A stretch of 64,000 nt of DNA, taken from positions 68,763 through 132,762 of the forward strand of contig CAWGPW010000043.1 of NCBI GenBank assembly GCA_963824555.1, given 5' to 3'. This stretch comes from an uncultured delta proteobacterium. GTDB lineage: Bacteria; Myxococcota_A; Polyangia; Fen-1088. Both the position numbers and the translations under genes were made by a program. Below the pieces are notes generated by a model. That model made no database searches. It was not told the origin of the DNA and saw only the letters and a list, made by a program, of their open reading frames with translations. Numbering within the stretch: the stretch's first letter is position 1; every line of letters begins with the position of its first letter. Of this stretch, positions 1 to 64,000 are shown in pieces.

Positions 1-142
1 GACACCTGGAGGAAGAACATCGGCGGGAGCGCGTCTTGCCCATCGCCTTTCTGCTGCCGCCCGCGCTGCGTCCGCCTTGGACGAGGCGCGCGACCCGTGC
101 CCGTGATGGAAAAGCATAAACCGCCTGCAACGGAGGTGGACC

Positions 143-2452
143 GTGAATAGCAATCCCAATGTACGTCCTGCATCGCCCGATTCGGCACCGCTTTCTCCCT
201 GGTGGCGCCAGACCGCGATTTTGGTCATGGCCTTCGGCTTCACCCTGCTGACGGTGGTGACGGTCAAGACCTACAAGGGGGCGCCGCCCATCCCGGCACG
301 CGTGGTGAGCTCCGAGGGGCAGCTTCTGTTCACCGCGGACGATGTCCACAAAGGCCAGGATGTCTTCCTCAAGTTCGGCCTCATGGAGCACGGCACGCTG
401 TGGGGACACGGCGCCTACCTCGGACCCGATTACACCGCCGAATACCTGCACCGCCTGACCGAGATCGCGCGCGACACCGAGGCCACATCTCGATATAGGA
501 AGCCCTGGGCCGAGCTCGCGCAGGAACAGGCGCATTCCGTCGCCGAATCGGTCAAGCAGACGCTCAAGCAGAACCGCTACGACGAAGGCACACAGACCCT
601 GGTCTTCACGCCGGGTGAGGAGGCGTCCTTTCGCATCCAGCAAGGCGAGTGGAAGAATTACTTCGCCGGCCACAAGCCGGCGCCGGGACTTCCGTCTCGT
701 TTCATCAACCGCGACGGCGACCTCGCTTCCCTGAACGCGTATTTTGCTTGGGCGACTTGGGCCACCGTGGCCCCGCGGCCGGGAACGCAGGACTCGTACA
801 CCAACAATTGGCCGTTCGAACCGTCGGCGGGAAACACGCCTACCTCGTCGACCTACTTGTGGAGCGCGCTGAGCCTGGTTTGCCTCTTGGGCGGGCTTGG
901 CGTGGTGCTCTTCGTCTTCGGAAGATTCGACTACCTTGGCTGGGGCGGGTCTTCGGGTCACGTACACGTATCCGAGGGGCCTATTCATCGCTGGAAGGTC
1001 ACGCCAAGCCAGAAGGCGTTGGGTCTGTTCTTCGCGGTCGTCGCCGTTCTGTTCGTCCTGCAAGCGGCGATGGGTGGCGTGCTCGCCCACTATCGCGTCG
1101 AGCCCGGCGCATTCTATGGTTTCGATCTGGCTCGATTCCTGCCCTACAACCTGGCCCGCACCTGGCACCTGCAACTGGCCATCTTTTGGATCGCCACCTC
1201 GTGGGTTGCCGGCGGCCTGTTTCTGGCGCCGCTGGTCGGCGGCGCGGAGCCGAAAGGCCAGAGAGCAGGCGTGCTGGTGCTTCTAGGTGCCCTGGCGGTG
1301 GTCGTCTTCGGCAGCCTGGGTGGCGAAGCCCTGGGCATCAACGACAAGCTTGGGACGCTGTGGTTCTGGCTCGGCCATCAGGGTAGCGAGTACCTCGACT
1401 TGGGCCGATTCTGGCAACTGCTGCTGGCCGGCGGGCTGGTATTTTGGCTGTTCCTGATGTTCCGCGCCCTGCGACCCGCCATGAAATCTGGCGAGAAGGG
1501 GGAGCTGCCTTCGCTATTTCTCTACGCAGCCGTGGCCATCCCGGTCTTCTACTTGCCCGCGCTCTTCTACGGATCGCACACCAACTTCGCCATCATCGAC
1601 AATTGGCGTTTCTGGATCATCCACCTCTGGGTCGAGGGTTTCTTCGAGCTCTTCGCCACGGTGCTGGTGGCCGTCATGTTCGTCCAAATGGGACTGGTGA
1701 CGACCAAGACAGCGACCCGCTTGGTCTATCTGGATGCGATCCTCTACCTCGCCGGCGGCATCGTGGGCACCGGCCACCACTGGTACTTCACGGGGCAAGG
1801 CACGCTGAACATGGGGTTGGCCTCGTGCTTTAGCGCGTTGGAGGTGATTCCGTTGACCCTGCTGACCCTCGATGCGTGGGATTTCATTCGTCTCAAGGAC
1901 CAAAATTGCGAGGACTGCCACCAGCCGCTGGCCGCCCACCAGAAATGGGCCATCTACTTTCTTATTGCCGTCGGCGTGTGGAACTTCGTGGGCGCCGGTG
2001 TGTTCGGATTCCTCATCAATCTGCCCATCGTCTCGTACTTCGAGATCGGCACCAGCCTGACCGCGAATCACGGTCACGCCGCCATGTTCGGCGTGTTCGG
2101 CATGTTGGCCCTCGGGGTCGTCTTCTTCTGTCTGCGCGCCATCCGCGGCGATGCCATTTGGAATCGGGCCGAACGATGGGTTCGCATCGGATTCTGGGGC
2201 GTCAACGGCGGGCTTGGCCTGATGGTCGTGCTCGACTTGTTTCCCGGCGGCGTCCTGCAACTCTGGGACGCCATGCAGAACGGCTACTGGCACGCCCGCC
2301 GCCTCACGTTTCTCATGAGCGGCCTTTTCCACACACTCGAATGGATCCGCATCGCCGCGGATCTGACCTTCCTGCTCGCCGGGGCCGTGCCGCTGGCCTT
2401 GGCCGTGTTGCTCCTCGTCTTCGGCGAGCGGGCACCCGAGCACGGCGGTTAA
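143..2452 (+). CDS. norZ: Quinol-dependent nitric oxide reductase (qNOR, long single-subunit NorB/NorZ type). GTG start 6 nt after GGAGGTG.
   Basis: 769 aa polytopic membrane protein with heme-copper oxidase-like His motifs (HHWYFTGQG, GHQGSEYLDL). Length is typical of single-subunit qNOR. RBS GGAGGTG upstream. Confidence 0.8.
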   Translation: MNSNPNVRPASPDSAPLSPWWRQTAILVMAFGFTLLTVVTVKTYKGAPPIPARVVSSEGQLLFTADDVHKGQDVFLKFGLMEHGTLWGHGAYLGPDYTAEYLHRLTEIARDTEATSRYRKPWAELAQEQAHSVAESVKQTLKQNRYDEGTQTLVFTPGEEASFRIQQGEWKNYFAGHKPAPGLPSRFINRDGDLASLNAYFAWATWATVAPRPGTQDSYTNNWPFEPSAGNTPTSSTYLWSALSLVCLLGGLGVVLFVFGRFDYLGWGGSSGHVHVSEGPIHRWKVTPSQKALGLFFAVVAVLFVLQAAMGGVLAHYRVEPGAFYGFDLARFLPYNLARTWHLQLAIFWIATSWVAGGLFLAPLVGGAEPKGQRAGVLVLLGALAVVVFGSLGGEALGINDKLGTLWFWLGHQGSEYLDLGRFWQLLLAGGLVFWLFLMFRALRPAMKSGEKGELPSLFLYAAVAIPVFYLPALFYGSHTNFAIIDNWRFWIIHLWVEGFFELFATVLVAVMFVQMGLVTTKTATRLVYLDAILYLAGGIVGTGHHWYFTGQGTLNMGLASCFSALEVIPLTLLTLDAWDFIRLKDQNCEDCHQPLAAHQKWAIYFLIAVGVWNFVGAGVFGFLINLPIVSYFEIGTSLTANHGHAAMFGVFGMLALGVVFFCLRAIRGDAIWNRAERWVRIGFWGVNGGLGLMVVLDLFPGGVLQLWDAMQNGYWHARRLTFLMSGLFHTLEWIRIAADLTFLLAGAVPLALAVLLLVFGERAPEHGG

Positions 2453-2500
2453 CTGTCTGGGGTCGTCATGAAGAGGCCGCGGTGCCGCGGTGCGGCCCGC

Positions 2501-2932
2501 TCACCTCGCCCCGCGCGGCTTTCGTATGCGTTCGCCGAGCGCGGCGACTCCGCCGCTACCATGGGCGGCGATGAACAAGAAGAGGAAGCAGTAGACCACC
2601 GCCAGCTCGCCCTTGTTGATGCCCGGCAGCCACATGCCGCCCGCCAGGGCGAATTTCCAGTGGAACTGGAAGTAGGCGACGGCCATCTCGCCAGAGGCCA
2701 GGAACGCGGCGGGGCGCGTGAGCAGCCCGAGCGCGATCAAGGTGCCGCCCACCAATTCGATGATTCCTGCGAACCAGATCTGCGAACCCGCCGGAGGCAT
2801 GAAGGGGCTGTGCCAGCCGAGAATCTTTTGCGCGCCGTGAAACGCGAACAACGCGCCTGCGACGATGCGAAGGGCTGCATAGAGATAGGGCTCTGACCGA
2901 AGCGCGAATTCCCTGACTTTCGTAGTGAACAT
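2501..2932 (-). CDS. DoxX family membrane protein
   Basis: 143 aa from internal Met MFTTKV. Four predicted TM helices, DoxX-like (AGALFAFHGAQKI...). The ORF portion upstream of that Met looks non-coding. Confidence 0.6.
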   Translation of the reverse strand: MFTTKVREFALRSEPYLYAALRIVAGALFAFHGAQKILGWHSPFMPPAGSQIWFAGIIELVGGTLIALGLLTRPAAFLASGEMAVAYFQFHWKFALAGGMWLPGINKGELAVVYCFLFLFIAAHGSGGVAALGERIRKPRGAR

Positions 2933-3060
2933 GCTGTTCTCCTTGAATGTTGTCGAAGGTGAGGCGGCAACGCCGACCAGATGGCGTTCGTTGGAATTGG
3001 AAAGCGGTAAAGCCTGAATCATGACAAATCCTCTCTTGTCTTGGTTTTGCGAACGGCCGC

Positions 3061-4116
3061 TTGCACGGCCGCGTGCTAAGAAGATGTTCGAGAGTTGCTG
3101 GACGTTGCATGGTAAATGATCCGCAATATTTGACCGATCGTCTTGACCCGGCGGATGATGGGTCACCCGATGTCGCCGACATCCTGGGCGATCTGCTGAG
3201 CAGCTTGCGTTTCACGACGCTGGTTTATGGCCGCATGGAGCTAGGCGCTCCTTGGGGTTTGAGCTTTCCCAGCCTACCCGAGTCGGCCAGTCTCCTGGTC
3301 ATTGCCCGGGGCAGCGCCCAGCTCGAGCTTGAAAGGTCCGATCAGACGACTGTGACGACAACCGTGCTCTCCTCGGGCGACGTGGCGTTGCTTCCGCGCG
3401 GTGGGGCGCACGTCTTGCGTGATGGCGAGGGCAGTCCCCTGCACGTCCTCGGCACGGGCCAGTGCCAGCGCTCGACCGCGGCGAACCCCATTCGCGTGGG
3501 GGGCAACGGGGCTCGAACGACGTTGGTCGCGGGTGCGTTTCGCTACGGTGCCGGGCGGCGGATCCCCCTGTTCGAGACGCTTCCGTCCGTCATTCACATC
3601 GCCGCGTCGGACGCGCGCGTCTCGCCTTGGTTGTCGTCGACCGTGCAACTGCTCATTTCAGAGAGCGCTGCGCACAGCGCGGGCGGTACCGTGGTCGTTT
3701 CGCGGTTGGTCGACGTGCTGTTCGTGCAGGCGCTACGCACGTTCATCATGAACGGTAGCTGCAAGGAAAGCGGGCTGCGCGCGCTCGGCGATCCCCAGAT
3801 CGGGAAGGCTTTGCAGCTCGTCCACGAGCGGCCGGCGGAGCCATGGACGGTCGAGCGGCTGGCGCGCGCCATCGGCTTGTCGAGGTCGACTTTCGCGGCG
3901 CGGTTTTCCGAGCTGGTCGGCGAGCCGCCCTTGGAATACGTCTCGCGCTGGCGCATGACCAAGGCCGCCGAGCTTTTGCGCGAGAGCGATCTCTCGGTGC
4001 TCGACGTCGCCGAGCGTGCCGGCTACAGCAGCGAGGCCGCCTTTGGCCGCGCTTTCAAGCGCCACGAAGGCACGGCACCCGCGCGCTACCGGCGCCAACA
4101 GACACGCGCGCGCTGA
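3061..4116 (+). CDS. AraC family transcriptional regulator (cupin-like N-terminus + AraC HTH). Start uncertain, alternative Met at 3109.
   Basis: C-terminal AraC HTH signature (RLARAIGLSRSTFAARF...YVSRWRMTKAAELL...GYSSEAAFGRAFKRHEGTAPARYRR). Confidence 0.8.
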   Translation: MHGRVLRRCSRVAGRCMVNDPQYLTDRLDPADDGSPDVADILGDLLSSLRFTTLVYGRMELGAPWGLSFPSLPESASLLVIARGSAQLELERSDQTTVTTTVLSSGDVALLPRGGAHVLRDGEGSPLHVLGTGQCQRSTAANPIRVGGNGARTTLVAGAFRYGAGRRIPLFETLPSVIHIAASDARVSPWLSSTVQLLISESAAHSAGGTVVVSRLVDVLFVQALRTFIMNGSCKESGLRALGDPQIGKALQLVHERPAEPWTVERLARAIGLSRSTFAARFSELVGEPPLEYVSRWRMTKAAELLRESDLSVLDVAERAGYSSEAAFGRAFKRHEGTAPARYRRQQTRAR

Positions 4117-4358
4117 CCTGTCCATCAATTGGACAGGTCAGCAGAAAGCCGAGCCAAGGGCCTGCGCACGCGCTCGCAGCGCAGTTTGGCGCCGGCCGGG
4201 ACCACAGACCAGCGATTGCGCAAACAGGGGACGCGCACTCGGCGGAGAGCGTGGACGGGCAGCGACGACGCGGATGTTCAAGACGTGTCCATGAATGGAC
4301 CCGTCTTGAACATCTTATCCCCACCTGCGGCCGAGCGCAGGCAGCAGTGCCGGGCTCG

Positions 4359-6029
4359 TCAGGGCTTCCCGACGAAGGTCGTAACCGATTGCGCGGCGAG
4401 GGAGGCGCTAAACCGTCCTGCCGTAACGGCGATATCCGTCCCAGCAGCCAGCTTGGAGCTCGAGGTGGTGACATACGGGGTGACGGAGGCCGGCCAGGCC
4501 GTGCCCGCCACGAACAGGGAGACCTGCTGGGCACTGCCGCCGTTCACCACGACGATGGCGACCGTTCCATCCGATAGGTTCGAGAACGCCACGACCAGAG
4601 GCACGGTTCCGGATGCTTTGGCCGCGCCGCTGACGTCGACACGGTAGTACCCGGGGCGCACGAACTTGCTGAAGTTCCCCAGCGCGTAAACCTGCGCGGG
4701 CGGACTGCTCGCGTTCGGCACAAGGCTCTCCGTCCACCAATAGTGCCATCCGTTCACTCCACCGGTCGAGAACGCTGCGTAAATCATGGTCCCGATGGTG
4801 ATCGGTCCCGTGTCACCCGGCGTGCACTCGGTCTCCCAGACATGGTGCGTGTTGTTCGCGGGCGGCGCCGGACGTCCATAGGTCCCCGCGCTGGTGCTTC
4901 CGTAGTCATGCGTCGCGATCGGCCCGACGTAGGAGTCGGCCTTCGAGTCGGCGATGATAGCGGGGCCGTAGCCGTCGCCTCCCCAAATATTGCCCCAGTT
5001 GTCGGGCTCGGCCGCGAGCACTTTGACGGGCGGACTAAGTGCGGCCAGCTTCGGGCCCAGCACATCAATCCAGGCCACCATTTGTGACGAGTTGAAGATG
5101 CACGACTGGTAGCTTGCCACGAAATCAGGCTCGTTCTGTGCCGAGATGGCGTAAAGGTCCACGCCACCGTTCTGCTTGTAGAACGCAGGAAACGCCGCGA
5201 GAATCGTGGCCCACGAGTCGTAGGAGGCGCTATTCAAATGCCCGCCATTGTTGACGTTGTTGTTGTCCTTGTCTCCTGCGGGTGGCGACCAGGGAGCGGC
5301 CCACACTTTGCATGCACTGCCGGCAAACTTGGTGCAGGCCTGGCCGTCGGCATACCCCGCGGCCCCCATGATATTGGGTTTGCCGCTCGTGCCGTCGATA
5401 CCGACGCGGAGCAGGGTCAGCCCGATCCCGTTCACTGGGTCCCATAGGAGCGTTTGCATGGTCGTCGAAGATGAGCCCTGCCACACGTCGGCCAACCCGA
5501 AGCCGTCTACAACCTGATGGGTCTTCGTCGGATCGACCGTGACATCGCCCGTCTGGGCCGTCCCGGGCGTCTTCGTTCCAACATAGATTGCGGTGCTGCC
5601 GCCCGCCCCCATCCCAGCGGCACCGCCGGTGCCTAGCTCGGCTCCGCCTGAACCGTTAAGACCGCCAGTTCCCGGCCGGCCGTCCGTGCGGGGCGCTGCA
5701 TCGGAGATGCTGGCGTCGCCCGAACCGCCACGACCGCCGGTCCCGACCTGGCCGCCCGATCCCGGCTGGCCGCCCAAGCCGGTCGCCCCGCCAGATCCAA
5801 TCACACCACCCGAGCCGCTACGGCCACCGGTGTCTGCAGCGCCGCCCGATCCCGGCTGGCCGCCCGATCCGGGCTGGCCGCCCGAACCGCGCTCACCGCC
5901 AGTTCCGATCGCGCCTCCGACTCCCGAACCTCCGGAGCTCGTGGAAGTGACCGGTGTGCCCGATGAGCAAGCAGCGCCCGCGATAGCGAGAGCTGCAACC
6001 GTTGTACGCAAGAAGCGGCTTGATGTCAT
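4359..6029 (-). CDS. Secreted/lipoprotein GH30 family glycoside hydrolase (glucuronoxylanase XynC-like) with Gly/Ser-rich linker
   Basis: Signal peptide + Cys (AIAGAAC). GSGGQPGSGG repeats. Catalytic-region motif LYAISAQNEPDF matches the GH30 XynC block YAISVQNEPD. Confidence 0.7.
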   Translation of the reverse strand: MTSSRFLRTTVAALAIAGAACSSGTPVTSTSSGGSGVGGAIGTGGERGSGGQPGSGGQPGSGGAADTGGRSGSGGVIGSGGATGLGGQPGSGGQVGTGGRGGSGDASISDAAPRTDGRPGTGGLNGSGGAELGTGGAAGMGAGGSTAIYVGTKTPGTAQTGDVTVDPTKTHQVVDGFGLADVWQGSSSTTMQTLLWDPVNGIGLTLLRVGIDGTSGKPNIMGAAGYADGQACTKFAGSACKVWAAPWSPPAGDKDNNNVNNGGHLNSASYDSWATILAAFPAFYKQNGGVDLYAISAQNEPDFVASYQSCIFNSSQMVAWIDVLGPKLAALSPPVKVLAAEPDNWGNIWGGDGYGPAIIADSKADSYVGPIATHDYGSTSAGTYGRPAPPANNTHHVWETECTPGDTGPITIGTMIYAAFSTGGVNGWHYWWTESLVPNASSPPAQVYALGNFSKFVRPGYYRVDVSGAAKASGTVPLVVAFSNLSDGTVAIVVVNGGSAQQVSLFVAGTAWPASVTPYVTTSSSKLAAGTDIAVTAGRFSASLAAQSVTTFVGKP

Positions 6030-6788
6030 GCGTTCCTCTCTGCTTGGTATTTCGACGGTCGACGTCTGTCATGGACAGACCTAACGCCCGCGTCGCCCAC
6101 GCGGGTGCAAGTCTCCAGGGCAGAAGCCATGATATTATGTAGTGGCGGGAGCACCTGAGTTCCGTCTCAAAATTCAGACAAAAAAAGGCGATCCCTTGCT
6201 CGAGACGCCGCCGCACGGTTCCGATGGGTGTGCGCGGAGGTGTGTGCGATATCCGCTGATGATGCGCCATGTAGGAGCGAAGCACGCCCATGCTACCGGC
6301 TTGTGCTTCTTCCACCAAGTCATCGGGACGAGGTCTCCTCCCAGTTCCGCCGCTGGGCCGAGGCCCGGATCCTTCAAGCGTGAAGCGTGACAGCCCCTTG
6401 TATCTTACGGGGGACTGGCTCGCTCTCGCTCGCAGTCCCCCGGTCCCCCCTCGCTTCGCCCAGCAAAGCTGGGCTACGCTCGCCCCCAAAGGCGAAGGAG
6501 CACGACAAGATTCAACGGCACGACAGCCCGATGCCCCTCTAACTTGCAGTGGCAAACCACAGAGGTTTTACCTTGACCAGGAACACAGATGCTCACCCGC
6601 CTCGCTGCGCTCGGCGACCTGCTATGGAAGTGCGTGAAGTGCGGACGTAAGTCCGCGAATTTTCATGCTTGGGGGTGCGGCCACCGCGCCCCATCGGGAC
6701 TCTCTCAGCTACGCGGTGCTTCGCGGGGCGAGGTGGTTTCAGGTCAGGTGGACAACCGTGGTCGCGCGTAGTACACCCCGGCACCTCC

Positions 6789-8414
6789 GTGGTTCGACTC
6801 GACAACATCAGCAAGCAGCATGGCCCGCAAATCCTATTTGTAGATGCCAGCGCCGCGCTCTTGCGTGGCGAGAAGGTGGGTCTTGTGGGACCGAACGGCG
6901 CGGGCAAGTCGACCGTCTTTCGCCTGATCATGGGCGAGGAATCGGTGGACGACGGGCAGATCTCCATCGACCGCAACGTGACCATCGGGCACTTCAGCCA
7001 AGACGTAGGCGAGATGAAAGGCGTGTCGGCCCTGGCCGCCACCATGGACGGCGCCGGTCCGGTATCGGCCTTGGCCAGCGAGCTGCACGAGCTGGAGCAT
7101 GCCATGGCCGATCCCACGCGGGCTGATGAGCTCGAAAAGTTGGTCGACCGCTTCGGCCACGCGCAGGCCCGATTCGACGAGCTCGGCGGCTATGCGCTGG
7201 AGGCACGGGCGCGCGAGATCATGGCCGGCCTCGGGTTTTCGCAAGAGCAAATGGACGGCGACGTGGGCAACCTTTCGGGTGGGTGGAAAATGCGCGTGGC
7301 TCTGGCGCGCATCCTGCTCATGCGGCCCAACTGCATGCTGCTCGACGAGCCGTCGAACCATCTCGACATCGAGTCGATCATCTGGCTCGAGGAGTTTCTC
7401 AAGGATTTCGACGGCGCTTTGCTCATGACCACGCACGACCGCGAGTTCATGAATCGCGTGGTCAGCAAGATCATCGAGATCGATGGCGGCGTGATGACGA
7501 GCTATTCTGGCAACTACGACTTCTACGAAAAGCAGCGTGCGCTGCACACCGTGCAGGCCGAGGCCGCGTACGCGCGCCAGCAGGCCATGCTGGCCAAGGA
7601 GATCCGCTTCATCGAGCGTTTCAAGGCGCAGGCTTCGCACGCGGCGCAGGTGCAATCGCGCGTGAAGAAGCTGGACAAGATCGAGAAGCTGGAGCTGCCA
7701 CGCCGCCGGCGCACCATCACCTTCGAGTTCCCGGAATCGCCTCGTTCGGGTGAGGACGCGGTGAAGATCGAGGGCTTGTGCAAACGGTACGGCGACCACG
7801 TCATCTACGACGATTTCAGTCTGATGATCCGACGCAAGGAGCGCTGGAGCGTGATGGGGGTGAACGGCGCGGGCAAGTCGACGTTGCTCAAGTTGGTGGC
7901 GGGCGACATCGAGGCCAACGCGGGCAAGGTCACGCTGGGCGCGGGCGTGCGCATGGGCTACTTCGCACAGCACGCGATGGAGCTTCTCGATCCGCAGAAG
8001 ACGGTCTACGAGACGCTGGAGGAGGCCTTTCCCCTAGCCTCGGTGGGCACTCTGAAATCGCTGGGCGGCTGTTTCGGTTTTTCGGGCAGCGACATCGACA
8101 AGGTGTGCCGCGTGCTTTCGGGGGGCGAGAAGGCCCGCGTGGTCATGGCCCGCTTGCTCTACGATAGGCCCAACCTGCTGGTCCTAGACGAACCCACCAA
8201 CCATCTCGATTTGGCCACCAAGGAAATGCTCTTGTCCGCGCTGCACGATTTCGAGGGCACCATGCTCTTCGTGTCGCACGACCGCCGGTTCCTGGCCGCC
8301 CTGTCCAACCGCGTGCTCGAGCTGGACGGTGGCGCCACCACTACCTACGGCGGCGGCTATTTGGAGTATGTCGCTCGTAGCGGACACGAGGCGCCCGGCC
8401 TGCGCGCCAAATAG
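6789..8414 (+). CDS. ABC-F family ATPase (Uup/YheS/EttA-like, two ABC domains, no TMD). GTG start inferred.
   Basis: Two Walker A (GPNGAGKST, GVNGAGKST) and two ABC signature (LSGGWKMR, LSGGEKAR) motifs, with an inter-domain linker. The ORF N-terminal extension from 6669 looks non-coding. Confidence 0.8.
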   Translation: MVRLDNISKQHGPQILFVDASAALLRGEKVGLVGPNGAGKSTVFRLIMGEESVDDGQISIDRNVTIGHFSQDVGEMKGVSALAATMDGAGPVSALASELHELEHAMADPTRADELEKLVDRFGHAQARFDELGGYALEARAREIMAGLGFSQEQMDGDVGNLSGGWKMRVALARILLMRPNCMLLDEPSNHLDIESIIWLEEFLKDFDGALLMTTHDREFMNRVVSKIIEIDGGVMTSYSGNYDFYEKQRALHTVQAEAAYARQQAMLAKEIRFIERFKAQASHAAQVQSRVKKLDKIEKLELPRRRRTITFEFPESPRSGEDAVKIEGLCKRYGDHVIYDDFSLMIRRKERWSVMGVNGAGKSTLLKLVAGDIEANAGKVTLGAGVRMGYFAQHAMELLDPQKTVYETLEEAFPLASVGTLKSLGGCFGFSGSDIDKVCRVLSGGEKARVVMARLLYDRPNLLVLDEPTNHLDLATKEMLLSALHDFEGTMLFVSHDRRFLAALSNRVLELDGGATTTYGGGYLEYVARSGHEAPGLRAK

Positions 8415-8561
8415 TTGACGGTCCTCGTGTCGAGATGCGTGATCGCACGCCTCTGCCGCATGAACACAATTCTACCGCAGCCACGGCTTCCGCGCCGTCT
8501 TGCCCAAGCCGTACAATTCGCAGCAGCTCTGCGACGCCGTACAGGTCGATCCCCGGGCAGG

Positions 8562-10250
8562 TCAGGGGGTGCTCACCACCTTGAGCAGGACGACGGTGTG
8601 GCTCGCGACGCTGGTCGCCGTGTACGAGTCGGTGGCCGGGCCCACATCCTTCGCGGCCCAGAGATCGCGGACCGAGGCAGCGCCCGCGGGGAGGCCAATA
8701 TCGCTCCACTTGACGGTGATCGATGCGCTGGCCGTGCTGCGATTGAACAGCGCGACCGCTCGCGTGTTCGTCCCCGACATCTGTTTCGACCACACCTCCA
8801 AGTTCGTCCCTGGCGTGGCCACCACGCGACCTTGGTTGCCGAGCGGATCTTGATTGACGGCGATGACCTCGGCGTTCAAGAGCGTGGCCTTCGTCGCCGT
8901 GCTCATTTTGGTCAGGTCGTTCCCTGTGATGAGCGGTGACGCCATGATGGCCCACATGCTGAAATGGGCGCGGCCTTCCGTGTCGCTCAGGCCATTGCCG
9001 ACCTCCAGCATGTCGGGATCGTTCCAGTGTCCCGGCCCGGCCCCGACCTCCTGGCCCTTATTCGCGTCGATGAGCCGAGTGACATCGGCCCAGGTTGCCG
9101 AGATGTCGAACCCGATGCGCCACATGTTGGCGATGGTGGGCAGGTTGAGCGAGCAGCTCGTCGGGGTACAGAACGGACCTTGGTCGGCCGGATTGATGCT
9201 GTAGAAGATGGGACGGCCGGTTGCCTTGAGCGCGTCGCGCATGGTCGCGAACGCACTTAGCTGACCTTGGCACTTGTCGTACTTCAGATAATCCACACCC
9301 CACGAGGCGAAGGTTTGCGCATCGGTGGTTTCGTGACCGACGCTGCCCACACCGCCTGTGTAACCGCCGTAAAGGCCGGCGCAGGTCTTGGTGTTGGGTG
9401 TCGAGTAGATGCCAAGCTTGAGACCCTTGCCGTGAACGTAGTCGGCGAGCGCGGCAATCCCCGAGGGGAACTTGCTCGCGCTTGCTTGCAGCTTGCCGCT
9501 GGAATCGCGCCCATCCATCCAGCAATCGTCGAGATTGACGTACTGATACCCGACGTCCTTCATGCCGGTGGAGATGAAGGCATCCGCCATGCTCTTGACC
9601 ACGGTTTCGTTAAGGCCGCTGCAATTGAACGCGTTCCACGAGTTCCAGCCCATGGGGGGCGTGGCTCCGACCACGGTCGAGCCGCCTGTTCCCCCGGTCG
9701 CGCCCGCGTCCGACGAGGTCGTCGCGCCTGTACCGCCCGTGCCGCTCGCCCCGCCCGTGTGTGTTCCTCCGCTACCGGTAGAGCCGCCGCTGGCAAGACC
9801 GCCCGTGCCGGTCAATCCGCCTCGGCTCGTCGTGGTTCCCGTCAATCCGCCATTGCCAGCGTCGGTTGTGGTGCCACCCGCTCCGGCGTCGGCCGTGCCA
9901 CCTGACCCGGTTCGGCCTCCGCTCGCGAAGCTGCCGCCGCCTGCCAAGTTGCCGCCGGATCCGGCCGTCGCAGCCCCACCGGAGCCTTGTCCGCCGCCAT
10001 TGCCCTGCGCGCCCCCGGCCGCAGCGGTCCCGCCCGTGCCCGTAGCGGCGGTCCCGCCCGCGCCGCTGCGCCCACCGCCGCCGGAGGTGGTGTTGGCGGT
10101 GCTGCCTCCCAGGCCCGTCGTTCCGCCACGACCGGTAGTTCCTCCGGTGCTTCCACCACCTTCGCCGGCTCGATTGCAACCCCAGAGGATGCCGGTTGCT
10201 ACGGCGAGGATGAGCAGCTTCTTGGTCGGATTTGCACCTGCGGTTGTCAT
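8562..10250 (-). CDS. Secreted lipoprotein GH27 alpha-galactosidase/alpha-N-acetylgalactosaminidase with long Gly/Thr-rich linker
   Basis: Lipobox LWGC. About 170 aa of G/T/S-rich linker. GH27 motifs (PPMGWNSWNAF, YVNLDDCW, GLKLGIYS). Confidence 0.8.
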   Translation of the reverse strand: MTTAGANPTKKLLILAVATGILWGCNRAGEGGGSTGGTTGRGGTTGLGGSTANTTSGGGGRSGAGGTAATGTGGTAAAGGAQGNGGGQGSGGAATAGSGGNLAGGGSFASGGRTGSGGTADAGAGGTTTDAGNGGLTGTTTSRGGLTGTGGLASGGSTGSGGTHTGGASGTGGTGATTSSDAGATGGTGGSTVVGATPPMGWNSWNAFNCSGLNETVVKSMADAFISTGMKDVGYQYVNLDDCWMDGRDSSGKLQASASKFPSGIAALADYVHGKGLKLGIYSTPNTKTCAGLYGGYTGGVGSVGHETTDAQTFASWGVDYLKYDKCQGQLSAFATMRDALKATGRPIFYSINPADQGPFCTPTSCSLNLPTIANMWRIGFDISATWADVTRLIDANKGQEVGAGPGHWNDPDMLEVGNGLSDTEGRAHFSMWAIMASPLITGNDLTKMSTATKATLLNAEVIAVNQDPLGNQGRVVATPGTNLEVWSKQMSGTNTRAVALFNRSTASASITVKWSDIGLPAGAASVRDLWAAKDVGPATDSYTATSVASHTVVLLKVVSTP

Positions 10251-10429
10251 GATTCACCTGCGGCTGGGGTCCCTAGCAGTATTGACATCGGTAGCTCATG
10301 CGCACATCTGGACAGGGTACCATGGGGCGCAAGGAATGTGTCTTTCGACTATTTGTGCAAGAAGGAACTCAAGCTACGACCGTGAAATTCAGCTTGCGAC
10401 GGTCAAGATGTCCGATGTAGGGTCTATTC

Positions 10430-11422
10430 GTGACGACCCGGATCGCCTCCCAGTCGAAGGTGGCGTTGTGGCAGCGCCGATCGTACGAGGTGCTCACTTC
10501 CGACGTTGTCGCCAGCCGAAATCCAGGACCCCCGCCGCCGCCGGAATGGGCAGCGGCCCTGCACCAGCTCACCATCCTGTCACACAAACCCGTGCCATCA
10601 CCTTCGTGGTGGACACCGAGAACGGCGTACTTCGGCAGTATCGAAACCCGAACCGATCCGACCAGTTACCACTGGGACGGAATGAAGCGTCTGGCGCGCG
10701 GGGATCCGCCTCTGTTCGCCTTCCAGCTTACCCTGGCGGGCTGGGGGCACTTTCAACTCTATGGGCAGCCACCACGGCGGGTCACTCCCGGTAAGGCATT
10801 CATCGCTCTCATACCCTCCCGGCATCGCTACTACCTACCCGAGGATTCCCCTGGCTGGACCTTCGCCTGGATCTCCATCTACCACCCCTACCTGCTGGCC
10901 CGGATCGCGAAACAAGTTGCAGCGACGGGGCCGCTGATCGACGTGGCACCTGATGGACCGTTGGTCGCCAGCACCGCGCGTCTTGTGCGAGGAGCGATCA
11001 AGAAGGATTTCCGCAATCGATTCGAGGTTGAGCTGGCGTTGTTCGAGTTCCTGCTCGCGTGCGAGCAAGGTGCGCAGCGGGAGTGTGACAGCTCCGGCGA
11101 AGGTCGGCAACTTCTGGAGGCGGTCCGGTCGAGCATCGTCGCGGGGTTGCCCAAGGCCCTCGATGTCAATGCCCTGGCCGCCGAGCACGGCATGAGCCGC
11201 ACCCATTTCAGTCATCTCTTCCGAGCCCGCACCGGCTTAACGCCCGCGCATTTCGCGGCCGAAGTGAGGATTCACGAGGCCGCGCGGATGCTGCTCGAAA
11301 CGCATACTCCCCTGAAGCAGATCGCCGACGCCTGCGGTTTCGCCAATGCGAACCACTTTTGCAAAGTATTCCGTCGTGTCCAGCACGTGAGCCCCAAGGC
11401 GTATCGGCGAACCATCCGCTAG
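10430..11422 (+). CDS. AraC family transcriptional regulator (true start probably downstream of 10430, non-ATG)
   Basis: C-terminal AraC HTH (HFSHLFRARTGLTPAHFAAEVRIHEAARMLLETHTPLKQIADACGFANANHFCKVFRRVQHVSPKAYRR). Confidence 0.7.
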   Translation: MTTRIASQSKVALWQRRSYEVLTSDVVASRNPGPPPPPEWAAALHQLTILSHKPVPSPSWWTPRTAYFGSIETRTDPTSYHWDGMKRLARGDPPLFAFQLTLAGWGHFQLYGQPPRRVTPGKAFIALIPSRHRYYLPEDSPGWTFAWISIYHPYLLARIAKQVAATGPLIDVAPDGPLVASTARLVRGAIKKDFRNRFEVELALFEFLLACEQGAQRECDSSGEGRQLLEAVRSSIVAGLPKALDVNALAAEHGMSRTHFSHLFRARTGLTPAHFAAEVRIHEAARMLLETHTPLKQIADACGFANANHFCKVFRRVQHVSPKAYRRTIR

Positions 11423-12591
11423 GGCGTTGCCGCGGTACGCGCGAGCGCGAAGGCGGGCAGCGAGCGTTCGATGGTGTCCATGGGCACGGTCATGGACAGA
11501 CGGATGTGGCCGGGGCGGCCGAATCCGGTGCCGGGCACGGCCAGCACGCCCTGCGCGAGCAGGCGTTGCACGAACGCCACGTCGTCGGCAATGGGCGTTT
11601 TCAGGAACACGTAGTAGCCGCCATCGGGCTTGCGCACGTCGTAGCCCGCGCGCGCGAGGCCGTCGCAAAGGATGTCGCGCTTGCGCTGGTAAGCGGCCAC
11701 GTCCACGCACGCGTCCGCGGCCTCGGCCATGACCCATTGCCAGATGGCCGGCGCATTCACGAAGCCTAGCGTGCGATTGGCGAAGGCGCACGCGGCGAAT
11801 AGCTGGGCCACGTCGGGCAGGCGCGGGGAGAGCGCGAGAAAACCGATGCGCTCGCCGGCCAAGGCCTGGGCCTTGGACCACGAGTAGCAAACAGCCGTGT
11901 GGGTGATCGACGCCGCCACGTCGCTTTGCTTGCCGCCGTCGTATACGAGTTGCTTGTAGGGCTCGTCGCTGATGACCAGAGGCGGATTTGGCAGGCGCGA
12001 CAACATCGATTCCAGGTTGCGCAGCACCTTGGCCGGATACACGCGGCCCGAGGGATTGTTGGGCGTGTTGAGGATGATGGCGCGTGTACGCTTGGTGATG
12101 ACCGCGGCGATAGTGTCCAGGTCGGGAAGGCAATCGGCGTCGGTCTCGACCACGATGGTGCGGCCGCTATGATTGCCGACGTAGAACGGATACTCGGCGA
12201 AGTAGGGCGCGAGCAGGATGACCTCGTCACCCGGATCGAGGATGGCTTTCAAAATCACGTTGCAGGCCGCCGCCGAACCGGTGGTCATGCAGATGTGCTC
12301 GGCCCGATAGTCGAGGCCGCTGTCACGGGAAAGCCGCTCGGCCATCACCGCGCGCACCTCGGGAAAGCCGGGATTCGGCATGTAGCCGTGGCGACCTGGG
12401 AGGTTGCGCTCTACGACCCGGCGCAAGGCCGCGAGGGTCGACGCGGGCGGCTCGACCTCCGGGTTGCCCAACGTGAAGTCGAAGATGTTCTCCTCGCCGC
12501 GCTCCTTCTTGAGGCGTGCGCCTTCCTCGAACATGCGCCGGATCCACGAGGCGCCTTCGAGCTGCCGGGCGATGGTGCGAGCGACCCGCAT
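11419..12591 (-). CDS. Pyridoxal-phosphate-dependent aminotransferase (class I/II, aromatic/aspartate aminotransferase-like)
   Basis: 390 aa from MRVARTIA. Motifs NPSGRVY, SWSKAQALAGERIGF (PLP-Lys region). The listed 583-aa ORF is an artefact that runs on through the ACT gene in another frame. Confidence 0.8.
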   Translation of the reverse strand: MRVARTIARQLEGASWIRRMFEEGARLKKERGEENIFDFTLGNPEVEPPASTLAALRRVVERNLPGRHGYMPNPGFPEVRAVMAERLSRDSGLDYRAEHICMTTGSAAACNVILKAILDPGDEVILLAPYFAEYPFYVGNHSGRTIVVETDADCLPDLDTIAAVITKRTRAIILNTPNNPSGRVYPAKVLRNLESMLSRLPNPPLVISDEPYKQLVYDGGKQSDVAASITHTAVCYSWSKAQALAGERIGFLALSPRLPDVAQLFAACAFANRTLGFVNAPAIWQWVMAEAADACVDVAAYQRKRDILCDGLARAGYDVRKPDGGYYVFLKTPIADDVAFVQRLLAQGVLAVPGTGFGRPGHIRLSMTVPMDTIERSLPAFALARTAATP

Positions 12592-13022
12592 TAGCCCTTG
12601 AGGATCACGTCGCCGGCCAGCACCGGCACTCCCTTGGCCTGCAAGACGGTGATGGCCGCGTCGGGATCGGCGAAGCGGAAGATGAGCACGGCTTTGCCTT
12701 GGTGGCCGAAAGGGAAGGCGTACATGTACTCGATGTTGACCGGCGAGCCTTCGAGCGCCGTGAGCACCCGGGCCAGACCGCCGGGCTCGTCCGCCACCTC
12801 CACCGCCAGCACTTCGGTGGTCTTGACCACCTGGCCGGCGTCCTCGAGAAGCTTGGTGGCCTTGGCCGCATCGCTGACGATGAGGCGCAGGATGCCGAAG
12901 TGCTGGGTGTCGGCCAGGGACAGCGCGCGGATGTCTACGCCTTGCTCGGCCAGCAGGCGGCAGGGGCCGGCCAGATGTCCGGGCTTGTTTTCCGCAAAGA
13001 TGGAGAGTTGCTGGATCTTCAT
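12591..13022 (-). CDS. ACT domain protein (PaaK/IOR-associated)
   Basis: 143 aa ACT fold ([19 protein letters not shown]...). Stop overlaps the aminotransferase start by 1 nt. Classic ACT-paaK-iorB-iorA operon order. Confidence 0.75.
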
Positions 13023-14347
13023 GATTGTCCTCGCTTGTCGATGACCCGCTTGGCCTTGCCCTCGCTACGCTGGATGGTCTGCGGCTCGACCAGGGTGACC
13101 TTGATGCGAATGCCGACCACGCGCTCGATGGTGTCCATGACTTTTTCGGCCAGCGCTTCCAGGGCACCAACCCTGTCGCTGAAGATCTGCGGCGTGACCT
13201 CGACCTGCACTTCGATTTGATCCAGGCCGTGCTCGCGCGTGAGGATGATCTGGTAGTGGGGCAGGGTGCCTTCCACCTCCAGCAGCACGGCTTCGATCTG
13301 CGACGGGTACACGTTCACCCCGCGCACGATCAGCATGTCGTCGCTGCGCCGGCCGATGCGCCGCATGCGCCGCAGGGTGCGCCCGCACGGGCAGGCGCCG
13401 GGCAGAAGCGCCGTGATGTCGCGCGTGCGGTAGCGGATCATGGGCATGGCCCACTTCGACAGGGTGGTGAGAACCAATTCGCCCTCTTGGCCGTCGGGCA
13501 GCACCTTGCCGGTCTCGGCGTCGATGATCTCGGGGTAGAAGTGATCCTCGAAGATGTGCAGGCCGTCGTGGTGCGGGCATTCGACGGCCACACCGGGACC
13601 GATGATCTCGGACAGGCCGTAGATATCGAAGGCTGCGATGTTGGTGACGCCTTCGATGTGCTTGCGCATGGATTGGGTCCACGGCTCGGCGCCGAACACG
13701 CCGGCGCGCAAGGGCAGAGATTTCAAGTCGATGCCGAGCTGGCCCGCGCGATCGATCAGGTGCAGGAAGTAGGTGGGCGTGCAGCAGATGGCGGTGACGC
13801 CGAAGTCCTTCATCACCATGATCTGGCGGTCGGTGTTGCCGCCCGAAATGGGGATGACCGTGGCGCCGATGCCCTCGGCGCCGTAGTGCGCGCCAAGGCC
13901 GCCGGTGAAGAGGCCGTAGCCGTAGGCGTTCTGGATGATGTCGCCGTCGTGCAGGCCGCAGGTGGCGAAGCTGCGCACCATGACCTGGGTCCACACCGCC
14001 ACGTCGTCCTTGGTGTAGGCGACCACGATGGGCTTGCCGGTGGTGCCGCTGGAGGCATGCACGCGCACGATGTCTTTCATCGAGCTGGCGAAGAGGCCAA
14101 AGGGATAGGTGTCGCGCAGATCGGCCTTGGTCGTGAAGGGCAGCTTGGCCACGTCGCCCAGCGACTGGATGTCCGCCGGCGCGATCTTGCGGCTTTGCAG
14201 GCGCTGGCGGAACAGCTCGACCCTTTCGTAGGCGTGGCCCACGATGGCTTGCAGCCGGTCGAGCTGGAGCTTGCGCAGCAGGGCCGCGGGCACGAAGTCG
14301 GGTGCACTCGCGGGATGGAAGGTGGGCTTTGGTTCTGTCGCTGTCAT
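13019..14347 (-). CDS. paaK: Phenylacetate-CoA ligase family (PaaK-like adenylate-forming enzyme)
   Basis: 442 aa with motifs [16 protein letters not shown] and PaaK-type C-terminal domain. Start overlaps the ACT stop (ATGA). Confidence 0.8.
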
Positions 14348-14356
14348 GGCGTCTTC

Positions 14357-14830
14357 CTATGTTCCCTTGCCAAGTGCAAAGGCCTGCAGATTGGCTGCGT
14401 GAAGCTTGTCGGGAAGCGCGGCCACGATGGCCGCGTGCCACAGATTGTCGGCAAGATCGAGGTGGCGCGCAAGGGCTCCGAGCAGGGCCACGTTCAGGCT
14501 CTTCTTGTTGGCCAGGCGTGCCTCGTCGATCATGCCAGGCTCGATGAGCACGCCTCCCGATTTCAGCACGGGGCGTGCGACCTCCACCTGGCTTTGCGAC
14601 AGCACCACCAGACAGTCGGCCGCGCCCGGTGGCACCATGGGCGAGAAGACCTTCTTGCCGAAGCGCACATCGCTCGACACCGAGCCGCCGCGTTGGCTCA
14701 TGCCGTGGATTTCGCTCTTCTTCACGTCGAAGCCGGCGCGAAACACGGCGCCAGCCAGGATGTCGGAGGCCTTGAGCACGCCCTGGCCGCCAAGGCCCGC
14801 GATGACGATGTTGGTGATGAGGCTGCTCAT
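14357..14830 (-). CDS. iorB: Indolepyruvate:ferredoxin oxidoreductase subunit beta (IorB)
   Basis: NIVIAGLGGQGVLKASDILA... matches the IorB N-terminus. Start MSSLITN taken 1 nt after the iorA stop. Alternative Met at 14845. Confidence 0.75.
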   Translation of the reverse strand: MSSLITNIVIAGLGGQGVLKASDILAGAVFRAGFDVKKSEIHGMSQRGGSVSSDVRFGKKVFSPMVPPGAADCLVVLSQSQVEVARPVLKSGGVLIEPGMIDEARLANKKSLNVALLGALARHLDLADNLWHAAIVAALPDKLHAANLQAFALGKGT

Positions 14831-14831
14831 G

Positions 14832-16448
14832 TCACTTGGGGGCATGGGTCTGCTTCTCTCTTACCTTGATGGCACCGGCGGCGAGCAGGCACGGGCGGCG
14901 GGCAATGATGAGGGTGAGCTCGGTCTTGCCCAGGGCCACGCGTAGCACGCGCGCGATGCCTGCGGAGTCGAGGATGGGATCCACGACCTGCACGTTCTTG
15001 ATGCCGAGGGCGCGGGCCAGGTCCTCGAAGATCACCTTGCTCGTCGCCTCGTGGTTGAGTCGTGCGGCCCGTGCCGGGGTGCTCTTGCAGGCCGGTCATG
15101 GCCGTGGTGCCGTTGTCGAGAATGATGAGCACGTGGCCGGTGGGCGGCGGGTTGTAGATCATCTCGACGAGACCGGTGAGGCCGCTGTGGACGAAGGTGC
15201 AGTCGCCGATCACGCTGACCACGCGCCGAGCCTGCTCGGGCGGCAGGACGTGGCGCAGGCCCAGGCCCACGCCGATGGAGGCGCCCATGCATACCAGCGT
15301 GTCCATGGCGGCAGAACGGCGGCAGGACGCCGAGCGAGTAGCAGCCGATGTCGCCTGAAACGATGCAGTCGAGGTCGTGCAAGACCTCGAAGACATTGCG
15401 GTGCGGGCAGCCCGGACAAAGCTCGGGCGGTTTGCCGGGCGCAGCCGCAGCCTCGGGCGAGGTGTCGCCCGCGACGATGCGACGCACGCGCGCGACGTTC
15501 AGCTCGCCGAAGCGGTACATCTCCGGCTTGTTTTCGACGGCGATGCCCGCGATGCGCGCGGCCTCGTAGAGGTAAGGATCGCCTTCTTCGACGACCAGGC
15601 AGCGCTCGACGCTGGCGGCGAAGCGTGCGCATGGTCTCGATCGGCAGCGGGTAGGTGAGGCCGAGTCTTGAGCACATGCGCCTCGGGCGCGGCCTCGCGC
15701 ACGTGCTGGAAGGAGATGCCGGAGGTGATGATGCCCAAGGTGCTCCGGCCCTCGACGATCTGGCTTCGGTCCCTCGCTGTCGTTCCAGGCTGCAATCTCC
15801 GCCAGCTTTCCGCGCAGCCGCCGGTGCGCGGGCCGCGCGTAGGCGGGAATCATCACGCGGCCGGGAATGTCGCGCACGAAATCGGCCGGTTTGGCCGGCG
15901 GTACGGGATAGCCGGCGCTGCACCACCGTGGCTTCGAGTGGCACACCCGCGTGGTCATGCGCAGCAGGACCGGCACGTGCCAGCGCTCGGAAAGCTCGAA
16001 GGCGCGTAGCGTGAAATCGTAGGCTTCCTGCGAATCGGACGGCTCCAGCATCGGCACGCCCGCGGCGACGGCATAGCGGCGGTTGTCCTGCTCGTTCTGG
16101 CTCGAGGCCATGCCCGGATCGTCGGCCGAACACGATCACGAGGCCACCCGCCACGCCCGTGTAGGCCACCGTGAAGAGCGGATCCGCCGCCACGTTGAGG
16201 CCCACGTGTTTCATGGTGACGAGCGCCCGGGCACCGGCGAAGGCCGCGCCGATGCCCACCTCCAACGCCACCTTCTCGTTGGGCGCCCATTGGGCCTGGC
16301 CGCCCAGGCCGTCGAAGAGCTCCAGAATCTCCGTCGATGGCGTGCCCGGATAACCGGTGCCGAGCTTGATCCCGGCGTGAAAAGCCGCCCGGGCGACGGC
16401 CTCGTTACCGCTCGCCAAGCGACGGTCTACTGCGTGTTGCTGTGGCAT
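14832..16448 (-). pseudogene. iorA: iorA (indolepyruvate:ferredoxin oxidoreductase alpha subunit) disrupted by at least six frame changes
   Basis: Recognisable IorA segments are spread over ORFs in three frames (15210..16448 N-term, 15032..16111, 15499..15795, 14827..15396, 14832..15035 C-term). These include the PFOR N-terminal domain, CPGCPH, and the TPP-domain block GDCTFVHSGLTGL. One junction was resolved to a single extra nt near 16127. Confidence 0.7.
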
Positions 16449-16694
16449 GGAACTGCTACCTCGAACGCCGGACCTTGGCTCAATCGAATGGAGGAGACAA
16501 GAGCCTTACGACGGATCCCGCGTGCGCGTTCTCGTTGCCAGCGCGCGCCCCGTTCTGTCGCCTTGGGGGCGCTCGCACAAGATGACGGAGCATAGTCCGT
16601 TGAAACGCCAATTTGCTTTTATGTCTGATAAGAAACGTCAACTACACCAACCTACATGCCCTGGTATCCCCCATACCCAGGGATCGGGGGTGTC

Positions 16695-17012
16695 ATGCTG
16701 ATGACACTCATCGATACCTGGCTGGCCACGCGACGAGCAAGCGGTTTCGCGCTCAGGAAATACGAGCGGCACTTGCGTCGATTCGCCGAGTTCGCCGCCG
16801 CCCGCGGCGACGACCACGTTCGCGCCGAAACCGCCCTCGCGTGGGCGTCGCACGCGGCCACACCTGGCCAGCGGTGCCGGCACTTCCAGCGGGTCGTTCA
16901 ACTCGCTGGTGCTGGCGCGCGCAGCGAAGTAGCCGTGTGCTTCACTAGTTGCAGGTCAGCGCAGCGTCGCCCTGGCAAGCTATCGGCGTCGGTATGGCGG
17001 CTCCCCCGGTGA
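16695..17012 (+). pseudogene. Tyrosine recombinase/integrase N-terminal (SAM-like core-binding) fragment, truncated
   Basis: LIDTWLATRRASGFALRKYERHLRRFAEFAAARGDDHVRAETALAW resembles an integrase N-terminal domain. No catalytic domain follows, and a convergent gene begins at 16945. Confidence 0.45.
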
Positions 17013-18039
17013 AATCCTTGCAAACGCAGAGTTGCTGGCAACAGAGAGGGCCTTTGGCGATGGCAATGCCGCAGGTGTAGCCAGAGGTGCAAGTCTTGTC
17101 GTTGGGATTGCTGGGATCCCGTGTGATGCCCTCGCAGTCGCTGTCGGTCGAACATTGCCCCGTGCAGAACGGGCCCGTATCCACGGTGCCGGTAGCGGCC
17201 TGCACGACGGGTTTTAGGCAGAGGCCGGTTGAGCATTCGGAAGTGCCATCAGATAGCGAGACCGCGGCACCGAGGTCGCATGTCGCCCCAATGTCGCACG
17301 AGGTAACGTGCTTCGCGTTCCAAAAGCCTCCAACACACGCGAAATGCCAGCTGCCGGCAACGCACTGAGGCTGATCGGTTGCCGGGTCACAGGCGCAGCC
17401 CTTCATGAATTTCCCGTACGTGGCGAGCGCCATGACACCACGCGTTGGACTGTAGCAAGCGTCTGGGCACAGGCCTCTGCTGCGAATGGGTTTGGGAAAG
17501 ACGTCGCAGCCCCACAAAATGTCACCGTCGCAGGCACAGGCGAGTCCGGGGCAGAGATCTTCGTTACCAAGGCCGCAAGTCGGCTGCGCTTGGCCGTCAC
17601 AGCCAGGTTCTTCGTAGCCCCAGACGTTGGGCGCCTGGCAGCTGTTGCCGTCCACGGGCTCGTCGTCGCCAGCGTCACTCGCGATGGTTCCGCCCGTGCC
17701 GGAGGGAGCGTCCGTGGTCACCTGCCAACCTCCATCGACCAGGCATCCCACCGCGGTGCAAGCGAAATTGCCGTCGCCATTGAGTCCGCATATGCAATGG
17801 TTGCAATCGAGCTTGTAACTTGCCCCTATCGCGTAGGTCACACCCTGGTACACGCAACCAGCCGCGTCGCTCCCGCCGCCGCCGGAGCCTCCAGAGGCAC
17901 TGGTTGCGCCGCCGGCTTGAGAAGATTGGCCGCCGACTCCACTGTCGCGCGGAACCGAGCCGACGTTGTTGTCGGTCTTTGGGCATGCTGCGAGGAGAAG
18001 CAGGGCCGCGAAAGCCACGGTGTGTGCGTGTCGATGCAT
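16945..18039 (-). CDS. Cys-rich secreted lipoprotein (hypothetical), lower GC than surroundings
   Basis: Signal peptide + lipobox LLLAAC. About 40 Cys in CxC/CxxC-rich pattern, Gly-rich N-terminal linker. Confidence 0.6.
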   Translation of the reverse strand: MHRHAHTVAFAALLLLAACPKTDNNVGSVPRDSGVGGQSSQAGGATSASGGSGGGGSDAAGCVYQGVTYAIGASYKLDCNHCICGLNGDGNFACTAVGCLVDGGWQVTTDAPSGTGGTIASDAGDDEPVDGNSCQAPNVWGYEEPGCDGQAQPTCGLGNEDLCPGLACACDGDILWGCDVFPKPIRSRGLCPDACYSPTRGVMALATYGKFMKGCACDPATDQPQCVAGSWHFACVGGFWNAKHVTSCDIGATCDLGAAVSLSDGTSECSTGLCLKPVVQAATGTVDTGPFCTGQCSTDSDCEGITRDPSNPNDKTCTSGYTCGIAIAKGPLCCQQLCVCKDFTGGAAIPTPIACQGDAALTCN

Positions 18040-18169
18040 GGTGAGAGCCTCCACTTGCTCTGTGTGCGGCACGCGAGAAAGGTTTCATCCTTTCGCTTCG
18101 AGAGAGAGGTCGAGGGGATTGTGACCGGCGCCGCTTTACCCAGCTATAGTCCCATGTTTAGGTAGTCGG

Positions 18170-19114
18170 GTGATTTCTACATTGGCATCGATGATGGTTG
18201 CGATGGTCTTCGCGGCAAGTCCGGTCGATGTTCGCAGTGCCACCAACTGTCCCGCGACTGAGGATGTTGTCGAAAGGTTGATTCCGCTGCTCCCCACCGC
18301 GGCGAATGGCTTGGCCGAAGGCCAGGATGTGGCGCAGATCGAGGTCGGCGAGGTCCAGGCTGGTGGAGCCATGGAGTTGCACCTTCGCTTGGTTCGGGCC
18401 GACAGCAGCGAGATTGGCGATCGCCGCTTGCTCATGCAAGGCACCTGTCAGGACATGGCCGACACGGTCGCGACTGTCATCGCTGCCTGGGAAACCAAGC
18501 CCCTGCCAGAGGCCGCCGAGGAAACCGTGGCCGCACCCGCCGCCAGGGAGGCTGCCGCTCCGCTGCGCGCGCAGGCTTCCAAGCCCGCTCCGCAAGCGCT
18601 CCGGCCGTGGCAAGTTTTTGTCGGAGCAGGGGCGGGCGCTGCGCTGGACGGCGGGATTGCCGCGACCGGCGGTGTTGACGTTCAGGTCGGCCGGGCCACG
18701 TCCCCTTGGCGACTGCGTTTCGGCATGGTCGGCGAAACAGCTCGTCAGGTGAGCTTGCTTGGTCGCCAGGTGGACTGGGGGCACACCACCGGCGCGCTCG
18801 GCGTGTGCTGGCGCGCGCTCGATCCTTCCTGGTTGCTCTCGCTCGACGCTGGACCGACGGCCGGATGGGCCACTCTCGCCGGCAGCGGATTTGAGCCCAA
18901 TCGCAAGCCGTATTCGTTCGAATACGGCGTCGTGGCCGGTCTGCGAGCAGGACGGAATTTTGGTCGCTGGACGGTATGGGCGGAATGGCGGACGAATTTG
19001 TGGGCGCAAGTCCAGCGTGCAACAGCTACCGGCGATTCTTCTGGCGCTGGAGCGGAATTGCCGCGGGTTGACACGGCCGTCGCCTTGGGGCTTTCAGCGA
19101 TGCTTTTTGAGTGA
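18170..19114 (+). CDS. Hypothetical secreted protein upstream of ECF sigma factor
   Basis: N-terminal signal-like hydrophobic segment. Same strand and 30-nt gap to the ECF sigma gene. Confidence 0.45.
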   Translation: MISTLASMMVAMVFAASPVDVRSATNCPATEDVVERLIPLLPTAANGLAEGQDVAQIEVGEVQAGGAMELHLRLVRADSSEIGDRRLLMQGTCQDMADTVATVIAAWETKPLPEAAEETVAAPAAREAAAPLRAQASKPAPQALRPWQVFVGAGAGAALDGGIAATGGVDVQVGRATSPWRLRFGMVGETARQVSLLGRQVDWGHTTGALGVCWRALDPSWLLSLDAGPTAGWATLAGSGFEPNRKPYSFEYGVVAGLRAGRNFGRWTVWAEWRTNLWAQVQRATATGDSSGAGAELPRVDTAVALGLSAMLFE

Positions 19115-19143
19115 AACCTTCCGCCGGCACCGGACACACATAG

Positions 19144-19719
19144 ATGGATACGCCGATGCCATTGCTGATGCAGGCAACCGTGGCCCCCGCCATCTTCGAA
19201 CCACCGGCTTCCTTCCAGGAGGCCTACCGAGACCATGCCCAGACCGCCGCGCGCTGGGCGCGGCAGCTGGGCGGTTCGGACATCGATGTCGAGGACGTGG
19301 TTCAGGAAGTCTTTCTTGTCGTCAGTCGGCGCCTTGCCAGCTTTCGCGGTCAGGCCCGTTTTTCCAGTTGGCTGTTCGAAATCACTCGCAAGATCGTAGC
19401 CAACCACCGCCGCCGCCAGCGCTGGCGCTTCTGGCGCTCAGGAAACGAAGCAAGCCTGGCCAGCGTGCCCTCGCATCTTCCCGATCCCGCCGTCGAGCTG
19501 GAACGACGGCAAACGGTCGCGCGTTTCTATCGCGCTCTCGATCAGCTGCCGGAAAAGTACCGCACGGTGCTTGTGCTTTACGAAATCGATGGAATGTCGA
19601 CCCAGGCCATTGCCGATCTTCGCCAGCTCAACCTATCCACCGTGAAGGTGCAGCTGTCCCGTGCACGCATACGTTTTCTCAAGCACTACCAAGATCTGAT
19701 GAAAAGGGGAAAGCCATGA
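19144..19719 (+). CDS. ECF (sigma-70 family group IV) RNA polymerase sigma factor
   Basis: Region 2 (VVQEVFLVVSRRLASFRGQARFSSWLFEITRK) and region 4 (LPEKYRTVLVLYEIDGMSTQAIADLRQLNLSTVKVQLSRAR). Confidence 0.8.
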   Translation: MDTPMPLLMQATVAPAIFEPPASFQEAYRDHAQTAARWARQLGGSDIDVEDVVQEVFLVVSRRLASFRGQARFSSWLFEITRKIVANHRRRQRWRFWRSGNEASLASVPSHLPDPAVELERRQTVARFYRALDQLPEKYRTVLVLYEIDGMSTQAIADLRQLNLSTVKVQLSRARIRFLKHYQDLMKRGKP

Positions 19720-20906
19720 GCGACTTGCTTCCCGATCCGCCCCGCTGGAAAGAGCGACAGGGCCAGTCCAACCTGGCGGAACGCGAAGCGGGCCGGGCGA
19801 TTCGTTTCATGCACGCGCCCGAGCCGTTGCCCGTTGTGCAGCTCACACGCATCGCCGCCCACATTCGAGCGACACGGCCTCGGCGTCGGACATTCTGGTT
19901 GACCGTGACCGCGGCGCTCCTCTTTGGTGGCGCGACCGTTGCCTCCGCCGCGCACTTGAATGTTCTGCCTGGGTGGTTGACCCGGATCGTGAAACCGCAA
20001 CCGGCCGAGACGGTGCCTCGCAAGCGTGCGTCGCTCGGGTCGTCGAGAAAGACGCCCGCGATTGCCACAGAGCGCGCGCCCACGCCACCTGAGGTGACTT
20101 CCCAGCCAGCCCCGCCCCCACCTGCGCCCGGCCGGCCTGCGCAGGAAGCGACTCCCGCCCATCCAAGCTCCGCCACCACGATGGCCGTCGGTGGTGCCAC
20201 GGGATCTGCCTGGACGCCATCGGCGACGCCCAAGCTCGTGCGAAGATCCAGTGAAACGGCCGCGCTTGAACGCTCGGCAAAGTCGCCGTCGCAGACGAGT
20301 GGGCATTTGCGACTCGGGACACCAGTGATCGAGCCGGCTCCGATGGTCGCCGATCCCTCTGTTTCGACGCGCTCGCCTGTTACCCGGGTGGCCTTGCTTG
20401 AAGAGCCAACCCAGCCTGCGAAACCCGCGCCAGAAGCCGGTGGTGCTCAAGGTACGGCCAGATTCTTGAGCGAGGCCATCCACGCTCTTCGCGTGGAGCA
20501 TTCGCCAGGCACAGCGCTCTTCCTGCTCGATCGCCACGCCACCCAACTCGGCAAGAGCGCGTTCGCTCACGAGGCCTTGCTCCTGCGCGTGGAGGCCATG
20601 CTGGCGCTCCATCGCGGGGACGAGGTTCTGCAACTTCTCGACGGCGCGGCCCTGACCGATGTGGCGGCGTCGCGTGCGCTTCTGGTCACGCGCGGAGAGT
20701 TGCGCGCCAAGGTCAACCGCTGCGCCGACGGACTTGGCGACTTCGATTTGGTGCTGGCCAAGTCGAAGCAGGCCGACCGGCAAGCGCTCTTCGGCCGGGC
20801 TCTGTGCCGCAAGAAGCTTGGCGATCGCATGGGTGCGCAGGCCGATGTGGAGCGCTATCGCCGCGAATTCCCCACCGATCCTCGCCTTCGCGATCTGGAA
20901 CAGTAG
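19716..20906 (+). CDS. Membrane-anchored anti-sigma factor with Pro/Ala-rich linker and C-terminal TPR-like domain
   Basis: ATGA overlap with the sigma gene. Single TM (WLTVTAALLFGGATVASAA). C-terminal helical repeats. Confidence 0.6.
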   Translation: MSDLLPDPPRWKERQGQSNLAEREAGRAIRFMHAPEPLPVVQLTRIAAHIRATRPRRRTFWLTVTAALLFGGATVASAAHLNVLPGWLTRIVKPQPAETVPRKRASLGSSRKTPAIATERAPTPPEVTSQPAPPPPAPGRPAQEATPAHPSSATTMAVGGATGSAWTPSATPKLVRRSSETAALERSAKSPSQTSGHLRLGTPVIEPAPMVADPSVSTRSPVTRVALLEEPTQPAKPAPEAGGAQGTARFLSEAIHALRVEHSPGTALFLLDRHATQLGKSAFAHEALLLRVEAMLALHRGDEVLQLLDGAALTDVAASRALLVTRGELRAKVNRCADGLGDFDLVLAKSKQADRQALFGRALCRKKLGDRMGAQADVERYRREFPTDPRLRDLEQ

Positions 20907-21143
20907 GTTGGTGCCGCGAGGTAGACGCGCGAGCCCCGCTTGACGGAACCTCGTTTCTGGCTCAAGCATGGGCAGCACCATGCTCGCGCTGCTCGCACTT
21001 GTCTTCGCTGTCGACGCCGGATCGGCCGCCGCACCCACAGCCTGGGATTACCGCCTCCCCATCGTGGCGGTCTTCGCGTCTTCACGGAAGGGGTGAAAAT
21101 TCTCCTTGCCTGGAAACGATGAAGTCGCTACCCTCATGGATGC

Positions 21144-21431
21144 GTGATTCACAGCTTCGCGGACGCCCGAACAGCGGATCTCTGGGAGAGCAAGACCAGT
21201 GCCAGAGTTCGGCAAGTCCCGCCCGATGTGCAGCATCGCGCCTTCAAAAAGCTTATCACCATCGATGCGGCGGAAGAGCTCGAGGACTTGAGGCAACCTC
21301 CGTCGAATCGACTGGAGAAGTTGAAGGGGGATCGCGTGGAGCAATACTCCATTCGAGTCAACGATCAATGGAGGATTTGCTTTCGCTGGTTGGGCGGAGC
21401 GCATGACGTCGAACTGACGGATTATCACTAG
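21144..21431 (+). CDS. higB: HigB toxin (RelE/ParE superfamily, plasmid maintenance killer)
   Basis: Motifs ELEDLRQPPSNRLEKLKGDR...YSIRVNDQWRICFRW...VELTDYH are textbook HigB. About 54% GC. Confidence 0.85.
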   Translation: MIHSFADARTADLWESKTSARVRQVPPDVQHRAFKKLITIDAAEELEDLRQPPSNRLEKLKGDRVEQYSIRVNDQWRICFRWLGGAHDVELTDYH

Positions 21432-21471
21432 GAAACCGACAGTAGGGAATTCAGCAGCACCGGAGAGAGAC

Positions 21472-21825
21472 ATGGCATCCATACCAAACAAGGGGCTTCC
21501 AGGCAGAATCACCCCTCACCCAGGCGAGTTTCTGCGAGAGATGCTCGAGGAACTGGGCGTCTCGCAGACGACTTTTCACCAGCGGACAGGCATGTCCATG
21601 CAGAGGATAAGCGAGATCATCAATGGAAAGCGTGGCGTTACTCCCGAGACCGCTTGGATTCTAGGCGGTGCATTTGGCCAGACGCCGAAGTACTGGCTCA
21701 ATCTTCAGGCAATGCACGATCTCACGAGGACAAGGCCGGTGCGACCGGTCGCTCGTATGCCTGAAGCGCTCAAGGCTGCGGGCTCAGTGTCCATTTCTGC
21801 GGTGCTGCGAACGAGGACGTTCTGA
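21472..21825 (+). CDS. higA: HigA antitoxin (XRE-family HTH)
   Basis: HPGEFLREMLEELGVSQTTFHQRTGMSMQRISEIINGKRGVTPETAWILGGAFGQTPKYWLNLQAMHDL is HigA-type HTH. Sits downstream of higB (toxin-first order). Confidence 0.85.
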   Translation: MASIPNKGLPGRITPHPGEFLREMLEELGVSQTTFHQRTGMSMQRISEIINGKRGVTPETAWILGGAFGQTPKYWLNLQAMHDLTRTRPVRPVARMPEALKAAGSVSISAVLRTRTF

Positions 21826-21850
21826 GCTTCTTGTTCGCAACACAACGGCT

Positions 21851-21975
21851 GTCCGCCGCAAAAACTCGGTACGAAGTCGAACCGACCCGAGTTCTCCCGA
21901 GATCTGTCGGGGGCTCGTCTCGTGGGAGGCATTTTTCCGCGATGCTTGGTGAAATCCTCAAGACCGTGCTGAGCG
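21851..21975. repeat. Copy A of a ~125-bp dispersed repeat (coding potential on both strands)
   Basis: GCCGCAAAAACTCGGTACGAAGTCGAACCGACCCGAGTT...CGCGATGCTTGGTGAAATCCTCAAGACCGTGCTGAGCG, about 85% identical to 22716..22838. Confidence 0.6.
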
Positions 21976-22165
21976 AGTTGCCGATCGAGACCATGAGAAT
22001 CCGCGCTTCTTGATCCGCGACTGTGATTCCATGGTGGCCAAGCCATCCTCACTTTGCGCGCCCTGGAGCAAAGCAACCCGTGATGTCCGAAAACCCGTCG
22101 CCGAGGCTCATGCGGCCTTGCGGGAGTAGTAGTTCAGCACGCTCAACGATTTGCCGAGGCAGTGC

Positions 22166-22402
22166 CTAGCGAGTGATCGGTCTTCTTGCCTGATGGTAGA
22201 TACGGACGATTCGAAGAATGTCATCTTCGCGCTGGTAGTAGATTCGATATGGAGAGACAGGCCAGCTCCTTACGATTGCACCGGAACGAAGCCGACGTTG
22301 CGGGCCTTCGAAGTCAGCCTCAGCCAGACGATGTACGAGTTCAGCAATGCTGCCATGCAGGTGCGCTGCAGCAGCCGGATTGCGGCCACGAAGAAACTCC
22401 AA
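22166..22402 (-). CDS. ParE/RelE-family toxin (N-terminus possibly extended via non-ATG start)
   Basis: SPYRIYYQREDDILRIVRIYHQARRP is a ParE-like C-terminal signature. Confidence 0.55.
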   Translation of the reverse strand: MEFLRGRNPAAAAHLHGSIAELVHRLAEADFEGPQRRLRSGAIVRSWPVSPYRIYYQREDDILRIVRIYHQARRPITR

Positions 22403-22446
22403 GGCCCCGAGAAGATTCTACTCGGCCTCCGGAGCAAAGACGACCT

Positions 22447-22662
22447 TCAACGACGCAGGCTTTCTTCGATGCGATGAAATACGGCGCTCGCATCGACCCC
22501 TCGCCCCTGGCGCAGAGATTCGAGGGCCACTTCCAACCCCGCTTCCTCATCAGGTGATAGATCGGGCGCGGCATCGACGGCATCGACGACATAGCGCCTC
22601 TCCGGGAGGGAGCGCAATTCCTGGGGGACATCTCTGCCGTTCCAGTGGAGCACGACGGACAT
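22447..22662 (-). CDS. Putative antitoxin partner of ParE-like toxin (addiction-module component-like). Start uncertain.
   Basis: LSPDEEAGLEVALESL...VDASAVFHRIEESL resembles the LSPEER...L..SL addiction-module antitoxin motif. Lies immediately upstream of the toxin on the same strand. Confidence 0.35.
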   Translation of the reverse strand: MSVVLHWNGRDVPQELRSLPERRYVVDAVDAAPDLSPDEEAGLEVALESLRQGRGVDASAVFHRIEESLRR

Positions 22663-22715
22663 GCAAGGAATGATACCGCACCCATGGTTGGGGGCGCCAG
22701 GCAGGTCATCAACTT

Positions 22716-22838
22716 GTGTGCCGCAGAAACTCGGTACCAGGTCCGACCGACCTCGGGTTTTGCCTGGATTCATCGCCTGATCCGCTTCTGCTAGCCTTTG
22801 CGTCGCGATGCTCATCGAAATCCTCAAGTCCGCGCTGG
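22716..22838. repeat. Copy B of the ~125-bp dispersed repeat
   Basis: GCCGCAGAAACTCGGTACCAGGTCCGACCGACCTCGGGTT...CGCGATGCTCATCGAAATCCTCAAGTCCGCGCTGGGCG. Confidence 0.6.
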
Positions 22839-23126
22839 GCGCACTGCGTTCTCACTTCCGCTCCCGCGCCGCTGCCGCAAGTCGCGGAAATCGCCAACCC
22901 CATCCAGTCGCTCATGCCGCTGCGGGGGACGCTGGCGGCCCTCGACCACATCCAGCGTGTATGCAGCGGTGCGCAAGTCGCCCACCAGCTCCGCTTGGTC
23001 GGCCATCCATTGGTACAGTGGGCTGCCAAGCCAGTTCCGCACGGTCGTCGCCGCACGGTGACCTCGGACGGCTGGCTGAGACCTCTTATCGGATCAGACC
23101 GAGAGCAAGCGGCGATGGCACCGATC

Positions 23127-26075
23127 CTATTGGCTTCCGCCGTCCAACCTGACGCTACCGCCAGCGCCGCCGCTTCCCCGTGTGCTCCCATCGGCTCCGC
23201 CAGCCCCGCCGGTCGAGGCGACGACAGCGGAGTGGCAGTTGATGTCGCAGATCTGGCCCGCCAGCCCGTTGGCCGCGCCCAGGTCACAGGTCTCACCGAG
23301 CGATGGGTCGACGAAACCGTCCCCGCAGAAGTGCGGTTTCAAGCAGCCGCGGGTGCATCCGTCGGTTCCCAGGCTGGTGTCGCCATTGAGTTTGCCGAGG
23401 TCACACTGTTCGCCGGGGTCTTTGCGGCCATCGCCGCAGTAGGGCCCAAAACTGCATAGGGTCGTGCAGCCGCCGTAGGTGGCGTCGTTGTTCGGCCCAG
23501 GACAACCGGACGGAAGCGGCCCCGTTCCATCGCCACAGTCGCATTGCTCGTCCACGGCGACGAGCCCATCGCCGCAGCGAGGCCTGCATTCGGATCGCTT
23601 GGCGATTGGACCGCTCAGCGTGATCTGCAAGTCCGACACGGGCGGATGCCTGTTGGCGCCGAAGATGGCAAGCTCGTAGACCTTACCCGTGGTGAGGCCA
23701 AGCGGAACGGTGCGTACCCGGAAATCGTCGGGCGTCGCTGCGCCTGGGCTCGTCAGATTGGCGGGCGCGCAGGCATTCGAACCGACGGTGGTGCCCGAAA
23801 TGTTTCCAGCCGTATCGAGACAGCCGCCTTCCGTGACCTGCGCGTCGCCCGGGTCGCCGACGACCGTGACCTTGCCGGGCAACAACGTATGGGTCCCCCC
23901 CAAGTCGAGGACGAGAATTCCGTCGATGAAGACGAAGGTATCGTCGCCGCCGAGGATGCTGAAACCGATGCCCATGGAACCGTCGTAGACGAAGTTGTAG
24001 CGAGCTTCCACGGTGAAATAGAAGTCGTGCTTGATGCCAGGCACCGCCGTGACCCAACAGCCATCGGACACTGCGTCCCCGGCAACACAGTCGGACTGGG
24101 TCACGCGGGGCGAATAGAGATACTGATCTCCCGTGCAAGTGCTCCAGATTGGATTTCCATCGTAGCGATTCCAATAGGGGGTTAAATTGCACAGCGTGGC
24201 CTGGCTGGGATTGAGCACATCGAGAGGAAAGAAGCCGCCAGCGGCGAGATGCGACTTGCTGGCATATTGGTAAAGGTTGGTGCCAAGCGAAGGCAATTCA
24301 AGAATGGTGGGGAAGGTCTTGTTGACCGTGCTGTCGTCATTGAACCATTGGTTGAAGCTCTCGGCGTTCTCGTACGCGGGCACCATACCTTTCCAGAGTG
24401 GAATGGTTGGGCTCCCCGAGCTCAGAATTGCGTCGTTCCTGAAGCCGCCATTGCCATCGGACAGAGGGCTGTCATTGGCGGCCTCGGTGTAGCCGCCCTG
24501 AATACGACTGGAATTGCCTATGCTCCAGTCGCTGAGCTGGCACGTGCAGGTCGTCGTCGAGCCAGGTTGCGGTTTGCCGTTCGACAGGGTTTGTCCCACG
24601 ATGCCCCAGCAGCGCGCCGTCGAATCGTTGCCCTTGGCCGGTCCGCCCGATTCGGGAATGCACCAAGTTGTGGGGGCGCTGGAGCCTCCGGCCCTTGTGC
24701 CGAGAAAGAGGAAATCCGGGTGTCCCCCCGAGGTTGCGTTTTCGGGCTGGAAATCACGGTAGATGACGGGCAGCTCGAGGCATTGGCCCGAGCCCGATTG
24801 GCACGTCGAGGAGGTCTGGACGGTTGTCACCGAACAGGTGAAACCATCCTCCACCTTGCACGTCGAGGAACAGCCATCTCCATCCGCCAAGTTCCCGTCG
24901 TCGCAGTCTTCCCCAGGATCCAGATTGCCGTCGCCACAGGACGTGGTGCAAGCCTGGGTCTTGCCGCTGCCATCCTTGCACACCGGCTCCCGGGTGCAGG
25001 TCCTGGAACAGCCTTTGCCGTCGCCGTAGAACAGGCCATTGATGGACTTGCAGCCACTCGGAAGGTTCATCGGGTCGAGCCCACAGTCACACTGTTCACC
25101 GGTTTCGACCTTGCCATTGCCACAGAGCGACCTCGTGCAGGCCTTGCCCGGCGTGGGGCATTGGGCACCGGGCTCCACACGGCAGGTGCTGGAACACCCG
25201 TCGCCGCTGGCCGAGTTGCCATCGTCGCAAGCCTCCGAGCCGATCACCTTGCCGTCCCCACAAAGCGGCGAGCAGCTTCTCCCCGGCACGCGACACTCGT
25301 AGCCGTCTTCAACGGTCTGGCAGCCGGCGGAGCAGCCGTCGCCAGAGACCGTGTTGCCGTCATCGCAAGTCTCCGGCCAGACCAGCACGCCATCACCACA
25401 CCCGAGGATGTGGAGGCACCCTTCGGCAAGAACCGGACATGCCCATCCGTCCTCCACCTGACAGCTTGAAGCGCAACCGTCGCCGGACACCTTGTTGGCA
25501 TCGTCACATGCTTCGCCCGGATCGAGACGCCCGTTTCCACACAACGCCGGGTCGACCTTGGCGTCGAACCTGGGGGCAGCGTCGGCCTGCGTCGTTCCGC
25601 CGCTTCCGCCATCGGTCTTGACGCCGCCCGAGCCACCCGTGCCGGTCGCAGCCCCGTCCACACGTGTGCCGCCCGAGCCAACCAGTCCGGTCACATCGGG
25701 ATTAACCCATGCATCGAGGTGGCTTGCGTCTGGGCCCCCATTACCCGCGGTGTTTGTTCCGGCACCTCCAGCGTCGTCGCTGCCACCAGCGCCTCCCGTA
25801 CCGCCGGAGCCGGTCGTGGCCGCTCCAGAGCCCCCTGTGGCGAAGCCGGTGCTGCCAAGGTCAGCCCGTCCGTCCGAGGAAGATCCCCCGGTTGTCCCGG
25901 AATCGCTTGCCGTGGGGCCATGCGGGAGGCCTTTGCTGGACGAGCAAGCCATCGCAGCCAAGACAACAAAGCCGGCAAGGCCGAGTGTGGCGGTCGTGGG
26001 GAGACAATGGTCCAAGCTGCGTGTGCGATGGTCGAGAGAGGGCACTGGGGCGGTAGCGATGGACTGGGCGAACAT
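23127..26075 (-). CDS. Large secreted lipoprotein: Myxococcus Cys-rich repeats + fibro-slime (PA14-like) domain + Gly-rich linker
   Basis: Signal + AAMAC lipobox. Repeated CGNGxxExGExCDDGN and CGDGxxxxxExCDxG units. YRDF...HPDF block typical of the fibro-slime domain. Confidence 0.7.
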   Translation of the reverse strand: MFAQSIATAPVPSLDHRTRSLDHCLPTTATLGLAGFVVLAAMACSSSKGLPHGPTASDSGTTGGSSSDGRADLGSTGFATGGSGAATTGSGGTGGAGGSDDAGGAGTNTAGNGGPDASHLDAWVNPDVTGLVGSGGTRVDGAATGTGGSGGVKTDGGSGGTTQADAAPRFDAKVDPALCGNGRLDPGEACDDANKVSGDGCASSCQVEDGWACPVLAEGCLHILGCGDGVLVWPETCDDGNTVSGDGCSAGCQTVEDGYECRVPGRSCSPLCGDGKVIGSEACDDGNSASGDGCSSTCRVEPGAQCPTPGKACTRSLCGNGKVETGEQCDCGLDPMNLPSGCKSINGLFYGDGKGCSRTCTREPVCKDGSGKTQACTTSCGDGNLDPGEDCDDGNLADGDGCSSTCKVEDGFTCSVTTVQTSSTCQSGSGQCLELPVIYRDFQPENATSGGHPDFLFLGTRAGGSSAPTTWCIPESGGPAKGNDSTARCWGIVGQTLSNGKPQPGSTTTCTCQLSDWSIGNSSRIQGGYTEAANDSPLSDGNGGFRNDAILSSGSPTIPLWKGMVPAYENAESFNQWFNDDSTVNKTFPTILELPSLGTNLYQYASKSHLAAGGFFPLDVLNPSQATLCNLTPYWNRYDGNPIWSTCTGDQYLYSPRVTQSDCVAGDAVSDGCWVTAVPGIKHDFYFTVEARYNFVYDGSMGIGFSILGGDDTFVFIDGILVLDLGGTHTLLPGKVTVVGDPGDAQVTEGGCLDTAGNISGTTVGSNACAPANLTSPGAATPDDFRVRTVPLGLTTGKVYELAIFGANRHPPVSDLQITLSGPIAKRSECRPRCGDGLVAVDEQCDCGDGTGPLPSGCPGPNNDATYGGCTTLCSFGPYCGDGRKDPGEQCDLGKLNGDTSLGTDGCTRGCLKPHFCGDGFVDPSLGETCDLGAANGLAGQICDINCHSAVVASTGGAGGADGSTRGSGGAGGSVRLDGGSQ

Positions 26076-26404
26076 AGTCGCATTGGACCCGCGATCGGGC
26101 CCAATCGCAATGGTTTGATGACAGACAGCTTGAGCAAGCCGGCCGCTTGCTAGTGTGCGACGGTAGCCTCGCCCACGGGGGCACCGGGCGGATCTGACTG
26201 GTGGGAAACGGAACGACAAGGACGTCTCCGAAGCGGTAGGGCATGGTGCCGACCTTCAGACGTCGTTGTAAACGCCGTCCTCGGGATTGTCCCAGACCTT
26301 GGCGAAGGCAGGCGAGATTCGCAATCACGCACGAGGGCGAGAACCCGGCCACGGACGTCCCCAAGGGATCGCGGCAACAAAATAGGCTTGACACCCGAAG
26401 ATTC

Positions 26405-26420
26405 TGTGAATATATTCACA
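26405..26420. promoter_or_regulatory. Rex operator (perfect palindrome TGTGAATATATTCACA) overlapping the rex start region
   Basis: Matches Rex consensus TTGTGAA-N4-TTCACAA. 16-bp perfect inverted repeat located 6 nt upstream of the rex GTG. Confidence 0.7.
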
Positions 26421-26425
26421 ACATC

Positions 26426-27109
26426 GTGAGCGAACCGGCCGTAACTCCAGAAGCCATCCCCCAGGCTGGGGAAGCAAGCAGGAAAACCGAGCGCCATGTC
26501 TCGGTTTCCACGGTGGAGCGGCTGTCCGTCTACCGCAAGCTCCTGGAAGAGCTGCACTACGACGGCGTAGAATACGTCTACTCGCAGCAATTGGCCGAAA
26601 TGGTCGGGGTGACGCCGGCTCAGCTGCGTCGCGACCTGGCCAGCTTCGGCTCGTTCGGCAACATCAGCCGCGGCTACAACGTCTACCAGCTCACCCGCAC
26701 CATCAGCCACATCTTGGGCACCGATTCGCCCCAAACCGTGGCTTTGTTCGGGGCCGGCGATTTGGGCCGTTCGCTGCTCGCCTACCGCGGCTTCGAGGAG
26801 CGTGGTTTCCACATCGGCCTGATCTTCGATCTGGACGCCGAGAAGGCGGGCAAGGTCTTCGCCGGCCGTCGCTGCTACGCCGTCGAGGACATGGAGAAGG
26901 TCCTGCCCGAGCTCGACGTCCGCATCGCGGTCCTGGCTTGTCGGCCCCCCGGTCTGCAGCAGCTCGTGGACCGGCTGGCCAAGCTTGGAATCTTGTCCAT
27001 TCTCAACTTCGTTCCAAAGCGCGTCACCCCCGCACCAGGAGGCTACGTCGAGAGCATCGACATCGCTGCCAAGCTCGAAAAGCTCTCGTTCCTTAGCCAG
27101 AAGAAGTAG
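26426..27109 (+). CDS. rex: Redox-sensing transcriptional repressor Rex (GTG start inferred)
   Basis: N-terminal winged helix (ERLSVYRKLLEEL, QQLAEMVGVTPAQLRRDL) and Rossmann NAD(H) site (VALFGAGDLGRSLL). Confidence 0.85.
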   Translation: MSEPAVTPEAIPQAGEASRKTERHVSVSTVERLSVYRKLLEELHYDGVEYVYSQQLAEMVGVTPAQLRRDLASFGSFGNISRGYNVYQLTRTISHILGTDSPQTVALFGAGDLGRSLLAYRGFEERGFHIGLIFDLDAEKAGKVFAGRRCYAVEDMEKVLPELDVRIAVLACRPPGLQQLVDRLAKLGILSILNFVPKRVTPAPGGYVESIDIAAKLEKLSFLSQKK

Positions 27110-27159
27110 GTCGGGATGGGCAAGATGTGTACCAAAGGAACGCCACCCCCATGTTAAAA

Positions 27160-27181
27160 CTGTGAAACATTTCACTGTGAA
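27160..27181. promoter_or_regulatory. Rex-like operator(s) upstream of the hydrogenase/regulator operon
   Basis: CTGTGAAACATTTCACTGTGAAC: half-sites TGTGAA-N4-TTCACt plus an overlapping TTCAC-TG-TGAA, about 65 nt upstream of the receiver gene. Confidence 0.55.
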
Positions 27182-27244
27182 CTGGATAACCGATAAGCGT
27201 CTGTTCCGCAATGCACAGTAGGCCCAGGACCAAGGAGAAAAGCC

Positions 27245-27664
27245 ATGAAGAAGCGCGTTTTGCTCGTCGACGATGACAAAGATCTCGTGGGGTCGCTCAA
27301 GGTCGTTCTCGAAGCCAACGGCTTCGAGGTCGCGACCGCCCACAACGGAAGCGACGGGCTGGCGCAGGTGGCCGCGCAGCGTCCCGACGCCATCGTTCTC
27401 GATGTCATGATGGACACCGACACCGAGGGGTTTGGCGTGGCTTACAAGCTGGAAGGCGATCCCGCCACGCGCCGCATTCCCATCGTGCTTCTGACGGGCT
27501 TCATGGACCACATGAAGGAAAAGCGCGAGTCCTTCGACTTCATCACCGGGCGCGATTGGCCGGCGGCGAAGTTGATGAAGAAGCCCGTCGTCGCCGCCGA
27601 GCTCGTGGCCGCCCTTCGCCAGCTTCTTGCCGAGGCGGAAGCCGTCGCCAGCGCGGTTGCCTAG
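27245..27664 (+). CDS. Stand-alone response-regulator receiver (CheY-like) protein
   Basis: 139 aa REC only (LLVDDD...AIVLDVMMD...KKP). No output domain. Confidence 0.8.
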   Translation: MKKRVLLVDDDKDLVGSLKVVLEANGFEVATAHNGSDGLAQVAAQRPDAIVLDVMMDTDTEGFGVAYKLEGDPATRRIPIVLLTGFMDHMKEKRESFDFITGRDWPAAKLMKKPVVAAELVAALRQLLAEAEAVASAVA

Positions 27665-27719
27665 TTCCCTCACCTATTCATCACCAAGCAGCAGCATCGC
27701 AGCACCCGAGGTAAGTCGT

Positions 27720-28202
27720 ATGTGTCAGGTCGATCAGATCATCGCGGGCCATGAGGAGCTTGGCAAAGAGCACCTCATCCCGCTTCTGCAGGAGATTCAG
27801 GCCAAGGAAGGCTACCTATCCCAGGCCGCCATGAACAAGGTGGCGGACGCCACTGGCGTTCCGCAGAGCCGTGTGTTCGGCGTTGCGACCTTCTACAACC
27901 AGTTCCGCTTTGCCCCCAAAGGCGCGCACGTCATCGAGGTGTGCCGGGGCACGGCCTGCCACGTGAAGCAGAGCTTGAAGCTGGCCCAGCACCTGACACG
28001 CAAGCTGAATCTCAAGCCGAACGGCAACTCGCCGGACGACAAGTTCACCGTCATCACGGTGGCTTGCCTCGGGGCGTGCTCCATCGCGCCGGTCATCAAG
28101 CTGGATGGCGAGTTCTACGGCCATCTCGACGTGGAAAAACTCGACCACCTGCTCGACGAGGCCGCGCAAGAGTGCAAAGGGGACAGCCATGCGGTCAAGT
28201 AA
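27720..28202 (+). CDS. NuoE-like [2Fe-2S] thioredoxin-fold subunit of NADH-dependent [FeFe]-hydrogenase (HydC/HndA-like)
   Basis: CRGTACHVKQ...VACLGACSIAPV [2Fe-2S] Cys pattern of the NuoE/HoxE family. Confidence 0.8.
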   Translation: MCQVDQIIAGHEELGKEHLIPLLQEIQAKEGYLSQAAMNKVADATGVPQSRVFGVATFYNQFRFAPKGAHVIEVCRGTACHVKQSLKLAQHLTRKLNLKPNGNSPDDKFTVITVACLGACSIAPVIKLDGEFYGHLDVEKLDHLLDEAAQECKGDSHAVK

Positions 28203-30201
28203 TCTGATTGCGGCGTGCTGCGAGCGCTGCACCCACCGGCCGGGCAACCCGTGTCGCGATTTGATCCGCTGCTTGGCCGAGGGGCCGATCTGTCACAGCG
28301 ACGATGCCTGCGCGAAGATGCGGCAAGAGCGCCTGGCGAATGCTCGGCGAGGCGGGCAGGGGACGCTCATCTTCGTCGGCGCCGGTACCTGCGGACGCGC
28401 CAACGGATCCACCAAGGTCATCGCCAGGATCGGTGCGTTCTTGGAAGAGCACAAGATCGCGGCGGAGCTCGTCGAGGTCGGATGCGTCGGCTACTGCCAG
28501 CGCGAGCTCTTCGTCGACATTCAGAAGCCAGGCGAGCCCAGGCTGGCCTACGCGGACATCAATCTGGGCAACGTCGATCAGTTGCTCGAAGCCGTGCTCC
28601 TGCGCCATGAAATGCGCAACGGCTTCCTCTACGGCCGGCATGGCGATGGCGGTCCGGCCTGGGCCGACGTTCCGGAAATCAACACCACTGATTTCTTCAA
28701 GAAGCAGGTGAAGGTGGTGCTGCGCAACTCGGGCATCATCGACCCGAGCACTCTCGATGCGGCGCTGGCGGCTGGAGCCTTCAAAGCCGCAGCCAAGGCG
28801 GTTTGCACCATGACGCCGGAGGAAGTCTGCAACGAAGTGTTGGCCGCCGGCCTGCGCGGACGCGGCGGTGCGGGTTTCCCGACCGGGCAAAAATGGAACA
28901 TCGCCCGCCAGACCCCGCGCGCGCAGAAGTACCTCATCTGCAACGCGGACGAGGGCGATCCCGGCGCCTTCATGGATCGCGCCGTGCTCGAAAGCGATCC
29001 CTTCTTCGTCATCGAGGGCATGCTCATCGCCGCCTACGCCATCGGCGCCAGCAAGGGCTACATCTACTGCCGGGCCGAGTACCCCTTGGCCGTCGAGCGT
29101 TTGACATCTGCCATCGCCCAATGCCGGCGCGTGGGCCTGCTCGGCAACAATATCCTCGGCAGCCTGTTTTCGTTCGACATCACCATCAAGCAGGGCGCCG
29201 GCGCCTTCGTGTGCGGCGAAGAAACCGCCATCCTGGCCAGCATCGAAGGTGGGCGCGGCATGCCCAGGCCGAGGCCGCCGTATCCCGCCGTCAGCGGCCT
29301 TTTCTGTAAGCCCACGGTGCTCAACAACGTCGAAACCCTGGCCAATGTGCCGGTCATCATCAATCGCGGCGCCGAGTACTTTCAGAATCTCGGGTTGGGC
29401 AAGGCGGCGGGCACCAAGGTGTTCGCGCTCTCCGGCGCCATCCGCAACACTGGCCTCGTGGAGGTTCCCGTCGGCATCAAGCTGCGTACCATCATCGAAG
29501 AGATCGGCGGCGGCGCGCTGCCGGGCCACAGGTTCAAGGCGGTGCAAATCGGCGGTCCGTCGGGCGGCTGCATTCCGGAGCAGCACCTCGACACGGTGAC
29601 CGACTACGCGGCCCTCATCGAGCTCGGCGCCATGATGGGGTCGGGCGGCATGGTGGTGATGGACGAACGCACCTGCATGGTCGACGTCGCTCGCTACTTC
29701 ATGGAGTTCATCCGCAACGAATCCTGCGGCAAGTGCACCCCGTGCCGCGAAGGCACCACGCGCATGCTGGAGATTCTGACCTCCATCACCGAGCGTCCGG
29801 TGGGCGACGAGGAACGGCGCCTGGAGCGTTTCCGCGGCGTGCTTCACCTGCAAGAGCTCGCCAGCACGGTCAAGGAAGCCTCGCTGTGCGGGCTCGGTCA
29901 ATCGGCGGGCAACCCGGTGCTGTCCACGCTGCGCTTCTTCCGTGACGAATACGAACGTCACGTCATCGACCAGCGCTGCCCCTCGGGCGAGTGCCAGGGG
30001 CTGGCCGTGTACGAGGTCGACAATGCCACCTGCATCGGGTGCCTTCTGTGCAAGAAGGCTTGCCCAAGCAACGCCATCGTCGGCGAACGCAAGCAGGCCC
30101 ACTACATCCTGGTCGACAAGTGCGTCGGCTGCGGCACCTGCGTCACCGCGTGTCCCAAGCATTCCATTCACCTTGTTAGCGAAGAGAGGGCCTGCGTATG
30201 A
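28189..30201 (+). CDS. NuoF-like NADH-binding FMN/FeS subunit (HydB/HndC-like) with N-terminal 2Fe-2S domain and C-terminal 2x[4Fe-4S]
   Basis: GLRGRGGAGFPTGQKW (FMN/NADH site). SCGKCTPCREG. C-terminal CIGCLLCKKACP...CVGCGTCVTACP. Overlaps neighbours (ATGA at both ends). Confidence 0.85.
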   Translation: MRSSNLIAACCERCTHRPGNPCRDLIRCLAEGPICHSDDACAKMRQERLANARRGGQGTLIFVGAGTCGRANGSTKVIARIGAFLEEHKIAAELVEVGCVGYCQRELFVDIQKPGEPRLAYADINLGNVDQLLEAVLLRHEMRNGFLYGRHGDGGPAWADVPEINTTDFFKKQVKVVLRNSGIIDPSTLDAALAAGAFKAAAKAVCTMTPEEVCNEVLAAGLRGRGGAGFPTGQKWNIARQTPRAQKYLICNADEGDPGAFMDRAVLESDPFFVIEGMLIAAYAIGASKGYIYCRAEYPLAVERLTSAIAQCRRVGLLGNNILGSLFSFDITIKQGAGAFVCGEETAILASIEGGRGMPRPRPPYPAVSGLFCKPTVLNNVETLANVPVIINRGAEYFQNLGLGKAAGTKVFALSGAIRNTGLVEVPVGIKLRTIIEEIGGGALPGHRFKAVQIGGPSGGCIPEQHLDTVTDYAALIELGAMMGSGGMVVMDERTCMVDVARYFMEFIRNESCGKCTPCREGTTRMLEILTSITERPVGDEERRLERFRGVLHLQELASTVKEASLCGLGQSAGNPVLSTLRFFRDEYERHVIDQRCPSGECQGLAVYEVDNATCIGCLLCKKACPSNAIVGERKQAHYILVDKCVGCGTCVTACPKHSIHLVSEERACV

Positions 30202-31919
30202 GCCTCGTCAACTCACTGTCCATAGACGGAAGAGAAGTTCAATTCACCTCCGGCGAGACGGTGCTCTCGGCGGCCTTGCGCGCGGGGATCGAGATCCCGC
30301 ACCTGTGCTCGATGGATTGGGCCTGCAAGCCCGAGGCGGCCTGTCGCGTCTGTTTGGTCGAGCTCGAAGGCGTGCCGCGCCTGCAGACGAGCTGCACCCT
30401 CGAGGCCAAAGACGGCCAGAAGGTGCGCACCCGCTCGCCGCGCGTGCAGGCCGTGCGCCGCAACATCGTCGAGCTACTCATCGCCAACCACCCGGGCGAC
30501 TGCCTGACGTGCGCGCGCAACCAGAACTGCGAGCTGGCCCAGGTAGCCAGCGAGCTCGGCGTGCGCGAGCGACGCTACCGCGGTCTCAAGAAGAACCACC
30601 CCCTCGATCTGTCCTCGCCGGCTCTCGTGCGCGATCCCAACAAGTGCATCCTGTGCGGACGTTGCGTGGCCGTGTGCCACCAGGTGCAGGGCGTGGGCGC
30701 CATCGACTTCATCGACCGCGGCTTCAAGACGCGCGTCGGGCCTGGCTTCCACGACGGCATCAACGTGTCGAATTGCATCTTCTGCGGTCAGTGCACGCGG
30801 GTGTGCCCGACTGCGGCCCTGATGGAGAAGAGCCAAGTCGACGCCGTGGTGGCGGCGCTGGCGGACCCCAACGCTATCGTCGTCGCGCAGGTCGCCCCGG
30901 CGGTCCCGGCCACGCTGATGGAGAATGCGCAGTCGAGCTCGGTGCGCACCATGCTGCTGCGACTGGCGGCGGCGCTCAAGCGCGTCGGCTTCGACGCCGT
31001 GTTCGACACCGGCTTCGCCGCCGACCTGACCATCATGGAGGAGGTCTCCGAGCTGATTCGGCGGGTGCAGACGGGCGGTCCCCTGCCTATGTTCACCAGC
31101 TGCTCGCCTGGCTGGATCCAATACGTCGAGAAGTACCGGCCCGACCTCATTCCGCACCTGTCCACCTGCAAGTCGCCGCAGCAGATGGCGGGAGCGCTGA
31201 TCAAGGACGTGTACCCCAAGCACCGCGATCTGGGTGGCAAGCGACTGGTGTGCGTGTCGCTCATGCCGTGCACGGCGAAGAAGGTCGAAGCCAGCGAGCT
31301 TGGCGACGTCGACTTCGTCCTGACCACGCGCGAGATCGATGAGCTACTGGTCCGCTTCGGCATCGATCTCGACAAGGTCACCGAGCTTGGCTCCCTCGAT
31401 GCGCCCTTCTCCTCGGCCAGCGGCGCGGGACGACTCTTCGGCGGCACGGGTGGTGTCATGGAGGCGGCCATTCGCACCGCGCACAAGATGCTTACGGGCA
31501 GCGAGCTCAAGGGCGGCTTCAAGGTCGAGGAGGCGCGTGGGCTCGAAGGCATCAAGTGCTTCTCGCTCGACGTGGGCGGGACCACGCTCAACTTCGGCAT
31601 CGTCAACGGCCTCGGGCGTCTCAAGCCCATTCTCGATCCGCTCGCCAAAGGCGTGTCCAATCTGCACTTCATCGAGGTCATGACCTGCCCCGGCGGTTGC
31701 ATCGGCGGCGGTGGCCAGCCCTACGACTCGGATCCCGAAGTCATTCGCGTCCGGCTCGAACGCCTCTACGACGCTGACCGGCGCTCGACCCTCAAGACCT
31801 CGCACGACAATGACGAGGTTCAAGAGCTCTACGCCGAGATGCTTGGAAAACCCTTGGGCGAGCTGAGCCACCACCTGCTTCATCGCAGCTACATCGATCG
31901 GCGAGCAGAGGAGAGATAG
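30198..31919 (+). CDS. hydA: [FeFe]-hydrogenase catalytic subunit (HydA/HndD-like) with variant L1 motif TSCSPGW
   Basis: N-terminal 2Fe-2S + 4Fe-4S domains. H-cluster motifs L1 FTSCSPGW, L2 MPCTAKKVE, L3 EVMTCPGGCIGGGGQP. Confidence 0.85.
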   Translation: MSLVNSLSIDGREVQFTSGETVLSAALRAGIEIPHLCSMDWACKPEAACRVCLVELEGVPRLQTSCTLEAKDGQKVRTRSPRVQAVRRNIVELLIANHPGDCLTCARNQNCELAQVASELGVRERRYRGLKKNHPLDLSSPALVRDPNKCILCGRCVAVCHQVQGVGAIDFIDRGFKTRVGPGFHDGINVSNCIFCGQCTRVCPTAALMEKSQVDAVVAALADPNAIVVAQVAPAVPATLMENAQSSSVRTMLLRLAAALKRVGFDAVFDTGFAADLTIMEEVSELIRRVQTGGPLPMFTSCSPGWIQYVEKYRPDLIPHLSTCKSPQQMAGALIKDVYPKHRDLGGKRLVCVSLMPCTAKKVEASELGDVDFVLTTREIDELLVRFGIDLDKVTELGSLDAPFSSASGAGRLFGGTGGVMEAAIRTAHKMLTGSELKGGFKVEEARGLEGIKCFSLDVGGTTLNFGIVNGLGRLKPILDPLAKGVSNLHFIEVMTCPGGCIGGGGQPYDSDPEVIRVRLERLYDADRRSTLKTSHDNDEVQELYAEMLGKPLGELSHHLLHRSYIDRRAEER

Positions 31920-31930
31920 AGTATTCAGCC

Positions 31931-33956
31931 ATGGGCGTGATTCAGACCATCCTGCAGAATTGCCGCCGCTGCTACTCGTGCGTGCGCGAGTGCCCGGCCA
32001 AGGCGATCAAGATCGTCGACGGCCAGGCGTCGGTGGTCAAAGAGCGCTGCATCGCCTGCGGCAACTGCACGGTGGTCTGTTCGCAAAACGCCAAGGCCTA
32101 TGCCAGCGGCATCGAGCGGGTTTGCCAGCTTCTGGCTGGCGGCGGTCCGGTGGTGGCCATGGTGGCGCCGTCCTTTCCCGCGGATGACTGCGGCCAGGAT
32201 CCGGGGCGTCTCGTCGGGGCGTTGCGCGCACTCGGCTTTTCCCACGTGGTCGAGGTCGCCTACGGGGCGGATCTCACCAACAAGGCCTACCGCGCGTACA
32301 TCAAGGAGCACCCCACGGGCACGCGCCTGGCCACGGCGTGCCCGGCGCTGGTCGAGTACGTGCGCAAATACGCGCCCCATCTGGTGGACTGCCTGATTCC
32401 CATCGTGTCGCCCATGATCGCGACGGCGATGGCGGTCAAGGCGCTCTATGACCAGTCGCACGCCTGCGTCTTCATCGGGCCGTGTGTCGCCAAGAAGCTG
32501 GAGATGCAAGATCCCAACGTGCCGGCCGTCGTCGATGGCGTGCTGACCTTCGACGAGCTGAGGCGACTCTTCGCCGAGCGCGGGGTGCAGGTCGGCGACG
32601 CCACATCGGGCGAGTTCGATCCGCCGCATGCCGGTTCCGGGCGGCTCTATCCCCTGGTTGGTGGTTTGCTCAAGGGTGCCGGTCTCGAGCGCAGCTCGCT
32701 CAACGCCGAGGTCATGGTGCTATCGGGCGCGCCCGAGATTCTCGATGTCCTGGCCGACCTGCGCCCAGACGACCCGCAGCCGCTCTTCATCGAACCGCTC
32801 ATGTGCCGTGGTTGTTACAGCGGTCCCGCCACGCACGGGGACAAGCGGCGCCCGCAGCGTAAGCGGCGCGTGGCCGACTACGTGAAGTCGCGCATGGACG
32901 AGACTGCCGAGGCGTCGATGGAATTGCCTGCGCTCGATCTCGGACGCACCTTTACGGTCGACGATCAACGCCTGAAAGAGCCGAGCGAGCAGGAAATCAG
33001 GGTCATTCTCGCTCGCACCAACAAGTTCGCCACCGAGGACGAGCTCAACTGTGGGGCGTGCGGCTACGAATCCTGCCGTGCCAAGGCCGTGGCCGTGTAC
33101 CGCGGGCTGGCCGAAGAGGCCATGTGCCTACCCTTCATGATCGAGCAGGCCGAGCGCGTGTGTCACGAGCTGAACGTCCCCTGGCCCAACCTCAAGGACA
33201 TCCACCGCCACCTCATCAACACCGAGAAGCTGGCCTCCATGGGGCAGATGGCGGCCGGTGTGGCGCACGAGCTGAACAACCCCCTCGGCACCATCCTGCT
33301 CTATACCAACCTGCTTGCGCGCAAGCTCAAGGACCGGCCCGAGCTCGATCATGATTTGAAACTGCTCGTCGACGAGTCCAACCGCTGCAAGAAAATCATC
33401 GGCAACCTGCTCGACTTCGCCCGGCAGAACCGGGTGCAACTGGAACGCACGAATGTGGCCGAGCTTTTTCAGCGCGTGGTCGAGGATTCGCTCTTCACCT
33501 TGCGCGACACGGGATCCGCCTTGCGCATCACCTGCGAAGCACCGCCCGATCTGCACGTCGATCTCGACAAAGATCAGATCGGCCAGGTGCTCATCAACCT
33601 GGTCAAGAACGGCATCGAGGCCATGGAAGGCAAAGAGGGCACGGTGCGCCTGGTGGCCGTCGACGAGCCGGCGACCGGACGCGTGCGCATGGCGGTCAGC
33701 GACGAGGGCCGGGGCATCGCGCCGGAGGCCCGCGACAAGGTCTTCCAACCGTTCTTCACCACCAAGAGCCTCGGTCGAGGCACCGGGCTCGGCCTGCCCA
33801 TCGCCTACGGCATCGTCAAGATGCACGGCGGACGGATTCTGGTTCGATTCGGATCCCGTGTGCGGAACCACGTTCACCCTGGAATTGCCCAAAACCCAGT
33901 CGCTGCGAAGGAGTCACCTGTATGGCGAAGAGCCCCAAGATTCTGTTTGTCGATGA
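31931..33956 (+). CDS. Sensory [FeFe]-hydrogenase-like (HydS-type H-cluster domain) fused to histidine kinase. Contains a +1 frameshift at ~33836-33840.
   Basis: 2x[4Fe-4S] ferredoxin N-term. H-cluster-like motifs ATACPALV / IGPCVAKKLE / EPLMCRGCYSGP. Cx2Cx4Cx16C motif (CGACGYESC...16...C). HisKA H-box GVAHELNNPLGTI. HATPase (GRGTGLGLPIAYGIVKMHGG), then the frame changes. The downstream frame gives WFDSDPVCGTTFTLELP. Confidence 0.7.
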
Positions 33957-34344
33957 CGACCGAGATTTTCTTGCCGCGCAGACCGCTTTTTTCGGTGGGC
34001 GTGGCTACGAGGTCGTCACCCTCGACCGCGTGGAAGGCGCCCTGGAACGCATCAGTCAGGAGCGGCCCGATGTCATCGTGCTCGACCTCATGATGGAGCA
34101 CTACGATTCGGGCTTCATGCTCGGGCGGCGCATCCGGCAAGACCCGGCCATGCTCGAGGTTCCCATCCTCATGCTGTCGGGCGTGGCGGCGGCGACGGGA
34201 CACAAGTTCGCCGCCGAGGCCGCGGCGCTCAAGGATTGGATCAAGCTCGACGCCTTTCTGGACAAGCCGGTGACCGGCCGCCAGCTGCTCAAGGTCGTCG
34301 AGGAAAAGCTCGGGGCACGAGGCGCGGCTACGGCCACGGGATAA
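33922..34344 (+). CDS. Stand-alone response-regulator receiver protein (paralog of 27245..27664)
   Basis: 141 aa REC only (ILFVDDD...VIVLDLMMEH...DKP). Confidence 0.8.
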   Translation: MAKSPKILFVDDDRDFLAAQTAFFGGRGYEVVTLDRVEGALERISQERPDVIVLDLMMEHYDSGFMLGRRIRQDPAMLEVPILMLSGVAAATGHKFAAEAAALKDWIKLDAFLDKPVTGRQLLKVVEEKLGARGAATATG

Positions 34345-34346
34345 CC

Positions 34347-35805
34347 GTGCCCAGCATCCTGGTCATCGACGACGAATACGGCGTTCGCTCGGGGATTCGC
34401 CAGATCCTCGAGCTGGAAGGCTACGCCGTGGAGGTCGCAGCGACCGGGCGCGAGGCCCTGGAGCTTCTCGACCAGCGACCGTTCGACATCGCGCTCATCG
34501 ACTACCAACTGCCCGATCTCGATGGGCTGACCCTGCTGGCATCCATGCGCAGCCGCAAGCTCGCCACCATGACCTGCATGATCACGGCCTACGCCAACAT
34601 CGATACCGCCATCGCCGCCACCCGGCAGGGTATCGATTTCTTCCTGCCCAAGCCGTTCTCGCCCGACGATCTTCTCGGCGTCATCGAGACGTTGTCGCGC
34701 CATAAGCAGCTCAAAGAGGAAGCGGAGAAGCTGCGCAAGGAGAACGAGGCCAACCTGCTTGCCCTGGCCACCGAGAAAAGCCAAACCAGCTCGCTGGTGG
34801 CGTCCCTGCGCGACGCCGTCCTGGTCATCAATCGCGAGCGCGAGGTGGTGCTGGTCAACCACGCCATGTCCGCCTTGCTCGGCCGCGCGCCCAACAATTT
34901 GGTGCGCGCGCCTGTCGACGAGGTGCTCGGGGCTGCGCCCTTGTCCGGGCTGGCCGACTTGCTTTCCGCCCAGGGCGATGAGGAACGCAAGCTCGCCGAG
35001 CTCACCATCGGCGACCGCATCTTCTTCGCCAGCGTGGTCGCCTTTCATGGCGAGCAAGGGGAAGCTCTCGGTCGCATCCTGACCCTGGCCGACGTGACCG
35101 ACGTGCGCCGCATGGCCATGGAAAAGCCGCGTTTCATTCGCACCATGGTGCATGAATTCCGCTCTCCCCTCGGCGCCATCCGCAGTCTCATCGAGGTGGC
35201 CACCGAAAAGAGCCTGGGCGCCGACCTTGCGCCGTACTTGCCCTTTCTCGAACGTGCGGACAAGCGCATCGACAAGATGGTCGAGCTGATCGGCGAGCTG
35301 CTCTCGCTCTCGCGCATCGATCTGGAGCGGACCACAAATGTCGCGGAGCCCCCAGCGGACGTCTCGGTGGCTGTGGCCGCGACCCTGGATCTGTACCGGG
35401 AAAAACTCGTCGAGCGCAGGATCACTGCCAGCGTGGATGCCGCTCCCGACCTGCCGCGCGCGCGCATCGGCGACGAGGATTCTGAGGACCATCCTTTCCA
35501 ACCTGGTGGGCAATGCCATCAAATACGGTCGGGACGATGGTTCTTTGCGCCTGCGCGTGGTCCAGCACGAAGGCAAGCTCCACATCGAGGTCGCGGATTC
35601 AGGGATCGGCATCCGTGCCGAGAATCTGCCCCAAGTGTTCCAGGAGTTCTTTCGCGAGAAGCGCTCCGAGACGCGTGACATCGACGGCAACGGACTTGGG
35701 CTGGCCATCGTCAAGCGTCTGGTCGAGCGGGTGGGAGGCCAGATCGAGGTCGAAAGCACCCTCGGCGTGGGCTCGCTCTTTCGCGTGATTCTTTGCCCCG
35801 CCTAA
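34347..35805 (+). CDS. Hybrid receiver-PAS-histidine kinase. GTG start. Contains a +1 frameshift at ~35478-35484.
   Basis: N-terminal REC (ILVIDDE...IALIDYQLPDLDG). PAS-like middle. H-box MVHEFRSPLGAIRS. The HATPase block (ILSNLVGNAIKYG...GNGLGLAIVKRLVE) lies in the +1 frame (ORF 35338..35805). Confidence 0.7.
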
Positions 35806-35905
35806 ACCTCGGCGGCCAAGTTGGCGATACATCGCATGCAATCTTGCGACGGCGGCGTCGTTGCGATAGACGCTGGTCGCACTCTCCATCGCCTCCCGTG
35901 CACCC

Positions 35906-38377
35906 ATGACTCAAACGACTCCCGAGACCTCTGGCCCCGATCTGGCCGCGCTGCGCGACTTGCTGGCGAGCTGGCCGGATCTCAAGCCGCGCAACCTGAT
36001 CGCCGTCTTGCAACGCACGCAGGAAGCCTACGGCTACCTGCCCATGGAGGCGCTGGACGCCATCGCCGACAGCATGCACATCGCCGAGGCGCGGGTGTAC
36101 GGCGTGGCCACCTTCTACTCGCAGTTTCGCCTGAAACCGCAGGGCGAGCACGTCATCCAGGTGTGCAACGGCACCGCCTGCAACGTGAAGGGATCGGAAG
36201 ATCTGCTGGGCGAGCTGGTGGCGGTGCTGGGCATCCACCCCGGCGACACCACCCCCGACGGCAAGGTGACGCTTGAAAAGGTGAATTGCGTGGGCGCCTG
36301 CGGCGTGGCGCCGGCCATCGTCGTCGACGGCGAGGTGCACGGCCGTGTGACCCCCAAGTTGGTCGGGCGATTGGCGCGCAAGCTCCTCACCGCGCCGAAG
36401 CCAGTGGTCCTCTCGCGCAAATCCGCGGCCGAGAAGGTCCGCGGGCGCACCTTTCTCGAGCGCTGCTGCGACAAGTGCCAGAACCGTCCCGGCACGCCGT
36501 GCCCGAACTTTCTGCTTTGTCGCATGGAAGGCGTTTCCTGCCACGACGACGAACAGTGCGGGAAGTTCCGTGAGGAATTGCGCCAACTGGCCGAGCACAA
36601 CGCGCCCCAGTACGCGGCCACGGCCTTTCTGTGCAAGGGCCTGACCTGCGACGCCAGCGACGAGCCGGGGGTGTACAAGACCTTCCTTTCAGAACTGAAG
36701 AAACGCGGACTGACGGGCAAGGTCAATTTCATCGAGACCGGCTGCCAGGGACTGTGCGAGGTGGGCCCAATCGTGCAGCTCAAGCCTCTCGAAGCCTTCT
36801 ACTGCCGCGTGAAGGCCGCCGATGTGGCCGAGATCGTCGAGAAACACATCCTCGGCGGTCAGATCGTCGAGCGCCTGCTCTACGCCCCCGGCCACGTGAC
36901 GGAAGCCTCGATTCCGTTCTACAGCAAGCAAGTCCGCCGCGTGCTTTCCAACACCGGTAAGATCGATCCCGAGAACATCGACGAATACATCGCCCGCGAG
37001 GGGTACAAGGCGCTCTACAAAGCGCTCAAGGAAATGACGCCCGAGCAGGTCATCGCCGACGTGACTGCGGCGGGCTTGCGTGGCCGTGGCGGCGGTGGGT
37101 TCCCCACGGGCAAGAAATGGGAGATTGCGCGAGCCCAGGCCGACAGCACCCGCTACATCGTGTGCAACGCCGACGAGGGCGACCCGGGCGCGTTCATGGA
37201 TCGCAGCCTTCTCGAAGGCGATCCGCACCGCGTGCTCGAAGGCATCCTCATCGCGGCCTACGCCATCGGTGCCGAGCAAGCCTTCATCTACTGCCGGGCC
37301 GAGTATCCGCTGGCTATCCGCCGCCTGGAAATCGCCATGGCCCAGGCGCGGCTGTACGGATTGATCGGTCCCAATATTCTTGGGACCGGCAAGAGCCTGC
37401 ACGTGGAGATCGTGCAAGGCGCGGGCGCCTTCGTGTGCGGCGAGGAGACCGCCATGCTCTCCAGCATCGAGGGCAAGCGCGGCATGGCCCGCAACAAGCC
37501 GCCCTATCCGGCCCAGCACGGTTTCGCCGGACATCCGACCTGCGTGAACAACGTGGAAACCTTCGCCAATGTGCCGCTGATTCTGGCCAAGGGCGTGGCG
37601 TGGTTTCGCAGCGTGGGGACGGAGAAGAACGCCGGTACCAAGATTTTCTCGCTGTCGGGCAAGATCAAGAACACCGGTCTCGTCGAGGTGCCCATGGGCA
37701 TCACCCTGCGCGAGCTGCTGCACGACATCGGCGGCGGCGCGCCCGAGGGTTCGACCATCAAGGGCGCGCAGACCGGCGGTCCGTCGGGCGGGTGCATCCC
37801 GGCCGATCGCATGGATGTCACCGTCGACTACGAAAGCCTGAGGCGGCTGGGCGGGATGATGGGCTCGGGCGGCTTGGTGGTCACCGATTCGGGCACCTGC
37901 ATGGTGAGCTTCGCCAAGTTCTTCCTGGGGTTCACCCAGCACGAATCGTGCGGCAAGTGCATCCCGTGCCGCGAAGGCACCAAGCGCATGCTCGAGATCC
38001 TGGAACGGATCACGGATGGCAAGGGCAAGATGGAGGACATCACCGAGCTGCGCCACCTGGCGCTCGTCATCTCGCGTACCTCGGCCTGCGGACTCGGGGC
38101 CTCGGCGCCGAGCCCCGTGGTGTCGACCCTGCGCTACTTCGAGCACGAGTACGTGTCGCACATCAAGGACACGCGCTGCCTGGCCGGCGTGTGCCGCTCG
38201 CTGCTCACCTACCACATCCTGGCCAACTGCCGCGGTTGCGGCCTGTGCGCGCGCGGCTGTCCCGTCCAGTGCATCAGCGGCGACAAGGGCGAGATGTACG
38301 TCATCGACAACGCCCGCTGTATCAAGTGCGGCGAGTGCAACCGGGTATGTCCCTTCGGCGCCGTGGCGCGCACCTAG
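35906..38377 (+). CDS. NuoE-NuoF fusion subunit of a second NADH-dependent/bifurcating-type [FeFe]-hydrogenase
   Basis: 823 aa. N-terminal NuoE-like 2Fe-2S (CNGTACNVKG...VGACGVAPA). Extra Cys-rich linker. NuoF core (GLRGRGGGGFPTGKKW, SCGKCIPCREG). C-terminal 2x[4Fe-4S]. Confidence 0.85.
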   Translation: MTQTTPETSGPDLAALRDLLASWPDLKPRNLIAVLQRTQEAYGYLPMEALDAIADSMHIAEARVYGVATFYSQFRLKPQGEHVIQVCNGTACNVKGSEDLLGELVAVLGIHPGDTTPDGKVTLEKVNCVGACGVAPAIVVDGEVHGRVTPKLVGRLARKLLTAPKPVVLSRKSAAEKVRGRTFLERCCDKCQNRPGTPCPNFLLCRMEGVSCHDDEQCGKFREELRQLAEHNAPQYAATAFLCKGLTCDASDEPGVYKTFLSELKKRGLTGKVNFIETGCQGLCEVGPIVQLKPLEAFYCRVKAADVAEIVEKHILGGQIVERLLYAPGHVTEASIPFYSKQVRRVLSNTGKIDPENIDEYIAREGYKALYKALKEMTPEQVIADVTAAGLRGRGGGGFPTGKKWEIARAQADSTRYIVCNADEGDPGAFMDRSLLEGDPHRVLEGILIAAYAIGAEQAFIYCRAEYPLAIRRLEIAMAQARLYGLIGPNILGTGKSLHVEIVQGAGAFVCGEETAMLSSIEGKRGMARNKPPYPAQHGFAGHPTCVNNVETFANVPLILAKGVAWFRSVGTEKNAGTKIFSLSGKIKNTGLVEVPMGITLRELLHDIGGGAPEGSTIKGAQTGGPSGGCIPADRMDVTVDYESLRRLGGMMGSGGLVVTDSGTCMVSFAKFFLGFTQHESCGKCIPCREGTKRMLEILERITDGKGKMEDITELRHLALVISRTSACGLGASAPSPVVSTLRYFEHEYVSHIKDTRCLAGVCRSLLTYHILANCRGCGLCARGCPVQCISGDKGEMYVIDNARCIKCGECNRVCPFGAVART

Positions 38378-38394
38378 AGGAACGGAGACTTGCC

Positions 38395-40137
38395 ATGAGC
38401 GACGTCAATCTGATCATCAACGACCTGCCGGTGAGCGTTCCCGCCGGCTCGACGATTCTCGAAGCCGCGCAGGCGCTGAGCATCCGCATTCCTACCCTGT
38501 GCTACGACAAGCAGCTCACGGTGTCGGGCGCCTGCCGCCTGTGCGTGGTAGAGGTGGCCAATCCCACGGGCTCCACGCGGCTCGAGCCGTCATGCTCGTT
38601 TCCAGTGCAAGAAGGTATGCGGGTGCGGACCAACACGCGCGAGCTGCGCGATGCCCGCCGCACCATCATCGAGCTGATCCTGGCCAACCATCCGCGCGCT
38701 TGCCAGACCTGCATTCGCAACCAGCGCTGCAGTCTGCAGGATGCCTGTCGTGAATACGGCATCGACAAGATCCGCTACGAGGGCGAAAAGCGGCATCACG
38801 CCGTCGATGCTTCGTCGGTGGCCATCACGCGCCACCCGGACTACTGCATCCTGTGCGGTAAGTGCGTGAAAGTCTGCAAGGAAGTGCAGGGCGTGTACGC
38901 ACTGGATTTCGTCAACCGCGGCTTTTCGACCACGGTGCTGCCGCCCTTCGATCGCGACCTCGCCGACACGGTCTGCGTGTTGTGTGGGCAGTGCTTGCTC
39001 AAGTGTCCGGTCGCAGCCATCCGCGACAAGAGCTACATCAAGACGGTTGCCGATGCGCTGGAAGATCCGGACAAGATCGTCACCGTTCAAATCGCACCCT
39101 CGGTGCGGGCCACCGTTGGCGAGCTCTTCGGCCTTCCCCCGGGCGTGTCGTTGACCCGCAAACTGCCGACCGCGCTTCGCCGCGTCGGTTTCAAGTACAT
39201 CTTCGATACCGATTTCGGCGCCGACATGGCGGTCATGGAGGAAGGCCACGAGCTCGTGGCGCGCTTGCAGAAAGGCGGGCCGTATCCGCTCATCACCAGT
39301 TGCTCCCCGGGCTGGGTGAAGTTCATGGAGCACTTCTTCCCCGAGCTCATTCCGAACACGTCTTCGGTCAAGTCGCCGCAGCAGATTCTCGGCGTGCTGA
39401 CCAAGACGTTCTTCGCCGAGCGCAATGGCATTGACCGCAAGAAGCTCTTCAACGTCTCGATCATGCCGTGCTCGGCCAAGAAGTTCGAGATCCAGCGCCC
39501 CGAACACCGTCTGGACGACGGCACCCCCGAGGTGGACGCCGTCCTGACCACGCGCGAGCTCGGCGACTTGCTCAAGATGCACGACATCGACCTCCCGTCG
39601 CTGCCCGAGTCGGCCTTCGACCCCATCCTGGGCGAAACCACGGGCGCCGGTCTGATCTTCGGCGTGACCGGCGGTATGATGGAGGCCGCGCTGCGCACGG
39701 TGGCCGCGGTGATGGACCCCCATACCGAGCCGCGCATGGAGTACTCGGTCTTGCGCGGAACCGGGGGCATCAAGCGCGGCTCGGTGCTGATCGGCGAGCG
39801 CGAGATTAGGCTTTGCGCCGTGCACGGGCTGGCCAACGCGCGCAAAATCCTCGATGACCTTCGTGCGGGCCGCGAGGAAATCCACTTCCTGGAAGTCATG
39901 GCCTGTCCCGGCGGCTGCATCGGCGGCGGTGGTCAGCCCTTGCCCACCGACGAGGAAACCCGCCGCAGGCGCATCGAGGCCATGTACGCCGAGGATCGCG
40001 GCATGCCCATTCGGCAATCGCACAAGAACCCGGCCGTTCGCACGGTGTACGACGAGTTCCTGGGCGAGCCCTGCGGCGAGAAGGCGCACCACCTTCTGCA
40101 CACGCACTACGCCGCCCGCTCGCCACGCGGGTTCTAA
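38395..40137 (+). CDS. hydA: [FeFe]-hydrogenase catalytic subunit, second copy, also with L1 = TSCSPGW
   Basis: Good RBS (AGGAACGGAGAC). Motifs ITSCSPGW, IMPCSAKKFE, EVMACPGGCIGGGGQP. The last 257 bp are duplicated at 42173..42429. Confidence 0.85.
   Translation: MSDVNLIINDLPVSVPAGSTILEAAQALSIRIPTLCYDKQLTVSGACRLCVVEVANPTGSTRLEPSCSFPVQEGMRVRTNTRELRDARRTIIELILANHPRACQTCIRNQRCSLQDACREYGIDKIRYEGEKRHHAVDASSVAITRHPDYCILCGKCVKVCKEVQGVYALDFVNRGFSTTVLPPFDRDLADTVCVLCGQCLLKCPVAAIRDKSYIKTVADALEDPDKIVTVQIAPSVRATVGELFGLPPGVSLTRKLPTALRRVGFKYIFDTDFGADMAVMEEGHELVARLQKGGPYPLITSCSPGWVKFMEHFFPELIPNTSSVKSPQQILGVLTKTFFAERNGIDRKKLFNVSIMPCSAKKFEIQRPEHRLDDGTPEVDAVLTTRELGDLLKMHDIDLPSLPESAFDPILGETTGAGLIFGVTGGMMEAALRTVAAVMDPHTEPRMEYSVLRGTGGIKRGSVLIGEREIRLCAVHGLANARKILDDLRAGREEIHFLEVMACPGGCIGGGGQPLPTDEETRRRRIEAMYAEDRGMPIRQSHKNPAVRTVYDEFLGEPCGEKAHHLLHTHYAARSPRGF
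39881..40137 (+). repeat. Direct repeat copy 1 (native 3' end of hydA2, 257 bp)
   Basis: About 99% identical to 42173..42429. Differences: CAGCCC vs CAGCTC, stop TAA vs TAG. Confidence 0.8.
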
Positions 40138-40157
40138 CCCCGTATAGCTTCGGGGTT
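40136..40157 (+). terminator. Hairpin overlapping the hydA2 stop (AACCCCG-N8-CGGGGTT), possible intrinsic terminator without U-tract
   Basis: 7-bp GC-rich stem and 8-nt loop directly after TAA. Absent after the duplicated copy. Confidence 0.3.
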
Positions 40158-40267
40158 TGCAGGCATTCTTCTCGGCGCGCTCGCCGGCGGTTTTGCTGCG
40201 GCGATAATCGATGACTCCCTCCTGGCACTCGAGCCCATCCGCAAGGAGCCGTTCGTCAGTGTCGTCT

Positions 40268-41047
40268 TCATTCCAACCGCAAGAGGCGCGACGTTGGCTT
40301 TGGGCGGCCGGTTCTGATCCGTAAGAGCACACCGAGGCGCGATTGCTGCTTCTCGTCGGCAAGGCGCAGGATCGCCTGAGCCACCTTGGCCGGGTTGCCG
40401 CGCGCGCGGCTTGGGTCGCCGAAGGTCGAGCGGAGGACGACGCCCACGGTCGCCTCGTAGTCGGGCGTGATGGGACAGGCGAGCATCGACAGGCCGAACA
40501 TGTCGGTGCGCATGCCGCCCGGCTCGACGCAAGTGACGCGGATGCCGAGCGGGCCGACCTCGCGCGATAGCACCTCGCTGAAGCCGCCGACCGCCCACTT
40601 GGCCGACTGGTAGGCGCCCAGGCCTGGCGTGGCGCGCCGCCCGCCGATGGACGAGATCTGGATGATGTGGCCGTCGCGCTGGGCGTGCATCACGGGCAGC
40701 GCGGCGCGCGTGACATTGTAGACGCCGAAAAAGTTCGTCTCGATCTGGCGGCGGAAGTCGTCCTCGGACTGGTCCTCGATCGAGTCGGCGGCGATATGGC
40801 CTGCGTTGTTGACCAGGACGTCGAGTCGCCCGAAGGCGGAGAGTGCGACCGCCACCGCGGCGCGCGCCGCAGCCGGATCCGTGACGTCGAGCGGGGCGAT
40901 GCGCAGTCGGTCGCTCGGCAACAGAACGTCGAGGTCGCGCAAGTCGCGCGCGGTGGCGACGAGACGATGGCCGGCGGCGAGCACGGCCTGCGCGAGCTCG
41001 CGCCCTAGGCCGCGGGAGCACCCCGTGATGAGCCAGACTTTGCACAT
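40268..41047 (-). CDS. Short-chain dehydrogenase/reductase (SDR) family oxidoreductase
   Basis: TGCSRGLGRELA Rossmann motif, NNAG, catalytic YxxxK (YQSAKWAV). Confidence 0.8.
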   Translation of the reverse strand: MCKVWLITGCSRGLGRELAQAVLAAGHRLVATARDLRDLDVLLPSDRLRIAPLDVTDPAAARAAVAVALSAFGRLDVLVNNAGHIAADSIEDQSEDDFRRQIETNFFGVYNVTRAALPVMHAQRDGHIIQISSIGGRRATPGLGAYQSAKWAVGGFSEVLSREVGPLGIRVTCVEPGGMRTDMFGLSMLACPITPDYEATVGVVLRSTFGDPSRARGNPAKVAQAILRLADEKQQSRLGVLLRIRTGRPKPTSRLLRLE

Positions 41048-41227
41048 GATGACCTCCTCTGCTGTCAGCAGACCTCTGCTCTGTCACGCGGATCCTGCGA
41101 CAGCCAATGGATCGAATCCTGGCAAGCTGAGCTGACGTATCCGCCGCGTGGCCCGCGCTCGCAACGTCGTGGACCGTCTCGGCATCTCACCTAGAGCGCC
41201 GATCAGGAGGCGCACGATGGGAGTCGC

Positions 41228-42157
41228 ATGCGCGCAATCATGATCACGAAACAAGGTGGGCCCGAGGTTCTTGCTGTTCGCGACGTCCCCGTGCGAGCGG
41301 CCGGGCGTGGTGAGGTACGCATCTCGGTGAAGGCGGCGGCCGTGAATCCGACCGACATCGCGCTGCGAACGAACGCGGCGTACGCCAAGGGAACACCGGG
41401 CATTCCCGGAATGGACGCGGCCGGCGTCATCGAGTCCGTGGGAGAGGGGGTCGACCGGCTCAAGGTGGGGGACGAGGTGATGGCGGTAGTGAGCCCGCGG
41501 CGCCCCGAAGGGGGAGCCCAGATCGAGCTCCAAGTGGTGCCCGCGGCGTCGGTAGTGCCGATTCCAAGCGGCGCGACGCTGGCGCAGGCGTCGACGCTCC
41601 CAATGAACGGGCTGACCGCGCTGCTCGCACTCGACCTGCTCAAGCTGAAGACGGGGGAGACCCTAGCGGTGAGCGGCGGTGCCGGGCACCTGGGCTCTAT
41701 TGCTATCGTGCTTGCCAAGCAGCGGGGGCTGCGGGTGATCGCCGATGCGAAGACCTCCGAGACGGAGCTGGTGCGTAGCCATGGGGCGGATGTCGTCGTG
41801 GCGCGCGGGGAACGGTTTTGCGACGAGGTGCGTGCCGCAACGAAAGGAGGCGCCGATGCGCTGTTCGACACGGCACTCTTGGGGCGCGACTCCTTCCCCG
41901 CCATTCGCGACGGCGGCGCCTATGTGCCGGTACGCGGCTGGGACAAGACCCCGGCCGTGCGGGGAATCCGGATCCTCCCGGTCTTCGTCGCCGAGGCGCT
42001 CGAACGGACCGATTGGCTGAACGACCTGCGCGATCTGGCGTCGCGTGGGCTGATCAAGCTGCGTGTCGCGGAAGAATATTCCCCCGAGCGCGCCGCGGAC
42101 GCCCAGCGCGCAATGGAGGCGGGCGGACTGCGCGGCCGGGCGGTCATCGTTTTCTGA
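41228..42157 (+). CDS. Medium-chain dehydrogenase/reductase, NADPH:quinone oxidoreductase-like
   Basis: GEVRISVKAAAVNPTD..., GDEVMAV, SGGAGHLGSIAIVLAK cofactor motif. Confidence 0.75.
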   Translation: MRAIMITKQGGPEVLAVRDVPVRAAGRGEVRISVKAAAVNPTDIALRTNAAYAKGTPGIPGMDAAGVIESVGEGVDRLKVGDEVMAVVSPRRPEGGAQIELQVVPAASVVPIPSGATLAQASTLPMNGLTALLALDLLKLKTGETLAVSGGAGHLGSIAIVLAKQRGLRVIADAKTSETELVRSHGADVVVARGERFCDEVRAATKGGADALFDTALLGRDSFPAIRDGGAYVPVRGWDKTPAVRGIRILPVFVAEALERTDWLNDLRDLASRGLIKLRVAEEYSPERAADAQRAMEAGGLRGRAVIVF

Positions 42158-42172
42158 GGGGCTCCCCCAAAG

Positions 42173-42429
42173 TCCACTTCCTGGAAGTCATGGCCTGTCC
42201 CGGCGGCTGCATCGGCGGCGGTGGTCAGCTCTTGCCCACCGACGAGGAAACCCGCCGCAGGCGCATCGAGGCCATGTACGCCGAGGATCGCGGCATGCCC
42301 ATTCGGCAATCGCACAAGAACCCGGCCGTTCGCACGGTGTACGACGAGTTCCTGGGCGAGCCCTGCGGCGAGAAGGCGCACCACCTTCTGCACACGCACT
42401 ACGCCGCCCGCTCGCCACGCGGGTTCTAG
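42173..42429 (+). pseudogene. Orphan duplicate of the hydA2 3' end (last 85 codons, no start). Direct repeat copy 2.
   Basis: Encodes HFLEVMACPGGCIGGGGQLLPTDEETRRRRIEAMYAED...ARSPRGF, identical to the HydA2 C-terminus except P->L. Begins 16 nt after the MDR stop. Confidence 0.8.
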
Positions 42430-42500
42430 CCAGAGCTTGTCCGGAAATTGCGCGCCGCGCTCGCTCGCCATCGCGTGTGCTTCTTAGGACATATGCTATC

Positions 42501-42512
42501 ATTGATATCAAT
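42501..42512. promoter_or_regulatory. Perfect 12-bp palindrome ATTGATATCAAT immediately upstream of the RHH antitoxin start (likely autoregulatory operator)
   Basis: Ends 1 nt before the ATG at 42513. RHH antitoxins bind such inverted repeats. Confidence 0.45.
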
Positions 42513-42743
42513 ATGGCACAGCTCATCGTGAGAAACGTTCCCCAGCAGGTGGTTGCCCGCCTCAAGCAGCGGGCTGCAAGTCGCGGCCATTCAGCCGAAG
42601 CAGAGCATCGTGAGATCCTCAAGCAGGCGTTGCTCTCGTCGCAGGCGCCCTCGCTGAAGGCCATGCTGGCCGGGATTCCGGATGTGGGCCGCGATTCCGA
42701 CTTCGGGCGGCCGCGGCGCTTGGGTCGGCGAGTTGCGTTGTGA
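42513..42743 (+). CDS. Ribbon-helix-helix (FitA/Arc-like) antitoxin
   Basis: MAQLIVRNVPQQVVARLKQRAASRGHSAEAEHREIL is the RHH N-terminus typical of FitA-type antitoxins. Confidence 0.75.
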   Translation: MAQLIVRNVPQQVVARLKQRAASRGHSAEAEHREILKQALLSSQAPSLKAMLAGIPDVGRDSDFGRPRRLGRRVAL

Positions 42744-43168
42744 AGGGCTTTCTGATCGACACCAATGTCCTCTCCGAGCTTCGCAAAGGTGCGCGCGCCG
42801 ATGTGAATGTTCGGCGTTGGTTCGAGAGAATCGATGAGAGCTCGATCTTTCTCAGCGTTTTGGTCACGGGCGAGATTCGCCGCGGAATCGAGTCAATCCG
42901 GAAGCGCGATCCGCGCGCTGCCTCGGCGCTGGAACGCTGGCTCGACAACGTGCTGGAGGCGCATGCCGAGCGCGTCTTGCCGGTGGACGCCGTGACCGCT
43001 GACGAGTGGGGGAGGCTGGACGCTCGGGGGAGCTTGCCGGTTGTGGACGGGCTGCTGGCGGCGACGGCATGGGTACACGACTTGACCCTGGTCACGCGCA
43101 ACGTGAAGGATGTCATCCGCACCGGCGTCGACCTGCTCGACCCATTCATGTCCACAACTCAAGCGTAA
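42740..43168 (+). CDS. vapC: PIN-domain toxin VapC/FitB-like
   Basis: GFLIDTNVLSEL (first PIN acidic residue) ... LVTRNVKD. GTGA overlap with the antitoxin. Confidence 0.8.
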   Translation: MKGFLIDTNVLSELRKGARADVNVRRWFERIDESSIFLSVLVTGEIRRGIESIRKRDPRAASALERWLDNVLEAHAERVLPVDAVTADEWGRLDARGSLPVVDGLLAATAWVHDLTLVTRNVKDVIRTGVDLLDPFMSTTQA

Positions 43169-43207
43169 GGGAAGATAATCCTTCGCCTGGAAACAAAGGA
43201 CACTCAG

Positions 43208-44722
43208 ATGCACCGTGGTCGTAGAGAATGGTGGGTGACCGTCGCGCTGGGAGTCGTCCTGCTCAAGCCGATGGACGCCCGCGCGCAAAACCCGATCATC
43301 GACCAGGGTTCCGCCGATCCGTCGGTAAAAGTTTTCGGCGGTCGGGCGTATGTCTATGGCTCACACGACTTTTCCCCGAGCAACACGACCTGGATCATGA
43401 AGGACTGGAAGGTGTTTTCCAGTGCCGATCTCGTGACTTGGACCGACCATGGCGTGGTGCTCGACGACGACTCGCTTCCTTGGCGGGGTGTGACCGACAG
43501 AGACTTTGCGCCAGATGCCATCTTCTACAACGGCCAGTACTACTTCTACTTCCCGCTCGGCGACGGCACCATCGGCGTGGCCGCAGGTGCCTCGGCGGCG
43601 GGGCCGTTCACCGACATCCTCGGAAAAGCGCTGGTCGACAGCTCTACGGCGCCGATCTACAACATCGATCCGATGGCGATCCAGGACAGCGATGGGTCGC
43701 GCTATCTCATCTGGGGCAATGGCGGCTGCTACATTGCCCAACTGAACGACGACATGAAGTCGTTCAAGACCTCGCCTCAGAAGATTGTTATATCGGGGTC
43801 GGAAGGCTATACGGAAGGCCCATTTGCCTGGATGTACGGCGGCAAATACTATCTGCTGTATTCGAGATGCGGGTCGACCTGCCGTGACACTCTTGATTAT
43901 GGCGTCGCCAGCTCGCTCAAGGGCCCCTATACGTATAGGGGGACGATCATCGGACACTGCAAGTTTGGCAACGAGCATGGCAGCGTGTTTCAATTCAACG
44001 GTCAGTGGTACGTCGCCTACCATGATCTTTACCCCACCGACTTTTATCGCAAGACGAAGCTCGAGCTCATTCACTACACGAACGACGGCGACATTCCCAG
44101 GGTGTATCCGACCGACTACGGTGTGGGGCGCTACGATGGAAACAAGCCGATCGAGGCCGAGAACTACTTCGACAAATCGCCCGGCCTCGCTTACGAAGAC
44201 TGCAGCGACGCCGGAAACGGATTCGACGTCACCGCCATCACGAGCGACAGTTGGCTGAAGTTCCAGCAGGTCGATCTGGGGGCCGGAGCCGATTCGTTTC
44301 AGGCGCGCGTATCCGCAAGCTCGGGCGGAAGCGGCATCGAGATCCGCGTGGACAGCCTCGGCGGCATGCTGGTCGGAACGTGCGATGTCGCGGCTGGCGA
44401 CGAGACGTGGACGACGGTTGTCACCAGCCTCGATGGTACCGTCACGGGTATTCACGATGTCTTCCTCGTCTTCAAAGGGGGAACGGGAAATCTCCTCAAG
44501 CTGAACTGGATCCGCTTTACTTCATCGATCGATGGCGGCTTGGGGAGTGGTGTTTCTGGTGGCCTCGATGCCGATTCCAGTTGTGGCTCTGCGCCGAAGG
44601 CACCCGGTTGTTCGTGCAGCCTTGGTGGACATTCCGGACAGGCGTCGATCGGCGGTCGGCTGTGTATTCTGGGCGTGCTCGGGCTCATGCGGGCCAGGCA
44701 GAGGAAGCGCCCATTTCCTTGA
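43208..44722 (+). CDS. Secreted GH43 glycoside hydrolase (beta-xylosidase/arabinofuranosidase-like) + carbohydrate-binding module + MYXO-CTERM sorting tail
   Basis: Signal peptide. NPIIDQGSADPSV GH43 start block. CBM6-like region (IEAENYF...). C-terminal GCSCSLGG...hydrophobic...RARQRKR tail. Confidence 0.8.
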   Translation: MHRGRREWWVTVALGVVLLKPMDARAQNPIIDQGSADPSVKVFGGRAYVYGSHDFSPSNTTWIMKDWKVFSSADLVTWTDHGVVLDDDSLPWRGVTDRDFAPDAIFYNGQYYFYFPLGDGTIGVAAGASAAGPFTDILGKALVDSSTAPIYNIDPMAIQDSDGSRYLIWGNGGCYIAQLNDDMKSFKTSPQKIVISGSEGYTEGPFAWMYGGKYYLLYSRCGSTCRDTLDYGVASSLKGPYTYRGTIIGHCKFGNEHGSVFQFNGQWYVAYHDLYPTDFYRKTKLELIHYTNDGDIPRVYPTDYGVGRYDGNKPIEAENYFDKSPGLAYEDCSDAGNGFDVTAITSDSWLKFQQVDLGAGADSFQARVSASSGGSGIEIRVDSLGGMLVGTCDVAAGDETWTTVVTSLDGTVTGIHDVFLVFKGGTGNLLKLNWIRFTSSIDGGLGSGVSGGLDADSSCGSAPKAPGCSCSLGGHSGQASIGGRLCILGVLGLMRARQRKRPFP

Positions 44723-44782
44723 CCATCCCCTCCTGCACCCCGTGAATTGGCATCGGCGAGCGCGGCGCGGTACCATGTCCTG

Positions 44783-45379
44783 ATGCGGTCGTTGGCGGGG
44801 GCGGCGCTCATGGCGCTCATCGCGCTCGGGTCTAGAGACTCCGAGGCAGGGGAGCCCGAGCGCTCCGCGCCACGGTGCCTGACCCGCGTCCGCAAGCAAC
44901 TACCCGGCGAGACCATGGCGTCCTTCGTGAAAGGAGGCCACGTAGGGAGCAAGCACCTACTCTTCCGGCGCGGCGATGTGGTGCTGGTCATCGACTACGC
45001 GGTGCTCGAAGAAACCACGCAGGCTTTTCTCAAGCAGAAGGGGGCGGAAAAGTTTCCGGAGGAAGTGCGTCTCTTGCAGCGCTTTTCCCAGGCGTTCAAG
45101 AATCGCGACGAAGTCGACGCCGGCCCGCTTGTACAGAGCAGGCTCGAACAAGAGCGACTCGACTTTCGCCTGGCCGAAGTCTTCGACCAGGGGGCCTTCG
45201 TGATTCGCGACGCGCGAGGTACCTCGCAGAAGCCCATGGCGACCGCGCGGGCGGCGCCCGACATGATCCTTCGTCTCGACTACATCTATGAATGCGGCGA
45301 TCGGTGTGGAACGGGGGGGCGGGTCTTTCTCACGGATGGGTGCGAACAGTTGGTGGCGGTCACGGACTGGGTCCACTGA
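44783..45379 (+). CDS. Hypothetical secreted protein
   Basis: Signal peptide MRSLAGAALMALIALGS. No recognisable domain. Confidence 0.4.
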   Translation: MRSLAGAALMALIALGSRDSEAGEPERSAPRCLTRVRKQLPGETMASFVKGGHVGSKHLLFRRGDVVLVIDYAVLEETTQAFLKQKGAEKFPEEVRLLQRFSQAFKNRDEVDAGPLVQSRLEQERLDFRLAEVFDQGAFVIRDARGTSQKPMATARAAPDMILRLDYIYECGDRCGTGGRVFLTDGCEQLVAVTDWVH

Positions 45380-45431
45380 CGCCACGGCGTACACCCTGGC
45401 GCCGTGGCCTGGCCGCTGTATAAGGTCAGTT

Positions 45432-46013
45432 ATGACCACGTTCGCGCCAGCCCAAGTTGCCGCCGCCGCCGCCGCCCTTCGTCGTGGCGACATCGTGGCC
45501 TTTCCGACCGAGACCTACTATGGGCTTGCGGTGGACGCGCTCGACGGCGCGGCGCTTACTCGACTATTCGAGCTCAAGGGTCGGGACGGTGAGAAGGCGA
45601 GCGCCCTCTTGGTCGCCGATCTGGACATGTTCGCCGAGCTGTGCGCCGAGGTTCCGGCGCGGGCGCGCGAGCTCGTGGCCGCCCACTGGCCCGGACCCCT
45701 GACCCTTGCGCTGCCGGCGAAAGCGGACTTGCCTCCCGCCATCGTGCGCGACGGCTTCGTGGCCGCGCGCGTGTCCTCGCACTCCGTGGCGCATGCGCTC
45801 GTGACGGCGGTAGGTCGTCCTATCACTGCGACCAGCGCCAATCCGGCGGGAGCGGCCCCGCCCCGAACCGCGGCCGAGGTTCGCGCCTACTTCGGCGAGC
45901 AGGCACTTCACTTTCTCGACGCCGGTCCGACGCCCGGTGGGCAACCGAGCACGTTGGTTCGACTGCGCGGCGAGGACCTCGAGGTGTTGCGCAGGGGCGC
46001 GATCGCGCTCTGA
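45432..46013 (+). CDS. tsaC: L-threonylcarbamoyladenylate synthase (TsaC/YrdC domain)
   Basis: IVAFPTETYYGLAVDA...GPLTLALP are YrdC-family motifs. 193 aa. Confidence 0.75.
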   Translation: MTTFAPAQVAAAAAALRRGDIVAFPTETYYGLAVDALDGAALTRLFELKGRDGEKASALLVADLDMFAELCAEVPARARELVAAHWPGPLTLALPAKADLPPAIVRDGFVAARVSSHSVAHALVTAVGRPITATSANPAGAAPPRTAAEVRAYFGEQALHFLDAGPTPGGQPSTLVRLRGEDLEVLRRGAIAL

Positions 46014-46031
46014 CGGTCCCGCGGGCGACGT

Positions 46032-46331
46032 CTACTTCTTCGCCTTGGCCTCGTCCTTTGTCTTGCCGGCGTCCTTGGCTTCGACGGTGGCGGCGCTCAT
46101 GCGGTACTCGATGGTGACCTTTGCGCCGACTTTGAGGTCGCCTTTGACCTTGGTATCGGCGCCGCGGGCGATCTCCCACTTCTCTTTGCCCTTCTGGACC
46201 ACGATCACGTCGTCGCGCAGCTCGAGCACAGGGCCGGTGACCTGGTAGGTCTTGGTCGGGGCGGCGTTGGCTAGGCCGGCAAGCGAAAGCAGGCTGGCGG
46301 ACAGGAAAGCGAGGACAAGCAGCTTCTTCAT
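46032..46331 (-). CDS. Small secreted protein (hypothetical)
   Basis: MKKLLVLAFLSASLLSLAGLANA signal peptide. 99 aa, Lys-rich C-terminus. Confidence 0.5.
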   Translation of the reverse strand: MKKLLVLAFLSASLLSLAGLANAAPTKTYQVTGPVLELRDDVIVVQKGKEKWEIARGADTKVKGDLKVGAKVTIEYRMSAATVEAKDAGKTKDEAKAKK

Positions 46332-46536
46332 CGTCGTGTCTCCAAGTGTTGCGAAGGCCGAATTGGATAGCATCCTCGCGTGCTTCCCGCAAACCGAAGG
46401 CGTTTTGGATCGTTCACCACGGTGGTGCGTTGGAACCAATGCGTCTGTAAATATCATGTAATTACAAGTAGATACGATGTCGCGTCGCCGGGCATCGAAT
46501 CCTCGATTCGATATTTTCTATTTATATAAATTGTAT

Positions 46537-46565
46537 TTGACATTACTAGTTCTTGATATAATAAT
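46537..46565 (+). promoter_or_regulatory. Sigma70-consensus-like promoter (TTGACA-17-AATAAT) in an AT-rich island. Predicted TSS approximately at the ATG of 46572 (leaderless).
   Basis: Roughly 120-bp AT-rich island in a ~70% GC context. Near-consensus hexamers with 17-bp spacing. -10 ends 6 nt before the start codon. Confidence 0.4.
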
Positions 46566-46571
46566 AGAGTC

Positions 46572-47189
46572 ATGAAGCGCACACTGGTCATGGCCGCGAT
46601 GCTCGGGATGGCTGCCGCCACCGCGCCGGCCTCGGCGTACGCCCAGGACCAGAACGTGATCGAGGCGGCTCTCGCGGCCAAGCGCGCCGAGCGTTGGCCG
46701 GTGGTTGGCGTGATGGCCGATGTGGGACTGCCCGACGGCGCCATCGGCTCCTTGGTGGTCCGGCCATGGCAGTGGTTCAGGGTCTATGGCGGCGGGGGCA
46801 GCAACTCGGTCAGCAAGGGCTGGCGCGGCGGTTTCAGCTTGTTGCCCTTCGGCGCGGGTCCCTCGGTTTCTCTCGAATACGGCCACTATGCCGACGGCAA
46901 TGCCAACGGGCTGGTTCGTCGCATGGCGAGCGGCGAGCTCAAGGACAACCCCCTCCTGGACAAGGTCGGCTACGACTATGCCAACGCGCACGTCGGCCTC
47001 GATTTTGGCGGCAAGCACGCCATCTTCTTCGTTCACGGCGGCGTGTCCATGGTGTGGGCTCAGCTCCACAATCTGAACGATGCTCTCGGCAGCTCGGGAT
47101 CGAGCACGGTGGTGACGGTGAGCCAAGACCCGAAGGTCAAGGTCATGGGTTCATCGCTCAAGGTAGGGCTCATCATTTTCCTGATGTGA
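46572..47189 (+). CDS. Outer-membrane beta-barrel protein (OmpA-like barrel / opacity-porin family)
   Basis: Signal peptide ending ASAYA|QD. Alternating amphipathic strands. C-terminal ...VGLIIF-LM. Confidence 0.55.
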   Translation: MKRTLVMAAMLGMAAATAPASAYAQDQNVIEAALAAKRAERWPVVGVMADVGLPDGAIGSLVVRPWQWFRVYGGGGSNSVSKGWRGGFSLLPFGAGPSVSLEYGHYADGNANGLVRRMASGELKDNPLLDKVGYDYANAHVGLDFGGKHAIFFVHGGVSMVWAQLHNLNDALGSSGSSTVVTVSQDPKVKVMGSSLKVGLIIFLM

Positions 47190-47196
47190 GGCGGTC

Positions 47197-47748
47197 ATGC
47201 GTACGACGACGACAACAGCTCCCCTGGTAGTGGCATTGACCTTCGCGGCTGCGGGTGCTGCTTCCTGCGCGAAGGTCGAAGCCGACGTTCCCCAGGCCGA
47301 GGTCACGCAAAAGGCGGTCGAGTTCCAAGGGCTTCCGGGCGGCAGTCAGCTCGGCGAGGTGTCGGTTACGCAGTCCTTCACCCTGACCTCGGACGACTTG
47401 TCCTGGGCCAAGGATCTCAATTCCGAGGTCTATGCCTACGAGGTCGACCTCAAGGCGGTGGGTGCGGTTCAGGATCTCAGCTTCATCCATTACGCGCACA
47501 TCACCATGGCGGATGGCTCCGACGCCACCACGACGCCGCCGGTCGAGATCGTCGACTACGAGCGGCCCGCGAACGCGTCGCCGAGCCCGGTCATCGACGC
47601 CAAGGCCCTGTCCCCCATCAACGTGTCCGAGGTGTGGGCGGCCAAGAAGGTCGTCATCACCATGGTGCTCGCTGGCGTGTTCCCCGAGGTCGCATGGTCC
47701 GCCGATGTGACCGTGTACCTGAGCGGCAAGATTTCGTACAAGTTCTAG
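47197..47748 (+). CDS. Lipoprotein (hypothetical)
   Basis: Signal + lipobox AGAASC. No recognisable domain. Confidence 0.5.
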   Translation: MRTTTTTAPLVVALTFAAAGAASCAKVEADVPQAEVTQKAVEFQGLPGGSQLGEVSVTQSFTLTSDDLSWAKDLNSEVYAYEVDLKAVGAVQDLSFIHYAHITMADGSDATTTPPVEIVDYERPANASPSPVIDAKALSPINVSEVWAAKKVVITMVLAGVFPEVAWSADVTVYLSGKISYKF

Positions 47749-47829
47749 CCTGCGGTCAAGCACCAGCTTGCACTGGCGGGTGCAACCGGGCACTCTCCCT
47801 GTGTTCATGAATCTCACGGGAGGACGCGC

Positions 47830-48699
47830 ATGATCGGCATCATTGGCGGCACGGGCCTTGGCGAATCGCTGGGCGCGCTCGGGGCTGGACAAAGCCACAC
47901 CATCGACACGCCCTTCGGCATGCCCTCGGGCCCGGTCGTCACCACGCAGATCGCGGGCACGCCGGTGGCGCTGCTTGCCCGGCACGGCGAAGGCCATCTG
48001 CTCAGTCCCTCGTCGGTTCCCTTTCGCGCCAATATCTACGCCCTCAAATCCCTGGGCGTGACCCACATCCTGGCCAGCGCGGCTTGCGGCAGCTTGCGCG
48101 AAACCATCGCCCCGCGCGATCTCGTGCTGCCCGACCAAGTGATCGACAAGACCTTCTGCCGGCCGGGCTCCTTCTTCGACGGCATCGCCGCGCACGTCGA
48201 GATGGCCATGCCGTTTTGTCCGACGCTGCGCCACGTGCTTTCGGACGTGGGCGCGGGCTTGCCGGTCAAGGTGCACTCGCGCGCCACCTACGTGTGCATG
48301 GAAGGGCCGCAGTTCTCTACCCGCGCCGAAAGCGAAATGCACCGCGCCTGGGGCGGCGATCTCATCGGCATGACCCTCATGCCCGAGGCCAAGTTGGCGC
48401 GCGAGGCGGAGATCTGCTACGCGGCGGTGGCGCTGGCCACGGACTACGACTGCTGGCGCAAGCGGCCCGACGACGAGGACAAGCTGCGTCTGCTGGAAGA
48501 GATCATCGGTAACGTGAAGGCGGCGACGCAGAACGCGCTCGCGCTCATCGCCAAGGCCATCCCGCGTGTTGCGGTGCAGAGCGCGCAGCCCTGCGATTGT
48601 CAGTCGGCGCTCAGGCTGGGCATCTGGAGCGACAAGCGCATGATCCCGGACGAGGTGCGCGACCGTTTGTCGCTCCTCATCGGGAAGTACCTCGGGTAA
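47830..48699 (+). CDS. mtnP: S-methyl-5'-thioadenosine phosphorylase (MTAP)
   Basis: MIGIIGGTGL...HGEGHLLSPSSVPFRANIYALKSLGVTHILASAACGSL are PNP/MTAP family blocks. Confidence 0.85.
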   Translation: MIGIIGGTGLGESLGALGAGQSHTIDTPFGMPSGPVVTTQIAGTPVALLARHGEGHLLSPSSVPFRANIYALKSLGVTHILASAACGSLRETIAPRDLVLPDQVIDKTFCRPGSFFDGIAAHVEMAMPFCPTLRHVLSDVGAGLPVKVHSRATYVCMEGPQFSTRAESEMHRAWGGDLIGMTLMPEAKLAREAEICYAAVALATDYDCWRKRPDDEDKLRLLEEIIGNVKAATQNALALIAKAIPRVAVQSAQPCDCQSALRLGIWSDKRMIPDEVRDRLSLLIGKYLG

Positions 48700-48716
48700 T
48701 CGATGGGGAGCAATCC

Positions 48717-49811
48717 ATGAAAGTCGGCGGCAAGCACTATCGGACCATCAACCCCGTCGACGGCGGGCAGGTCGTCGAGGTCATCGATCAGACCCGGCTA
48801 CCGCACGAATTCGCGTTGGTACGCCTGCACACCCTGGACGATGCCGTGCGCGCCATCGCCGACATGATCGTGCGCGGGGCGCCCCTCATCGGCGCCACCG
48901 GCGCTTACGGCATGGCCCTGGCCCTGCGCGCGGACGCTGCAACCCCGGCCTTGGAGGCCGCACGAACGCGGCTCATCGCCACGCGCCCCACGGCGGTGAA
49001 CCTGCGCTGGGCCGTGAACGAGATCATGGCGGCGGTGGCGCCGCTGCCCGTCGCCGATCGCGCGTCTGCCGCCTTCCAGTCCGCCGCCGAGATCTGCGAC
49101 GAGGACGTGGCCAGCTGCGCGTCCATCGGTGAATACGGCAAGCACATTCTGGCCGAGATCGGCAAGAAGCAGCCGGGAAAGCGCATCAATGTGCTCACCC
49201 ACTGCAACGCCGGCTGGCTGGCGACGGTGGATTACGGAACCGCGCTGGCGCCCATCTACAAGGCGCACGACGCCGGGCTTCCCTTGCACGTGTGGGTCGA
49301 CGAGACCCGGCCGCGCAACCAGGGAGCTTCGCTGACTGCCTGGGAGCTGGGCCAGCACGGCGTTCCCCACACCGTCATCGCGGACAATGCCGGAGGGCAC
49401 CTCATGCAGCACGGCAGGGTCGACCTTTGCATCGTCGGCTCCGATCGCACGACCGCCACCGGCGACGTGTGCAACAAGATTGGCACCTACCTGAAGGCGC
49501 TCGCGGCACACGACTGCGGCGTGCCCTTCTACGTTGCCTTGACAGGTCCGACCATCGACTGGGAGATGACCGATGGCGTGGCCCAAATCGCCATCGAGGA
49601 GCGCGGCGCAGACGAGGTTCGCTGGGTGCGCGGGCGCACCGCGCAGGGTGAGCTTGCGTCCGTGAACGTCCTGCCCGAGGGCAGCGCCGCGGCCAACCCC
49701 GGCTTCGACGTCACGCCTGCGCGCCTGGTCACGGGCATCATCACCGAGCGCGGCGTTTGTCCCGCGACCGCCGAAGGACTGCGGCACCTGTATCCCGAGC
49801 TGGACACCTGA
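48717..49811 (+). CDS. mtnA: S-methyl-5-thioribose-1-phosphate isomerase (eIF-2B alpha/beta/delta-like)
   Basis: VRGAPLIGATGAYGMALAL..., CNAGWLATVDYGTAL, GSDRTTATGDVCNKIGTY. Confidence 0.85.
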   Translation: MKVGGKHYRTINPVDGGQVVEVIDQTRLPHEFALVRLHTLDDAVRAIADMIVRGAPLIGATGAYGMALALRADAATPALEAARTRLIATRPTAVNLRWAVNEIMAAVAPLPVADRASAAFQSAAEICDEDVASCASIGEYGKHILAEIGKKQPGKRINVLTHCNAGWLATVDYGTALAPIYKAHDAGLPLHVWVDETRPRNQGASLTAWELGQHGVPHTVIADNAGGHLMQHGRVDLCIVGSDRTTATGDVCNKIGTYLKALAAHDCGVPFYVALTGPTIDWEMTDGVAQIAIEERGADEVRWVRGRTAQGELASVNVLPEGSAAANPGFDVTPARLVTGIITERGVCPATAEGLRHLYPELDT

Positions 49812-49860
49812 GCTGACCATCGGGCTTGGCTTTCCGGGGCTTGGAAATTAGAGTGCCCGA

Positions 49861-51177
49861 ATGGCCCGAATAGTCCCGTTTCGCGCGCTTCGTTTCGATC
49901 CCTCGCGTCTGCCCGAGACTGCGAAGGTGATCGCGCCGCCCTATGACATCATTTCGGCCGACGAGCGGGCCGTGCTCGAAGCGCAACACGCTCGCAACAT
50001 CGTGCATCTCGATCTGCCGCGCGGCGAGGGCGATGCGAAATACGAGCACGCGCGCGCGTTGCTCGATACCTGGATGGCCGACGGCAGCCTGCGCGAGGAT
50101 CCCCAGCCCGCGCTCTATCGCTACGAGCAAATCTTTTCTTTCGATTCGGGCAGCGGGCCGCGCACGTATACGCGCAAGGGCTTTTTCGCGCTCATCGAGC
50201 TTTCGCCGTTCTCGGCGGGCGTGGTGCTGCCGCATGAGCACACGCTGTCGGGACCCAAGGTCGACCGCTTCAAGCTCATCAAGACCACGGAGGCGCACTT
50301 TTCGCAGATCTTCACCCTCTATCGCGATCCCCAGGGCGTGGCCGAGGCGGCGCTGGAGCGCGCCACGACGGGCGTTCCCGAGGTGGATGCCACCACGCCC
50401 GACGGCTGCCGGCACCGACTGTGGGTGGTGACCGATGCGGCCACCATCGCAGCGGTCGCGCAAGCGCTCGCACCCAAGCAGGTCATGATCGCGGACGGCC
50501 ACCATCGCTACGAAACCATGGTCGCCATCCGCGATGCCCTTCGGCCTGCTGGCGCCGCGCCGGGAAGCTCGCAGGCCGATTTCGGTCCCATGTTTTTCGC
50601 GCGGGCGGAAGATCCCGGGTTGCTGGTGCTGCCGACGCACCGGATGGTGCACGGGCTGCCGGAGAAGGCGCTCGACGATTTGGCGGAACGATGCAAGCCC
50701 TGGTTCGTGGTCGAGCTGGGCAGCGAGCGCGACGCCGCCAGCATCGGCGAGCGCCTGCGCCGGGAAGGGGAGGCCGCGGTGACCTTCGCCGTGCGGCGGC
50801 CGAAGCAAGAGCGTACGACCTGGCTGTGTCTGCGCAGGGACGCCGATCTTGCGCGCTTGGGACCGCCCACGCTCGGCCGGCTCGACGTCAGCGTCCTGCA
50901 CGGCCTCGTCCTCGATCCGATTCTGGGCATCGGCGCCGAGGCCATGGCCAAGCAGCAGAACCTGACCTATAGCCACGATTTGCGCGAAACATTGTCGCGC
51001 GTGGCGAACGGCACGGTGCAAGCCGCCTTTGTGATGAACGCGACCAAGACCGAACAGGTGCTCGACGCCTGCGAGGCCGGTTTCGTGCTGCCGCAGAAGT
51101 CGACCTACTTCCAGCCCAAGTTGGCCACGGGTTTGGTCATGCAGAAGATCCGGGCCGACCAACCGCCGGCCGCGTAG
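49861..51177 (+). CDS. DUF1015 family protein
   Basis: MARIVPFRALRFDP...VIAPPYDIIS N-terminus is characteristic of DUF1015. Confidence 0.7.
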   Translation: MARIVPFRALRFDPSRLPETAKVIAPPYDIISADERAVLEAQHARNIVHLDLPRGEGDAKYEHARALLDTWMADGSLREDPQPALYRYEQIFSFDSGSGPRTYTRKGFFALIELSPFSAGVVLPHEHTLSGPKVDRFKLIKTTEAHFSQIFTLYRDPQGVAEAALERATTGVPEVDATTPDGCRHRLWVVTDAATIAAVAQALAPKQVMIADGHHRYETMVAIRDALRPAGAAPGSSQADFGPMFFARAEDPGLLVLPTHRMVHGLPEKALDDLAERCKPWFVVELGSERDAASIGERLRREGEAAVTFAVRRPKQERTTWLCLRRDADLARLGPPTLGRLDVSVLHGLVLDPILGIGAEAMAKQQNLTYSHDLRETLSRVANGTVQAAFVMNATKTEQVLDACEAGFVLPQKSTYFQPKLATGLVMQKIRADQPPAA

Positions 51178-51192
51178 TCGTCCGGAGACCGC

Positions 51193-51918
51193 GTGCCAGA
51201 CGAAGCCGACATCACGCGCGACACGCTTCTGCGCGGACGGGTGAAGCTGCTGCAGCCGCGGCACGGTTTCCGCAGCAGTCTCGACCCGGTGCTGTTGGCG
51301 GGTTTTATCGTTCCGCCCTTTGGCGAATTTCTGGACCTCGGCTGCGCCAGCGGGGCGCTCTCGTTCTTGATGTTGGCTCGGGATGCGAATGCTCGCGGGG
51401 TCGGCGTGGAAATTCAGCCTCGCCTGGCCGCTCTGGCCGAGCAGGGCTGCGAGGCGAACGGGTTCGGCGATCGCTTCCAGGTCATGACCAGGGATGTGCG
51501 CGCCGAGGGCGCTGTGCCCGCGCGGTCGTTCGATCTGGTGGCCACCAATCCGCCTTTCAGGCCCGTGGGTCAGGGCGTGCTGCCGCCGCTTTCGGAAAAG
51601 GCGCTGGCCAATCACGAGGTGACGCTGGCGCTGTCGGAATGGATCGATGTGGCGGCGGCGGCCCTGCGCACTGCCGGGCGGCTGGCGACGATCTTTCCCT
51701 TCGATCGCTGGGAAGAGCTACGTGGGGGCCTTGCGGAACGAGGTTTCTCCATCGCCCGCTCGCGCGCGGTGGTTTCGCGCACCGGCGACGTGCCGAACCG
51801 CATCCTGATCGAGGCCAGGCACTCGACGGACAAAGGGCAGTCCGAGCCGCCGCTCGTGGTCCACGACGGTCAAGGCTATTCCGCGGAAGTGCGGCACATG
51901 CTCGGCGAGGAAACGTGA
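51193..51918 (+). CDS. SAM-dependent N6-adenine-type methyltransferase (TrmN6/YfiC-like small-domain MTase)
   Basis: FLDLGCASGALS (motif I) and LVATNPPF (NPPF motif IV). Confidence 0.65.
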   Translation: MPDEADITRDTLLRGRVKLLQPRHGFRSSLDPVLLAGFIVPPFGEFLDLGCASGALSFLMLARDANARGVGVEIQPRLAALAEQGCEANGFGDRFQVMTRDVRAEGAVPARSFDLVATNPPFRPVGQGVLPPLSEKALANHEVTLALSEWIDVAAAALRTAGRLATIFPFDRWEELRGGLAERGFSIARSRAVVSRTGDVPNRILIEARHSTDKGQSEPPLVVHDGQGYSAEVRHMLGEET

Positions 51919-52382
51919 AGAGCAGCGTGAAATACGGGTTTGCTTACACCCTGGCCATCTGGTTCGGGTGCGGTCGCTTTCCCATGATGCCGGGCACGGC
52001 GGGCACTATCGGCGCCGTTCCGCTCTACCTCGTGCTGGCGCGCGGCGGGCCACTCGCGGTCGCGGCGGGCGCTGTCCTGGTGACCTTGGTCGGGACCTGG
52101 GCCGCGACGCAAGTGGTGCGCAAGACGGGACTCAAGGATCCGCAGATCGTGTGCATCGACGAAGTCGCGGGGGTTCTCATCACCCTGACGGTCGCGCCCA
52201 ACAATTGGAAGGGCATCCTCGCCAGCGTGGTGCTGTTTCGCATCTTCGATCAGTGGAAGCCGTGGCCAGCGCGCCAGGCGGAAGGCTGGCGCGAGGGCTG
52301 GGGCGTGGTGATGGACGACGTGTTCGCCGGACTGTGGGGCGTGCCCTTCGTGCTGCTCGGGCGCGCACTGCACTGGCTGTAG
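51915..52382 (+). CDS. pgpA: Phosphatidylglycerophosphatase A
   Basis: WFGCGRFPMMPGTAGT...ICIDEVAGVL...FRIFDQWKPWP are PgpA blocks. GTGA overlap with the MTase. Confidence 0.75.
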   Translation: MKSSVKYGFAYTLAIWFGCGRFPMMPGTAGTIGAVPLYLVLARGGPLAVAAGAVLVTLVGTWAATQVVRKTGLKDPQIVCIDEVAGVLITLTVAPNNWKGILASVVLFRIFDQWKPWPARQAEGWREGWGVVMDDVFAGLWGVPFVLLGRALHWL

Positions 52383-52658
52383 GCCGATACGACCAGCCCC
52401 GCGCTGGGTCAGGGTCGTGCGCATCTTCTGCCGGACGCCTTGCCGTTCAGCTGGCACCATCTAGACCGTTACTGTTTCTGCGCCCCGTCCAGATGGCCCG
52501 ACAAGCATACCACGCACCTCGTACTTTTCCCCGAACGCACTGGGCTGGCCCTCCGTGGCGGTCCCGGATCAACCGCGACCAGTCGGACCGTTCGTAGCCA
52601 AGTGACCGAAAGAAGAGGGCCTTTGAGATTTCCCTAAAGCCAGTCAACGCTTTGGCGT

Positions 52659-54812
52659 TCACCCGCGAGCGGGCGCCGCAGGCGCCCGTTCGTCAGGCCG
52701 CTTTCGTGAGGAACAAATTTCCTTGGCCAGCCACACCAGGGCTCCAAGCCACGACAGCATGGTCAGAACCAGGCCGATCCAGAATACCGTGGGCGAGTAG
52801 CGGGTTGAAACGGTGTGTTTGCCGGCTTCGACCGTCAGCGCACGCAATCCACCAACCACCTCGACCATGGGGTTCGCACCGGACCCATCGACGCGAGCTC
52901 TCCAGCCGGGAGAGTACATCTCGTTGAACACGAGAGTCATCCGTTGGGGTAGGTTCACCTCGTAGTCAACTCGATCTGGCAAATAGCGCAGAATGCGAAA
53001 GTCGATCGCAACCGCTTCCTTTTCGAAAGCATCCCCGCTTGCGGGCGGAGACGCCCCCACGAAACCCACCACGCGCATCCCGTTGAGGAGAAAATGCCGA
53101 AATCCCTCGGCCAGCACGGTGTCGAATCGCTTGAGATGGAAGTTGGTGTAGGAGGCGAGATAGAAAGCCTTGTTCAGGAACGCGTCGCTCGAAGAAACAT
53201 CCTCGAGCGATTGGGCATCGACGCGAGGACGCATGGCGCTGGCGGGATCGAAGCCGCGGACATGAATATCCCTGAACTGAAGGCCTCGCCTGACCGATGG
53301 ATCCTCCTTCGGTCGGGCGAAGAGGTCGGCGTCGGTGCCGGCATGCATACCCGAGTCGAGCGCCGCCAACACGATCAAGCAGATTGCGACCCCGGCGGAA
53401 CTGCCTCCTCGCGCAAGGCAAGCCAGCGCAATCGCCAGGACCAGCAACTCGACGAAAACGACTTGGGTGAAGCCCTTGGCCAACGCATCCGCGGTTGCGT
53501 TGGGATAGATCGAATCCTTCAACCAAAAGAGGCCAAGGAAAAGAAGAACCACCAGCCCGCCCAGTACCCGAAATAGACTTCGCCTGGCGCTCGCCTCCTC
53601 CCATACACTCGCCAATCCCGCGCCAGCCAAGAGACTTCCTGCAAGGGCCGCCATGGCACGACTGTCAGCGGCCGGAAAACGGGAGAAATTGAGGAGGGAC
53701 AGGTAATCGTGCGCGGCAACGCGTGCGAAAAAATGACTGCCCAGGCTCATGAGAAGAGCGAGCACGAATCCAACGGCCAGGGCAATCGTGCGCCGGTCGC
53801 GGCGAGAAAGCACCGCCACCAACGCAAGCGCGAATGCAAGGATGCCGAAGTACAGGCCGCGCATGGATATGTCCGCGGTGGTACCCGCGGGAACCAGCGG
53901 CACGTATGCACCGAATATGAGATGCCAGAAGTCGGCCGGGGACAGGCTCTGTAGGAGGGCGGCGTCCGTGACCAGCGGCTCTCCTCGTGTGAATGTGGTC
54001 ATGTTTGTGGCAATGGGAAGCCAATACCCCACGGAAATTCCGAGGGAGAGGCCGATGGAAAGAAGGAGCCCGCCAACGAATCGCTTTCGACTTGCCTTGT
54101 CCGCGCATTCACTAGCGAGCAGCCAGATCGTCCAACAGCCGAACCACAAGGGGCTGAGAATCACCACCCCTGGGTAGCCGCAGACGACCAAGAGCGCCAG
54201 AGCGCTGGCGAGCAATGGCCTTGCCCACTTCTTTCCTTGAGCAAGCAGCAAGATGCCGAAGAGCACCCATGGGATGATGGAGAAGGCACTGATGATATCC
54301 GGATGCTCGGCATTGCACAGACGAGCGCTGGTGAAGTTGAACGCAACGGCGGCGACGAGCGCCGAAGAGCGGCGCGACCAAAGGTTGTACGCAAGAGCGT
54401 AGACGCCCACGGAGCCGAATAGCAAGGTGAACAGAAGCTGTCGCTGTGCCACGAGTAGGTCGTATCCGAAAACCAGCGACACAAACCATGTGATGGGCGA
54501 CCACAGTTGGGACTGGGGCTGCATGAAGAAGGGCGCACCGGCATGCCCGTAGGGGAACCAGGTGGGAAGAGCCCCGGCGCGAAGGGTGTCGCTGATGAAA
54601 ACAAGGAAGCGTGAATAGGAATCGATGAAGTCGTAAGGGACGATTCGTTCGGGAATGCCGTGACTTCCTCGCAAACTGCGCTCCAGCACGGTGACGTGCC
54701 AGCCCAATAGGGCCGCCAGGAAGGGCCAATGCCTGGCCCACGGCAACCGAGCCATGGTCGCACGAAATCCTTTGAAGATGGTGTTCATCGGTATCTCCCC
54801 AGACGGACTCAC
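52659..54812 (-). CDS. Large polytopic membrane protein, YfhO/GT-C-like glycosyltransferase candidate (alternative start 54788)
   Basis: >12 predicted TM helices in the first ~450 aa, then a soluble C-terminal domain. Adjacent to the GT2 gene. Confidence 0.55.
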   Translation of the reverse strand: MSPSGEIPMNTIFKGFRATMARLPWARHWPFLAALLGWHVTVLERSLRGSHGIPERIVPYDFIDSYSRFLVFISDTLRAGALPTWFPYGHAGAPFFMQPQSQLWSPITWFVSLVFGYDLLVAQRQLLFTLLFGSVGVYALAYNLWSRRSSALVAAVAFNFTSARLCNAEHPDIISAFSIIPWVLFGILLLAQGKKWARPLLASALALLVVCGYPGVVILSPLWFGCWTIWLLASECADKASRKRFVGGLLLSIGLSLGISVGYWLPIATNMTTFTRGEPLVTDAALLQSLSPADFWHLIFGAYVPLVPAGTTADISMRGLYFGILAFALALVAVLSRRDRRTIALAVGFVLALLMSLGSHFFARVAAHDYLSLLNFSRFPAADSRAMAALAGSLLAGAGLASVWEEASARRSLFRVLGGLVVLLFLGLFWLKDSIYPNATADALAKGFTQVVFVELLVLAIALACLARGGSSAGVAICLIVLAALDSGMHAGTDADLFARPKEDPSVRRGLQFRDIHVRGFDPASAMRPRVDAQSLEDVSSSDAFLNKAFYLASYTNFHLKRFDTVLAEGFRHFLLNGMRVVGFVGASPPASGDAFEKEAVAIDFRILRYLPDRVDYEVNLPQRMTLVFNEMYSPGWRARVDGSGANPMVEVVGGLRALTVEAGKHTVSTRYSPTVFWIGLVLTMLSWLGALVWLAKEICSSRKRPDERAPAAPARG

Positions 54813-54816
54813 TCAG

Positions 54817-55527
54817 TTACCCGTTCGATCGCTCCGATCGCATGAACGCCCTCAGCTCCTTGAGAACCGCCCAGAATGCCAGCGGCCCCACCGAGGATTT
54901 TCCCCGCGTGCGGTCGATAAGTGGAACCGGGATCTCGGCGTGACTGCGGCCGGATTTCTCCAATCGATAGAGCAACTCCGCGTCCACGAACCATCCCTTC
55001 GAGATCAAGTCGATATTTTGGACGATGTCCCGCTTCAAGACCTTGAATCCCGCATTGATATGCCGGACCTTCAATCCCAGGATGCCGGTGATCAACTTGT
55101 TGTAGACGAACGACTGAAGCTTGCGTCGCAGCCCTCGGTTGTCCTGGGAGCGGTAGCTCGTAACGTAGTCGAAGCTGGCGAGGAGCGGCAACGCGGCGAA
55201 GATCGCATCGAGTGGAAAGAAGAGATCGACCGTAATGAGCCAGAGCAGGTCCTTGGTGGCGTGGCGGTATCCCAATTGGACCGCAGATCCGAAGCCATTC
55301 CGAGCACCTTCATGGATGATCCGCATGTTCGGAAGTATGCTGCGAAGCTCATCGCATTTCTCATAGGTTCCATCGGTGCTGCCGCTCTCCACGACGACAA
55401 TCTCGTGGTCGAAGTCGTGGTGCACGAGGAAATCGCTGATGGCGCGAAGGCCACTTTCCAGTGCCACCCGCTCGTTGTAGACCGGAACGATGACGGAAAG
55501 GGAGAACGGTTGGCGTTCGGGATCCAT
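54817..55527 (-). CDS. GT2 family glycosyltransferase (polyprenyl-phosphate sugar synthase / Dpm1-GtrB-like)
   Basis: SVIVPVYNE...VVVESGSTDGT...DLF (DxD-type) GT2 motifs. Confidence 0.8.
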   Translation of the reverse strand: MDPERQPFSLSVIVPVYNERVALESGLRAISDFLVHHDFDHEIVVVESGSTDGTYEKCDELRSILPNMRIIHEGARNGFGSAVQLGYRHATKDLLWLITVDLFFPLDAIFAALPLLASFDYVTSYRSQDNRGLRRKLQSFVYNKLITGILGLKVRHINAGFKVLKRDIVQNIDLISKGWFVDAELLYRLEKSGRSHAEIPVPLIDRTRGKSSVGPLAFWAVLKELRAFMRSERSNG

Positions 55528-56400
55528 TCAGCGAACCTGGCGGATGAAGTTGAGGAAACGCTCGTGAGGAATGGCGAAGTTACCGGACACTCGCTGATCG
55601 TCGGGTACGTCTCGCGTCACCACGGATCCCAAACTGATCGAAGCTCGATTGCCGATGGTGATGGCGCTCGAGATCGTGGCGTTGGGACCAATCCAGACCT
55701 CGTCACCGACCACGACGCTGCCCGTGATGGAGGCGTGGGCACCCACCAAGCACGCGCGGCCAATTTGGGTGCAGTGACCGACGTAGACCAGGTTGTCGAG
55801 CTTGGTTTGGTCGCCGATCGTCGTGTCGCCGCGAAAGATATGCTTGTCCACGCACCCGTTCGACTTGATCTCGACTTGGCGACCAATCTTGACGCCCCCC
55901 ACGTGGGTTATCTTCACCAGCCGGCCGTCCAGCCGCTCGAACTGGAATCCGTCGTTGCCCAGCACTGTCCCTGGCCAGATGACCGAATCATCTCCCACCA
56001 CCACGTCTCTGCCAATGGAAACACCATCGCCGATCACCACCCGGTCGCCAATGCGCACGTTGCCGTCGGCCAGCGAAGCGGACGGTGAGATGCGGCATCC
56101 TTGACCGATGCCACCGTCCAGGGGACGGCGATAGAAATCGGTCTTTTCCGCCAAGAAGTTGTGAAAGAGGAAGAAATCGACGCGAGGCCTGACTGAGAAG
56201 GCCAAGCCAAGGTCGGCGCGTTGCAGGCTCGAGTGCGTAACGAGCGCCTCGAAGGCCGCCCGGGTGGTCAGAATGGCCGAGACCTCGGCACAGGCCGCGC
56301 AGTCGGCCAGAAAAGCCGCGTTCCCGGCGTAGGTCAAGGTTCGCGGACGCGGGCGTCTCAGGTCGAATCCACAGTTCTCGAAATCGCCGTCGCGCTCCAC
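55528..56400 (-). CDS. LpxD-like left-handed beta-helix N-acyltransferase (sugar N-acyltransferase). GTG start inferred.
   Basis: Hexapeptide repeats IGDRVVIGDGVSIGRDVVVGDDSVI... and GNDGFQFERLDGRLVKITHVGGVKIG resembling the LpxD core. Confidence 0.65.
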   Translation of the reverse strand: MERDGDFENCGFDLRRPRPRTLTYAGNAAFLADCAACAEVSAILTTRAAFEALVTHSSLQRADLGLAFSVRPRVDFFLFHNFLAEKTDFYRRPLDGGIGQGCRISPSASLADGNVRIGDRVVIGDGVSIGRDVVVGDDSVIWPGTVLGNDGFQFERLDGRLVKITHVGGVKIGRQVEIKSNGCVDKHIFRGDTTIGDQTKLDNLVYVGHCTQIGRACLVGAHASITGSVVVGDEVWIGPNATISSAITIGNRASISLGSVVTRDVPDDQRVSGNFAIPHERFLNFIRQVR

Positions 56401-56450
56401 CTGCAAGGTGGGATCGAAAGCCTTGAGAACGGAGAAGCTCCATGACTGGC

Positions 56451-57548
56451 CTACTCGGAATATTGGTTGATGATCTCGAGAATGCGCTCCAGGGTCGATG
56501 GCGGAAGCTCGGGATACATGGGCAGGGCGATCACTTGATCGCAGAGCTTCTCGACGACGGGCAGGGCGCCACGCCCCATCCCCAAGAAGGCGTTGGCCTG
56601 CTGCAGGTGGAGAGGCATGAGGTAGTAGATATTGGTCTGCAACTGATGCCGATCGCAGTGGGCGATGAAACGTGCGCGATGACCAAGGAAGCGACACACG
56701 AAGACGTGTTGGTTGGAGACGACATGGGCCGGAATTCTTTGCGGGACGAACAGCTCAGGCGAGAGCCCCCGTACGTACGTTTCGGCAATTTCGCGCCGGC
56801 GCTGGTTCATTGCCTCCAGGTGAGGCAGCTTGGCTCGCAGCACGGCGGCTTGCAATTCGTCGAGCCTGCTGTTGCGCCCATGGCGGACGATGTGGTGGTA
56901 GTCGGTCATTCCGTACATGCGCAGAAGCACAATCTGTTCCGCGATGTCGGCGCGGTTGCTCGCTACCAAACCGCCGTCGCCATAGCCGCCCAGGTTCTTG
57001 GTAGGGTAGAAGCTGAATGCCGCGCAATCGCCCATCGTCCCGGCCTTGACCCCGTCGATGGAGCTGCCGTGCGCCTGGCAAGCGTCCTCAATGACGGGGA
57101 TCTCGTGCTCGATCAATTGCCGCAGCCGGGGGACGTCCACCACGTTGCCGAAGATATGGACCGGAAGGATGGCCTTGGTGTGCGAAGTGATAGCGGCTCG
57201 CACCTGGTCTAGGTCGAGCAGGAAGGTATCGCCGCACACATCGACGAAAACGGGTTTGGCGCCGCAATCGATGATGGCCGAGACGGTCGGAATGGCCGTG
57301 AAGGGGGTGGTGATGACCTCGTCGCCGGGCCCTACCCCAAGCGCTTTCATGGCCAAGGTCAGCGCATCGGTCCCGCTGGCCAGCCCAATGGCATGGGGGA
57401 CACCTAGGTAGTGGGCGAACTCGGTTTCGAAGGACTTGCCCTCCTCGGCAAGGACGTATCGTCCCGACTGCAAGACGCGTGCAATCGCGGGATCTATCTC
57501 CCGCCGATGGGCCTCGTACTGGGCCTGCAGATCACAGCGCCAGATCAT
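56451..57548 (-). CDS. DegT/DnrJ/EryC1/StrS family sugar aminotransferase
   Basis: AIGLASGTDALTLAMKA..., PLP-Lys region SFYPTKNLGGYGDGG. Confidence 0.85.
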   Translation of the reverse strand: MIWRCDLQAQYEAHRREIDPAIARVLQSGRYVLAEEGKSFETEFAHYLGVPHAIGLASGTDALTLAMKALGVGPGDEVITTPFTAIPTVSAIIDCGAKPVFVDVCGDTFLLDLDQVRAAITSHTKAILPVHIFGNVVDVPRLRQLIEHEIPVIEDACQAHGSSIDGVKAGTMGDCAAFSFYPTKNLGGYGDGGLVASNRADIAEQIVLLRMYGMTDYHHIVRHGRNSRLDELQAAVLRAKLPHLEAMNQRRREIAETYVRGLSPELFVPQRIPAHVVSNQHVFVCRFLGHRARFIAHCDRHQLQTNIYYLMPLHLQQANAFLGMGRGALPVVEKLCDQVIALPMYPELPPSTLERILEIINQYSE

Positions 57549-58491
57549 GTTGCTCTAGAAAGTACTCGATCGTGCGGCCGAGCGACCTGGAAAAGTCGGC
57601 CCGCGGTATCGGCCCGATAACCCGCCGAAGCGCCTCGTCACTGAAGGTGGATTGTCCCAGATCGAGTGCTTTGATCTCCTGCGGTGGTTCTTCGCAGCGA
57701 ACCGTGCCCCGACCGGCGATTTCCACCACGCGTTCGGCTAGCTCGCGAACAGCCATGTCGTGGCCAGCAACGTTGAAGGCGGCGAACCCCTTCAAGCCCG
57801 CATGCGACAGCCGCTCGACGACCTCGCACAAATCTTCCACGAAGAGCAGCGAGCGTCTGCTGTGGTTGCCGTAGACGATGACGGTCTTGCCCTGGAGCGC
57901 ATCGTGAATGAAACCGCCGATGAGCCCGATGTCCTCGCCCGAACGAGGCTGGTTCGGACCGTAGCAATTGGGAAATCGCACGCTGATGACGTTCAGCCGC
58001 TTGAGCTTGGCGAAGACGCGGAAGTGGTGGTCGGCCGCCGTCTTGTGGACGCCCTGGACGTCTTCGGGAATCATGGGGGTCTCTTCGTCGATCACCGGCG
58101 TGTTGGGTTTTCCGTATTGGCCGCGCGAACCCAAGTAAACGACGGTGGCCGGACACCCCTCGGGGATTTGGGCCAAAAGGTGAAGATGGGATTGGACATT
58201 GCAGACGCAGTCGAAGAGTGGATCCCTCAGCGCCAGTCGGTGCATGGTCCAGGCCATGCAGTCGATGACGAGACTGGTGTCGTTCAGCAGTGCGGGCAGA
58301 TTCGAAAGGCTCTCGATGGCGGAAGCGATGACGGTGGTGCGATTGGATAGCCCCGCGAGATTCTCGCGACGGCTGCCGGTCTGAGGGAAGAATCCATCGA
58401 CAACCGTAACCCCATAGCCTCGTCCATCGAAAAAGCGGGCCAGATTGCTGCCGACGAAGCCAGCCCCGCCCAAAATCAATACCCTTGTCAC
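57532..58491 (-). CDS. NAD-dependent epimerase/dehydratase family protein (GTG start inferred)
   Basis: VLILGGAGFVGSNL Rossmann motif, YxxxK (YGKPN...). Extended SDR. Confidence 0.7.
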   Translation of the reverse strand: MTRVLILGGAGFVGSNLARFFDGRGYGVTVVDGFFPQTGSRRENLAGLSNRTTVIASAIESLSNLPALLNDTSLVIDCMAWTMHRLALRDPLFDCVCNVQSHLHLLAQIPEGCPATVVYLGSRGQYGKPNTPVIDEETPMIPEDVQGVHKTAADHHFRVFAKLKRLNVISVRFPNCYGPNQPRSGEDIGLIGGFIHDALQGKTVIVYGNHSRRSLLFVEDLCEVVERLSHAGLKGFAAFNVAGHDMAVRELAERVVEIAGRGTVRCEEPPQEIKALDLGQSTFSDEALRRVIGPIPRADFSRSLGRTIEYFLEQHDLAL

Positions 58492-58499
58492 CACGGCGA

Positions 58500-59201
58500 T
58501 CAACCTTTGAAGTGACGTTCGTAGGCGTCGCGTGCCTGCTGATAGTCGTCGATCCGGCCGATGTCGAGCCAATATTCCTGCATCTCGTACTTGGCAATCG
58601 GGATGCGCTGGTCGAGCATGCTCTGAATGAGCTTGTCCATACCGAAGTATTCGCCCTCTGGTATGAGCGAGAATATTTCCGGTTCCATGATGTACATGCC
58701 GGCCAGGGCATAGGTGACCATGTTCGGCTTTTCCTCGATTCGCGTCACCAGGTCACCGTCGAAGTGGATGTTCCCGAATGCATAGGGCGTGACGATCTTT
58801 TTCACCGCCACCGTGAGTAGGGTCCCTTTGGTCCGCGCAAAGTCGAAGAACACCCCGAAATCCATCAGGCTGAGGATGTCGCCATTCATGACCAAGAAGC
58901 TATCCGTCAACTTGGGTTGCAGCAGCTTGATCGGACCGGCCGTGCCGAGCGGCTGTGTCTCGTGGCTGATGGTCAGCCGAACCCCATAGCGAGACCCGTC
59001 ACCGAAGAAATTCTCGATGTAGTCCGACATATAGTTGGTGGCCAGGAAGATCTCGTCGAACTGGTATTTCTTCAGATGCTCGATTTGGATCTCCAACACG
59101 GCCTTCTCTCCAATCGGGAGAAGTGGTTTCGGGATGACCTCGGTAAACGGCTTCAATCGCGAGCCCAGCCCACCGGCGAGAATGACCGCTTTCCTAGACA
59201 T
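58500..59201 (-). CDS. Sugar-phosphate nucleotidyltransferase (glucose-1-phosphate cytidylyl/thymidylyltransferase-like)
   Basis: KAVILAGGLGSRLKPFT...PKPLLPI is the NTP_transferase signature. Confidence 0.8.
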   Translation of the reverse strand: MSRKAVILAGGLGSRLKPFTEVIPKPLLPIGEKAVLEIQIEHLKKYQFDEIFLATNYMSDYIENFFGDGSRYGVRLTISHETQPLGTAGPIKLLQPKLTDSFLVMNGDILSLMDFGVFFDFARTKGTLLTVAVKKIVTPYAFGNIHFDGDLVTRIEEKPNMVTYALAGMYIMEPEIFSLIPEGEYFGMDKLIQSMLDQRIPIAKYEMQEYWLDIGRIDDYQQARDAYERHFKG

Positions 59202-60186
59202 TGTAGATTCCCGTCTTGTACTTCTTGAGGTTGCTTGGGTCCAGGAACCATGGAATGGTCAGCAACAGTCCCTCGGTCAGACCGAGACGGGGCACGAAGC
59301 CGGTCAGGTCACGCAATTTGGTGCTGTCGCAGGCGAGACGACGCACCTCACTGTCCGCGGGCCGCTGGCGTGTTTCCTCGGTCTTGATTCCCACCCGCTT
59401 TCCCATCAGGCGCGCAATCAAATGAAGCAGCTCCTCGATGCTGATCTCGTGCTCGGATCCGATGTTGACCTCCTCGCCGACAGCCTTGTCGCAGGCGGCA
59501 AGAGCAAGGATGCCCTGGCAGGTATCCGAGACATGGTTGAGGTTGCGGGTTGGCGTGGTGTCGCCAAGCCGCACCTCATCGGTGCCTGATGCGATCTGCG
59601 TGATGATGGTTGGAATGACAGCCCGGGCGGACTGACGCCCACCGTAGGTATTGAACGGCCGTGCAACGATCACCGGGAGCTTGTGCGCGAAGAAGAAGCT
59701 GCGGGCGAGGGCATCCGCCGCGATCTTGGTCGCGCTGTAGGGAGACTGGGGCTGCAAGGGATGCTTCTCGTCGATGGGAACGTAACGGGCGGTGCCATAA
59801 ACCTCGCTGGAGGACATCTGAACCAGTCGCTCGACGTCGTTGTCACGGCAGGCTTGGCAAATGTTGAGGGTCCCGACGACGTTGGTTTCGACGTAGCTGG
59901 CCGGGGCAACATACGAATACGGAATCGCGATGAGAGCCGCCAGGTGCAAGACGACATCGACACCTTCACAGATGTTTCGACACAGATTGGGGTCCCGTAC
60001 GTCTCCGCTGACGACCTCGATGTCTTTGAGACAGGACACGTCGTCCAGCCAACCCCAGCTGTTGAAAGAGTTGTAGAGGGCCAGAGCACGTACGCTTTTG
60101 GCCTGATGGAGGGCCATCTCCGCCAAGTGCGAGCCGATGAAGCCGTCGGCGCCGGTGATTAGAATCGATTTGTTGTGTAAGTCCAT
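59194..60186 (-). CDS. NAD-dependent sugar 4,6-dehydratase/epimerase (extended SDR)
   Basis: ILITGADGFIGSHL, YSATKIAAD (YxxxK). 330 aa. Confidence 0.8.
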   Translation of the reverse strand: MDLHNKSILITGADGFIGSHLAEMALHQAKSVRALALYNSFNSWGWLDDVSCLKDIEVVSGDVRDPNLCRNICEGVDVVLHLAALIAIPYSYVAPASYVETNVVGTLNICQACRDNDVERLVQMSSSEVYGTARYVPIDEKHPLQPQSPYSATKIAADALARSFFFAHKLPVIVARPFNTYGGRQSARAVIPTIITQIASGTDEVRLGDTTPTRNLNHVSDTCQGILALAACDKAVGEEVNIGSEHEISIEELLHLIARLMGKRVGIKTEETRQRPADSEVRRLACDSTKLRDLTGFVPRLGLTEGLLLTIPWFLDPSNLKKYKTGIYNV

Positions 60187-60472
60187 GCCGACCTGAGTAG
60201 CGAACAGTAGTCCTATGGCGCTCTACCCTACGGAGGGCTCATTTGTCCAGACCGCGCACGGTGGCGTCTTGGCGGGAAGTGACGCCAAGCACCAGCTCTA
60301 CCACAGGCCAACCTTCCTGTCGTGACCACTGCCACACCGGAACCCATGGCGAGCGTGCTCCATGGCGCACATGAATACCGCGTATGTGCTCGCTAGAGCG
60401 TGTCCCAGGGAATTCCTTACCAGGCCGACGTGGATTTCGGAGCTCCGACCGCTCCGCGGCTGCCGGCAGAAC

Positions 60473-61312
60473 CTATTTCACGCCAGCCTTCTTGGCCTCT
60501 TCCCACAGCGTGTTCTGCTCTTCGGGTGTCGCCGACTTCATGGTGCGGCCCTCGGCTTCCAGGCGCTCTTCCATGTGGCGAAAGCGACGACCGAAGCGAT
60601 CGGTGGCTTCGCGCAGGGCGTGCTCGGCGTCGAGACCGAGCTTGCGCGCCAGGTTCGTGATGGCGAACAGCAGATCGCCGAGCTCGTCGGACATGGCCTT
60701 GCGGTCCTCGCCGGCGCAGGCCTCGTCGAATTCAGCCAGCTCTTCCTTCACCTTGTCGCGCACGCCGGCAGCGTCGGGCCAATCGAACCCGACCGCGCCG
60801 GCTTTCTCGCCCGCGCGCATGGCGCGTACCAGGGCAGGGGCGCTGCGTGGAATCCCGTCGAGAGCGCCCTTCTTGCCCTTCTTCGCTTTTTCCGTGGCCT
60901 TGAGCTTGGCCCAACTGGCCAGCGCTTCCTCGGCGTTGCTCGCCTGCACGTCGCCGAACACGTGCGGGTGTCGGCGCACGAGCTTGCGCACGATTCCCTC
61001 GATCACCTGGTCGATGCCGAACGCTCCCTCGGCATGGCGCAGCTCGGCCTGGAAGATCACCTGCAAGAGCAAATCGCCGAGCTCCTCGCAGTGGTCGGCC
61101 ACGTTGCCGGATTGCAGGGCATCCACGACTTCGTAGGTTTCCTCGACGAGGTAGGGCAAAAGCGAGGGCAGGGTTTGCTCGCGATCCCAGGGACACCCAT
61201 CGGGGGCGAGCAAGCGCTGCATGAGACCCACCAGGCGGGTCAGGTTGGCGCCCGTCTGTTTGCCGGGCAAGGGATCGAGATCGAGAGTTGGGGCTGGCGT
61301 TTCGTCGTTCAC
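60473..61312 (-). CDS. mazG: Nucleoside triphosphate pyrophosphohydrolase MazG (GTG start inferred)
   Basis: Two MazG domains (EETYEVVDALQSGNVADHCEELGDLLLQVIF and LAEFDEACAG...ELGDLLFAITNLAR). The listed ORF's N-terminal 137 aa is read-through of the tandem repeat. Confidence 0.8.
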   Translation of the reverse strand: MNDETPAPTLDLDPLPGKQTGANLTRLVGLMQRLLAPDGCPWDREQTLPSLLPYLVEETYEVVDALQSGNVADHCEELGDLLLQVIFQAELRHAEGAFGIDQVIEGIVRKLVRRHPHVFGDVQASNAEEALASWAKLKATEKAKKGKKGALDGIPRSAPALVRAMRAGEKAGAVGFDWPDAAGVRDKVKEELAEFDEACAGEDRKAMSDELGDLLFAITNLARKLGLDAEHALREATDRFGRRFRHMEERLEAEGRTMKSATPEEQNTLWEEAKKAGVK

Positions 61313-61383
61313 GGGCCTGCAGTCTAGCCCCGGGCCCTCTAGCCCGCACCGTTCTTCAGTTGAATCTGACCAAATCACCGTAG

Positions 61384-61731
61384 ACGCGTGAGGAGCCTGC
61401 CGGCTATGCCGGCAGCGAATCATCGCGGGAGGGTTTGGGAACCCTTTCAGGGTTCCCATCACGACGATGCACGCGTGAGGAGCCTGCCGGCTATGCCGGC
61501 AGCGAATCATCGCGGGAGGGTTTGGGAACCCTTTCAGGGTTCCCATCACGACGATGCACGCGTGAGGAGCCTGCCGGCTATGCCGGCAGCGAATCATCGC
61601 GGGAGGGTTTGGGAACCCTTTCAGGGTTCCCATCACGACGATGCACGCGTGAGGAGCCTGCCGGCTATGCCGGCAGCGAATCATCGCGGGAGGGTTTGGG
61701 AACCCTTCGAGGGTTCCCATCACGATGTACG
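61384..61731. repeat. Tandem repeat, 87-bp unit x4, each unit containing two perfect hairpins
   Basis: The unit ACGCGTGAGGAGCCTGCCGGCTATGCCGGCAGCGAATCATCGCGGGAGGGTTTGGGAACCCTTTCAGGGTTCCCATCACGACGATGC begins at 61384, 61471, 61558 and 61645. The last copy is degenerate at its 3' end. Confidence 0.9.
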
Positions 61732-61780
61732 TGCTGCCTGGTTCTTACCGGGTGTTCGTGCTACAGAGGAGCGTGCAACC

Positions 61781-62815
61781 TTGAGCCCTCGATCCTCCGA
61801 TCATCCGCGTTCCGGCACCGACGTCGAGTCGGATCGCGTCGTTCTCGACGACAACCGCGTCGCGCTCATGCTCTTCGGCGAGCGCAACGCCAACCTCAAG
61901 CGCATCGAGATCGAGACCAATGCCAGGCTCCACTCGCGCGGCAACGAGCTGACCTTGATGGGCAGCGCGGATGCCATCGGGCAGGCCAGGCGCCTGGTCG
62001 AACAACTGTACCGCATGGCCCGCAGTGGCCGGCCCATCGGGCCCGAGGACGTGGGCCGCGCCGCTGAGGTCCTGCGCGGCGACGCCAGCGCCAACCTGCA
62101 AGAGGTCTTTTCGGACACCATTCTCGTGGGCAGCCATGCCCGTCCCATCGCGCCCAAGGGCCTGGCGCAGAAACGCTACGTGGACGCCATCCGCGAACGC
62201 GACATCGTGTTCGCCATCGGTCCCGCAGGCACGGGCAAGACCTACCTCGCCATGGCGCTGGCGTTGCGCGAGCTGCTCGAAAAGCGCGTAAAGCGCATCG
62301 TGCTCACCCGGCCAGCCATCGAGGCGGGCGAGCGCCTGGGCTTTCTGCCCGGCACCATGGAGGACAAGGTCTCGCCGTACCTGCGGCCGCTTTACGATGC
62401 CCTGCACGACATGGTCGATTTCGATCGCGCCCAGCAGCTCATGGAACGCGGCATTCTGGAGATCGCGCCCCTGGCCTTCATGCGCGGGCGCACCCTCAAC
62501 GATTCCTTCGTGATTCTCGACGAGGCCCAGAACACCACCAGCGAGCAGATGAAGATGTTTCTCACCCGGCTCGGTTTCGAGTCGAAGGCGGTGGTTACCG
62601 GCGACGTCACCCAGATCGATCTGCCCGACCGCCGTCGCTCCGGCCTCACCGAAGCCGAAGCCCTGCTCAAGGACGTCGAGGGCATCTCCATCTGCTACTT
62701 CACCGAGGTCGACGTGGTTCGCCACCCGCTGGTGGCCAAGATCATCCGCGCCTACGAGCGCAAGCGGGCCGAGGACGACGCCGACCAGGGTGGCTGGGCA
62801 CGCCCGGCGAAGTAG
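61781..62815 (+). CDS. phoH: PhoH family ATPase (TTG start inferred)
   Basis: KH-like N-term, P-loop [16 protein letters not shown], PhoH core [18 protein letters not shown]...DEAQNTT. Confidence 0.8.
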
Positions 62816-62835
62816 TCGGGGCGGAGGCGACTGAC

Positions 62836-64000
62836 ATGGCTTGGGGCGAAGGGCCGGCCGACTTGGAACAAACCGCCGCGCGCGCCCGCTACGAGCGCGA
62901 CGAGCTGCTCGCCATCTCCCGCGCGCTTTCCTCGGAGCGCGACATCCGCAAGCTGCTCGACCTCATCCTGTTCAAGAGTCGCCAGATCACGGGAGCGGAC
63001 GCCGGCAGCGTCTATGTTCTCGAAGCCGCGGAGGCGGAAGCAAGCGGCGATGCCGCAGCGAACGGCCGGTCGAACCTGCGTAGGCCCATGCCACGCGAGA
63101 TCTTGCATAGGCGCTCCGCCGCGCTTGGCGCGGGCAAGGGCACAAGCACGATTCTGCACTTCATGCTGTCGCAAAACGACTCCATGGTCGTGGATTTCCA
63201 GGAATTCACGCTCAAGGTGGACGGCTCGTCCATCGCAGGCAAGACCGTGCTCGGCGGCAAGCCCATCAACATCGCAAACCTCGGTGCGCTTGCGCCCGCC
63301 GATATCGAGGGGCTGACCCACAACCGCACCTTCGACCAGCAGACCGGCTACGAGGCGCGTTCCATGCTCACCGTGCCCATGACTTCGGCCATGGGCGACG
63401 TCATCGGGGTCATCCAGCTCATCAACAAGAAGCGGGAATCGGCGAAAAAGCTGCTCGCGCCCGACGATTTCGCCGCCGAGGTCGTGCCCTTCGACGGCCG
63501 CGCCGAAGAGATGGCGCTGGCGCTGGCCTCGCAAGCCGGGGTGTCGCTGGAAAACGCCACGCTGTACGACGAGATTCGCCGGCTGTTCGAAAGTTTCGTC
63601 GACGCTTCCGTCACCGCCATCGAGTCTCGCGATCCGACGACGTCGGGGCATTCGCGGCGGGTGGCGACGCTTTCCGTGGCCTTGGCCGAAAAGGTCGACG
63701 CCGTCGCGGCCGGCCCCTTGTCGGCGTTGCATTTCTCGCGCGACGATCTTCGCCAGCTCGAATACGCGGGCATGCTGCACGACTTCGGCAAGGTCGGCGT
63801 GCGTGAGCACGTCCTGGTCAAGGCCAAGAAGCTCTACGACTGGCAGCTTGCCGCGGTTTCCATGCGGTTGCGTTTCGTGCGCAAGTCCATCGAGGCCGAG
63901 GCCCTGCGCGCAAAGCTCGCGCTTTTCCAATCGGGTCCGGGATCCGTGCAAGAGGCCGCGATCGCCATCGACGCCGACCTCGGTGCGCGCCTGGCGATGG
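62836..64000 (+). CDS. GAF domain + HD/HD-GYP-type phosphohydrolase domain protein (3' partial, runs off window)
   Basis: Own translation from ATG 62836 gives a GAF region (ITGADAGSVYVLE...MLTVPM...GVIQLINK) then HD motifs (GHSRRVA...AGMLHDFGKVGV). Confidence 0.6.
   Translation, partial: MAWGEGPADLEQTAARARYERDELLAISRALSSERDIRKLLDLILFKSRQITGADAGSVYVLEAAEAEASGDAAANGRSNLRRPMPREILHRRSAALGAGKGTSTILHFMLSQNDSMVVDFQEFTLKVDGSSIAGKTVLGGKPINIANLGALAPADIEGLTHNRTFDQQTGYEARSMLTVPMTSAMGDVIGVIQLINKKRESAKKLLAPDDFAAEVVPFDGRAEEMALALASQAGVSLENATLYDEIRRLFESFVDASVTAIESRDPTTSGHSRRVATLSVALAEKVDAVAAGPLSALHFSRDDLRQLEYAGMLHDFGKVGVREHVLVKAKKLYDWQLAAVSMRLRFVRKSIEAEALRAKLALFQSGPGSVQEAAIAIDADLGARLAM

Follow-up and report, generated by a model that had tools for sequence, protein, structure and literature searches.

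Our analysis concerns the 3′ end of hydA2 in a 64-kb window, by which we mean the whole stretch of DNA under study. The gene (38395..40137, plus strand) encodes, as judged from its translation and its Pfam domains (Fer2_4, NADH-G_4Fe-4S_3, Fe_hyd_lg_C and Fe_hyd_SSU), an intact 580-aa [FeFe] hydrogenase catalytic subunit, which shares 98% protein identity over 580 aa with its counterpart in the relative L001. It stands last in the hydCB2-hydA2 operon, in which hydCB2 occupies 35906-38377. A base-by-base comparison demonstrates that 39881-40139 recurs at 42173-42431, with 257 of the 259 bases identical, so that chance is excluded as the origin of the repeat. With the AA that also matches upstream of the mismatch at 39880, a repeat search and pairwise alignment delimit a 262-nt direct repeat (39878-40139 and 42170-42431) with a spacing of 2292 nt, the only repeat of such size and identity in the window. 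The two differences that the first-pass annotation had noted in this duplication are real: at position 39938 the C of copy 1 corresponds to a T in copy 2, changing a GGGQP motif to GGGQL (Pro-to-Leu), and at position 40137 the stop codon TAA of copy 1 reads TAG in the second copy. These two single-nucleotide differences lie 199 nt apart, and the longest exact run shared by the copies is 198 nt.

Copy 1 (39881..40139, plus strand) comprises codons 496-580 of hydA2, the TAA stop and two further nucleotides, and is the genuine 3′ end of the gene. Copy 2 (42173..42431, plus strand) has no start codon, promoter or upstream gene part, begins 12-15 nt past the stop codon (42155-42157) of the preceding quinone oxidoreductase (MDR) gene and is out of frame with it; this supports the earlier view that copy 1 completes hydA2 while copy 2 is displaced, and shows copy 2 to be a promoterless fragment. 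The flank of copy 2, TAG-CC-AGAG, resembles the native flank TAG-ATC-AGAG of the relative L056, and the flank of copy 1, TAACCCC, is the allele type of L001 and of L042, the closest relative. Copy 2 is probably the displaced end of the resident hydA2, now a non-functional fragment. Either a recent event or gene conversion would account for the near-identity of the copies.

The DNA between the copies begins with a spacer of about 207 bp (40140..40344; GC 61.8%) between the hydA2 stop and the onset of short-chain dehydrogenase (SDR) homology. It carries a hairpin (CCCCG-N8-CGGGG, 40141-40158) and, in a terminator scan, a terminator-like stem (40172-40187) with TTTT behind it, and it has no match among the fetched loci. 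An SDR gene on the minus strand and an MDR gene on the plus strand follow, as had been claimed, and the SDR gene (40268..41047) proves in addition to be truncated at its 3′ end. Its homology to full-length 276-aa SDRs is confined to 40345-41047; the last 42 native codons are missing, with 25 unrelated codons in their place. BLASTP gives 97% identity to the homologue P0219 over residues 1-233, and among the 120 matches listed all SDR homologues range from 272 to 304 aa, and for nearly all of them the alignment spans just 90% of the query. The relative L060 holds a native pair of a 276-aa SDR and an MDR, with 94% DNA identity to window positions 40345-41906, and here too homology starts at 40345. 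The intact MDR gene (41228..42157; Pfam ADH_N and ADH_zinc_N, of the NADPH:quinone oxidoreductase type) is divergent from the SDR gene, with which it has a common 180-nt promoter region (41048-41227). Copies of it with 95-98% DNA identity occur in three other, unrelated contexts (L052, L053 and L060), that of L052 lying between fragments that resemble insertion-sequence transposase genes, and the MDR gene appears from these contexts to be loose and much moved. The GC content of the SDR/MDR fragment is 69.1%, against 64.4% for hydA2 and 59.4% for the GH43 gene farther downstream. The proposal of a discrete circular element does not fit the make-up of the insert, which consists of the 207 bp and a 1.8-kb fragment (40345-~42168) that begins on the left within the SDR gene and ends in the hairpin 3′ of the MDR gene. 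These ends are arbitrary, and the insert reads as a foreign fragment and not as a discrete element.

The joint between the MDR gene and copy 2 (J2, 42158..42172, plus strand) retains a remnant of the MDR 3′ hairpin, GGGGCT followed, after deletion of CGATCG, by CCCCCAAAG, fused to a site internal to hydA2. Here L053 reads TGAGGGGCTCGATCGCCCCCAAGAAC, the window TGAGGGGCTCCCCCAAAGTCCAC and hydA2 GAGGAAATCCAC. Homology to the native MDR 3′ flank, as seen in L053, extends to CCCCCAA(A)G, 1-4 nt short of the orphan fragment, and the joint displays an A-rich microhomology of 2-4 nt, of which only AA or AAA is common with hydA2. J2 is thus a joint formed at microhomology within the MDR 3′ hairpin, and not an att-like site. 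The left boundary of the hydA2 duplication is abutted by a 13-nt palindrome, ACTTCC-T-GGAAGT, which is conserved coding sequence for HFLEVMA and is found in other hydA genes.

Downstream of copy 2 lie a fitA-like antitoxin gene (42516-42743; Pfam FitA-like_RHH), a PIN toxin gene (42740-43168; Pfam PIN) and a low-GC (59%) glycoside hydrolase gene with GH43 and CBM6 domains (43208..44722; Pfam), all on the plus strand; the last of these is the final gene of an island whose right edge falls at about 44723-44738. Beyond it, orf210 and a Sua5/YrdC-family gene (44747..46013, plus strand) are the conserved native downstream neighbors of hydA2 in relatives with an empty site. In two of these, L056 and L059 (HydA2 91-93% identical at the protein level), the hydA2 stop is followed by about 45 nt (46 nt in L056) and then by orf210/Sua5, and they are collinear with the window from 44738 and 44780 onward, respectively; L007 matches this layout more loosely, with Sua5 1.3 kb downstream of hydA2. 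Because L056 and L059 have this arrangement, the 4.6 kb from 40138 to ~44737, including fitAB and GH43, is strain-specific. It had been expected that hydA2 would directly precede fitAB where the cassette is absent; these relatives have orf210/Sua5 there instead, fitAB is absent downstream of hydA2 in all relatives compared, and fitAB is not the native neighbor of hydA2. Nor do the SDR/MDR genes natively follow hydA2 in any of the relatives compared, and neither postulated parental haplotype (hydA2-207 bp-SDR/MDR or full hydA2-fitAB) was observed intact, which counts against the recombination model set out below. Across about 17 relatives, homology past hydA2 ends within 0-4 nt of the stop codon, and the end of the repeat 2 nt past the stop is as expected if two haplotypes with different islands shared it.

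A second orphan fragment of the hydA2 3′ end is found in L042 (MAG MFD05502.bin.2.118), whose hyd operon has 94% DNA identity to that of the window. It occupies 10000-10259, 11.6 kb inside an independently assembled 327-kb contig, and its start falls within 1-4 nt of the position at which the orphan of the window begins. At their right ends the two duplications do not agree: that of the window extends 2 nt beyond the stop codon, and that of L042 extends 15 nt beyond it. The L042 orphan starts 6 nt (CTTCGA) past the terIS-like end of an IS91-family element, where GTTC stands beside a subterminal palindrome (GCAAC-N12-GTTGC) upstream of a gene with Zn_Tnp_IS91 and Y2_Tnp domains, and five tyrosine-recombinase genes of the Phage_integrase family adjoin the orphan upstream. 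L042 also retains 90 nt of the SDR gene as a relic with 93-96% identity, in the same orientation and 6 kb downstream of the orphan. At ten positions the copies within each genome agree with one another against the other genome, a concerted pattern such that common descent of the two duplications requires gene conversion. The recurrent breakpoint counts against a random illegitimate joint; explaining it takes common descent together with gene conversion, or else a hot spot.

Pfam scans of the open reading frames in 35.9-46 kb detected no recombinase and bore out the earlier statement that no integrase lies between the repeats. When six recombinase and transposase proteins of L042 were compared with the 64-kb window by tblastn, only a 73-aa relic was found (16689-16907, 23 kb away), and the L042 IS91 transposase detected no IS91-family gene or end there. 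Nothing similar was found in IMG/VR.

Our data suggest a model in which one homologous exchange in hydA2 and one illegitimate joint produced the arrangement, as homology-facilitated illegitimate recombination or a Campbell-type event operating without a dedicated recombinase; we give this model about an even chance. The incoming DNA would derive from another haplotype or strain and would have carried the 3′ part of hydA2, its 207-bp flank, the truncated SDR gene and the intact MDR gene. It would have been anchored by homologous exchange, either in the 3′ end of hydA2 or upstream of that end, and an illegitimate joint at 2-4 nt of microhomology would have linked the MDR 3′ hairpin to hydA2 codon 496. 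Since 259 nt separate this joint from the downstream end of the resident gene, a stretch of that length would now be present twice, copy 1 keeping hydA2 intact and copy 2, the former resident end, being followed by the resident island (fitAB, GH43). The order of events and the identity of the resident copy are inferred, and the substrate may have been linear DNA, joined by homology-facilitated illegitimate recombination, or a circle entering by a Campbell single crossover.

The same single novel junction, J2, is exactly what a tandem duplication would leave. If the SDR/MDR genes were once native after hydA2, an unequal sister-strand exchange at microhomology could have doubled the 2292-nt unit (hydA2 3′ end, 207 bp and SDR/MDR), and a later exchange in copy 2 and orf210/Sua5 with a strain bearing fitAB-GH43 could have replaced the second SDR/MDR pair. 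The SDR relic in L042 resembles a decayed second unit, and the locus clearly swaps islands between strains; but this scheme needs two events where one suffices, the window holds no second SDR/MDR copy, no relative compared has the pair natively after hydA2, and the SDR gene was already truncated, with 207 unrelated bp between it and hydA2, so we regard this scheme as unlikely. We consider it quite unlikely that an IS91-family (HUH, rolling-circle) element beside codon 496 mobilized the hydA2 3′ end by reading through terIS, the passenger then providing the homology that docked the cargo behind hydA2 and the window later losing the insertion sequence but keeping the passenger. The location of the L042 orphan just beyond the terIS-like end is consistent with one-ended transposition (PMC13181058). 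The starts of the two orphans 1-4 nt apart are accommodated as well, and so is the MDR flank, which stops in the window at CAA(A)G; CAAG and GAAC, both present in the native flank of L053, are reverse complements of CTTG and GTTC, the targets of the IS91 family. Against this, the CAA(A)G match requires a 1-nt indel, the six nucleotides before the L042 orphan are unexplained, the right ends of the duplications are unlike, and a tblastn search of the 64-kb window with the L042 IS91 transposase revealed neither a gene nor an end of the IS91 family. Moreover, we know of no mechanism that leaves a passenger while precisely removing the insertion sequence, as this route demands.

Direct repeats flanking an insert in a restored target gene, with a left boundary nearly identical in two genomes, a 13-nt palindrome at that boundary and five Phage_integrase-family genes upstream of the L042 orphan, could also indicate a decayed site-specific element, in which a tyrosine recombinase acted at codon 496 and brought a replacement 3′ end before the integrase was lost, as for e14 in icd or a cis-mobilisable element. 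This is very unlikely: the repeats enclose no integrase and tblastn with the L042 recombinases recovered no more than a relic from the window, the two ends of the insert fall within a gene and at the MDR hairpin and share no att-like sequence, copy 2 is not succeeded by native flank, the right ends of the repeats differ between the window and L042, IMG/VR holds no counterpart, and the palindrome is merely the conserved HFLEVMA coding sequence. An assembly or phasing artefact, in which a chromosome with a single hydA2-fitAB 3′ end and a separate 2292-nt circle or second strain were threaded together, is highly improbable. The 198-nt exact run exceeds short-read k-mers, and an integrated insert gives the same assembly graph as a circle plus chromosome unless the differences 199 nt apart are phased. 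An independent assembly, L061 (SRR28012008), is 99.9% identical to the window over 42399-45144 and starts at the first 31-mer containing the G of TAG; it breaks exactly at the TAA/TAG difference, so both variants are present in that read set. Yet all four junctions need real reads, a like orphan lies deep in the L042 contig, an exact FitB match recorded from a contig of 0.2-1 Mb suggests that the window too comes from a long contig, and of the mis-join that the first-pass annotation had named as the alternative, a k-mer mis-join at J2 is implausible with only 2-4 nt in common, while the junction of copy 2 with fitAB is seen in the independent reads of L061.

The model of one homologous exchange and one illegitimate joint has its closest known parallel in homology-facilitated illegitimate recombination, which was reportedly described by de Vries and Wackernagel and by Prudhomme et al., both in 2002. 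Experiments documented this process in naturally transformable Acinetobacter, Streptococcus and Pseudomonas, where recipient DNA is usually lost, and the microhomology reported for it is 3-10 bp (PMC6382021). The window shares with it a one-sided homologous anchor, hydA2, coupled to an illegitimate joint at very short microhomology, and the integration of arbitrary-ended foreign DNA without an element-encoded enzyme. It differs in that the joint lies upstream of the anchor end, so that recipient DNA is duplicated, and in that the microhomology is just 2-4 nt, which counts against our model by being at or below the reported range (PMC6382021).

Campbell integration, as by e14 and phage 21, likewise gives a direct duplication of the target 3′ end, an intact gene and an orphan on the far side. 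Prophage e14 and phage 21 are discrete elements, each with an integrase of its own and with defined att sites, and they integrate in the 3′ end of icd, leaving a duplicated icd 3′ fragment; the window has no integrase, its insert ends are arbitrary, and its orphan is followed by strain-specific DNA and not by native flank. Cis-mobilisable elements, which are remnants of integrative elements with att sites on either side but no recombination genes, resemble the window in having direct repeats around a small cargo and no integrase; here, in contrast, the repeats do not correspond to the att sites of any known integrase, the cargo ends on one side in a truncated gene and no partner element was found. 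In the complex class 1 integrons of ISCR1 the 3′-CS is partly duplicated, and homology docks the cargo. By the same logic a captured fragment of a resident gene could dock cargo and give a direct duplication around it. The hydA2 fragment of L042, just past a terIS-like IS91-family end, is placed as in the ISCR1 and IS91-family systems of one-ended transposition (PMC13181058, PMC6218425), for which terIS architecture and the position of the moved DNA have been described (PMC13181058). Unlike ISCR1, the window has no IS91-family gene or end, its cargo is not antibiotic resistance, and the link is seen in one relative only.

The region just downstream of hydA2 is a hypervariable, fast-changing gene island, and the duplication looks like ordinary recombination within that island and not like a new kind of mobile element.

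A direct repeat at 39878-40139 and 42170-42431, its copies 2292 nt apart, is the sole long near-perfect repeat in the window by repeat search and alignment. When 39881-40139 and 42173-42431 are compared base by base, the 259 nt differ at two positions (C in copy 1 against T in copy 2 at 39938, and the stop codon TAA against TAG at 40137), with a longest exact run of 198 nt. The duplication cannot be due to chance, and it is real and was correctly described by the first-pass annotation. Copy 1 comprises codons 496-580 and the stop codon, and is the true end of hydA2 (38395-40137), which encodes a 580-aa [FeFe] hydrogenase catalytic subunit with every expected Pfam domain and is preceded by a fused hydC-hydB gene (35906-38377). 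Copy 2, the orphan, lacks the upstream part of the gene, is in a different frame from the MDR gene ending at 42157, and changes the conserved GGGQP motif to GGGQL. As to the terminator hairpin that had been noted between the copies, the stem CCCCG..CGGGG at 40141-40158 was not called by a terminator scan, while another stem at 40172-40187 was. Tandem arrays elsewhere in the window comprise five copies of an 87-nt unit at 61297-61812, the middle three 99-100% identical, and an array of 18-nt period at 5719-5934, rich in CCG and CCC, which probably encodes a proline-rich repeat protein.

The operon ending in hydA2 (35906-40137) has a paralogous hydB(C)-hydA operon at 28105-31919, exactly 8224 nt upstream and with patches of 73-84% DNA identity; by Pfam the first HydB-like protein (698 aa) has no thioredoxin-like 2Fe-2S (HydC) domain, which is present in the second (823 aa). 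Between the two operons lies a 720-aa protein (31931-34093) in which Fe_hyd_lg_C, Fer4 and FeS domains are fused to HisKA and HATPase_c; in this make-up it resembles a sensory [FeFe] hydrogenase joined to a histidine kinase. It is followed by a response-regulator/PAS/HisKA hybrid (34236-35678), and the pair look like an H2-sensing regulatory unit for the flanking operons. A search with the 85-aa orphan peptide returned many short HydA C-terminal proteins across phyla; those examined proved to be unrelated cases, one of them a decayed hyd operon. Another is a free-standing 141-aa gene at L048:8001-8426, and also in L049 and L050, which corresponds to the HydA C-terminal end (part of Fe_hyd_lg_C plus Fe_hyd_SSU). 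In a Bacteroidales lineage it occupies one position across several samples, flanked by rplM/rpsI and a DNA-polymerase-exonuclease gene, and no hydA lies nearby.

By Pfam, the copies enclose an SDR gene (40268-41047, minus strand) and an MDR/quinone-oxidoreductase-type gene (41228-42157, plus strand), and copy 2 is followed by a FitA-like antitoxin, a PIN toxin, a GH43-CBM6 hydrolase, the domain-less orf210 and a Sua5/YrdC-family gene. The SDR homologues listed (at least 120) are all 272-304 aa long, and nearly all cover just 90% of the window protein; the best of them, P0219, shows 97% identity over residues 1-233, followed by 42 residues that are missing from the window. By these alignments the window SDR gene is not intact. 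P0219 is encoded on contig L060, where the native arrangement is found: a complete SDR gene and, divergent from it, the MDR gene. L060 matches the window at 94% across 40345-41906, with no match left of 40345. Because this homology begins inside the SDR gene, the supposed cassette is made of two parts: about 207 bp (40138-40344) with no match to the loci compared, and a 1.8-kb fragment of an SDR/MDR locus with its left end within the SDR gene. The fragment extends from 128 nt within the SDR gene to the MDR 3' hairpin; arbitrary ends of this kind, and an intact source arrangement as seen in L060, are what an enzyme-free insertion predicts.

A discrete element would have constant ends, whereas the flanks and end points of the MDR gene differ among L060 and two further metagenome contigs, L052 and L053, where it occurs at 95-96% DNA identity in very different surroundings; L053 retains the first 8 SDR codons and the MDR 3' flank. 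The shared module consists of 125 nt of 5' flank and the ORF, ending 0-12 nt past the stop. An integron gene cassette was considered for it and set aside, the module being part of an SDR/MDR pair that diverges from a common promoter region. Counting the window (41022-42168), the same MDR gene is present at 95-98% DNA identity in four contexts (L052:1010-2065, L053:605-1747 and L060, reverse complement 1422-2984), its homology stopping at, or at most 12 nt past, its stop codon; in L052 it is flanked by a transposase-like ORF and a fragment resembling part of another transposase gene. Clearly, this MDR gene is on the move among soil bacteria. A 207-aa MDR fragment that is 98% identical (P0142) lies on a 123-kb contig, and exact-protein look-ups of the window HydA2, MDR, truncated SDR and FitA found none on record.

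The junction of the MDR gene with copy 2 (J2) can be compared with both of its partners. The MDR 3' flank in L053 reads TGA-GGGGCT-CGATCG-CCCCC-AAG-AACTCG, J2 reads TGA-GGGGCT-CCCCC-AAAG-TCCACTTCC, and hydA2 at the matching site reads GAGGAAA-TCCACTTCC. The MDR 3' hairpin, minus 6 nt, reaches to 1-4 nt from the orphan, and the MDR flank (CCCCCAA(A)G) and hydA2 (GGAAAT) overlap by 2-4 nt, sharing AA or AAA, possibly AAG in another allele. Read in this way, J2 would be a microhomology junction and not an attachment site; nor could it be the product of a k-mer mis-join, because its partners have just AA or AAA in common.

A genome scan with HydA2 yielded 47 loci, mostly from Myxococcota MAGs of soil and fen. 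These relatives have no common content 3' of hydA2, with homology ending 0-4 nt from the stop codon in about 17 loci, and SDR/MDR genes follow hydA in none of the relatives compared. In three of the loci (L024, L019 and L008) hydCB2 was split into overlapping tblastn pieces, as was hydA2 in L024 and L019, which points to frameshifts, whether from sequencing errors or in pseudogenes. Two close relatives, L056 and L059 (91-93% protein identity), came from a metagenome scan; in both, the hydA2 stop is followed by about 45 nt and then by an orf210 homologue and Sua5, collinear with the window from 44738 or 44780 on; in L007, Sua5 lies 1.3 kb downstream of hydA2. Since these empty-site relatives run from hydA2 into orf210/Sua5, the segment from 40138 to ~44737, orphan, fitAB and low-GC GH43 gene included, is an island that these relatives lack. 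The first-pass annotation had proposed to check whether fitAB directly follows hydA2 where the cassette is absent; L056 and L059, which are without the cassette, continue into orf210/Sua5, so that fitAB is not the native neighbour of hydA2 and this check fails as worded. The GH43 plus CBM6 gene (43208-44722) adjoins the fitAB toxin-antitoxin pair and probably represents a separate horizontal acquisition, because its GC content (59%, locally down to 55%) is clearly below that of its surroundings and it is missing in all relatives.

The flanks of the two copies bear on which of them is resident. Copy 2 is followed by TAG-CC-AGAG, where the empty site of L056 has TAG-ATC-AGAG, and these ~9 nt (TAG..CAGAG) are the sole native-looking part of its 3' flank; the flank of copy 1, TAA-CCCC, is the same as in the closest relative. 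This is weak evidence that copy 2 would be the old gene end and that copy 1 came with the inserted DNA, in agreement with the earlier proposal that copy 2 is a displaced resident end. The parental haplotypes, hydA2-SDR/MDR and hydA2-fitAB, were not seen intact among the 47 genome loci, 6 metagenome loci and 10 contig look-ups; L061, a contig from SRR28012008, has the hydA2 end followed by fitAB, but it begins within the repeat. Sliding-window identity against four relatives gave no clear break to mark a crossover point in hydA2. The orphan-boundary sequence had no match in IMG/VR, and searching metagenomes by the orphan-boundary motif revealed no new orphans, all six of the loci recovered being full-length hydA and two of them supplying the empty site.

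All junctions require real reads, and L061 offers an independent assembly with which to judge one of them. This contig matches 42399-45144 at 99.9% and starts at the first 31-mer holding the G of TAG; contigs of its type were presumably built with k = 31, and we take its start to mean a graph branch at the TAA/TAG SNP. Both variants would therefore exist in the SRR28012008 reads, and the junction of copy 2 with fitAB would be real. The 2292-nt unit may be integrated; alternatively, the chromosome may have a single copy, accompanied by a circle or a second strain. We consider an artefact of assembly or phasing very improbable.

The repeat itself has the form expected of a site-specific integrative element, whose attL and attR include the target-gene end: 259 nt with two mismatches bracket the inserted genes. 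Elements of the e14/icd or tRNA-gene island type carry their integrase within, and no recombinase or transposase was found in the island, where Pfam detects SDR, MDR, FitA, PIN and GH43 only. Integration would also leave the native flank behind copy 2, which is instead followed by fitAB-GH43 in place of the orf210/Sua5 of L056 and L059. We therefore hold a decayed integrative element to be highly unlikely. Searching the whole 64-kb window by tblastn with the five tyrosine recombinases and the IS91 transposase of L042, a 327-kb contig of the closest relative, found nothing beyond a 73-aa tyrosine-recombinase relic (16689-16907), which is 97% identical (96% at the DNA level) to the middle one of three tandem genes in L042 and is all that the window shows of that element family.

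This relative, MAG MFD05502.bin.2.118, has a hyd operon (contig L001) that is 94% identical to that of the window at the DNA level, and it holds an orphan hydA2 3' fragment of its own on the separate contig L042 (10000-10259). The start of the L042 orphan, at CCACTTCC, is 1-4 nt away from that of copy 2, and the orphan runs 15 nt past the last codon, in common with the hydA2 of its own genome. At 10 positions the copies agree within each genome against the other genome, and the L001 and L042 copies show 5 differences. A 90-nt SDR relic, 93-96% identical to the same SDR gene, lies 6 kb downstream of the L042 orphan. Upstream are five Phage_integrase-family genes, three of which overlap in tandem and resemble a recombinase-in-trio element, and a gene with Zn_Tnp_IS91 and Y2_Tnp domains; the five genes and the IS91-family gene form a block at L042:3027-9993, bracketed by direct repeats of ~100 nt (1326-1433 and 10370-10463, 84% mutually identical). 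A third copy of the repeat (98% identical) is found at L001:13689-13797, the extreme end of the hydA2 contig; contigs 22175 and 27126 of MFD05502 have this ~109-nt repeat in common. L001 and L042 may be neighbouring contigs, because L001 ends in repeats that are also in L042.

The end of the IS91-like element in L042, defined from a homologous relic in L014, has GTTC beside a GCAAC-N12-GTTGC palindrome, 6 nt from the orphan. A terIS end has this architecture, and one-ended transposition mobilises the DNA immediately past terIS (PMC13181058). A Y2 HUH transposase and a terIS-like end beside the orphan are present in L042 and absent from the window, and a match of J2 to the IS91 targets (CTTG, GTTC, GTCC) requires a 1-nt indel, the MDR flank ending in CAA(A)G and the native flank having CAAG and GAAC. 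Capture of the window fragment by an IS91-family element is an explanation that we regard as unlikely.

In the window itself there is no sign of an element-encoded mechanism, because the island has no recombinase or transposase, the insert ends are arbitrary, the joint would be one of microhomology, and the repeat ends where the haplotypes diverge. In the simplest history, to which we give an even chance, DNA would have come in once from a different haplotype of the hydA2 locus, through homologous exchange within hydA2 and through an illegitimate joint placed 259 nt before the resident gene ends, all in one step and free of dedicated enzymes. A homologous anchor for such an exchange is at hand, as copy 1 is continuous with hydA2 and its upstream operon, collinear with the relatives. 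The proposed import fits homology-facilitated illegitimate recombination, in which the illegitimate joints show 3-10 bp of microhomology in experimental systems (PMC6382021), and it fits a Campbell-type single crossover of a circular fragment equally. The first-pass idea of an integrated circular element is only partly right, in that the gene-restoring repeat and a Campbell-type crossover of a circle agree with the data; a discrete element with fixed ends does not. A history in two steps, tandem duplication followed by replacement of the island, does nearly as well and would account for the SDR relic 3' of the L042 orphan, and we rate it as a rather unlikely course of events. Simple tandem duplication does not describe the window, in which just the 259-nt part recurs and there is no second copy of SDR/MDR. 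Taken as a class, enzyme-free recombination in one step or in two is the probable origin of the duplication.

One feature stays unexplained: the same breakpoint adjoins an IS91-family end in the sister genome. One possible explanation is that the orphan descends from a common ancestor and underwent gene conversion later; the shared SDR relic is compatible with this, and so is an interior that is homogenised between differing edges (-2 G, TAG). A hot spot is also possible, with the IS91-family end in L042 as the sole concrete candidate. A restriction-cut end was considered as a cause of the shared breakpoint, and no supporting evidence was found. More speculatively, and with a slim chance of being correct, codon 496 beside ACTTCC-T-GGAAGT would be a recurrent, enzyme-targeted breakpoint, at which an IS91-family rolling-circle element or the adjacent tyrosine recombinases captured the hydA2 3' end; the fragment would serve as a portable homology arm docking cargo behind an intact [FeFe] hydrogenase gene, and the window copy would have lost the insertion sequence. 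Such capture would be an environmental analogue, in soil Myxococcota, of ISCR1 and the 3'-CS of complex class 1 integrons. The near-identical breakpoint beside an IS91-family end is the only feature able to raise the importance of the locus, as it would indicate targeted capture of hydrogenase fragments.

For annotation, the orphan should not be mistaken for a small hydrogenase subunit, and the SDR gene is a truncated pseudogene. Overall, the locus is best understood as a scar left by ordinary recombination, within a hypervariable island that follows a hydrogenase operon. Its junctions, its empty site and the source locus of the insert can all be identified, which makes the locus useful for the study of island turnover, if not surprising. 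If our main reading of an enzyme-free import is true, it is a clean natural case in which an uncultured soil myxobacterium had foreign genes stitched in beside a conserved operon through two exchanges, one homologous and the other illegitimate, with no mobile-element enzyme.

Follow-up and report, generated by a model that had tools for sequence, protein, structure and literature searches.

In REPIN-RAYT systems, repeats flank a single-copy RAYT gene encoding a Y1 HUH transposase; the features given below for these systems and for REPs reportedly go back to Nunvar 2010 and Messing 2012. RNA-level roles, as 3'-end or terminator hairpins, mRNA stabilisers or ribosome-stalling modules, have been described for the REPs of E. 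coli. Insertion next to a short motif that is regenerated is the logic of both IS200/IS605- and REP/RAYT-type single-strand transposition. REP/BIME and REPIN-RAYT systems are known from Enterobacteria, Pseudomonas and Stenotrophomonas (covered in part by Bertels and Rainey 2011, PMC3116915), and other structured repeats include the MITE, Correia, ERIC, BOX, RUP and SMAG elements (covered in part by PMC2267715 and PMC3049150).

Here we analyzed a stretch of 64,000 nucleotides from an uncultured member of the Polyangia (the window), which carries an array of four 87-bp units. As judged from sequence and covariance-model comparisons, these units are head-to-tail copies of a dispersed two-hairpin repeat family. 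Like REPs, the members of this family are short, GC-rich and extragenic, with many copies per genome and an imperfectly palindromic stem that shows compensatory variation; the GTRG-like tetranucleotide (GTGG/GTAG/GTGA) just 5' of hairpin 1 resembles theirs more loosely. They are also clustered, located near stop codons at gene 3' ends and insertion-polymorphic between relatives. In contrast to the single palindrome of 20-40 nt that constitutes a REP, the family unit is about 80 nt long and combines two conserved boxes with a pair of dissimilar hairpins. Its arrays are direct and head-to-tail, while REPINs form inverted doublets and BIMEs alternate; inverted pairs were absent, all copies being single or in direct arrays, and the minus-strand model matches within arrays were palindrome echoes. 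Further differences from REPIN-RAYT systems are the host clade, Polyangia, and the result of a search with E. coli RayT (tblastn and phmmer), which gave no match in 116 loci of 8 kb or in the window.

With the ends of IS200/IS605 elements and of their non-autonomous derivatives, the PATEs, the family appears to share the lack of terminal inverted repeats, subterminal strand-specific hairpins and short conserved motifs at or beside the ends, the motif in its 5' flank resembling its 3' tail. This likeness predicts single-strand 'peel and paste' transposition. Unlike in IS200/IS605, however, one hairpin is not similar to the other; no TnpA/TnpB was seen, and no orientation bias relative to local GC skew was detected. 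The MIRUs, which are mycobacterial VNTRs, are similar in having units of 40-100 bp arranged head-to-tail in intergenic positions at many loci of a high-GC genome, and the window unit of 87 bp, corresponding to 29 codons, likewise keeps reading frames open. MIRUs lie within operons with small coupled ORFs and have no conserved two-hairpin fold, whereas the copies of this family are mostly single and their fold covaries. Finally, the family resembles MITE, Correia, ERIC, BOX, RUP and SMAG elements in being small, non-coding, dispersed, foldable and often co-transcribed with neighboring genes. It differs from them in lacking terminal inverted repeats, a demonstrable target-site duplication and a parent IS; its ends (CGCGT... 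and ...CCCAT-N6) are not inverted copies of each other. The family belongs to the bacterial structured interspersed repeats. Searches of the accessible literature for myxobacterial REP or interspersed repeats found no description of it, and it is absent from Rfam.

The repeat array between mazG and phoH

Tandem Repeats Finder reported positions 61384-61725 of the 64-kb window with a period of 87, 3.9 copies, 99% matches and a score of 670, by far the top-scoring tandem repeat of the whole window. Unit-by-unit comparison resolved the array (61384-61731) into four head-to-tail units of 87 bp on the plus strand, unit 1 (61384-61470), unit 2 (61471-61557), unit 3 (61558-61644) and unit 4 (61645-61731). 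The first three are identical. Unit 4 differs from them at seven positions, two in the loop of hairpin 2 (TTC to TCG) and five within its final six bases, and its tail ATCACGAT is nearer to the family consensus tail. In unit 1, the 5' box CGCGT (61385-61389) marks the sharp 5' edge seen in the family alignments; it pairs through CGCG with the same four bases in the central box (alignment pairs 20-23/74-77, 96-99% paired), and it is followed by GTGA, the counterpart of the GTRG found in most family copies. Hairpin 1, CTGCCGGC-TAT-GCCGGCAG (61397-61415), is free in sequence and conserved in structure across the family. The central box CGCGGGAGGG (61424-61433) occupies columns that are nearly invariant among 95 unique copies. 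Hairpin 2, TGGGAACCCT-TTC-AGGGTTCCCA (61436-61458), has a conserved sequence around a free loop and a closing T-A that covaries with C-G. Tail and linker follow (61459-61470), and from the GGGTTCCC of one unit to the next CGCGT the linker spans 14 nt (ATCACGACGATGCA, 61457-61470).

The hairpin 1 pattern occurred four times in the array and that of hairpin 2 three times exactly and once with the TCG loop, compared with 0.00-0.04 matches to either pattern in shuffled sequence. A single unit folded with -44.8 kcal/mol on the plus strand and -42.8 kcal/mol on the minus strand (z = -4.3 and -4.6). The covariance model R1 matched unit 1 at 61383-61467 with 81.3 bits, and the window units as a whole scored 80-81 bits against the family model, which was built mostly from other genomes, and share every box and helix with it. 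No Rfam 15 covariance model matched 61384-61731, even at E values up to 10, and a scan of 61100-62000 for sigma-70 promoters and terminators yielded no promoter- or terminator-like site. Candidate mazG and phoH promoters read by eye were discarded as too weak. Metagenome scans (JGI contigs) for the left junction of the window insertion and for the internal linker of the 87-bp units were both empty. Tandem Repeats Finder also listed CCTGGGCGAGC twice, at 40059-40080 and 42351-42372, 2.3 kb apart, which hints at a duplicated segment or paralogous genes.

These data agree with the initial annotation, which had described four tandem 87-bp repeats with two perfect stem-loops each, units 1 to 3 identical and the fourth divergent at its 3' end, between divergent mazG and phoH genes. 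It had set the array apart from CRISPR, and indeed the units abut without spacers, with units 1 to 3 identical over all 87 bp. Its view that the array is non-coding was likewise sustained: the ATG at 61406 arises from the TAT loop (TAT-G), which in other copies reads TTT or TTC, and both this ATG and the open frames are peculiar to the window copy. Three of the six frames are open through the array (60473-61723 on the minus strand, 61388-62815 and 61435-62067 on the plus strand) because 87 bp equal 29 codons, and the read-through ORFs are spurious N-terminal extensions that lengthen mazG to 416 aa and phoH to 475 aa. A protein-coding repeat was considered and rejected on account of indels among copies (an optional column after CGCGT, variable linkers) and the presence of both orientations beside stop codons.

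Both flanking genes lie outside the element. The mazG-family gene (60473-61312, minus strand) most likely starts at GTG 61312 and has orthologues with Pfam PF03819, while the phoH-family gene (61781-62815, plus strand), with PF02562 matches, starts at TTG 61781 after a GAGGAG Shine-Dalgarno sequence. Metagenome assemblies contain many PhoH relatives with 92-98% identity, and 12 mazG-phoH loci from this set (L001-L003, L122-L130) were used for comparison. All 12 contain the divergent gene pair with start codons about 50 nt apart, and in each of them ...CTCTAGCGCC...GAGAC is joined straight to TGCCGCCTGGTTCTTGC...GTGCTACAGAGG in a compact empty site. No copy was found with the family covariance model in these loci, about 85 kb in total. 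Since all related loci are empty, the window array represents a lineage-specific insertion, and the alignment places the entry of this DNA into the mazG-phoH gap, a recent event, in the window's own lineage.

According to the same alignment, the whole insertion comprises about 387 bp (61347-61733, plus strand; boundaries good to a few bases) and consists of the four units and a 37-nt leader (61347-61383), which is AT-richer (46% GC) and lies between the left junction and unit 1. Nothing similar to this leader was found in the window, the family loci or the mazG-phoH relatives, and no target-site duplication was visible at the insertion junctions. Between the insertion and the start codons of its neighbors, 34 nt remain on the mazG side (GTG) and 47 nt on the phoH side (TTG). 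On the phoH side the block CCTGGTTCTT...GTGCTACAGAGG and the Shine-Dalgarno sequence, conserved in all relatives, were left intact, as was the conserved block AGTCTAGC on the mazG side. The farther upstream DNA of both genes would now be repeat sequence. As side effects, the insertion would have separated the upstream regions of the two genes by about 390 bp and replaced the DNA upstream of about -25 of mazG. Downstream of phoH (62816 to about 64000 in the window), relatives L001, L002, L122 and L128 carry a GAF/HD-domain gene and ybeY. This phoH-ybeY-type operon is conserved; relative L127 has no GAF/HD gene.

A dispersed two-hairpin family in uncultured Polyangia and Myxococcales

A census of bacteria and archaea with one genome per species was carried out with the 18-base pattern GGGAACCCT-N3-AGGGTTCCC of hairpin 2. 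At least 116 stretches contained it, compared with about 9 chance sites according to our own estimate for uniform composition. Among the matches listed, at least 41 assemblies were labelled as Polyangia, Myxococcales, deltaproteobacterial or proteobacterial MAGs, derived from fen, soil and groundwater and often with many loci per genome; outside this group, the matches listed included a small number from Rokubacteria, Methylomirabilota, Dormiibacterota and Acidimicrobiales. Genomes of uncultured Polyangia/Myxococcales carry many copies each, and the question that the initial annotation had posed as a check, whether the unit is a dispersed family, was answered in the affirmative. No family match was obtained in plasmid and phage collections. 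A single match in viral contigs, to an AT-rich phage, was judged to be due to chance and rejected.

The box GCGGGAGGG adjoined hairpin 2 on one side in 131 of the 147 matches listed and served to orient the copies. Family alignments of 95-124 unique copies revealed a common plan consisting of the CGCGT box, hairpin 1, the box CGCGGGAGGG, hairpin 2 and an 8-nt tail, a unit measuring about 78-85 nt. CGCGT forms a sharp 5' edge and is followed by G/A/T/C-G/A (GTGG, GTAG, GTGA etc.). The tetranucleotide before hairpin 1 reads GTGG, GTAG, GTGA, GTTG or GTCG after CGC; its GT is conserved, while the two positions after it are more variable than those of classical REPs. In hairpin 1, the outer stem has 3-4 pairs and the inner stem 6-8 pairs, with a GGAG-like internal loop between them, and a C-G pair closes the TTN triloop. 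Next comes the box (AT)CGCGGGAGGG, which contains a CGCG that pairs with the one at the 5' edge. It ends 2-3 bases before hairpin 2, which has a free triloop between its two conserved arms. The tail of about 8 nt follows the consensus AT-N-T-C-R-A-T. Most copies are single, and at about 12 of the approximately 100 sites 2-6 copies follow one another head-to-tail, with periods between 77 and 83. The 87-bp periodicity, which the initial annotation had regarded as distinctive, is therefore not a family constant: the period in the window results from its longer 14-nt linker, the linkers of the other arrays measuring 5-9 nt. The window instance is otherwise ordinary for the family, apart from its promoter-side location.

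The specified structure was paired in 90.9% of cells compared with 81.1% in column shuffles. Its covariation score of 0.242 exceeded the 0.086 of shuffled alignments, none of 500 shuffles scored as high, and sliding the partners by 1-3 columns lowered the score to 0.02-0.06. RNAalifold recovered the same helices without a supplied structure. In the inner stem of hairpin 1, five of the eight pairs switch among GC, CG, AU and UA in a compensatory manner, and the closing pair of hairpin 2 is U-A in 75 copies and C-G in 15. The search pattern left no freedom in the hairpin-2 arms; copies detected by the covariance model alone, however, contained variants, and these were compensated (GGGGACCCT/AGGGTCCCC, as well as AAAGGACCCT/AGGGTCCTTT in a four-copy array). 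The family fold is under selection. The free but covarying hairpin 1 and the compensated variants of hairpin 2 indicate that the former is structure-specific only, while the latter is specific in both structure and sequence. Within well-supported stems, G.T/T.G combinations outnumbered A.C/C.A combinations 21 to 2 (p = 7e-5, a count that is indicative and not fully independent since copies are related), and pairing therefore appears to be maintained on the written strand, which is the plus strand of the window. The sequence ACCCTCCC, formed by the end of the 5' arm and the CCC loop of hairpin 2, is exactly complementary to the box GGGAGGGT. This alternative pairing is possible in roughly half of the copies, those with the CCC loop; in the window units (61424-61448; TTC or TCG loops) it is available only via AGGGT/ACCCT.

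Several variants accompany the standard copies. In the loci L006:~6700-6790, L116:~5650-5740, L044:~2800-2890, L082:~2380-2460, L075:~3040-3130 and L063:~400-490, chimeric copies retain the central box and hairpin 2 but have a G-rich module in place of hairpin 1 (GGGGTGGGCAGGGTGG or the complementary sequence); the two in L006 and L116 are apparent orthologues. A shorter hairpin with the same core, GGAGGGGAAGGGGGAACCCT-N3-AGGGTTCCCC(C)TTC, is present in MAGs of Rokubacteria and Methylomirabilota (L019:4650-4695, L065:~5810-5850, L087:2221-2315, L100:~5200-5240, L103:~1750-1790 and L008:7462-7546), and the Rokubacteria locus L008 displays the full two-hairpin layout with 46.6 bits. In the window itself, positions 6400-6484 of the minus strand gave a weak match (R1, 26.7 bits, E ~6e-4 with filters off), in which a hairpin-1-like GAGCGTAGCCCAGC-TTT-GCTGGGCGAAGC precedes a long hairpin of another kind, GGGGGACTG-N15-CAGTCCCCC; the match may represent a distant relative of the family or a related family. 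The same filled site with the same flanks was present in two different species-level MAGs (L102:~4720-4880 and L116:~6220-6380), and some insertions therefore predate a species split. Two arrays, L034:6486-6960 and L096:7255-7429, mix subfamilies, with one 'GGGGAGCC' unit followed by 'AGGCGGAGCC' units, so that growth by insertion beside a resident copy is possible besides local duplication.

Genomic context was assessed for 101 independent sites with a simple GC3-based gene caller, whose gene calls are crude. Between co-directional genes the element was antisense at 31 sites and sense at 22, convergent genes flanked it at 11 sites, and at 12 sites both neighbors read away from it. The copies have no orientation preference relative to transcription. 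Promoter-type gaps like that of the window, accounting for 12 of the 101 sites, are a minority, and the family is mostly found at gene 3' ends. Of 49 genes reading toward the 3' end of the element, 36 have their stop codon no more than 14 nt from the hairpin, usually within the tail, whose consensus complement contains TGA or TAA; of 40 genes reading toward the 5' end, 22 stop equally close to the 5' box, and the CGCGTGA and CGCGTAG found there themselves carry stops. Target preference, element-supplied stops and selection are inseparable in these data as reasons for this proximity. Orientation was not linked to local GC skew (44 vs 40), an uninformative comparison, since GC skew over blocks of 8 kb is a poor proxy of replication direction.

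Possible routes of spread

On balance, and with confidence slightly above even, we favor a new REP-like, non-autonomous structured repeat family that inserted into the mazG-phoH gap, was amplified there and was probably moved as single-stranded DNA. Strand-specific pairing together with an unbiased transcriptional orientation favors a DNA-level, single-strand mechanism, which we infer to be the most likely one, at a probability that falls a little short of even. Under this mechanism, one DNA strand would fold into the two hairpins, as in REP-type or IS200/IS605-derived non-autonomous elements, and a trans-acting sequence-specific enzyme would recognize CGCGT/GTRG, CGCGGGAGGG and the GGGAACCCT/AGGGTTCCC hairpin. 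The putative enzyme, encoded elsewhere, would probably be an HUH/Y1-type transposase. Copies would be placed beside a short RAT-like motif, and such a motif in the 3' tail of each element would explain the seamless and mixed-subfamily head-to-tail arrays. The 5' flank (G-A-T) indeed resembles the end of the tail (R-A-T), and array junctions are seamless, the tail being directly followed by CGCGT. The mixed arrays, the seamless junctions and the likeness of flank and tail point to insertion beside a self-regenerated motif. Subsequent local amplification, by slippage or unequal exchange, would have produced three identical units and one older unit, and best explains the identity of units 1 to 3. 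Several observations count against this explanation: the search for a transposase was negative (see below), orientation shows no link to GC skew, the two hairpins differ where the ends of IS200/IS605 or the arms of REPINs are alike, and the window insertion includes the extra 37-nt leader.

No transposase was found near the window array or among the family loci searched. All-against-all clustering of 2007 flanking ORFs identified only histidine kinases and Ser/Thr kinases as recurrent neighbor genes; one further apparent cluster was rejected, being merely the translated repeat. Membership in a known IS/MITE terminal repeat, which the initial annotation had named as a refutation of its reading, was not borne out, the unit having no terminal inverted repeats and no transposase nearby. 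A bolder version, which we regard as unlikely, is a new type of non-autonomous single-strand transposon that would combine a structure-only REP-like hairpin with a sequence-specific second hairpin, home to sites near stop codons and to the tails of resident copies and use an enzyme new to REP-like repeats. Its design would be modular, a G-rich module sometimes taking the place of hairpin 1, and a related hairpin-2 core occurs in Rokubacteria.

The initial annotation had offered three options, a structured sRNA array, a repeated regulator or nucleoid-protein site and a REP/MITE-like family. The last is the best supported of the three, given the dispersed membership and the 12 empty related sites, with the reservation that its MITE part did not hold, terminal inverted repeats and target duplication both being missing. 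The sRNA array lost ground, since orientation is unbiased relative to genes and no Rfam family matched, and the regulatory array did so as well, given the relatives that have a gap of the 51-nt type and the prevalence of copies at gene 3' ends.

A wider RNA-level role, as a 3'-end or terminator hairpin, mRNA stabiliser or ribosome-stalling module, is a possible though rather doubtful alternative. In the window the four copies may then form a structured 5' leader of phoH, and the box with its GGAGG and hairpin 2 with its CCCTCCC may act as a switch resembling a Shine-Dalgarno/anti-Shine-Dalgarno pair, to which the complementarity of GGGAGGGT and ACCCTCCC in CCC-loop copies would be suited. The strand-specific tolerance of wobble pairs suits an RNA no less than single-stranded DNA, a unit folds strongly on either strand, and the stop codons adjoining so many elements at either end imply that those copies would be transcribed into 3' UTRs. 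The wobble pairs mark the sense strand, yet antisense copies are as frequent as sense copies. No U-tract or terminator-like site was found in 61100-62000, the tails following AT-N-T-C-R-A-T, and the Rfam search was negative. In the window, the phoH core region that is conserved begins only downstream of the array, which need not be transcribed, and an RNA function leaves the spread of copies and the seamless arrays unexplained.

More clearly improbable is an array of duplex operators, in which the 9-3-9 palindrome GGGAACCCT-N3-AGGGTTCCC would bind a dimeric regulator or nucleoid protein and tune the mazG and phoH promoters. The position in a divergent promoter region and the conservation of the hairpin-2 arms around a free loop across at least 41 MAGs, as in a protein recognition site, would fit such a role. 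A duplex site, however, would not need hairpin 1 to keep its pairing rather than its sequence, and the tolerance of G.T but not of A.C favors a folded single strand. Most copies are at gene 3' ends, with 12 of 101 sites between outward-reading genes, and the same gene pair is managed without the array in twelve relatives. Because these relatives do without it, a dedicated regulatory role is unlikely, and the window array most likely has no dedicated function.

A purely local VNTR duplication or assembly artefact unrelated to a wider family is barely credible and already largely refuted by the family matches: the identity of units 1 to 3 and the absence of the 87-bp linker and left junction from JGI metagenome contigs would suit it, but the unit scores 80-81 bits against a model from other genomes, has every family box and helix and has counterparts in arrays of up to six copies in long contigs of other MAGs.

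Significance of the family

For mazG and phoH themselves, the insertion is probably of little consequence. For the Polyangia, the family copies explain contig breaks in short-read MAGs, and the consensus and covariance model enable annotators to mask copies that create spurious ORFs, while the arrays are usable as VNTR-type strain markers. REP-like repeats have been well studied in Enterobacteria and pseudomonads and are essentially uncharted in Myxococcota. The family described here combines an unusual set of features, including a structure-only and a sequence-specific hairpin, strand-specific pairing with unbiased orientation, ends that abut stop codons and mixed arrays. Together, these features make it a manageable system in which to identify the enzyme responsible for moving such repeats.
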